DNA of 40,396 nt from Jimgerdemannia flammicorona (GCA_003990765.1 RBNJ01000123.1:1-40396); one strand, 5' to 3'; shown: positions 1-40,396, counted from the stretch's first letter. Numbers and translations are program-made. Notes: generated by a model from the sequence alone, not told the origin.

Positions 1-2680
1 ATTCCACAGCTCTCTTCAACCACCAGGCTCTCAAGCAGTGTAGCCTCTTAGGGAAATCCACCAGGCCAAGACCTCCCCTGACTACCGGTCTCGCAAGAGT
101 ATCCCAACTGACTTGGGACCTCCTCCCCGCCCAAATCCAATCCCTAGCCACCTTTATGAGCTTCTTCACCACCCATGCCGGGAAGTCCAGATGATACGCC
201 ACATACTACAGCTTAGGAAACCAATATATGTTCAGGATCGACACCCGCCCTGCCAAAGAGATGTGGCAGCCTCCCCAACCTCGAAGGGCCTCCCCCCAAC
301 TATGCACCTTGCTCTCCCACCACACCCTTGGCAAGACAGAACCATAGACAGAGAGGAAGATGCCCAGATATCGCACCACCTCACCAGTAGGGACAATTGT
401 TCCAATGACGTCCCCACCTACCAACCCATTCCCTAGCACCATTGTCTCACACTTATGCCAGTTGAGTTTTGCCCCAGAATGAGCCTCGTACCATTCCACC
501 ATCTCCCGAAGTTCCCCTACATCCACCACAGACCCAAGTCCAACCACCATATCATCAGCAAAGGCCCCCACCTTCCACACAATACCATAGATAGAGAGCC
601 CTGCTATCTTCTGGCGAATTCTATCCATCAATGGCTCCAGTGAAAGGGCATAGAGAATAGGGGATAGAGGGTCCCCCTGAGGTACTCCTCTTCCCAAGGG
701 AAACGCCCTCCCACTGTGACCATTACATGTCAGCACAGCCCGACTACTTTCCAGCAGACTCAACATAGAGGCCCTAAATGTCGTGGGGACTCCAATGCGG
801 TCCAACACCTTCCCCAACCACACCCGCCGAACCCGGTTGTAGGCCTTCTCCTGGTCCAGAAAGACCAGCCTCCCATCCAGTCCACAGGCCCAGGCCCCTT
901 CAATGACACCGTGGACCCAAGCAGTCCCATCTCTTATTAGCCTACCCCCAACAAAGCCCCTCTGCTCTACCCCCAGCACCTGTTGGGCAACCTTCTGCAG
1001 CTGAGCGACAATCACCTTAGTCACCATCTTCCTGTCCATATCCAAAAGCATGATCGGCCTCCAGTTCTTCCAGTCCTCCCTTCTTCCCTTGTCTTTGTAC
1101 AGTAGGGCCACCAGTCCCAGATCCTGCTCTCCAACCCATGTACCACTCTGAAGGACATGGTCACAAAGGTCGGCCATCTCGCCCAACACTCCGGGGACAT
1201 TTGCCATCTTCTTCCAGAAGTCCCAAGGCAATCCATCCTCCCCTGGCGCTGTCCCAAGCTTAGTTGCTGCCAGGACACCCTGGATCTTCTCCCCCTGGAC
1301 CAGTAAGATCAGGTCCCTCAATCCATCAACCTGCGGTGGTTTCCATTCCTCCAGTATATCTGTAATCTCCGCCTCATCTGCACCCCCTTCCTCCTCACTC
1401 CACAACCCCTGCCACCTCTCCTTCAAGACCCCCAGGATTTGTTGCGTGCTGTGAACCATGCCCCCATCAGCATCTAGGACCCCATCCCACCGATGACGCA
1501 CCCTCCTAGCTTTGAGAAGTCGCGATAAGTACCTAGTGGGCCGCTCACCCTCCTCAAGCCCCTGCCACCACAGCCTAGCAGCCATGCCCCGCATATGTGC
1601 CTCCTCCTCTTCCCTCAGCACCTGTTGTAGTTCCACTATCTCCAATTTCGCCCTCTCCAACCTCCAATCCTCCACCCCTACGCTAGTGAGCAAATCTGCC
1701 CAATCAACTTGTAGTCTCCTCAGCCTACTGGAAGCACACCTCGTGCGCCTCCTTCTCTGCCTCCCAGCCTCCCTACCAGCCTCTCCCCAATACACCCTTG
1801 CAGCCTCTTTCAATCGCATCCAACAGACAGTCACAGGCAAACCCTCATGCTTCCAGATACCAACTTTTGCCCGAATGTCCTCCACCCATAATTCCCACAG
1901 CCCCTTCTCAGCCAGTAGGGAGGAGTTAAGGCGCCAATGTCCGGGTCCATCTCCACTCCCCCCAAACTGCCCCTGTCCCAACAGTCCCCAGTGATCAGAC
2001 CATGGGCACCACTCTACTTCCAATGCCCTCCAAACATCCGGCCCCCAGCACTCTGCTGTCAAAATCCAGTCAATCCTCGTGCCCAGGCCATTCACCCAAT
2101 ACATATAGACCCTGTTGTCACTCCACCTTTCTCGGCCCATATCCCCCAAGGAGCTCAGCATCTCCACCTCCTCCCAAGCATCCAGACCTCCACTTCGACC
2201 TCCAGTATCCCGCCCACCATCAGTCCTATCCAGCTGCTGATCCCTAACCATATTAAAGTCCCCACCGAGAACATTGACCCCTTCCTCCAAGAGAATACCC
2301 TCCTCCAGCAATTCCCTAATCCATACAGTCCTCTCACCCCTAGCCGCAGGACAGTAGCAAGAGCCCACCTTCACTGACTCCCACCCTGGCCAATGCCAAT
2401 CTCCCCAGACCAAGCAATCGCCCCAGCTCTGAATTCCCTCCAAGTCTCCTCTGCCCTTCCTCACCAGAATCGCCACCTTTCCAAACCAAGCAGCAGCCCC
2501 CCCCCACTCCCTAGTCCACTCCATGTGATCATCCTCATCCTCACATCGAACATCCTGCAATAAAAAGAGATCAGCCTCCAATCCCTTGAGCCAAGTAAAA
2601 ATGTTCCTGCACTGCCCAGAGCCCCGCATCCCATTTACATTCAAGGAAAAAATGTTGGTTGTACTGTTTATAAGGAATAA
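1..2680 (-). pseudogene. LINE-A ORF2 (AP endonuclease + reverse transcriptase); open 206..2644, then a TGG>TAG stop
   Basis: APE motifs NVNG, LLQD, GGDFN, RIDW, WSDH. RT motifs EGERPTRY, PGEDGLP, NWRPIMLL, LDQEKAY, GVPQGDPLSP, FADD, YLG. No in-frame ATG seen; upstream ATA codons may be mutated ATG. Confidence 0.95.
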
Positions 2681-2703
2681 TGTTATATGTCAGGGCCCAT
2701 CCT

Positions 2704-4737
2704 CTACAAGTCCTCATCCCGCCTCTCCTGTGCCAAGTCCAAGTTGAGTTCAGCAGCTAGCTCCCTCTCCCCTGCTTTCTGCGCCTCCAGCTCTCCCAGA
2801 AGTTCGACCATAGCCCCATCCTCACACTCCTCAAAATCCTCACAATACTCCAGACAGGCCTCCTGCCAGAGCTGCAGACCATGACGCTCTGCCCAACAGT
2901 AATCTGCCCGCTCACCAGCGACCACCCCCAGCTCTGCCTTCCTTACCTCGTCCACCTCATATCCCTCCTCCTCCATCAAAATCGCCAGAATCTCTACCTT
3001 CAATGCCTCCACCATTCCATCCCCATGCAGAATCCTAGCCCAGTGCTCCTCAGGCATCGCCCGCAGGTCCACCTCCCCCAAGGCTTCTGCCACGAGGTTA
3101 TCCATCACCTTGCGCACCCACAACAAGTTCCCCACCTCCTTCCCTCTTGGAGTCCCCGGCCACCCTGCATCCAACATTGTGGTGTCAGCTCCTACACTAG
3201 CAGCCTCATCCCACTCCTCCTCAGGGACATCCACCAGCTCATCCTTGCCGACAGCTACCACCTGACCCCCTTGAGCCATATCCGGGACCCCAAAACGCAC
3301 CTGCTGGGCCCCCTGCATCCGTGTGTCCTCTGTCCTCCCTCGCTTCCCCACTGGGCCCCTCCTGATGAGTGGGGGTGGGGTGGCATCCAACTCCAGCTCC
3401 CACACTTCAAAAGTACCATCGGCAAACGGGTCCTGGACCTGCCCCTTCTCAGCCCCTGCCTCCTTCGCCTCCACTCCCTCCTTCCCTTTACCCACCCAGA
3501 CACTGGCCTCAGCGCCCCCAGCCTCCTCAGCCTCACCTGACTTCGGCTTCCCCCCACCAGTCATACCTGCCAACAGCTCCTTCTGCTTCTTGTGCCCCTG
3601 AATCCACTCCCACTGCCTCTTACTCATACGGATACGCCTCCCACCCACAACCTCCAGATGTGTCGATTCCTCAAACAGTTTCCAGGCCTTCGCCCTCCTC
3701 TCTACAGTACCACCCAACTCCTCCAGCACCTCCAACAAGTCCTCCTCCTCCTCTTTGCTCCCCTTCACCCTCGATACCTTGCAGATGACAGCCCCCCACA
3801 TCAGCACCGAGGGCCAGTCACTCTGCTTTCCTGTGGCCTCTTTCCCTGCCAACCTAATCCTGACATCGACGTTGCCCGTCCTGATAGTCGTCCCCTCCCA
3901 CAATTGAAATCCAATATCCACCACGTCGCCATACTCAACCATCACCTCCTACACCCTCCTCCTAGTCTCCTCCTTAGTCACCGTGGGCACCCCCCTCACC
4001 AGAAGCTGCACGACCCTGGGGTCCCACCTCAAGCACCTAACCATGGGGACCACTACCTCCCCAACCACCACTCCGGTCTTCATGGCCTCGTCCAGCAGGC
4101 CTGCCTCCTCAAAGCCCACCTCAACCCCCTCCATGCTCTTCAAGAACTTCACCAAGGCCGCACCAGCCACCTGCTTCGAGATAAGCCCCAGGACCATCCT
4201 CGCCGTCACCGCCAAGCCCCAGAAGCACAAGGTAGCCGCGAACTCCGAGATAGACTTCTTGAGCAATGGGGCCACTGCCAGTCCCATTACACCATCAGCC
4301 AGGTCCCCCTTCCGCATCGGGAGCCCCTGCCCCCCCTGGCCATCAACCATCACATCTCTTTTTTTTTCCAGATTCGCCGTCACGCCACCATCAGCAGTCC
4401 CACCACTACCCCCAGCCATCCCTCCACTTCCCCCACCTCCCCCCAGCGAAGGTCCAGCTCCCCCAGCGGTTCCATCCTTCTGCTTCCCCTTTCCTCCCGC
4501 CGGTCCACCACGAGTGCCCATCGGCCAGCCCCCACCCCTCAGCGTGTCCGCAAAGCTCCTCCCCTGCTTCCCTCCAGCCCACCCACCAGTGCCACTGCCA
4601 CTACCCAAGCCGCTCTGCCCACTTGAGCCACCGAAAGACCCCATCTCCAATCCATACCCTCTCCCGACAGTCTGCCAGTTGAAGGCCCCAGGTCCACCCA
4701 ACCTAGTACGCGCATCGGCTTGCTTGCTGGTTGACAT
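2704..4737 (-). pseudogene. LINE-A ORF1 (Gly-rich N-terminus, RRM-like core, acidic C-terminus) with one nonsense codon
   Basis: ORFs 3949..4758 and 2704..3945 are in frame across a TAG at 3949-3951; LINE-C has GAG at this codon. Homologous to the LINE-B ORF1 pieces 10764..11630 and 11664..12341. Confidence 0.88.
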
Positions 4738-4819
4738 TGCCTTAGTATCTTTCTCCAATAAACACTTCGAAAGTGTGTTGAAAAGTGTGTGTAATGTGAA
4801 TTGTAGTGGAGAGAGATGA

Positions 4820-5300
4820 TGCTCCCTCTGTCTGCCCCACCCATCTCAGACACTTGCAGCTTGGGGCTGCCCCTTGCTGCTGGCAGAGGGCCACAAATTT
4901 TGTATGCTCCCTCCACTGATCTTGTGCCCACCAACCCCGCTGACTGACTCTGCCTACTGACCCAGGTGCTGATAGCTTGGGGCTGCCCCTCGCTGCTGGC
5001 AAAGAGCTGCAAATTTTGCATGCTCCCTCTGCCTACCCCCCTCTCTGCCTCCCCCCCTCTGCCAACCCCCCCGACCAGGACACTTGTGGCTTGGGTCTGC
5101 CCCTTGCTGCCAGCAGAGGGCTGCAAATTTTATGTGCTCCCTCCACCGACTCCACACCCACCCACTGACCCACCTACTGACCCGGGCACTGACAGCTTGG
5201 GGCTGTCCCTTCTGCTGGTGGAGGGCCACAAATACTGCATGCTCTCTCCATCACTACCACCAACCCTGCTGACCACAGCCCCACTTGGGCTGCAAACTCC
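4820..5300. repeat. Tandem array, about 4 units of 106-117 bp
   Basis: gcttggggctgcccc...gctggcagaggg...caaattt...tgctccct recurs at about 4859, 4976, 5089 and 5195. Confidence 0.85.
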
Positions 5301-5404
5301 AGGCTGAGTCCTCAGGATTTTTTACCTTTTTATTATTTTGAAAGGTATTAAATATTCCACAAGACCAATCAACTTATCCACAAACCCCCAGGACCCACCA
5401 AATT

Positions 5405-8400
5405 TTAGTGGCCCAAGCCCCACCAAGACTTCAGATACATACATACCTGGATTATCTCAGCATTCAGCACACACCTCTTTGAGGCAACGAGGTCCAACCC
5501 ACCTGAGAACACCTGCTTGATGGGAGCACTGGAGGCAGGAATTGCCAGGTAGTCCCAAGCCATACCACACAGGCTGGGGAAGTCTGTTTGATGCAGCTGT
5601 ATGCTCTGGTGGGTAGAGCAGTGGGTAGAGCGGTAGTTAGATTGGTGAGTTAAATTGGCTCAATGCCCACCTGACAACCTACCTTTCACCAGTTGAGCAC
5701 CTCCATGCCCTCCAGTAGGATTATGCAGTCACTAGCAAGGTAAATAGTAAGTTCATCTATTGATGACAGCTCTTCCACTGATGGCTCCCTCTTCTTCTTT
5801 CTGCTGAAGTAAATGTGGGACAGGAGGGATCCCTTGGCATATTCATCTAGACTTTAGCTGGAACCTTGTAGTGGTACATAGTTTTTCCAGTATACTTTGA
5901 TTATGGCCTGTTTGGTTCTCTCAATAAAGTGCTGCTCCCAGCTCTGATCTTTATAGTATTGTAGCTTTAAGTGTGGGTCCAGTACTGTTTGAAGAAAAGG
6001 AAGAGTGAGTTTTTGTAGAGGTTTCTCTATTTTGGAAGGGACAATGGCTATACACTGACATTGACATACCTATACTGATTGAGTATATAGTAGTATCTGT
6101 TTGGGAGTAGTATTTTCTGAGCTTGCTTAGAGCAACCTCCATGACATCTCTCTGATCTGGGCTCAACCATAAATCACCACAACCCTCCAGCCTGCCTTGA
6201 GCTTGTCCTCTAGCCAGTCAATCAGAAGGTTATATACTAGTATTGCTGAGCTTATTATTGGAGTCATTTGTTTAACTATATCCTTCATACAATTGTCAAA
6301 ACACTGGCAGTTATATATGGTGAGATATTGCATTGTGTAGAGGCAGACAAAATGAGTGTAGAGCCAGAGTCATCACCACTTACTTCAAAAACTCTAACAA
6401 CATTCCTAAGTACATCCCACTTACTTTCACCTAGAGCCTCGGCTCATATTTCCTTGTCGGCAGCCACCATTGAATCTATTGGCTTTTTTTGTTTTTTGTT
6501 TTTTTTAAAAATAAATCTTCAATTATCTGAAACAAGTTGCTTCAGCTGACCAAAGAAAAAAAGAACATATACCACAGCAAACTCCAGTATACACTGGATC
6601 ATTGCAAATGTTGAGTTCTAATGTATACAGACATCCAATATAAGCTCTTTCAGAGCTAAACTGATTGCCCTACACTGAGTAGCAAATTTGTCTCATTGTT
6701 GTGAGAATGATTGGACCAACACAACCAGTTTGTACAGCTTGGAAATTATACTCAGGGTCCCTTCTCTCTCGGATGTTTTGTCTATGTGTGTAAGATAGTC
6801 CTGAACAGTAAGGTTCAGTACATGAGTCTGACATCATACACAGTAGCTTTCTGCACTGAAGGCCATGTTTTCCTGTTTGAGGCTGGCTGCTAAAACTTGG
6901 AAAAATGTTGAGTTGTTTATGGTATTGTCCATTGTAATGGCCAAAATCTGTACTTGAAATATTTAGTTGGCAAATTTATGTGAAAATAAATAACCAATAA
7001 AATCTGGTTTATTTTAGGACCTCCCTCAAAATGCTGACCTGATGGCAAGCCCCCCTTTTTTACCTTGGTTGTGATCTTAAGCTCCCAGATACAACTAATA
7101 AAAGTATCTGCAATGTTGTCTCCAGAATGAGGGCCAGCAAGTTTGATGAAGTCAAGGGTGAAAGATTTAAGCTACCAATCAAGGTATGCCCAGAAACAAA
7201 ATTGCATTGGGGGATATCCATGTGTCAATCATAAACGAAATTTTGCCTGCTGAATTCTGCTTATTGAATGTGAGGTTAAATTGGTGAGCTCTTTTTATAA
7301 TTCAGCTTGCAAAGGTCACAGTGCTGCTCTTATTTTACCTGAAGTATCTGGTAGAGATTGTCATGCTCCTTCCTATAGGCCTCCAGGACATCTTTGTAAA
7401 TAGTATCAGTACTTGGCAAATATAAATCATGCTTGAGAAGGCCAAAGATGCTATGCAATTGATCACTCTCGATAGTTGTGAATGGCTGGTCTGTGCACAC
7501 AATCCAGTGAATGAGCTGATTTCGAAATTCTGCCAAAGAGTATGGCTAAATATTTTTGATTAAATGGTATTGTTGGTATAGAAATGGTTGGGCAATTGGA
7601 TAAATGTACCCACCCCGCTCCTTTCTCTGCTACCTTACTGATCACAAGGTTTGGTAGGCAACCTTCTGAGTCCCCTTTCCTCTATTATTACCTTCTCTAC
7701 CTTGGGTTGGTTTGCTGTGCCTGCATGGGCATGGTGGGAGGAGGGCAATGGTGATGAGTTGCCCCTTTATCAGTGTTGAATTAGTGTCTTCTCCACTTTT
7801 CCATAGTTTCTGGTATCTTTGGCTGTATCTGGAGTATATTCATTTTGGTGTAGCATCTTCTTCCTTTTGCCATCACTAACAAGGTAGTGTCTCAGTATAT
7901 CTCAGACTATATAGGGAGTCAGCTGACCTTGGGCATCAAGTGCTCAGTGTAGGTTACCTGCAGGTCTTCGGTGTCTGTAGTGGGGCTCTCTGGCTTTAGC
8001 GAGCTTTCCAGCAAGCACGGTTCTGGTGTAAGTGACTGCTTTTCGGGTGTTGTTGGGATGGAAGGGGAGATGGCCATCACAGATAGGAGGAAGGGTGATA
8101 ACAGTGAACCAGTAGGGTGCCAGGCTGGGGGTGGTCATTGGGGCTGGAGCAGATGCTGCTTCAGTGGGGCCTTTTGATTAGTGCGGCATGGTTAAGTGGT
8201 AGGTGTCACTCTCGGCTTCTTTTGGTGGTCAGCAGGGTTGGGCCCCAGTCATCAGAGGGGGTCAGGGGGCCCAAGGCTACCCATTTCAGGTATCTTGGCT
8301 GCACTCAACTGGAACTGGAAGCTGACATGGCAATGTGATTGAGGCCTGCAGGCTTGAGTAGTGGGGTATTGGGGGTTTCCTCCCACCTCACATATAAGTC

Positions 8401-8780
8401 CTTTACTCATCTCAACTGAGAGAATCAGGCTCTATCCACTGTGTTGTGCTTTGATGAGGGTTTTTCTTTGCCTATCATTCTCTTTGGGGTGGCAGGGGCT
8501 ATTCTATTCAGCTCAGGTATGACCTTGTACATACATTGGGTTCTTAGGTGTGCACTTTTGGTCATTGGTATATGGTTGGGTTTCCCTTGGTGGTAGGGAG
8601 AGCATGGTACGCAGAATGAGGTGCAGGCCAATATAGGCCCTGCTGCGTCTGATATAGTCAAGCTGCTGGACAATAGCTAATCTAGATTAATGGGGGAGCA
8701 GTGCTTGGTGGGTGGTGGGGGAGGGTTTTGGCCTATATAGTCTAGGTTCCCTTCCAATAAAATTCTGTGGGACATGAGTC

Positions 8781-8822
<42 letters not shown>

Positions 8823-9180
8823 TACCCACCACAGCTTAGATGCCAATTTTATTTGTCTCCATATTCTTTTTGATTTTGTCAGAGTGTTTGTCTTTTATGT
8901 GTCAATTCATGTTCGAAGTCATACTACCAAGCATTTTGAACTTCTGGCTGGTGCAGTTTATAGGGGTGAATGAAACAATATTATATGTATGTCAAAACAA
9001 AAAGTATCAATAGGTGTATCTTAATTTTTTACCTACAATAATTACAAACAACATCATCTCCTATCTTAGTACAATATTGCCAGATTTTGGAGTAAGGATT
9101 ATGTGGAAGGCGTAGAACTATCAGGGATATTTGACTTGAAGCATCATTGGTACTGTGAACTATTGAAGACTGATCTGTTG
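5405..9180 (-). pseudogene. hAT-A transposase, multi-exon and degenerate
   Basis: BED finger pieces SKIWQY (about 9085) and INC..TSNMN(R)HIKDKH (about 8880-8960); WIVCTDQPFTTIE (7330..7536); KLRKYY (5951..6166); dimerization domain FPSLCGMAWDYLAIPASSAPIKQVFS...CMYLKSWW (about 5415-5582). Confidence 0.9.
7615..8817 (+). mobile_element. Polyadenylated retro-insert (non-autonomous, probably LINE-derived) with a 13-bp TSD
   Basis: aaatgtacccacc at 7602-7614 and 8818-8830; AATAAA at 8756; A36 at 8785-8820. Removing the insert restores an exon/GT-intron junction of hAT-A. Confidence 0.88.
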
Positions 9181-9285
9181 ATATGTGTGTTTGTATGTTT
9201 GTATGTACATGTGTATGCGTGTGTGTATATTGTGTATATGAGTATATATATTATATTGTAGATGTATTCAGCATATGAGTCATGT

Positions 9286-9545
9286 AGAGGATTTGGATTG
9301 GAGGATTTGGTTGAAGGATTCAGATGAGGATTCAGATTGAAGGATTCAAATTAGAGGATTCGGATTGAGTGATTCAGATTGAGTGATTCAGTTTAGAGTA
9401 GTTCAGATGGGTAATTCAGATGGGGTGATTCAGATGGGGCAATTCAGATTAATCTGAGTTGATTTGGATGGCTTCGGATTTGAGATTCGGATCAAACCAT
9501 TATATAATGAATTGAATCCAGATTTGATTCGAATTGACTCATTCA
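9286..9545. repeat. Subterminal repeats (GATTCRGATT type), probable 5' end of hAT-A
   Basis: More than 10 copies of gattcagat/gattcggat upstream of the hAT-A coding region. Confidence 0.7.
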
Positions 9546-10527
9546 GCTGGTATTTAGAAGAAGTTCACAAAGGAGCATAAGGAAAATAGAGATATCTGAA
9601 TCAAATATAACCACTATAAGATATCATATAAGGCTATTGGTGGCTCAATAATAAATTTGTGAGCACATTTTAACAAATTTTATAAGAGTTGTCAAATAGG
9701 AGCAATAGAGTTATTTTTTTTAAAAAGTATGATTTTTATATAACTTGTCTGCTTTTTTTTATTTTCTTATTATTAATTCATTACTACTTGATAATTCTCT
9801 AAATAGTCAAGATTCTCTGTAAAGTTATTTCAAGATAAACTTATTCACTAGATTATCTATGATAGCTGGCCTTTTACAGTTGTTTGAGAATTTAGAGCTG
9901 AAAGATCTTTTTTGCCTTCTGAAACTAAACATTATTATTCCTTCTACTAGAACTATATAAAGTGAAATTAGACTGACCTTTCAATGAAAATATGTTGCTA
10001 TCAAAATTATACTATAGATAAGATTTAATATTTTAGTGTTGAATATGAATTCAAATATTTCAAAGTTGAATAGCTTTGAATTTATCTTATTTTGATTTAT
10101 TTATTTGAAAATAGAATGTATCTGATCAAATATCCTTCACTATTGATACATAGATATCACCCAATATATATATATTTCTTTGGAATTAATACATACTGGA
10201 TTTGTCAAAATTGGTAACTCAACTGTATATTGATTAATTTTGTCAAGCTGTTAGGATCTCATTTAGGTGAAAATCTTTCTAGTATCTTTGTAAACTGTGT
10301 TCAAGATTTTCGCATACAGACAAAGATATATAGAGAACAAGTCTTTCAAAAAGATTGGGACTTCTTTTGCTTGAACCATTCGGAGAGAGCTAAGCCACAC
10401 AGACATCTTTCAGCGAAAGACAACACATTTTCAAGTTTTATTTCGAACATACTGGTGTACATTGTGTGGCGGGAGTCTACCTACAAGGCACAACAAGTTT
10501 CAAGGAAAACCGTCAAGTTTTGGCAAT

Positions 10528-12341
10528 ATGGCTAGTTAAGATTCTTCTAGCTCTGAGTGTCTGGAGAGGAGGAGGCCTGGTCTGAGCATTCCCAAGAGTT
10601 TTGCGGCTGCTGCAGGGGCTGGAGTGGATGCAGGAGGGGCTGGGGGACAGGGGAGGACTGGTGGGATCAAGACCTGGCAAATGGTGGTAGGGAATAGGGG
10701 GCTGCCACTAGGCCCATGGGGGTGAGACAGGGGGGGCATAGTGTTGACAGGGGGAGGGGTTAGATGACAAGTCAGATGATGGGTCAGGTGGCTGGCAGGG
10801 GACAGGGGTCTGGTGGTGTGATGAGGGGGACTGGTTCTTCTATGGCTGGGCAGGTGGCTGGGGAGAGGACTGCTGGTGGCACAGCTGTACCTGGAGGGAC
10901 AACCACGGGTGTGTCAGGGGCTAAGGGAAAGGTGACTCTGGCAGCTGGGACTGGCGAGCTGATAGTGAGGCCTTTCTTCCATAAATCAGTGTTGATGTGG
11001 GCGATCTTGGTGAACTTTCTGGGATTGGCAATGTCAGTGAGGGAGGTTCTGAGGATGGTGGGGGAGGAAGTGGCTGGGGCAGAGTCTCTGAAGTTCATCC
11101 CTTTGGCAGAGGTGGTGGAGATTGGCTTTGTGGAGGAGGATGCAATGGTGAAGACATTGGAGAAAGAGATGACCATTAAGGGTGTTAAGATTGGAATGGC
11201 GAGGTGTCTGAGGTGGAATCCGCATGTGGTTTGGCTGGTGGTGGAAGGATTGCCAACCCTGGGCAGACAGGAGACCAAGGAGATGGTGGTTGAGGCACTG
11301 GGTGGATATGGTGAGATGGTGGACTTCGGGTTCATATTCTGGGAGGGTACCAAGTTGAGGAATGGCAACTGCGAGGTGATGCTGCATCTGGAAGGCAAAG
11401 AGGTGATGGGGCTGGGCCGCGATTGGTCTGAAGGGATCTGGATTGGAGGGCAAGAGTGCAAGGTCTGGAGGAGAAAGGGAGCAGAACAGGAGGAGGAAGA
11501 GTTGGCAATTGCTCTGGAGGAGTGGGAGGCTGCCAAGGAACTACGGAAGAGGAAGTGGGAGGAGTATGTCAAGGATTGGGTCTGGATTCAAGTGGATGGC
11601 AAGCGGAAGAGGTGGAGGAAAGGGAATTAGGAGCGTCTGCAGGCAGCCCTCCAAGGGGCGGCAGTGGAAGAGGAGGCGAGAGCAGAGACTGCCAAGAATC
11701 AGATGGAAAGAGTGGAGGCAGCAGAGGTTTCCCTCTCCCAGCTGGGTGGTGTGGAGGACTCAGCACATGCGCTGGTGAGAGGAAAGTGGGCAGATAAGGA
11801 GGAGGTTGGTGAGGGAAGCTTTGAGGTGGATGACGAAGTGGTGCCGGAGACTCAGGTGGAGGACACCCATATGGTCGGGGCGGCGAATGTCCATTGGGAG
11901 TGCCCAGAAGCGAGTGAAGTAATTCATTTGGAGAAAGTTGTAGAGGAGGATGAGCTGGTGGATGTGGCTTCTGATGTGTCGGCTGATAGAGAGCAACTAC
12001 AAGAACTGAGCAGAACCCCCAGGCCCTCGACCCCTGGGCCCCTGGTGATGACAGCGGAGAGCTGGTACCAGGCAGTGCTTGAGGAGCTGGTGGAGGAAGA
12101 CATCAAGGAAGTGGACATATTTCATGGATCTCAGGAGACATGGGAAGGATTTCTCAATGTAGCAATGCAAGGGCCTAAGCTGGTGACGGTGATGGTGGCT
12201 GCCCTTCTGGATGATGAAGGATATGATGTGGATGAGAGCAGAATGGCCGACATCAGAAAGGTGGCAACTGAAAGAGTGGACCTTTTCTGCAGCAGTGCAA
12301 ATGGTGACCATATCTGGAGGGCAATTTGCGAGGACCAGTGA
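10528..12341 (+). pseudogene. LINE-B ORF1
   Basis: ATG at 10528; SFAAAAG; RCLRWNPHVVWLVVEGLP..YGEMVDFGF..WEGTKLRNGN aligns with LINE-A ORF1; several stops. Confidence 0.87.
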
Positions 12342-15300
12342 GAGATTGTCCGTGGAAGAGCTGAGAAGGTGGTGGTGGTTCCAGCTGAGCTTTAAACAAA
12401 TTCCTTTATGATGAAGAACAATCTATGTATTTTGTCGATCAATGTCAATGGATTGCAGGACAGTGTTAAACGATGGTGGCTGTTCAGATGGCTCAAAGTC
12501 AGGAGGTATAATGTGGTGTTTCTTCAGGATATTTGGGCTTATGGCGAGTCAGATTATGAGATATGGAGTAAAGAATGGTATGGTGGAGCTGGCTGGAATA
12601 AGCAGGTGGGCATTTTGGTTGGTGTGGGCAAAGGCAAGTTGGTGGAGGTTGAGATCTATGGCAACAGACTGATTTGGGGAAGGATTACAGGAGGGGCAGG
12701 TGACGGGTTGATGGTTGGCTCAGTTTACCTCCCTGCAGTTGGCAGAGAGTGAAAGCAATGGGTCAAAAGATGGCAGGCATGGGATGGGCAGGAGGAGGTT
12801 GCTTTGGACATTCTGGGGGGGGACTTCAATATAGTGTATGATCGAACATTAGATAGGTCTGATGGTGGAGCAGGAGTTGCAGTTTCCTCTGGACTATCGC
12901 AATGGCTTCAGGTAGAGCACGACATAGGCTTGGTAGATGGTGTTCATCAACATCAGGGAGACAAGCTAGGACCTTTCACTCAGTGGCACCCAGTTGGAAC
13001 AGTATTGGTTGAGACATGAATTGATTGGGTGCTAGTGGCGGAGTGCTGGGGCCATGTACTGGATACTGCTGAGGTGCGCTGGTGTCCATGGTCTGATCAT
13101 TGGGGTGTGGAGGTTTGTGGTAGATTTCAAGCAGCGGGCAGTGGTGGAGGGTGCTGGTGCCTCAATGTGGCCCTACTCAAGAGGAAGACAGAGAGAGATA
13201 ATTTTGTGGCAGTGGTGAGACAGGAAGTTGGGCGATGGCGCAATGAAGGACAGTTGATAGCAGAATGGTAGAGTAAATTCAAACATCTGGCTGGGGCTTA
13301 CTGGCGGGATGTTGGAGAAGTGGCTGAGAAGGAACAGAAGGACAAGGAGAGAAGGGTAGAGAAGGGGCTGTGATGGTGGTTGAAGCTTTTGGAGGTGGGG
13401 GACCTGTCTGGAGAGGTGCGCCGCTGATTAGCATTAGAGGTGGCAGAGCTACAGGTGGATTTAAGGGTGTCTGAGACCAGGGTGGTAGATGGCCTGCTGG
13501 CCAGGTTGCGGTCCAGGTGGCTAGAGGAAGGAGAGAGGCCAACAAGATATCTGTCTGGAGTTTTGAAGGCTAGGAGGGTACAACACAGCTGGGCCTCAGT
13601 TTTGTGAGAAGATGGAGTGGAGGTCTCGGGGATTGTGGACATGTTAGGGGAGGTGTCTGGTCAATGGCAAGCTCTTTGGCAGGATGGTGGGGAGCATGCT
13701 GAGGATACAGGATTTGGAGAGGATGACAACAATATAGTGACCAATTGGCCAGTAACTGCGATACCTGGGATAGGAGAGGTGGTCATGGGAGAGGTGTCTC
13801 TAGATGAAGTATTGGAAGCACTGAGGAAGACACAGACTGGTTCATCTCTGGGGGAGGATGGGCTGCCCTGGGAATTCTGGAAGGAGTTTAAGTCAGAGTT
13901 TGGTGACTGGTTGGTGGAGATGGCCAATGCAGTTCTGAAGGAGGGCAGCTGGATTGGAAATGGTTCCTTGGGGCTAGTCTCTCTTCTATACAAGGAAAAG
14001 GGTGATTGACAGATGTGGCGTAACTGGCAACCTATCATGCTGCTGAATGTAGATAGAAAGCTAATTTCGAAGATTCTGGCAGAGAGGATGCAGCAGTATA
14101 TTGGCATACTAGTTGGAGAAGAGCAGCGAGGCTTTGTCAAGGAGAGGTAGATTAGAGATAGTACTGCTTGGGTGCAGAATGTCTTAGAGGGCTGTAGGAG
14201 GCAGCAGGTAGATGGCGAGATAGTCTTTCTGGATCAAGAGAAGGCCTATGACAGAGTGTGGTGGAGTTATTTGGAGGCAGTTCTGAGGAGGGTAGGGTTT
14301 GGTGTAATAGAGGCAGGGTGACTGATGGGCCTGGTAAGGGGATGCCGAGCAGCGGTAATGATGAATGGATGGTGTAGACTGGAGTTTGCCTTGGGGTGAG
14401 GGGTACCACAAGGGGATCCCTTCTCTCCTCTTCTTTATGTACTTTCTCTGGAGTCTCTGCTGGTGTGGCTGAAGGGGTAGCTTTCTGGTCAGTGGATGGG
14501 AGATGTGGTCTGGCAGTTGAGTGCCTTTGCAGATGACATGGTGGTAGGGTTGGGTAGCCAGGAGGATGCCAAAGTCTTACAAGAAGGGGTCAGACAGTAT
14601 GAGAGGCTGGCAGGAGCAAAGTTGAACTGGGGCAAGTGCGAGACTATGGAACTTGGTGCTGGCCTGGGGGGATATGGACAATTTGGACAATTGGTAGCTA
14701 CAGGGAGTGCTGTTCATTATTTGGGTATCTGGTTTTCGGTGTATGGGATGGTCCTACTAAGGGAGTGGTGGGGTGGATTGGTTCAGAAGCTGGAAGGTGT
14801 GCTGACAGGATGGTCAGGAAGGAGCTTCTCATTGGTTGGCAGGATTGTGGTCTTGAATGTGTATTGGCTGCCCAAGCTGTAGTATCTGGGTTATCATCTA
14901 GATTTTCCAGGGTGGGTGGTGCAGCAGCTGAAGAAGATTGTAGAAGGGTGGTTATGGCGGGGGAGGCACCCACAGATTGGGTGGGAGACTTTGGTGATGA
15001 GGATTTCTGATGGAGGCCTGGGGCTGGTGGATTTCAAGCAGCAACTGAAGGTACTTCAGGGCTGGTGGGGGTGCCAACTGAAGGAACTAGGTGAGGAAGG
15101 TTGGGGCAGGCTAGCTATGGACAATTGGGAGGTCAGGTTCTGCCCTCATGGTGAGGTTTGGAAGGATATGTGGGGTTTGCTATAGGTTGGAAATGTAGGT
15201 AGACTGCGGTTTAAGGGGTTCTGGTGGGGCATTGTAGAGGCCTGGCTAGCCATGGGGTTGACAGGCCCAGAGATAGAGATGGACGAGAACCCTGAGCAGT

Positions 15301-15819
15301 GATGGTGGTGGCTGGGAGACCTTCACGTAGGTGGCCACAGTCTGAAGGAGTACTCTCTGATTGAGACAATGGAGTGGATCAGGTCTGGCCCTCTGGAGAG
15401 ATGGCTGCCTGGTTGGCAGAGAGCTGGTATTGGTGAAGGCTGGGAGTGGGGTCGAATTTGGAATTGGGGAGACTCCGTACACAAGATGGTACCACCCAAG
15501 TATTGGGTGGTTTGGTGGCAGTTCCTGAGACATAATGTGATGCTGAGCTACTGGATGGGCTGGATGGAGATTGATGGCTGTCGGGACTATGAGTGGTGTA
15601 ATGAGGTGGATGGCAGGGTTGTTCAGATACCTGAACATATCCTGGGGGCTTGCCCAGGCATGGATGGGTTTTGGCAGAGTTTGGAGGGGTACTGGGACCT
15701 GGCGGGGCATAGGGCAGAGGATCCAATCAGTCTGGTGGTTAAGTGCCGACTGGTAGGGGAGATTGGTGACATACATATGGGAGAGCCTTGGTCGAGTATT
15801 GGGGGTAGTGCTCCGCAAA

Positions 15820-16195
15820 CCCGACCTGATTAACCCGAAACTCAACCTGTAAAACAGCCAACCCAGAATTATATGTTACCCATCTTTAACCCGACCCGGA
15901 ATAATACGTCACCCGTCTTTAACCCAACCCGAAATAATATGTCACCCGTCTTTAACCTGACCCGGAATTATACATCACCCATCTTTAACCCGACCTGGAA
16001 ACGTACATCACCCGTCTTTAACCCGACCTGGAATTATATGTAACCCGTCTTTAACCCAAACTGAGAAATATATGTGACCCGACCTGAGAAATATATGTGA
16101 CCCGACCCAAGAAATATATGTGATCTGACCCAAGAAATATACGTGACCTGACCCTGACCTGTATTTAACCCAACACAGACCTGTCTTTAATCTGC
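15820..16195. repeat. hAT-C left subterminal array: about 6 x 33 bp, then 4 x 23 bp, ACCCG core
   Basis: tttaacccgacccggaataatacgtcacccgtc units, then gtgacccgacctgagaaatatat units. Confidence 0.9.
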
Positions 16196-16355
16196 CTTTA
16201 AGCTACAAGGTACCAAAAAAAATATATTGCATATCTAAGATATATATTTAGAATAAACAAACAGAAACATAATTAGGAATCAGAAATCAAAATGAAATCG
16301 GAAATAAATAGGAAGTAAATCAGGAAAATAAAGAACTTACCGGTGTGAACAGATC

Positions 16356-17698
16356 TTACTCTTCATTGCTATAAACCAACTGATCCTCCTCTTCATCGCT
16401 ATAAACCAACTGATCCTCCTTCTTCTCATATTCCGAACCATCTTCCTCCATATATTCTGAACCGCTTTCCTCTATATCCTCCTCCTCCATATCCTCCTCT
16501 GGGCCGACCTCCTCCACACCAACCTCCATTTCGTCCTCCGCGCCAACCTCCCTGTATTCCTCCGCACCGACCTCCCTGTATTCCTCCGCACTGACCTCCC
16601 TGTATTCCTCCATGCTGACCTCCCCATGTTCCTCTGCGCCGACCTCCCCGTGTTCCTCCATGCCAACCTCCCCATGTTCCTCTGCACCAACCTCCCCCAT
16701 ACCGACCTCCCCATGTTCCTCTGCGCTGACCTCCCCTGCGCTGACCTCCCCCACGCTGACCTCCCTCATGCTGACCTCCCCCATGCTGACCTCTCTACCG
16801 ACCTCTCCACCAGCACCAACTCCTCCACTGGCACCGACCTCTCCCACCTCTCCATCTCCTCCACCACCACTCCCCTCAACAAAATGCACAAGCCTGCCAT
16901 CCATCAGTTGTATATAAAGCGTTTTGTCATTCTTCACCGGTACTCGTTCAAATATGGCCAGCAGTTTTTTGTGTTCATCTATGATGACAATTCCATCTGG
17001 ACAACCTCGCTTGTTCCATGCTTTGGCATTTACCTTGAAGCCAGTGTGGTATGACAAATGTTCCATGATTTTTGTACGGTTTTCTATCACTCTTATGACT
17101 TCTTGCCTCAGTTGGTCATCATATACTTTCTTAATGCATTTGTTGGCCACAGCGAAAGCATGCCTAATGTCCGATTTGTAAGGCCTTTTCTCTGTGAGGT
17201 TTGGGGCATCCGGGAAATTGATTTGGCAATGCTTCCAGGTGGTGTTTGGGCAAACTTGATGGCAAAAATGACAATTGTAGCAAGATTTGTGCTCCGGCCC
17301 AGGCTTAGAAGCTGGAGGATATATATATTTCAAATGTTATTAGGAAAAAAATTCGGACATTGATTTAAAAAGAAAAAAAAAAAAAAAAACTAACTTTTTC
17401 AAGCTGTGTTATTGGGATTTGGTGGGGGACCTTGTGCTTGCAGACCAGTGGCAAGCTGGCGGTCAAGCTGGAGAGTGGGGAGCTGAGGGTCAGCAAGCTG
17501 GGAGTCAGCGAGCTTGGCAACCTGGGTGTCGGCAAGCTCGGCAGGCTGGGTGTCGGCAAGCTCGGCAGGCTGGGTGTCGGCAAGCTGGGCATTTTTAGGG
17601 CACTGAGCTTTGGGACAGCGAGCTGAAGCGTGTCGAGCTTGGGGGGAGCCAAGTAAATACTTATTGGCCAGGCAGTCATATCCATGTTTTCTCAACAT
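16356..17698 (-). CDS. hAT-C passenger gene: Q/A-rich repeats, His/Cys motif, unknown globular segment and acidic repeat tail (one CGA>TGA-type stop in exon 1)
   Basis: Intron 17312..17394 (GTTAGT...CTAAT...CCAG) joins ORF 17399..17698 to ORF 16356..17333 in matching phase 1. Confidence 0.68.
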
Positions 17699-17719
17699 AG
17701 CGGTGAATTAAGTGAGGTG

Positions 17720-17985
17720 AAGCGAAGGACGAGGCAAAGCGAAGGATGAGGCGAAGTGAAGGATGAGGCGAAGTGAAGGACAAGGTGAAGTGAAGGATGA
17801 GGTGAAGTGAAGGACGAGGTGAAAAGAATGAGAGGCGAAAGTAAGCTTTCGATATCTTAAACGTTCAAAAGCTATAATATCTTTCAGAAGCTCTTTCGGA
17901 ATCTCTCTGAAATCTCTTTCAGAAGCTCTTTCTGAATCTCTTCGAAATCTCTTTTGGAATCTCTTTGAAATCTCTTTCAAAACCC
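17720..17985. repeat. Minisatellites: 17-bp gaaggatgaggcgaagt x6 and about 12-bp gaaatctcttt units
   Basis: Directly visible upstream of the passenger gene. Confidence 0.8.
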
Positions 17986-18086
17986 ATTTCTAAATTGCAT
18001 GTTGTTTGCAATCTGAGGAATGAGGGTGAGGGAGGTGGAGGAATATGTGAGGGTTGTGCAAGAGAAGTGGAACACAAGAGGAGTGG

Positions 18087-18718
18087 AATGCAAGAGGAGT
18101 GGAACGCAGTGAGGAAAGCTCCGGATTGTAAGCGTAAGCGTAAGTGTAAGTGCAAGCGCAAGCTTTGCTCCGCTCAGCTGATAGATGATATCACGTGATA
18201 TCAGCTTATTATCAGCTTGTCAGACTGAGCGGAGCAAAGCTTATGCTTACACTTACGCTTATGCTTACACTTACGCTTATGCTTATGCTTGCAATCTGGA
18301 GCTTTCCTCACTGTGTTCCACTTCTCTCTGCATGATTCAGCGGGTTCTGCGTAAGCCCCGATTGAGCAAGGTTTGTAACGATGTTTGAGCAAGGTTTGTA
18401 GTGTGTTTGAGCGAGATTTGCAGCAAGGTTTGAGCGAGATTTGCAAGCCTTGCACTTGCAAGCTCAGCCGATAGCTAATATCACGTGATATCAGCTTATA
18501 TACATGTCATATCAGCTTGTGACTGAGCCCAGGCTTGCAAGCACAAGGCTTGCAAAGCCTGGCTTATACAAATCTCGCTTTAATCTTACATGCAAATCTC
18601 GCTTGCAAATCTTGCTTGCAAATCTTACTCGAACCTCACTGCAAATCTCACTCAAATGCACCACAAACCTCACTCAAACGTCATTGCAAACCTTGCTCAA
18701 TGCAGAACATGCTGAATC
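18087..18718. repeat. Two adjacent long inverted repeats, each centred on a TGATATCACGTGATATCA-type palindrome
   Basis: Centres at 18186-18203 (perfect 18-mer) and 18473-18496 (one mismatch). Arms 18087-18178 / 18226-18334 and 18334-18467 / 18523-18718. Confidence 0.9.
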
Positions 18719-19066
18719 TCCAAAGTATGTTTGCTGTTTACTGTTTGCTGTTTGCAGTTGCATGATGGGTACCAGTTCACCACCCATGTGTATTTATTCA
18801 TCCATCCTCTGTCCACAATCGATCATTGGCTATCGCATGCCACCTCGCTGCTCTCCCTCTCGCTGCCCCCCACAGTTCCTAGCTTTTCCCACCACTTGCC
18901 ACTTGCCACCTCTCCACAACTCCCTGCCCCCTAGTTCACTGCCCCCCCAGCTCGTTTCCCAGTTCGCCACTCCCTAGCTTGCCACTTCCTAGCCACTTCC
19001 TAGCCACTTTCCAGCTCTCGGCCTCCCACTCAAGCTCCCAGTCTCTGCCATCATCAAATATTCGAA

Positions 19067-21344
19067 ATGTCTAAAGATCAAGAAGTATATTTAGGAGAAA
19101 TCTCGGAACTATCGGATGATATATCGGAGGATATATCGGAGGATATATCAGATATCTCCACCAGTTTGTTATCACCAACAAGCATGAGAATAAAAATAAA
19201 AACAAAACCTAGTGATAGCTGGGTATAGAATCATGCCACAAAGGTAGTTTTATACATTATGCTAATAGTTGAATTCATAGGGGTGATTGGTCTCAGTCAT
19301 AAGAGTGGGTGGTTGGTTGTAAGTGGTTGAGGTTCTAATATAGTCTCATATCTCTCTATTCAAATAGAATTTACAAAGTAAGCTCATCAGTTGCAACCAT
19401 TGCACGACTTGGAGCTATATATTGAAGGACGGCAATATCAACAATCTTAAACAATATCTCTGGAAGTATTACAATACCATGCTCTTACCTCTCCAGCATG
19501 CTGAGAATCCTTGCTGGTCTAAGAAAGATGATATTGTGAGTATGGATAGAATGGAATTTGGAAAGTACTTAGGAGATTATTAGAAAAATAATTAATCAAA
19601 TTTTATTATTACAAATAGGAACACACTAGCAAGACTTTAAGTGATGAAAATTTCTGTCGGTTAATTGCCAACTTCATTGTCACTAGATATCAGCCATTCT
19701 CCACTGTCAAAAATGCTGGCTTTAAGTATCTCCTTCATATATTACGTCCTGATCTGGCCCTTCCATTGGCTGATACGATTTCGTGAGTTATTCGAAAGGA
19801 ATTCAAACTATTGTGGACTCAAGTGAAAGTAAGGCTAGCAGGGCTCAAGTCAAAGGTGTCACTTACACTTGATTGTTGGACATCGGACGTTAACATCAAG
19901 GCTTTCTTTGGAATAACAGTCCATTGGATTGACAGTGATTGGAAGATACATGACATTATCTTAGACTTTGTGAATATCAGCGAAATAACACACACAGGTG
20001 CCAATCTTGTGAAAAGTCTGGAGCTGATAATAGATGATTTATTGCCTAGTGACAATCAAATCATTGCTGTTGTGTGTGACAATGCCAGTAACAACAATAC
20101 TCTGTTTGAGAATCTCCATCATCTGCTTGCTCATGTATGCTGTTTCGGGCATATGTTAAATCTCGTCATTTATGATACTCTTGGTTCTCTTAGTGAGCCC
20201 ATTGGAAAGCTACAGGAGTTGATAAAGAAGATCAAAAATTCAGCGCAACGATAAGCACAACTGGTGAAGGTCTGTGAATCCTCCGGAATTCCCATTTTGA
20301 AGCCTCTCTTAGATGTTATGACAAGATGGAGTTCTACACATGAAATGTTAGTTAGATTTTGGAATATAATTTGGAAGTATTTTGGTACTAAATAAATTGA
20401 TATTACATCCAAATAGGGCTTGGATATATTGTGTGCTATGGATAAGCAAATGAGCAATATATCTGAAGATGCATGGCAACAATTTGAATTGATTTGCCAA
20501 TTTCTCAAGCCTTTTGCCAAAGTGACAACTGTGATGTCAGCTTCGAAGTATCCTACAATAGCAGCTGTTATCCCACTATTTAATCAGCTATGTGATCACC
20601 TTGAAGATGTCATCGATACATATCAAACTGGTGAACATTTTAATCAGGTATATATATGATTTTGAAAGTAATTTTATTTGTGAATTTAGGAACTAATTTA
20701 GTAAGTAATTGGGAAGTAATATGTATATATTTTTATTTTTTATAGATAATGCTTACCGCTGCTAAGAATGCACATATGAAACTTCTAAAGTATTACTGCA
20801 AGACAATACCATTATACAGCATAGCTTCGGCCTTAGATCCATGTATCAACATGCATTATTTCCATCGTGAGCAATGGAAAAAATCCTTAATTGATAAATG
20901 GAAGAATCAGATGGAACATATCTGGGAAAAGGAGTATAAGCCTATTAATGCTATCATTATACCCTCAATATCTTGTGATGCCAATGATTTTATCAACTCA
21001 ATATATGAGAAGAAACAGCATGTCGATGTGGATGATGAGCTTGAATGGTGGGTGTTGTTTTTATGTTTTTTGATTGGCTTGGTTAATTTTCACTCATATT
21101 TCTCTGTTTCAGTTATTTGTCAGAGAATCCAGCTGATCCTCGTATAGATATACTGGATTGGTGGCGGCGAAATCAGTCGGTATATCCTAATCTTTCACAA
21201 ATGGCTCGCAATTATCTTGCTATTTCGGCAACATCTGTTCCATCTGAACATATTTTTTCTATTGCTGGTGAGCTAGTGACTGAACGTCGAAACAGCTTGT
21301 GTATAAATACAATTCGTGCATGCATGTGTTTAGATTCTTGGTAG
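19067..21344 (+). pseudogene. hAT-C transposase (BED finger, DDE core, dimerization domain), multi-exon, few stops
   Basis: ATG at 19067; SWV(W)NH, intron, CNHC; QPFSTV; SLTLDCWTS; CDNASNN; CFGH; DVMTRWSSTHEM; YPNLSQMARNYLAISATSVPSEHIFS; CLDSW stop. Confidence 0.95.
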
Positions 21345-21414
21345 TTTTCAGATATTTTTCACTTTCAATTACTCTGAATATTATCCAAATATTTTCCGAA
21401 TCATTTTTTCAGAG

Positions 21415-21765
21415 CAGAGTTCAGAGGGTCGGGTTCAGGGTCGGATTCAGGGGTCGGGTTCAGGGTTGGGTTCAGGGGTCGGGTTCAGGTTTGGGTTAAG
21501 GGTAAATAATGGGTCGGGTGACATACATTTCCAGGTCGGATTAAAGATGGGTAATGTATCTTTCCGGGTTGGGTTAAAGATGAGTGACATACAATTCTGG
21601 GTTGGGTTAAAGATGGGTGACATATAATTCTGGGTCAGATTAAAGATGGGTGATGTATTATTCTAGGTCGGGTTAAAGACGGGTGACATATAATTCTGGG
21701 TCAGGTTAAAGACGGGTGACGTATAATTCCGGGTCAGGTTAAATATGTACACGGGTCGGCTCAGG
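21415..21765. repeat. hAT-C right subterminal array (gggtcgggttcag units, then about 7 x 33 bp, inverted relative to the left array)
   Basis: gggtgacatataattctgggtcaggttaaagac units are the reverse complement of the left units. Confidence 0.9.
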
Positions 21766-22104
21766 TTGCGATGCACTAATTGGGGGTCTGGGTCTTGATG
21801 GATGGGGATTGGAGAAATGGTGGAGCGGTGGAGGTGGCTTCTCCAGGAGGTGGTTTAGGAGTGGTGGTATCAGGGGAAGCAACTTCGACCTAGGGCCCTA
21901 AAGAAGGTACAGGACATTGTCCAGCAGAGCCGAGGGTACCTAGTGTTAGATGATCGTGGAGTAAGATAGAGAGCAGGAGTTAGCTGAAGTATGCTACTTA
22001 TGTATATTATATGGTATTAGTAGTATATTGGAGTTCATGGTTATTGTATTAGATAGTTCATAATAAAGGAGTCCATGTGACTATAAAAAAAAAAAAAAAA
22101 AAAA

Positions 22105-22360
22105 GTCTTTCAAAAAGATCATATTTTAAAAAGGTTGGATTTTCAAAAAAGGTCAGATTTTTAAAAAAGGTCAGATTTTAGAAAAAGGTCAGGTTTTCAA
22201 AAAAGATCAGGTTTTCAAAAAAGGTCAGATTTTTGAAAAAGGTCAGGTTTTTGAAAAAGGTCAAGTTTTTAAAAAAGGTTGGGTTTTTGAAAAAGATTGA
22301 TAGTTAGGTTTTCAAAAAAGGTCAGGTTTTTGAAAAAGATTAAGTTTTCAAAAAAGATCA
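22105..22360. repeat. 18-bp minisatellite (ggtcaggttttcaaaaaa), about 14 copies, in a hAT-B intron
   Basis: ggtc recurs at 22151, 22169, 22187 and onward; transposase reading resumes right after it. Confidence 0.88.
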
Positions 22361-24177
22361 TCTTATATTCAAATTATGGACAATACATCTAACAATACTA
22401 TGTTTTTTCAAACAATTGGGATAGAGTTTGATCATACTGACCTCAACTATCAGCCAATATATCATATATGCTGCCTGGCTTATATCATTAATTTGGCTAT
22501 TCAGGACTTTTAAGTCTATTTAAAAGCTAATAATGAAGTGAGTAAAGATGGTTCTGGAGAAATAATTTCAAAGCTCTAATTAATTATTATCAAGATCCAG
22601 TCATCACTATAATGATTAGAGAGATTTACTGTATAATATAAAGCTTTTGGAGTCTGCAATCCAAAAGAACTTATTTTGGACATTAAAACTCAATAGAATT
22701 CAACACATTTGATAGTTAAATGGGTCTTAGAATTATCAGAGATAAGCTGATTATATTATATTTAATTTTTTAATTTTTTAGGTTTTTCTTCAAATAATCT
22801 AATAAATTAATTTATTAATAGCCATTAATCTCAATAGTTATAGCTGATAAAGATTTGCAAAAATATGCTATAGAAGACTATACTTGGCAGATGTTAAAAG
22901 ACATTTTTGGTATGCTAAAGTAATTTAAACAAGTAACAGATCTTGTAGCTCAGTATAAATATCCAATGATTTATTCTGCTATTCCTATTTACAACTTTCT
23001 AATAGATATGTTGGAGGATAATAATGAAGAAATTTGAAAACATACAGAAGAGCTGAATATCATTTACCTGGTACTAACTGCAGCTATTACCAAGTTAAAG
23101 ACATATTATTCAATGATAGATACTCTAATTTATTATATTAGTACTGATAAGTAAATATTTTAATCAGAGATAATATAAATCTATTTCAAAATTTGCTTGT
23201 TGGCTACTACTAATATATTTTAAATTTTTTTTATTTTATTTTTTAATAAAAACCAGTACTTGATCCCAAGCTTAAGCTAGAATATTATTTATTGCATAAT
23301 TGAAAAGATATTTGAATTGAAGAGACCAAAGACAAACTTCATACAGTTTATAATAAAAACTATACTCCTCCATCTAGATCAATTAATCAAACAAGTTCTG
23401 AAGATCATGAAGTAAGAGATGATGTCAATGCTATACTATATAAATATATATTCAACAAAAGACAAAAACTGATAACAAATCCTAAGTAGGAGGTAGATAC
23501 TTATTTGAAAAGTGAAACTGTTAAATTTCAAGCAGGAGTTGATATATTATCTTAGTGACAAGTAAATTGGGAATTTATATTTAAATAAGATCAATTCAAA
23601 ATATTATTTGAGTTTCTCTAATTGATTTAATTGATTGGAAATATTAGGACCATAGAGGAGATTTCCCAAATCTAGCAAAAATGGCATATAACTACTTAGC
23701 TATCCCAGCAACAAGTGCTCTAATTGAGAGAGTTTTTTCAAGTAATAAAGATCTTATAGTAGCTAAAAGAAGTACTTTAGACTCTGAAATAATTCATAAA
23801 TATATGTGTTTAAAGGCATAGCAATCAGTCTAGTATTTCAATAACAAATAGTTAATCCCAAATCTTGAAATATAGTTAAATTTCGAAATATCAAATAAAT
23901 ATAGCACTCAGGTATTATATTGTATAAGTATGACCCAGAACTTATAGATACACTATATCTGAATATAATTTCTGAATACATATCTGATTATTATATTCAA
24001 ATATAATTTCTGTCATTTCTAGCCTCAATAAGATAAACAAGATATCATTGTGTCTACTCAGGAGTACTAGAGATAGATAATAAGCAGTATAAATAGCATA
24101 ATATATTAAATTTCAAATATATTCAAAGCTTAAAAATATATATTATACATACTTGATTACTATATCCAAAATACTCA

Positions 24178-24737
24178 TGCTTGCAAGCTCACCAGCCTAT
24201 AAGTCTGCAAGCAATAAGTATAAGCTAAGAGCTTTGAATATTGCAGTCTATAAGTCTGCAATCCCACAAGCAACAAGTATAGGCTGAGAGCTTTTAATAT
24301 TGCAATAATCACAAGTCTACAAGTCTGTAATCCTACAAGCAAAAGTATAAGCTGAGAGCTTCAAATATTACAATAAGTGTAAGCCTGTAATCTCACAAGC
24401 AACAAGTATAAGCTAAGAGCTTCAAAATTGCAGCAAGTGCATGCTGCAATCCTGCAAGCAATAAGTATAAGCTGAAAGCTTTGAATATTACAATAAGTGT
24501 AAGTCCACAATCCTGTAAGCAACAAGTATAAGCCAAGAGCTTCAAATATTACAATAAGTACAAGCCTATAATCTCATGAGCAACAAGCATAAGCTGAGAG
24601 CTTCAAATATTACAGTGAGTATATACTGTAATTCTGTAAGTAATAAGCATAAGCCAAGAGCTTTAAATATTACAATAAGCACAAGCCTACAATCTTGTAA
24701 GCAATAAGCATAAGCTGAGAGCTTCAAATGTTGCACA
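24178..24737. repeat. Tandem array, about 9 x 60 bp, directly upstream of the hAT-B passenger ORF
   Basis: gcaacaagtataagctgagagcttcaaatatt recurs at about 24211, 24270, 24339, 24399, 24458, 24519, 24580, 24640 and 24701. Confidence 0.9.
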
Positions 24738-24791
24738 GGTAAAATATATATAAATAAGCTGGCTTTAATAATAAAAAATAAAAAACAAAAA

Positions 24792-25493
24792 ATGACCTTA
24801 TCTTATAAAAAACTTCAATTCTATATTGATTATCTTTCTGGAGCCTTTGAGGACATGAACCATACTATTAACAAGATTGTCATCTGGTTGGATGATGAGG
24901 AACCTAAGACTGATGATAAATGTAAGAAGAAGAAGAAGATTGAAGAAGTAATCAAACAATTTATCTCAAGGACAGCTCCTGAAGCCACCTCTCAGGCTAT
25001 CCATAAAACCTCTATTCTTGAGGCCTCTGAAGTCTCTACTCCTGAGGCCTCTGAAGCTGCTGCTACTACTACCCAAGCTACTATCCAAGCCTAAGCTGCT
25101 GCCTAAGTACAAGCTACTATCCTAGCCCAAGCCACCACTGCCCAAGCCCAAGCTGCTATCCAAACCTAAGCTGTCACCTAAGTTCAAGCTACTACCCAAG
25201 CCTAAGCCACCACCCTAGCCCAAGCTGCCACCCAAACCCAAGCTATCATCTAAGCCCAAGTCACTACCCAAGCCCAAGCTGCCACTACCATACCTCTAAA
25301 AACTAAAGTTTGATTTCATACAAGCTGCAATAATTATAGAAGATATGGAAAACCATATTGTACCCTTGTCAAAATCTGTCAACAACTCAATCCATTGATC
25401 TTTAATCTTCCACTAAGAAAGAGGTTATATAATAATACTCACCAGACAACTACTGCTATGGCCAGGTATGGCTAAGATCAGGACCAGGAGTGA
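24792..25493 (+). pseudogene. hAT-B passenger gene: charged N-terminus with poly-Lys, AQAAT repeats, His/Cys motif
   Basis: One frame from ATG 24792. Internal stops are TAA/TGA at positions where CAA/CGA fit the repeat. Ends in HTSCNNYRRYGKPYCTLVKICQQLNPLIFNLPLRKRLY. Confidence 0.7.
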
Positions 25494-25629
25494 GAATTTC
25501 GAAAATATACATTGGTTATGTGTGGATTTTAATTAGGTGTAAATTTCAGTTATGTATAAATTTTAATTATATATTTATGTATGATGTGCCTTTCAAATAA
25601 ATAACTGATGTAATTAGTAAGCTACTGAG

Positions 25630-25749
25630 AATCTTGAATTTATATTTAATTTGATTTGACTAATTCAAATTGAACTCTCAATTCAATTTGATCTGAATCA
25701 ACCCCAATTCAATTCAATTTGAATTGATTTGATTTATTTGAGAGCACTA
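25630..25749. repeat. hAT right end: attcaa/aattga subterminal repeats and terminal gcacta
   Basis: Ends ...tttgagagcacta, matching the hAT-C terminal hexamer. Confidence 0.7.
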
Positions 25750-25787
25750 GATATGATATATATATATATATAAGCTAATATTATAAC

Positions 25788-28700
25788 ATAGAGACTAGAA
25801 GAACAGTAGCTGAGAGAGAAGATATGACTACTGATAGTAGTGTAACTGGAGATTTGGAAAAAAAAAAACCAGATGTGACAGCTGATGGTAGAGCTGAGTA
25901 GATGGGTTGAAAAAGTAAAGAAGACCTGATAGATAGTATGATAGATCTGACTATAGCTCTGTTACTTAAGAAATCAATCTCAGAATTCACTATTATATTG
26001 TACTTTTAAGGATAAGCAGTAACTACAAAGATAGTGCTGGGGCTAATCTCAAAGCAGATAGCTGAAGTAGCTTCAGTAAAGTTCTTGTGGGGGCTGGAGG
26101 ATATTGAGGTGAGATTTGAGAAGACTAGGCTAGTAGAGGAGACTTTGAAGACTGAATTGGCATTTGGAAAGATAGTGGTACTAATGGTATACTACTTGAG
26201 GTAGAACCCCAGAGTGGTTTAGCTCTTGGTAAAAAGAGTTCCTATAGTGATAGCTGTTGAGACTAGATGGAGGGTAGAGGAGGTGATAGTAGAGTATAGT
26301 AATATAGTAGATATTGGATCTTAGATCTGAGAGGGAACATCATTTAGGACCAGAGATATAGATGTCTAGCTCAGACTTATAGAGAGAGAGACTACTGGGA
26401 AGGCTCAGAACTAGCCTATAGTAATGATGTGAGAAGTATTTATATGTAAGATAATAAGGGTAAAGAGGAGTATAAAGGAGGAGAAGGATCTACTAAAGAT
26501 TCTAGAAGAGCTCAGTAAGGCAGTAGAGTATCAGACAGTAGTATGGAGGGCTTACAAAACATCATCATACTTAGAGATAGTAAATAAAATGAGGTAGTGA
26601 GTAGGTAAGATATTGTGGGAGAAAACTCAGAAAAGAAAGCAGCAGAAGAAGCTATTGATAAGTTTGAAGGATAGGTCTACTGCTGGGGCTGGTGGGGCCT
26701 CAGGTGGATCAATGGTGAGTACTTGGACTGGAGATAGAGTTGGGGGGATATCAGAGAGTATGGCAGAGAGTAAGGAGACTAGAAATAAATAGCTTTATAA
26801 TGAAGGTATACTTGAAGTCTGAGAGGAGAAAGAGAGGCTGAAGGCAAGGATTAGTGCTCTGGACAAAGAGAGTGGAGTAAATATGAAGATGAGAGATATG
26901 TAGAGAGTCCAGTTTGAGATTCCTGATATAGCAAAGAAAGGATAGATGATTGGTGTTATAGAGAATGAGCTATAGAATATTTCTGAGGAGAAGTGAGATA
27001 AGTTGGCAAATACAGATACTAATATCACAATACAGGAGAGAGGGGAGGCTATTAACCCCTAGTATAAAAAGTATTAGAAACTTTATGTGAATGATTAAGA
27101 AGATAGATGGCTTGACTGCTGAGAAGCTGGAGGAAGTAGACTTACAGGTGGTCAGTAAGAAATAATGAGAGTGAGTATTGATAGAAAATGGACTAGTAGA
27201 GAAACTGAAGGCCAAGGTACTGACTGTCTTGCTGGAAGAGGAAGAATATAAGATTGGTGAGGCTAAAGAGGCTGAATTGGCAGTAATTGTAGAGAAGAGA
27301 GTTTTTTTCTAGTTTAAGCAATGGTATGACCTATAATACTGGTAGAAGGCTTGCAAGAAATATAAAGAGGATATAGAGGAGAAGAATGATGAGATAATCA
27401 CTAAGATTCTGGTTAGGCTAAAGATAAGAGAGGCTGAGTTGACAAAGACTGTAGCAGAATATGGTCTGAACTTAGCTTGGGAGGAGATAAGTATAGAATT
27501 GTGAGAGGTTGGGTCTACTCTATAATATTATTCCTTAAAAATAGTATAATTAATATTTTCTCACTAAATATGAATGACTTGAAGGACTCTAGAAGATATA
27601 AGAACATTTTCTCTGAATGGAGACTGATCTTTTTCTTTTGCAGAATATATACTGAGAGGAGGACTTAAATAGACAAAAGTAGACTAAGAAATAGAGCAGT
27701 ATAGTAGTTTAGAGAAATAAGGTTGGAATCTTAGTATAATGTGGCAAAGGTAATCTTGGTAAAGTTGGGGACTGGGGTGACTGATTGGTCTGGGATAAAT
27801 GGCATTAGTCAGAGTGAGAGTCTGTTGTTATTAGCTCATATTATTGGCCAGCAGTATGGAGTAACCATCTTAAGTAGTTGGATGAGCTTCTTAATTGTAG
27901 TGTACTGGCTGAGATAAGAGTTAATGTACTTGAGAGTAACTTCAATATGGTCCAGGATATAGTGTTGGACAAAACTGATCAGAGAAGAGATACTAGAGAC
28001 TACAGTGGAGGTCTGGCTATTTGGAAAGACATAGAGCAATCTGGCTTCTTGATAGATACAGGCAGAGTGATGTAGGATAACTATTGGATCTATATATATT
28101 AGAGGATTGAATTTGAAATGCAGATTGATTAGATACTGATGGCTGACTGCTGAGGATTGAGTGTTTGGAAGAATTTAGAGATAGTGTAGTGCCTATAATC
28201 AGATCATTGAAGATTATTGAGATATAGTCAGTTTTGAGAGAGTGAGGATGATTCTGGATATTAGTGACTCAATTCCTTCTTGCTGGCTGAGAAGGGGTTG
28301 TGAGATACTCAAGCAGAGACCATTGGGTTAAAGATTGCTTATTAGAACCATAAGGGACTCCAATTGAATTGAATTGAGAGTTATTCAAATTGAATTAAAT
28401 TGGAGTTTTTTTAATTCAAATTAAGTTTAAATCAAATCAAATTGGACCTTTGATTCAATTTAAATTGAATCAAATTTGATCTTGATTCAATTTGTTGGAA
28501 GCACTAGCTCCTAGTAGGGGTTCATTGAGTGAGATTGAAGAAAGTAGCTAGGATATATTAGAGAGAGGCTGGTGGGTTTGCTGAAAAGGAGTAGTGGAGG
28601 AGGGTGAAATAGATATCTGATCAGTTGGCCCAGTTGCTGATAGAATGGGCTGACCTGTTGAGCCAGGAGATAGTAGATGATTAGAGACTAGTATAAGTTT

Positions 28701-31420
28701 AGTTAGAAGTAGTAGAGTTATAGAGAGTGTTAAGAGGAGAGAAGGAGACTTATATAAAGAGGATGGTGGCTAGGTTGAGATAGTAGGGGCTCAAGGAAGA
28801 CAAGCAGCTTTCTAAGTATCTGTTGTGATTTCTTTGAGTAAAGAGAGTGAGACAGTAGTAGGACAGAGTTTTGGATACTAAGGATATACTAGTATATAGT
28901 ACTCAGTAGATCTTGAGCTCTCTGAAGAGGAGATAAAGGAGTCTGTAGAGCAAGAAGAAAGGGGGTACTGACACTGAGGCTATAGAGTATGCTCTGGAGA
29001 ATTAGTGATCCCCTCAAGTAGATAGCCTTAGAGACCTAGTCCTGCTGATCAAGGAGGAGGAGATCTTATAGGTTCTGGCTACCACAAAATTGAACATAAT
29101 ATTAGATAAGGATGGTCTGCTCTAGGACTTTTAGAAGAAGATGGTGGGTGTTGGGGGAAATAGTCATGTTTTGTAATTATGTTCTTACAACCAGAGAGTG
29201 GGTCAGAGAGCAGAAACTTGATCTAATAATATTACTATTCAAGGGTAAAGAGAGGAGAGAGGATTGGAAGAACTGGTAGCTAATTATGCTTCTGGATATA
29301 AACAGGAAGCTGATCATAAAGGAGATTATTGCATAGCTGTAGAGGGTGGTCCAATAGATACTAGGTGAGAAGCAGCAAGACTTTTTTGAGAGCTGGCTTA
29401 TTAGAGATAGAACAGCCTGAGTGTACAGTATAATTGAGGGAATAAGAGCTAGTGAGTTTGATGGAAGGTTGGTCTTCCTAAATCAGAAGAAGACCTATGA
29501 TTATATTTAGCCAGTTTGGCTAGAAAAGATACTAGATAGGATTGAGATTTCTTAGCAATTCTAGGTTTCAATAATTAGTCTACTGGAGGGTAGTCAGATA
29601 GCTCTTATATATATGTATACAATAGTTATCATGATATCACATTTCTATTATGGAGGGGTGTTCTTCAGAAGGACCTATTGTCCTCTATTCTATATACTCT
29701 ATCACTAGAGCTATTGATAGATAATATTCACTGTAAGATGGCTGAGCTCTCAGTCTTGTGTGAAAGATTGAGGCCTTTGCAGATAACATAGTGGTTGATT
29801 TTGACTCAGTTGCTGATATTGAAGTACTGAGAGAGATGGTAGAATAGTATAAGGAGTATTCTAAGATAAAGCTCAACTAGTATAAGTATGAGATAATAAC
29901 ATTGGAATATAGACTAGTAGGTAGAGATATTATTGGAAAAATTGTCTCTGCAGAAGAAGCTGTAAGGTATCTGAGCATCTTCTTTATCAGTATATAGATC
30001 TGTCTTACTTAGAGTTTGGTAGAAGAGTAAGGTAGCTGATTAGGAGACAGTTCTTTAGAGCTATAGGAGATATTATATCTCTCTGGTTAGGCAGGTATTG
30101 ATACTGAATGTTTATTGATTACCAAAGTTATAATATCTGACTTATTACTTAGACTTTCTAGTCTGAGTGATGAAGCAATAATTGAAGTTGGCTAAGGACT
30201 AGATCTGGGCTGAAAACAGTATCAGATAGAATAGGAGACTTTGGTGACACTGGTGAATAGAGAAGGTCTTTATCTGGTAGACTTCCCTAAGAGGCTATAT
30301 TGTCTGAGGGCTTAGTGGTTGAAGTGGGCTGTTGAACTATAAGGTAGTGAGTGGGTACTACTAATGCAGAGAGTCTGAGAGAGAAGATTTTTCCCCAAAG
30401 GCTCTTCAGGTAATTTATTATCATTGGTTGAACTGAGTGACAGTAAGTGCTTATAGTATAAGGACTTCTGGTAGGAGGTGGCTGATGGTGCATATTATAT
30501 ATATTGGGCTATACCAGTGGAGTACTGAGAGAGAGATAGATCGGAGTCTAGTGATATAGAGATGAGATAGATTACTATTGGGTAGCTTTTCACTAGTAGA
30601 CTTTAACATTGATACTAGAATAGAGTACCAAAGGGGAATAGGTCAGAATTTATAGCCCATGGGCTAGCAGATGACTGGGATTGATAAGAAGTGGGACTGA
30701 GTAGATATATAGTTCTAGAGTACTGAAGTGTAGTAGTAGCTCTCTCTGAAGTTCTGAGTGATATAATAATATTTGTTAAAGAAGAATATCATGTTGAACT
30801 TTCAGTCAGATCACTTGATAGATAGCAGGTACTTCAATTGTAAAGAGTATTATAATATAGAGCAGGAGGAGAGTTTTGTATAGATACTAAAATATTGACT
30901 AGAAGAGTATAAGATACTTGGTAATTTCTGAATAGTAATTGAAAAGTGTCTGAGAGTAGTGAGGAGAAAGAATGGTGAGAGAGATAGGTGGGATGATTGA
31001 GAGAGCAATTGGTGGGTTATATTGATAATGAGTAGCTTACTATTAGATGAGTCTTGGTAGTATGAGTAGGGCTGGCTAGACACTAGTTATATATATATAT
31101 TTGAGAAGAAGAGATGGGTGAGTTTGGAGAAGAATTTGGTGAAGTGGGAAGGATTGTTGGGGCATATTATATCTGACTAATGGGTAGAGTGGGGGCTCCA
31201 GAGTAGTTGTTACTACTGTCTAGTAAAGGAGATATATGAGTAGAGTGAGAGAAGAGTAGTAATGATTAATAATCTAATAATCTTTAATTATAAAGAAATA
31301 GAGAATGATCCCCTGAGAGAGATTGGTTAGAGGTGGGGTTACTATATTATATTATAAATTAGAAGAGTTCAAATAAAGATCAGAGTCTAAGTAACTATAA
31401 AAAAAAAAAAAAAAAAAAAA
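25788..31420 (+). mobile_element. LINE-C: 5'-truncated, heavily mutated relative of LINE-A
   Basis: Colinear with LINE-A from mid-ORF1 through ORF2; AATAAA at about 31372 and poly(A) to about 31422; TSD aagctaatatta(t/c)a(a/g)c at 25772-25787 and 31421-31436. Confidence 0.92.
28361..28506. mobile_element. One-ended hAT/MITE remnant inserted in LINE-C
   Basis: Interrupts the colinear ORF2 at the (H)EGL|PV position; aattga/attcaa repeats; ends ...ggaagcacta; no left TIR. Confidence 0.72.
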
Positions 31421-31727
31421 AAGCTAATATTACAGCTACTTATATGTAATATCAGCTATTAGTTGAGTGGACTGAGTTAGCTGAGTAGACTTTTGGCTTA
31501 TACTTATAAATCTCACTTATACTTATATATATATATACTTATATATACTTAAAATCTAGAGCTTTTCTTACTATATTCTACTTCTCTTGCACAACTTTTA
31601 TATATTCCTTTATATCCCTTACTCTCATTTCTCAGATTGTAAATAATATACAATTTATAGAGATTTTGAAAGAAGTTTCAAAAGAGATTTCAAAGAGATT
31701 CTGAAAGAGCTTCTGAAAGAGCTTCTT

Positions 31728-32780
31728 AATCTTGAGTTCAGATTGACTGATAGTGAGATTGATAGATATGATATATCTTTAGACAATATAGTGACTGGTC
31801 TTGAGGATTTACTGGTCTTTTTAGAATATTTGGTTATAATGTGCCCTATTTGACAATAGAAAAAATAAACTCTAGATTTCTTCAGATAGTCTTTTTCTTC
31901 TGAGATAAGCTTGGTATTCTTTTTATTCATAGTATCTAGATCTATTAGTACTAGATTAACTATTCTTGATTGATTCTTATAATAGTTCTTGAAGTAGTTC
32001 TTCTTGTAGTATTCTGGTTCAAAGTAGTTACCAAAGATGATGATATCAAACCTATCAGCAATTCTCATAACTTTATTAAAAGTCTGTAACTCTTTTAACT
32101 CAACCTTGATTTATATATTCTCTTTCAGATCTTGGATATAGTGGTTTATCTTTTTATTTTCAGATATTACTAGTAGTTTAAGTAAAATTAACAGAAATTA
32201 TATATTGTAACTTTGTATAAACTTAAATTTCTTGATATATACTAGCTTATCTCTAGCTAGCTTAGTAGTATTAATAGACTTAAACTACTAGTAAAGAGTC
32301 TCCTTGAAAGATCTCCAATCTTTAATTCTTAGATTTAAATAGGTAGAGGTGGTCATAATATTAAATAATAGTATTTTCTCAAAGAAGTATAGTAGAAAAT
32401 TGAATTTGTGTATCTTTTTCTATTCTTATAAGTTCAAAGTATTAGTCCAACTGAAAGATCTATATATCTATAATTAGTTCTTCTTAGTGACTATCAAAGA
32501 TATCTAGCTTAAGTAACTTGAAACTAACTGGTATAGTAGCAGAATATAATATAGCTATAGTTCTTGTTTTCTGCTGTTCTACTTATACTTAGAGTAGTTA
32601 GATTTAATAGGCTATAGAGATAATCATATTCTCTAAGTTGGCTTATAATTCTGTATTATCTGCTTCTTCTATAACAGAGAGATCTGAATAGTAGACTGGT
32701 TCTTTATAGTTTATTTTGGACTTATGTGACTAGTTGTAACTGGTTTCTAAATTTATATAAGATTTCTTAATAAGGCAAGA
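31728..32780 (-). pseudogene. gag: Decayed Ty3/Gypsy gag remnant (Gypsy-B)
   Basis: (M)DLD..KLISEEK..YFFYCQIGHIITKY reads as a CX2CX4HX4C knuckle with TGT>TAT changes; truncated about where a protease would begin. Confidence 0.65.
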
Positions 32781-32803
32781 TATAACCACTTACTATTATC
32801 AAG

Positions 32804-33258
32804 TATAATAGTTCTAGTTTCTTTATGAGGAAGTAGCTAAGTCTAGTAATTCTAGTAGATCTAAGTAGCTTAAAGAGAAAATTGTAGGTTCAAGTGTTCT
32901 TGAAATAATTCTGAGAGAAAATATTATAAACTTCATTTAAGTAGAAAATAAGAATATTTATATAAGATCTAAAAGAAAGATCCAGAAAGATCTTAGAAAA
33001 GAAGAGAAAAGACCAAGAAATAGATTCTTAATAAAGATGATTAATAGAATTCTATAATATTCCAAAAGGTTCTATAACTAGCTAAGATAAGATACTTAGT
33101 ACTAAGAAAAGATAAGAATGTTCTAATAATGTCTTAGTATTAAGAGAAGATTTTTAGACATTTGAAAGATATTAGAACATAGTAGAATATTTAAGAAAAG
33201 ATAAGAAAAGACTAGAGAAAAGATATGAAAAGTACTAAGACTAAGATATGACTGTAAA
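32804..33258 (-). repeat. Possible decayed 5' LTR of Gypsy-B
   Basis: About 450 bp of purine-rich, repeat-rich sequence upstream of gag with a TATA-like motif. No partner LTR in the window and the ends are not clean. Confidence 0.35.
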
Positions 33259-33482
33259 ATTATTATTGAGTGACTTACTATTGGATAGACTTTGATGATA
33301 TAGGTGGAATTGACTAGATATTAGCTATATGTTTTTAAGGAGAGAATAGTATAATGAAAAGAGTTAGTAGTAGACATTATATCTAACTAATAGTAGGGGT
33401 AGAGTCTCTATAAAGATTGTTATTAATATCTAGTAGAGAGAGTCTGTAAGAAAAGTTATAAAAGAGTTATAATTATTAATAG

Positions 33483-33948
33483 TGTAATGTAGCAGATGCT
33501 AAGATGGGCAAGTATGTCAGATTTCTTTATCTTGAATTCTTGTCTTTTTGACTCCCAGAGTCAGTAGTTCCTTGAGGCCAAATGTGTTTAAAGAAGTAAT
33601 CCTGAAGGTCCTTTTATCAGTATACTTGTTCTTTTTCTAACACTTTCGATCTGAGGTTTATTCACTTGAAGATACTGAGTTATTTATACAAGTTTGCTAG
33701 CTATGAGAGGGTGGCTAAGTAATAAGTGAGTTATTTGGACTTTGTCGAAATATTTGGACAATGTCTAAATGCTATACTAAATCAGGACATTCAATTTGGA
33801 TAATGTCTAAAATTTTAGACAATGTCTAAGAATTTAGACAATATTGAAATTGAGGACTGCTAACTATAAGGCTATACTACTTTGGGACTGAGTGCGATCA
33901 AGTGTCTATTCCCTATTTCCTTCTTCCAAATTTGGCTGTACCATCACA
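33483..33948 (-). repeat. Gypsy-A 3' LTR (466 bp)
   Basis: tgtaat...catcaca; direct repeat of 39710..40133 with 42 extra bp. Confidence 0.95.
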
Positions 33949-33959
33949 ACTTCCTCCTG
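33949..33959 (-). other. Polypurine tract
   Basis: Minus strand caggaggaagt immediately before the 3' LTR. Confidence 0.7.
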
Positions 33960-33985
33960 AATAGATGGTCTCATCCCTGAGGCAT

Positions 33986-34423
33986 CTATTCAAACTCCCA
34001 GGCTTCAACCATCTGTATGGTCTTATACTGTACAATTTGCTGCATAGCTGTTTCCCAATGATGTCTTCTCACTTTCTCAAAGTTGGTGGAGATTACTCCT
34101 CTCAGGTGGTCTATTGCTGGTTCATCTTCTCGGAATAACTTGTGGATCCTTTTGGCAATAGTGATTTGTGAGTGAGAGAGTTGACACTCAGCAATCCAGT
34201 CCTCTTTGGTCTTTGCTAGATCCTGATTGAGTATCTGTCCAAGCTTGAAGTACTCTTGGAATTTTGCCTGATATTGATAGACTCTAAAGTACAAGATCCA
34301 AGAGAGATGAGTCTGCACAATACTCTGAATATCATCACAGTATGCCTCTATAGTTGGAGGCTTAGTGGTGTGCCATTGTCTTTTGATGGCCCTTTGGGCA
34401 GCACTAGTGATCTTGAGTGCCAT
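33986..34423 (-). CDS. Gypsy-A additional ORF3, 145 aa, unknown function
   Basis: ATG-initiated and stop-free, same strand as pol, fills the space between the integrase stop (about 34437) and the PPT. Confidence 0.7.
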   Translation of the reverse strand: MALKITSAAQRAIKRQWHTTKPPTIEAYCDDIQSIVQTHLSWILYFRVYQYQAKFQEYFKLGQILNQDLAKTKEDWIAECQLSHSQITIAKRIHKLFREDEPAIDHLRGVISTNFEKVRRHHWETAMQQIVQYKTIQMVEAWEFE

Positions 34424-34436
34424 TGTGATGCTTCAG

Positions 34437-35630
34437 TTATTGGCTATAGTACTTCTTGAGTCAGTTTCAATAAATGGTGGTGGGGATTATTGTGCCTGAG
34501 AGCTTTCATAGTCGGAAAGTAGTCCCTTTTATATCTTGTACCAGATACAGTCCTTCCTACTTGGGCTCCAGTTTTCATGACCAAGAAGCTTCTACCATAT
34601 TCTGATATATTAGGACTTCATCTCCTATCTTGATAATTTCCAGGGGCTTGTGGGTTTTTTCTGCATTACTCCATTGTAGTGCCTGCACCTTGATTATGTA
34701 ATCCTCTGCCTTTTTCCTAATTTGATGCAATCTCTGTATCTCTGTGTCCACATGCTTCCAGATTGCATCATTACTTACTGACAAACTTCCACCAGAACCT
34801 TCTTCACCAAATAGCATTTCTTGTGGTGTAAAATGGGTGCTTTGTGATCATATATCTCACAGAGTGGATAATGCTATTGGTAGATAGTGGTCCCAATTTC
34901 CATATTCATCACAGATCTTGGCAATGATGTTCTTGAGGGTCTTGTTGATTCTTTCTGCTTGTCTGTTTCCTTGTAAGTGATAGGCTGTGGTCTTGATGTG
35001 TTGGATCTTGTACTTCTTGTAAAGAACCTCATGGAACTGGTTGATAAATTCTGTTCCTCTATCTGTAGTGACTTGCTTTGGGGTCTTGAATCGGCAGATG
35101 ATTTCTCTGTGAAAGAAATCGGCAATTGACTGTGCATTGGCTTCCTTGAGGGGTCTGGCCTCTACCTATTTTGTAAATAGATCCACTATTACAATGACAT
35201 ATCAGTTACCAGTTAATGTCAGGGGTAGAGGGCCAATTACATCCATTGCAATATGGGCAAATGGTATTGGTTCGATGTCTGCTAATCCAGGGGCTTGATC
35301 TCATTGGTCTTATTTCTGTTTCTGGCATTTGTCACAGGTCCTGACAAATTGTCTGATATCTTCTTCCATTCCAGGCCACCACATGGTTTTTCTTGCTTTG
35401 TCATATATATTTGTTCCTCCTACATGACCCTGTTCATGTACTTCTTTCATTACTTGATTCTTCCAGTGCTCAGGGATGACTAATTGTTGTCCTTTCTTGA
35501 GTGTTTCTCCATCAATTTCGAATTGTTTCCATGTCCAATTAATAATTGTTTTTGTCCATTCTTCCAGATGCGGGGGCATCTTTCACTGCCCCAGGTAGCT
35601 GATGATTCCATAGTACAACTACTTATTTAT
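34437..35630 (-). pseudogene. Gypsy-A integrase (HHCC, DDE, GPY/F module; no chromodomain)
   Basis: HEQGH..CDKCQ; IAMDVIGPLP; TDRGTEF; QAERINKTLK; KLEPK(W)EG(P)Y; RLKKY stop. Confidence 0.92.
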
Positions 35631-38600
35631 GGTGATTTTGTAGGGGTGGGGTCCTTTGGGGTGTCTGTGAGAGGGCATTGGTATTGGTATTGGTTCTTCC
35701 AGAGTGGTGGGTGATTGTGGCATCATATGCTTGCAGCTTCATGATCCATCGAGTATAGATCTCTTTGGGCTCACTGGTATGTAGTAAGCAACCAGGTGAG
35801 TACTGAGTGGTCTGTCTGGATGATGAAGTGTCTTCCAGCTAGGTAGTAATGGAACTTCTCTACAGCCCAGATGACTGCAAGGCATTCCAGCTTATAAGAC
35901 TCATAGGACTGCTCTGCCCTACGAGTGCCTCGGCTGAGATAGGCTATTATATATTCGGCACCATTTTTCTTCTGTGCAAGGACAGCTCCAAGTCCCATTG
36001 TACTGGCATCTGTTTGTAGAATAAACTCCTGAGCCCAGTCAGGTCTTCTCAAGATTGGGGCCTGGATCAATCTGGTCTTGAGCTCATCAAAGGCTAGTTG
36101 CTGCTGCTGAGTCCACTGGAACTTAATCTCTTTTCTAAACAGATTGTAGATAGGGCTGGCAATGTGGGAGAATCTTCTAATAAATCTTCTATAGTAGGAT
36201 GTAAGTCCTATGAAGGCTCGGGCTTCTATGATGCTGATAGGTACTGAGTATGCTGCTACTGGTTTGATCTTTATAGGGTCTATATGTGTTCCTTCACAGT
36301 TGATAATGTGTCCAAGATATGCGATCTCTTCTTCTCCAAACTTGCATTTCTTGGGCTTGATGTAGAGGCCATGTTTGTGAAGCCTTCTGAGGATTTCCTC
36401 AATATATTCCAAGTGCTCCTTGGCTGTTCAGCTGAAGATGATCACATCATCTATATATACCATCATCCATTTTTCCATAACATCTCTGAAGATGCTGTTC
36501 ATCATTCACTGGAAGCTTGCTGGTGCATTGCACATTCCAAAGGGCATGCAGAGATAGACATAGATTCCATCAGGGGTAATGAAGGCTGATCTTTTGCTGG
36601 CTTCAGATGTAAGGCCGATTTGGTAGAATCCTGAGAACAGATCCAGGGTGGTGTAGAATCATGATTCATTCCCCAGCATGATAAGAATATCACCAATGTT
36701 TGGTAATGGTTGTCTGTCCTTTTCTGTGACCTTGTTGAGTCTTCTATAGTCTGTGCAGAGTCTTGGTGTAAATTCTCCTGGTTGGCTTCCTTTCTTTGGT
36801 ATAAGGACAATAGGGGAGAACCAAGGGCTGCTGGCTTCTTCAATGATACTAGATTCCTTCATTTCCTTAATCTCTGTCTTGAGCCATTCTCTGTATGCTG
36901 GTGGAATGGGGTGGGCCTTCTGATAGATTGGCTTTGCATCTCCAGTATTGACATCATGATAATACAAGGGTTTCTTGGTCTTGATGTCCTTGAAATCCAT
37001 GGCCAGTACATCCTCGAATATATGCAAGAGGCTCTGCAATTCTTCCCTGAGGGGAAAGTTTCTTCCGATTGTATAGGTGTGTTTGTCTTGGCTTTCCTCC
37101 TTCTTGTACTCCAATTCAGTGATCTTAGTTGCTGTGAGGACTCCTCTTCCTATAGAGCCAAATCCAGCTCTTCCTTGTTGAGTTTGTCTGATGTTTGTGA
37201 CCTCCTTGATTCTTGAATTAAGGACAGGTAGGATGAGCATTTGCACCAGCCAATCCTTCTTCCTTACTTCAAATGGGATTGTTGGGTTGTGGTTCCTGGT
37301 GAGGAGAAGGATTTCTCCAGTATAATCTGAATCGATGACTCCTCCTTCTATAGATATTTCACTTTTCGCCAGACTACTCCTTGTCTTAAGGATCCCAACA
37401 TGGTTCATTGGGATGGTTACTTCAATTTCTATTCCTAGAATAGTAGTGGTCTGTGGTTTGAGTATTGTGTGTATAGTAGTAGATAGGTCCATTCCAGCTG
37501 TATTCTCTGACTGGTACTGTGGCATGACTGCATTAGGGTAAATCCTTCGTATCTTGACTGTGATGTCTTCATCCTCATCATCACTGTCATCCCATAACTC
37601 TGGTGGTCCATCTTCTAGTTCCTCCTGGTTCTTCTTTGGCTTGTTGGTAATCTTCTTCACCTCAATGATACAAGAGTAGCAGCGATCCAAGTGCTGGGCA
37701 CAGTACATTCTTTCACCATGGGGGCACCTTCCTAGTGGGGCATATCCATCTGTGATTCTTGTGTACCATTCTTCCTCTATCAATTGCTTGCTTTTTCCTT
37801 TCTTTGTAGTAACCATATAGACTTCTTCTTCTTGGTCTTCCTCTATCTCAGGGCAGACTCCTTTGTGGACATTGATGGGAATTCTGATCTTCTTTCTCTG
37901 GTAGACAATCTGCATCTTCTGTGCACTGAGGTCAATCATTGCCTTGGCTTTATGAAGCCATTGATTGCTGATGAGGATATCATAGTTGATTGCATTGGTG
38001 ACAATGACATCCACGGGGATAGTGGCCTCTCTGAACTTGATTGGTATGTCTCAGATCTTTCCCAAGGGTGTTGCTCATGTTTCATCAGCTGTGACAAATA
38101 TCAGTTTGGTGGCTTCTTCTATCTCCCAGCCTAGGTGGTCTACTGCTTTCTTGGTGATGAGATATCCTCCTGCTCCTATATTAATAATGGCTTTGAAGAC
38201 TTGGTCCTCAATCTGGCAGATAGCATAGGCTGATGTTTTCTGATTATCTTCACTTTCTTCATCAGAATCTTCTTATGCATTATTGGCTTCGATTATTTTC
38301 CAACCTTGGTCTTTGCCAATATCTGAGATTCCTATCCTCATTTGTTGTCTGAAGGTTGGAATTTCTACTAGTTGGCCGAAGGTTGCATTGACTTTTTGGT
38401 CCTTGAGGTCCTTGAAGATATCATACTTGAAGGTCTTACTCTTGCACAATTTCTGCTCTTTCTTCCCTTCACTTGATGGGGTGGTGTTTCTGATGATATC
38501 TTCTACCACTTATTCAAGTTCAGCATCTTGTTCCAGCTCCATATCTTGATCAGCTTCACTCTGCTGGTTCTCTTTTTCGATGACTGTTTCTGATTGTCTT

Positions 38601-39610
38601 GTTTGTGTCTGGGTCTTCTTAGGAGGTCTGCCTGGAGGTCTTTTGTAGGGACTGGATTGGACATCCTTCTTGCTTGAGATAGTCAGGTAGGCTTCCTATT
38701 TCTCCCTTTCTTCCTCAGATTCTCCAATCTCCTCAAAGGTGATAGTGTTTGCCTGCTCACAGTTTCTGATTGCATTGCTTAGATTGGCCTTTCGCTTGGT
38801 TTCTGTCATACATTTGGAGGCATAGTGGCCTTCTTCTCCACAGTTGTAGCATATTATTGATCATCTTGTATTTATAGTGGCAAACTTCTGTACTGGCTTC
38901 TTCTTGAACTCTTTGACTACGTCACTGAGGTGTGCAGTCATTTCTGCGAACTGTTTGGCCAGTTCCTCCATTGGGTCAACCCTTCTCTGTTCTTGTGGTT
39001 GTCATTGAGTATTTCAGTTGACTATGGTAGCTAGGACTATATTGGTGACCCTTAGTGCTTGCTTGATTTTTACTCCTGTTATTCTTTCCATTGTATGGCC
39101 TTGAGGATGTCTGGCAGTTCAGTATCTTTGGGTATAGTTACCCTTCTGGCCCAGGTCCAGAGCTGTTGGGGTAGATCAGATAGCTAAAGCGATTTCTTGA
39201 TGAATACCTTTCATGAAGGTATTCTTGGCCACTTGGTCTTAAACTGCATTGGGGTAGTCAGCAAGAACTATTTGATGTCGGATTCTTGTGTAGAATGTGT
39301 TTGGGTCTTTGGACATTCCTTGGCAGATAGTATTCAGTTGATCCTTGAGTGCTTGTTTGATTTCGTCTGTGTAATAGGTTGCTTGGAGCCAGGCCTTGAA
39401 AGCTAGGAGTCTTGCTAGATCATTGTTTCCCACAATATTGGCTGCAATGAATGCAGTTCTTGCTGGGCCTCTGAGGCTTACAGGGAGTAGGGCTACTTGT
39501 TGTACTGCACTTAAGATCCTTATGGCAGCATATTGCTCGAAAACATCGATGAAGATGATGATTGATTTATTGGAGGTATATCCATGGAATACAGGTGGTC
39601 TCATATCCAT
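35623..39610 (-). pseudogene. pol: Gypsy-A gag-pol (capsid, zinc knuckle, protease, dUTPase, RT, RNase H)
   Basis: CYNCGEEGHYASKC at about 38810-38852; protease site AII(D>N)(T>I)GAG at about 38171-38191; LDLFSGFYQI, YIDD, QTDAS, LECLAVIWA, TDH. The ORF pieces share one frame, with a 1-nt shift near 35770. Confidence 0.95.
37148..37559 (-). CDS. dut: Trimeric dUTPase domain within pol
   Basis: All five motifs in order: AGMDL, RSSLA, GGVIDSDYTGEI, (A>V)QMLI, (R>Q)GRAGFGS(T>I)G. Confidence 0.95.
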
Positions 39611-39688
39611 TTTGTCTGATTGTGTTGTATGGGTTCTTGTTGCAGTTATTTGTTGTTTAGCTTGAAAGTGAGGGATTCATCTTGAATC

Positions 39689-39707
39689 ACCAGCCAATAG
39701 GTACCAA
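39689..39707 (-). other. Putative primer binding site
   Basis: TGGTACCTATTGGCTGG begins about 3-4 nt after the 5' LTR. TGG complements tRNA CCA; the tRNA is not identified. Confidence 0.6.
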
Positions 39708-39709
39708 GT

Positions 39710-40133
39710 TGTAATATAGCAGACACTAAGATGGGCAAGTATGTCAGATTTCTTTATCTTGAATTCTTGTCTTCTTGACTCCCAGAGTCAGTAGTTCCTT
39801 GAGGCCAAATGTGTTTAAAGAGGTAATCCTGAAGGTCCTTTTATTAGTATACTTATTCTTTTTCTAACACTTTCGATCTGAGGTTTATTCACTTGAAGAT
39901 ACTGGGTTATTTATATAAGTTTGCTAGCTATGAGAGAGTGGCTAAGTAATAAGTAAGTCATTTGGACTTTGTCAAAATATTTGGACAATGTCTAAAATTT
40001 TAGACAATATCTAAGAATTTAGACAATGTCGAAATTGAGAACTGCTAACTATAAGGCTATACTACTTTGAGACTGGGTGCGATCAAGTGTCTATTCCCTA
40101 TTTCCTTCTTCCAAATTTGGCTATACCATCACA
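39710..40133 (-). repeat. Gypsy-A 5' LTR (424 bp)
   Basis: tgtaat...catcaca; TATA-like tatataaa on the minus strand at about 39910-39917. Confidence 0.95.
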
Positions 40134-40380
40134 ATAGTCAGATCGTATTCTATTATGAAGAGATAGAGATCTTTCAGAAAAATTAGATAGAGATTGGGAT
40201 ATTATATATTATATAGATTTAGATTGATTTGATAATAAATGTAAAGTCTATATAACTATATAAAATAATAATAATAATAATAAATAACTTAGATGATATA
40301 GATTCTTCCTAAATTGGCAGACTTTTTGAATAATTCAGATGATGTAGATTTTTCTAAATTAGTAAACTTCTCTTTTTGAC

Positions 40381-40396
40381 TTTTTTTTTTTTTTTT
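40381..40396 (-). other. Poly(T) run at the window edge, possibly the tail of another minus-strand retro-insert
   Basis: T16 cut by the window end; three other long A-runs in the window are retroelement tails. Confidence 0.3.

Follow-up and report, generated by a model that had tools for sequence, protein, structure and literature searches.

The analysed window, a stretch of 40,396 nucleotides from Jimgerdemannia flammicorona (GCA_003990765.1, RBNJ01000123.1:1-40396), contains two transposons, hAT-C and hAT-B, and the evidence supports their interpretation as hAT elements in which the transposase is accompanied by a second reading frame (Table 1). The location of both frames inside hAT elements held up, each carrier possessing a Dimer_Tnp_hAT domain, and the claimed difference between the two elements in gene order and orientation was likewise found.

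Table 1. Features of the two hAT elements and their second genes (positions in the window)
Feature	Position	Strand	Description
hAT-B, left part	9260..10355	+	start approximate; subterminal repeats and 5' part of transposase
hAT-C, complete hAT element	15806..21778	+	TAGTGC...GCACTA ends, sequence read directly
hAT-C second gene, exon 2	16356..17311	-	326-aa stop-to-stop ORF 16356-17336
hAT-C Cys module	17178..17291	-	C-x2-C-x6-C-x7-C-Q-x3-P-x3-N-L-x2-K-R-x-Y; His at +4 after Cys2
hAT-C proposed intron, 83 nt	17312..17394	-	GTTAGT donor, CTAAT branch-like site, CAG acceptor; read from sequence
hAT-C proposed exon 1	17395..17698	-	ATG at 17698; Gln/Ala/Asp/Leu-rich repeat
hAT-C arrays and two long palindromes	17714..18701	.	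between divergent second gene and transposase
hAT-C transposase gene, several exons	19067..21344	+	ORF ends; Dimer_Tnp_hAT
hAT-B, right part	22105..25749	+	stop-ridden rest of transposase, 61-bp array, second ORF, right end ...GAGAGCACTA
hAT-B tandem array	24194..24729	.	immediately precedes second ORF; 61-bp unit, 6.8 copies within 24321-24729
hAT-B second ORF, single frame	24792..25493	+	translation and stop list
hAT-B Cys-module remnant	25317..25430	+	Tyr (TAT) in place of three hAT-C Cys

The element hAT-C is inserted in a LINE and is flanked on both sides by a perfect 8-bp target duplication, ATTGGGGG, at 15798-15805 and 21779-21786. Its subterminal arrays (15861-16063 and 21532-21734, 203 nt) are inverted and 81% complementary. 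The transposase gene is broken by two stop codons (TAG at 19226-19228 and TAA at 20252-20254) and encodes a C-terminal Dimer_Tnp_hAT domain (PF05699) at 21087-21344, with an E-value of 6.7e-22, above the Pfam cut-off. The element hAT-C displays the dimerisation domain, the short TIRs and the 8-bp duplication of the hAT superfamily. The arms of the palindromes lie at 18093-18163/18257-18327 and 18361-18448/18614-18701, with ATATCACGTGATATCAGCTTAT at the centre of each.

The element hAT-B is split by a LINE (10356-22104), which is bordered by a 15-bp target duplication, GTCTTTCAAAAAGAT, at 10341-10355 and 22105-22119. The left part contains 14-bp subterminal repeats of the GATTCAGAT type (9285-9454), and a tblastx search matched positions 10176-10250 to the hAT-C transposase. 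The right part includes a Dimer_Tnp_hAT domain (PF05699) at 23648-23821, also above the Pfam cut-off (E 6e-13), and ends in GCACTA at 25744-25749. The attribution of the terminus at 25749 to hAT-B was confirmed: when the right end is reversed, it can be aligned with the subterminal region on the left (9374-9587) at a score reached by 0 of 300 shuffled sequences. The exact left terminus and the target duplication of hAT-B were not identifiable in the window, because the element is mutated and split by the LINE. The array at 22108-22360 is internal and not subterminal. The arrays upstream of the two second genes share k-mers (20-24) at a level not above the background of 16 for AT-rich DNA.

In the second gene of hAT-C, the Cys module in exon 2 is followed by a helix/strand region of about 110 residues, a Gly stretch and an acidic tail composed of 24-bp (8-residue) repeats (16510-16697, period 24). 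The non-repeat part of the exon, 169 codons, is open. No relatives of the helix/strand region were found, and no Pfam family matched the 326-aa ORF above its cut-off. The repeat of exon 1 is composed of 24-bp units (17493-17591), and two further frames of this exon are also open because of the repeats. The intron of the spliced ORF that had been proposed has good fungal signals, but the Gln/Ala frame (17399-17707) stops at a TGA (17399-17401) located just before the proposed donor at 17394 on the minus strand. Judging by the sequence, the intron would be frame-consistent only if this TGA is a mutated codon; exon 1 needs read-through of it.

The second ORF of hAT-B comprises an ATG, an N-terminal part of about 100 residues, a Gln/Ala/Thr repeat of 18-bp units and the remnant of the Cys module, which is in frame with the ATG-started Gln/Ala-rich ORF upstream. 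It is interrupted by six in-frame TAA codons in the repeat, all of them in place of CAA in a CAA-GCN repeat, and by TGA at 25311, TAA at 25473 and TGA at 25491. Stop codons occur in both second-gene copies, and the window holds one copy per family. Both copies are dead, and their stops derive from C>T/G>A changes.

Translation of 17178-17291 (minus strand) and 25317-25430 (plus strand) reproduced letter for letter the two 38-residue peptides on which the original prediction was based. When the hAT-C module was compared with 1.84e9 protein representatives, three matches at E ≤ 0.001 were obtained, and only one of them, an unnamed public protein of 103 aa encoded on a 1078-bp contig (P0003, E 6e-6), covers the motif. 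In a pairwise comparison with P0003, 27 of 56 residues are identical (E 3e-15). Downstream of its module, P0003 possesses a basic helix and then an acidic tail. The three-way alignment of hAT-C, P0003 and hAT-B, the only sequences from which the module is defined, has 13 invariant columns, including three Cys, Q, P, NL, R and Y. The existence of an independent relative indicates, at the sequence level, that the hAT-C Cys module is a real conserved protein module, and the short Cys-rich module of both second genes is probably a real, tiny and undescribed protein domain. As had been predicted, the remainder of the two products is dissimilar: the observed scores were reached by 160, 273 and 84 of 500 shuffled sequences.

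The hAT elements are textbook one-gene cut-and-paste transposons. To our knowledge, the extra genes reported in hATs to date are mainly those for TET/JBP dioxygenases of rust fungi. The statement that hATs encode only a transposase has a published exception, the TET/JBP genes of Puccinia hAT7 elements, which are fungal hATs with a second gene (PMC12730594). The hAT7 elements and other rust-fungus DNA transposons resemble the present elements in having a second gene, in its variable position and orientation and in exchange between lineages; they differ in that the hAT-C target duplication is 8-bp, not 7-bp (PMC12730594). The extra gene found here is also no TET/JBP dioxygenase: its non-repeat part is about 170 aa, and no Pfam match to Tet_JBP was obtained with the 326-aa hAT-C ORF at E ≤ 1 or with the module at E ≤ 10.

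It is conceivable, if rather unlikely, that the second frames are passenger DNA, pieces of a host gene or of a gene of another transposon taken up by transduplication or recombination, so that the module reflects its source and the ORFs are useless to the element. The place, orientation and protein context of the module differ between hAT-C and hAT-B, and internal segments do move in this region, as illustrated by 248 bp from inside hAT-C (18082-17840) that recur in a different context at 31566-31813. The motif was not found in the third hAT of the window, hAT-A, represented by transposase pieces at 5423-7527. A 'frequent but passive transmission', by which an extra gene passes from one transposon lineage to another and varies in its order and orientation, is described in PMC12730594. 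However, no annotated host homologue was found in protein sets of 5.8e9 and 1.84e9 sequences, where P0003 is the only relative, and this absence from annotated proteomes would be less expected of a conserved host gene than of one borne on repeats. Besides, each ORF still has an ATG of its own, is preceded by an array and leads into the module through a Gln/Ala-rich linker, which is more than a random fragment would be expected to show, and a canonical intron is retained in hAT-C.

It is also possible, though improbable, that the module exists in hAT-C alone, and the likeness of hAT-B is a chance match picked by eye in heavily mutated, AT-rich DNA, with Tyr-to-Cys reversal as a convenient aid. 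The two hATs would then share no feature, and hAT-C would simply carry an orphan second gene. The raw Smith-Waterman score between the hAT-C and hAT-B ORFs was reached by 686 of 2000 shuffled sequences, which is chance level, and no cross-match between them was found by tblastn at E ≤ 10. When all Tyr residues were read as Cys, the score was reached by 7 of 2000 shuffles. The reversal of TAT to TGT, invoked in the original prediction, is permitted but cannot be taken as the default. In a comparison of a GC-rich with an AT-rich LINE copy, G>A and C>T changes make up 739 of 1455 substitutions, and 4 of 18 Cys became Tyr; in a mutated LINE copy, only 4 of the 41 Tyr derive from Cys, with 10 from His and 13 from Tyr. 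A transition can account for any stop codon.

In the first half of the hAT-B peptide, all three Tyr are encoded by TAT, and in an ungapped alignment they fall on Cys residues of the hAT-C string C-x2-C-x2-C-x3-C. The MAFFT alignment placed the own Cys of hAT-B on the third conserved Cys at the cost of a one-residue gap, and therefore a single Tyr-to-Cys reversal suffices for hAT-B; the second ligand position of the module is Tyr in this element.

Against a chance likeness speak the Tyr residues of hAT-B on Cys columns, the retention of one conserved Tyr column, the reading frame that the match shares with the preceding ORF and linker, and a single BLASTP comparison of P0003 with hAT-B that gave an E-value of 0.002 without any reversal. 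The ranking of the hAT-B frame, which accounts for 235 of the 80,428 codon positions of a three-segment scan, points in the same direction; the profiles and queries were built without hAT-B. With a profile of hAT-C and P0003, the hAT-B ORF was first of 927 non-self ORFs (raw E 0.21, next 0.35), and its E-value was 0.024 when Tyr was read as Cys in all ORFs. The three-segment scan also placed hAT-B first (26.5 against 26.0 raw, 97 against 95 transition-aware), and with P0003 alone as the query it was second only to hAT-C (E 0.093 against 0.13 for the runner-up). Thus, hAT-B was the best non-self match of the window in four scoring schemes and second in a fifth, with a narrow lead; it was never an outlier, and the runner-up loci nearly equalled it in every scheme. 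The hAT-B frame is supported as the best candidate for a second copy of the module in the window, and homology of its remnant to the hAT-C module is probable from these comparisons. Of the claim that the motif is common to both hATs, the hAT-C part is solid owing to P0003, but the hAT-B part is borderline, its raw similarity being at chance level.

The fungal Zn(II)2Cys6 cluster contains six Cys, C-x2-C-x6-C-x5-12-C-x2-C-x6-8-C, and in the Gal4 structure the first four Cys alone complete one tetrahedral site for zinc. The module has four Cys with the spacing of these four, C-x2-C-x6-C-x6/7-C, and the small residue before Cys1 and the His at +4 after Cys2 fit the first two thirds of the PROSITE Zn2Cys6 signature. 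As in small Gal4-like activators, predicted helices and an acidic tail follow the module, but a four-Cys module could bind at most one metal ion. The reading of the motif as half of a Zn2Cys6 cluster cannot be sustained as membership of this family: of the six Cys only the first four exist, N/A/L and other residues stand in place of Cys5 and Cys6 in hAT-C, hAT-B and P0003 alike, none of the three sequences matched Zn_clus (PF00172) in Pfam at E ≤ 10, and no Gal4-type chain was found in the PDB profile search at E ≤ 10. The structure models, with pLDDT values of 34.8 and 55.4, are unreliable, and the helices predicted after the module are of low confidence.

The retroviral-type zf-CCHC knuckle was also considered and rejected. 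The module begins with S/K-C-[YH]-N-C, like many Gag knuckles, and a His follows; however, hAT-C and P0003 have C-x2-C-x3-H-x2-C where the knuckle has C-x2-C-x4-H-x4-C, hAT-B lacks the His, nothing in the knuckle corresponds to the fourth Cys or to the Q-x3-P-x3-NL part, and no match to PF00098 was obtained in Pfam. An intact Gag knuckle with a similar beginning is encoded by a neighbouring LTR element (38696-38860). An iron-sulfur or other redox metal site in place of a zinc/DNA-binding knuckle, to which the ferredoxin-type string C-x2-C-x2-C-x3-C-P of hAT-C alone, the matches of hAT-C to Fer4_2 (E 0.017, 15.5 bits) and Fer4 (E 0.12) and a weak resemblance of the profile to the HiPIP chain 3hip_A (E 0.02, profile positions 5-40) might point, is very improbable, as all these matches are under the curated cut-offs (e.g., 15.5 against 24.5 bits), the third Cys of the string, an extra one in hAT-C, is Arg in P0003, a fourth HiPIP-type Cys is missing in the next 14 residues, and neither P0003 nor hAT-B matches Fer4.

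Our preferred, if tentative, reading, to which we assign a probability of roughly 0.4, is that each of the two hATs carries a second gene with a small single-zinc accessory module promoting the element's own expression or mobility. The only part common to the two products would be a module of about 45 residues, C-x2-C-x6-C-x6/7-C-Q-x3-P-x3-N-L-x2/3-[KI]-R-x-Y, which may be an undescribed small metal-binding module with four Cys followed by a Pro/Asn/Leu turn and a basic patch. The layouts of the hAT-C protein and P0003 are those of a small nuclear activator or adaptor. Transposases of hATs normally bind their own subterminal repeats; the second protein would attach to the element's nucleic acid or chromatin, with the arrays and palindromes that immediately precede its gene in both elements as the most plausible place, and would promote expression or mobility of the element. 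Zinc binding, DNA binding and a benefit to the element are what we infer from these features, and it is the layout alone that suggests DNA binding and self-activation or anti-silencing; any role of the module for the transposon is a guess. The two genes may point to a two-component hAT lineage, as was originally suggested, but the module seems to have been shuffled between transposons rather than inherited from one ancestral two-gene element, because its position and orientation differ and the remainder of the proteins is unrelated. That the module represents a new family of single-zinc DNA-binding helpers, Zn2Cys6-derived or convergent, which are carried and swapped by the hATs of one fungal lineage, bind internal arrays or palindromes and drive transcription of the divergent transposase gene or shield it from silencing, is doubtful.

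Overall, the original observation is partly confirmed and its interpretation partly supported: the second frames and the hAT-C module stand, but Zn(II)2Cys6 membership does not. The module is a lead rather than a finding, resting on a single good copy, a decayed second one and an anonymous protein. The Myb-like second protein of PIF/Harbinger, TnpA of En/Spm and VANC of VANDAL are separate DNA-binding or anti-silencing helpers acting on the repeats of their own element. They have no sequence relation to the module; the likeness is one of concept, and the helper role is putative here. If true, such a helper family would be to hATs what VANC or the Myb-like protein of Harbinger is to its own elements. 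A second kind of passenger, built on an undescribed four-Cys module and present in two neighbouring elements of different hAT families, would mean that accessory modules are exchanged more widely among fungal hATs. The module would also offer a small candidate for self-regulation of hATs or their escape from silencing, and it gives an idea of the form that half of a Zn2Cys6 cluster could take as an independent domain.

The window was found to be a nest of eukaryotic, fungal-type transposons, in which two hAT elements, hAT-C and hAT-B, each carry a second gene besides the transposase. The hAT dimerisation domain is present in both transposases (6.7e-22 in hAT-C and 6e-13 in hAT-B), and their low identity, only 27-46% in the blocks detected by tblastx, places the two elements in different hAT families. 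The inverted subterminal arrays of 33-bp repeats in hAT-C (203 nt) are 81% complementary. The order of insertion is legible from the target duplications: the LINE entered hAT-B, and then hAT-C entered that LINE. Because the LINE splits hAT-B, the latter consists of two separated parts, and the 18-bp array at 22124-22360, though mistakable for a subterminal repeat, is therefore internal. The true left subterminal region of hAT-B is marked by 14-bp GATTCAGAT-type repeats. It aligns with the reversed right end with a score reached by 0 of 300 shuffles, so the terminus at 25749, which the original prediction allowed might belong to a different element, is hAT-B's own.

Positions of transposons, genes and repeats in the window
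Feature	Position (strand)	Details
GC-rich LINEs		endonuclease and reverse-transcriptase domains
LTR element		protease, dUTPase, RT, RNase H
LTR retrotransposon pol	36659-38050 (-)	dUTPase domain (5.1e-23) between protease and RT
CCHC knuckle of the LTR element	38696-38860	intact
hAT elements		three in total
hAT-C	15806-21778	TAGTGC/GCACTA ends; located inside a LINE
Duplication flanking hAT-C	15798-15805 and 21779-21786	perfect, 8 bp, ATTGGGGG
LINE splitting hAT-B	10356-22104	15-bp duplication GTCTTTCAAAAAGAT at 10341-10355 and 22105-22119
hAT-B	~9260-10355 plus 22105-25749	two parts, LINE between
hAT-A	5405-7545 (-), perhaps to ~9250	Dimer_Tnp_hAT 3.9e-09 at 5405-5659
Second LINE	~25784-31423	directly right of hAT-B; heavily mutated; 12-bp repeat AAGCTAATATTA at 25772-25783 and 31422-31433; poly(A) at 31400-31423
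TAGTGC...GCACTA unit	28187-28506	320 bp, located in the mutated LINE
hAT-C second gene	16356-17336 (-)	326-codon open frame, Cys module at start
Frame upstream of the hAT-C module	17698 down to 17402	ATG-started; Gln/Ala/Asp/Leu-rich 24-bp repeat
Palindromes between the hAT-C genes	18093-18327 and 18361-18701	arms of 71 nt and 88 nt, 84-86% complementary
hAT-B second gene	24792-25493	one frame, downstream of transposase, same strand
Recurring piece of hAT-C interior	31566-31813	248 bp; corresponds to 18082-17840, reversed

The third element, hAT-A, has transposase blocks 24-42% identical to those of hAT-C and gave no match to the Cys module; its termini were looked for in the window and not found. 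A GC-rich stretch with a poly(A) end (8783-8821) seems to interrupt it. The right part of the 320-bp unit in the mutated LINE resembles the right end of hAT-B (20 common frequent 7-mers; blastn 74-83% identical), and this unit is probably related to hAT-B as a miniature, non-autonomous element.

The peptides on which the original prediction was based are exact translations of 17178-17291 (minus, hAT-C) and 25317-25430 (plus, hAT-B). In hAT-C, the ~110 residues after the module are predicted, with low confidence, as two helices and five strands, and the gene ends in an acidic tail built from 24-bp repeats. The tail (16510-16697, minus) has a strict 8-residue period of the EEHGEVGA type, owing to which several frames on both strands are open there; its sub-threshold match to the Pfam T4 gp5 C-terminal beta-helix repeat (7.6e-05, 23.3 bits against a cut-off of 30.9) is probably a repeat artefact. 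The predicted intron at 17312-17394 has good signals (GTTAGT, CTAAT, CAG) and joins the frames in phase, but a TGA (17399-17401) lies in the upstream frame two codons before the donor. Either it is a mutated codon, a credible reading given that TAG (19226-19228) and TAA (20252-20254) interrupt the transposase of this copy, or another splice is in use. The alternative donor GTCCCC (intron 17312-17430) is in phase, and an alternative acceptor at 17304 would suit the other open frame. Both long palindromes between the divergent hAT-C genes are centred on ATATCACGTGATATCAGCTTAT, whose CACGTG core could be taken for the E-box of a bidirectional promoter or for a site of binding or hairpin formation.

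The second gene of hAT-B comprises an ATG, ~100 residues, an 18-bp Gln/Ala/Thr repeat, the module remnant and the end. It contains six TAA codons, each standing where the CAA-GCN repeat would have CAA, and further stops at 25311 (TGA) and 25473 (TAA). The module is C-terminal here, whereas in hAT-C it is near the N-terminus of exon 2. As had been claimed, the position and orientation of the second gene differ between the two families, and the products are unrelated outside the module, the observed scores being reached by 160, 273 and 84 of 500 shuffles.

The second gene of both elements has its own start and long upstream repeat arrays; hAT-C has two CACGTG-centred palindromes there, and hAT-B a 61-bp array. 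Behind the module, both hAT-C and P0003, an unnamed public 103-aa protein matching the hAT-C module, have a basic patch, predicted helices and a strongly acidic tail. This layout favours a reading in which the element would encode a small nuclear metal-binding adaptor or activator, and this protein would act on the element's own repeats; a probability of about 0.4 is assigned to the whole chain. Metal binding, DNA binding and a benefit to the element are all putative. Passive capture of the second genes without function is the next most probable reading, somewhat less likely than the adaptor or activator. NNAAGC-type sites common to both upstream arrays were rejected, the 20 shared frequent 7-mers comparing with 16 in AT-rich control windows (best controls 24), and a transition-tolerant alignment of the arrays (172 against a shuffle maximum of 162) had a poor null and was not accepted as evidence.

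The resemblance of the hAT-C module to an independent protein is, judged by sequence comparison, clearly above chance. An exhaustive phmmer search with the hAT-C protein gave three matches at E<=0.001 among 1.84 billion representatives, and P0003, encoded on a 1078-bp contig, was the only one covering the module (E 6e-6). It consists of KPGPEAKSCHNCTFRHSKCPSIKYYCQKANPQFPNLQKIRQY followed by a basic helix and, after that, an acidic tail, and shares 27 of 56 residues with hAT-C (E 3e-15). The two further matches, P0004 and P0005, are proteins with internal repeats; they align with residues 127-158 and 105-147, outside the module, and were treated as spurious. A word-indexed protein search with the 169-aa non-repeat part of the hAT-C protein yielded 26 candidates, none at E<=0.01. 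The three-sequence profile, in word-indexed searches, recovered only P0003 itself among 81 candidates of near length and none among 332 longer ones, and none of 64 pattern matches in the scan of bacterial and archaeal genomes was confirmed. In the ESM Atlas, there was no usable feature match for either protein, and the structure matches of P0003 are long helices (TM<=0.51); the AlphaFold2 models are unreliable (pLDDT 34.8 for the single sequence and 55.4 for the three-row alignment).

In the three-way alignment of hAT-C, P0003 and hAT-B, 13 columns are invariant (S, C, N, C, C, Q, P, N, L, R, Y, A, A). The original pattern is refined in that P0003 has Ala for the first His and Ile for the Lys of KR. 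Hydrophobic-then-acidic stretches in all three proteins (VIVLDDD, VIEVDDD; IVIIDEH; IVIWLDDEE), found at P0003 residues 83-103, window 16965-16985 (-) and 24880-24910 (+), resemble SUMO-interaction motifs; their similarity is not significant (84 of 500 shuffles).

The module remnant of hAT-B had been recognised by reading TAT as a former TGT. The mutation spectrum was derived from a protein-guided codon alignment of the LINE copies at 206-3948 (GC-rich) and 26280-30130 (AT-rich), direct blastn having aligned only 155 nt. G>A and C>T make up 739 of 1455 substitutions, with a strong strand bias (522 G>A against 217 C>T on the coding strand) and similar rates in all dinucleotide contexts (0.29-0.46); unlike classical RIP, this hypermutation lacks a CpA-biased pattern. 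In the mutated copy, stop codons replace 39 of 61 Trp codons, and Tyr replaces 4 of 18 Cys. This background supports the kind of change invoked, but of the 41 Tyr only 4 derive from Cys, with 10 from His and 13 from Tyr.

A chance origin of the hAT-B resemblance, which would leave one hAT with an orphan gene, is consistent with the raw Smith-Waterman score against hAT-C (reached by 686 of 2000 shuffles) and with the lack of a cross-match by tblastn at E<=10. With Tyr read as Cys, the score was reached by 7 of 2000 shuffles, and P0003 matches hAT-B with E 0.002 as a single comparison with no reversal of Tyr. A profile made from hAT-C and P0003 only, with hAT-B left out, gave the hAT-B ORF the top rank among 927 other ORFs (E 0.21 against 0.35 for the runner-up; 0.024 against 1.6 with Tyr read as Cys in all ORFs). 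With P0003 alone, it came second after hAT-C (0.093, the next being 0.13); the BLASTP match of P0003 at 38276-38509 (0.13) was rejected as a module copy, being Cys-free and rich in Lys and Glu. In a three-segment scan of every codon position (80,428), the hAT-B site came first both in raw mode (26.5 against 26.0) and when every T could be a former C and every A a former G (97 against 95). The site is always near the top, first or second after hAT-C, never an outlier, and the 235-codon frame in which it falls belongs to the only other hAT ORF that is not a transposase. Chance is thus an unlikely explanation, and the remnant is taken to be homologous at odds of roughly two in three; the motif proposed as common to two hATs is real for hAT-C and only probable for hAT-B.

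As to the family, half a Zn2Cys6 cluster, as proposed originally, is a fair description of the spacing, but no test run indicated membership. In the structure of Gal4, one of the two zinc ions is coordinated by the first four Cys alone. The Cys5 and Cys6 of the Zn2Cys6 binuclear cluster are absent in hAT-C, P0003 and hAT-B. Pfam at E<=10 gave no Zn_clus, zf-CCHC or Tet_JBP match for any of the three, and the matches in the PDB profile search were limited to HiPIP chains (best E 0.02) and one Cks protein, with no Gal4-type chain. The module (C-x2-C-x3-H-x2-C) differs from a CCHC knuckle, which the neighbouring LTR element possesses, in the spacing to His. An Fe-S site, suggested by the HiPIP chains and by sub-threshold Fer4 matches, is highly improbable, since Fer4 matched only hAT-C (15.5 bits against a cut-off of 24.5) and P0003 has Arg in place of the additional Cys of hAT-C (C-x2-C-x2-C), which leaves the ferredoxin-like string unconserved. 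On these grounds the module is an undescribed small Cys4(+His) motif. In addition, a 151-codon open frame at 31655-32110 (-), in DNA of 26-30% GC, ends in YFFYCQIGHIITKY, which on our own reading looks like a CCHC Gag knuckle with three Cys changed to Tyr and may be called gag-like; it has no Pfam match.

The different position and orientation of the second gene in the two families, together with the unrelated remainder of the proteins, make it more likely that the module was exchanged between transposons than that both elements descend from a single old lineage with two genes. The recurrence of an hAT-C interior piece in another context, heavily C>T-mutated and ~77% identical over 162 bp, is cited in favour of the same view. 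The similarity stops at the start of the 17-bp array of hAT-C, and a palindrome-like sequence (31424-31560) adjoins the copy, which may be either an upstream region of hAT-A or a segment that was exchanged. Beyond it, no copy of the second gene was found: in 31800-33600, the transition-tolerant DNA alignment with the hAT-C gene was at shuffle level on the plus strand (105 against a mean of 108) and on the minus strand exceeded the shuffle maximum (164 against 139) but covered low-complexity AT runs only. An apparent start-codon match near the fragment was reached by 80 of 300 shuffles. Exchange between transposons has been described for the TET/JBP genes of rust-fungus hAT7 and other elements (PMC12730594), and the pattern of the hAT-C and hAT-B module is like it. 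Full-text literature searches, mostly at the level of listings and abstract openings, returned no paper that describes hAT elements with an accessory gene for a zinc module.

The original interpretation stands in part: the carriers are hAT elements and the module is clear in hAT-C and probable in hAT-B, but Zn2Cys6 membership is not upheld. The case fits best among fungal DNA transposons that carry a passenger or accessory gene, here one organised around a four-Cys module not described before.
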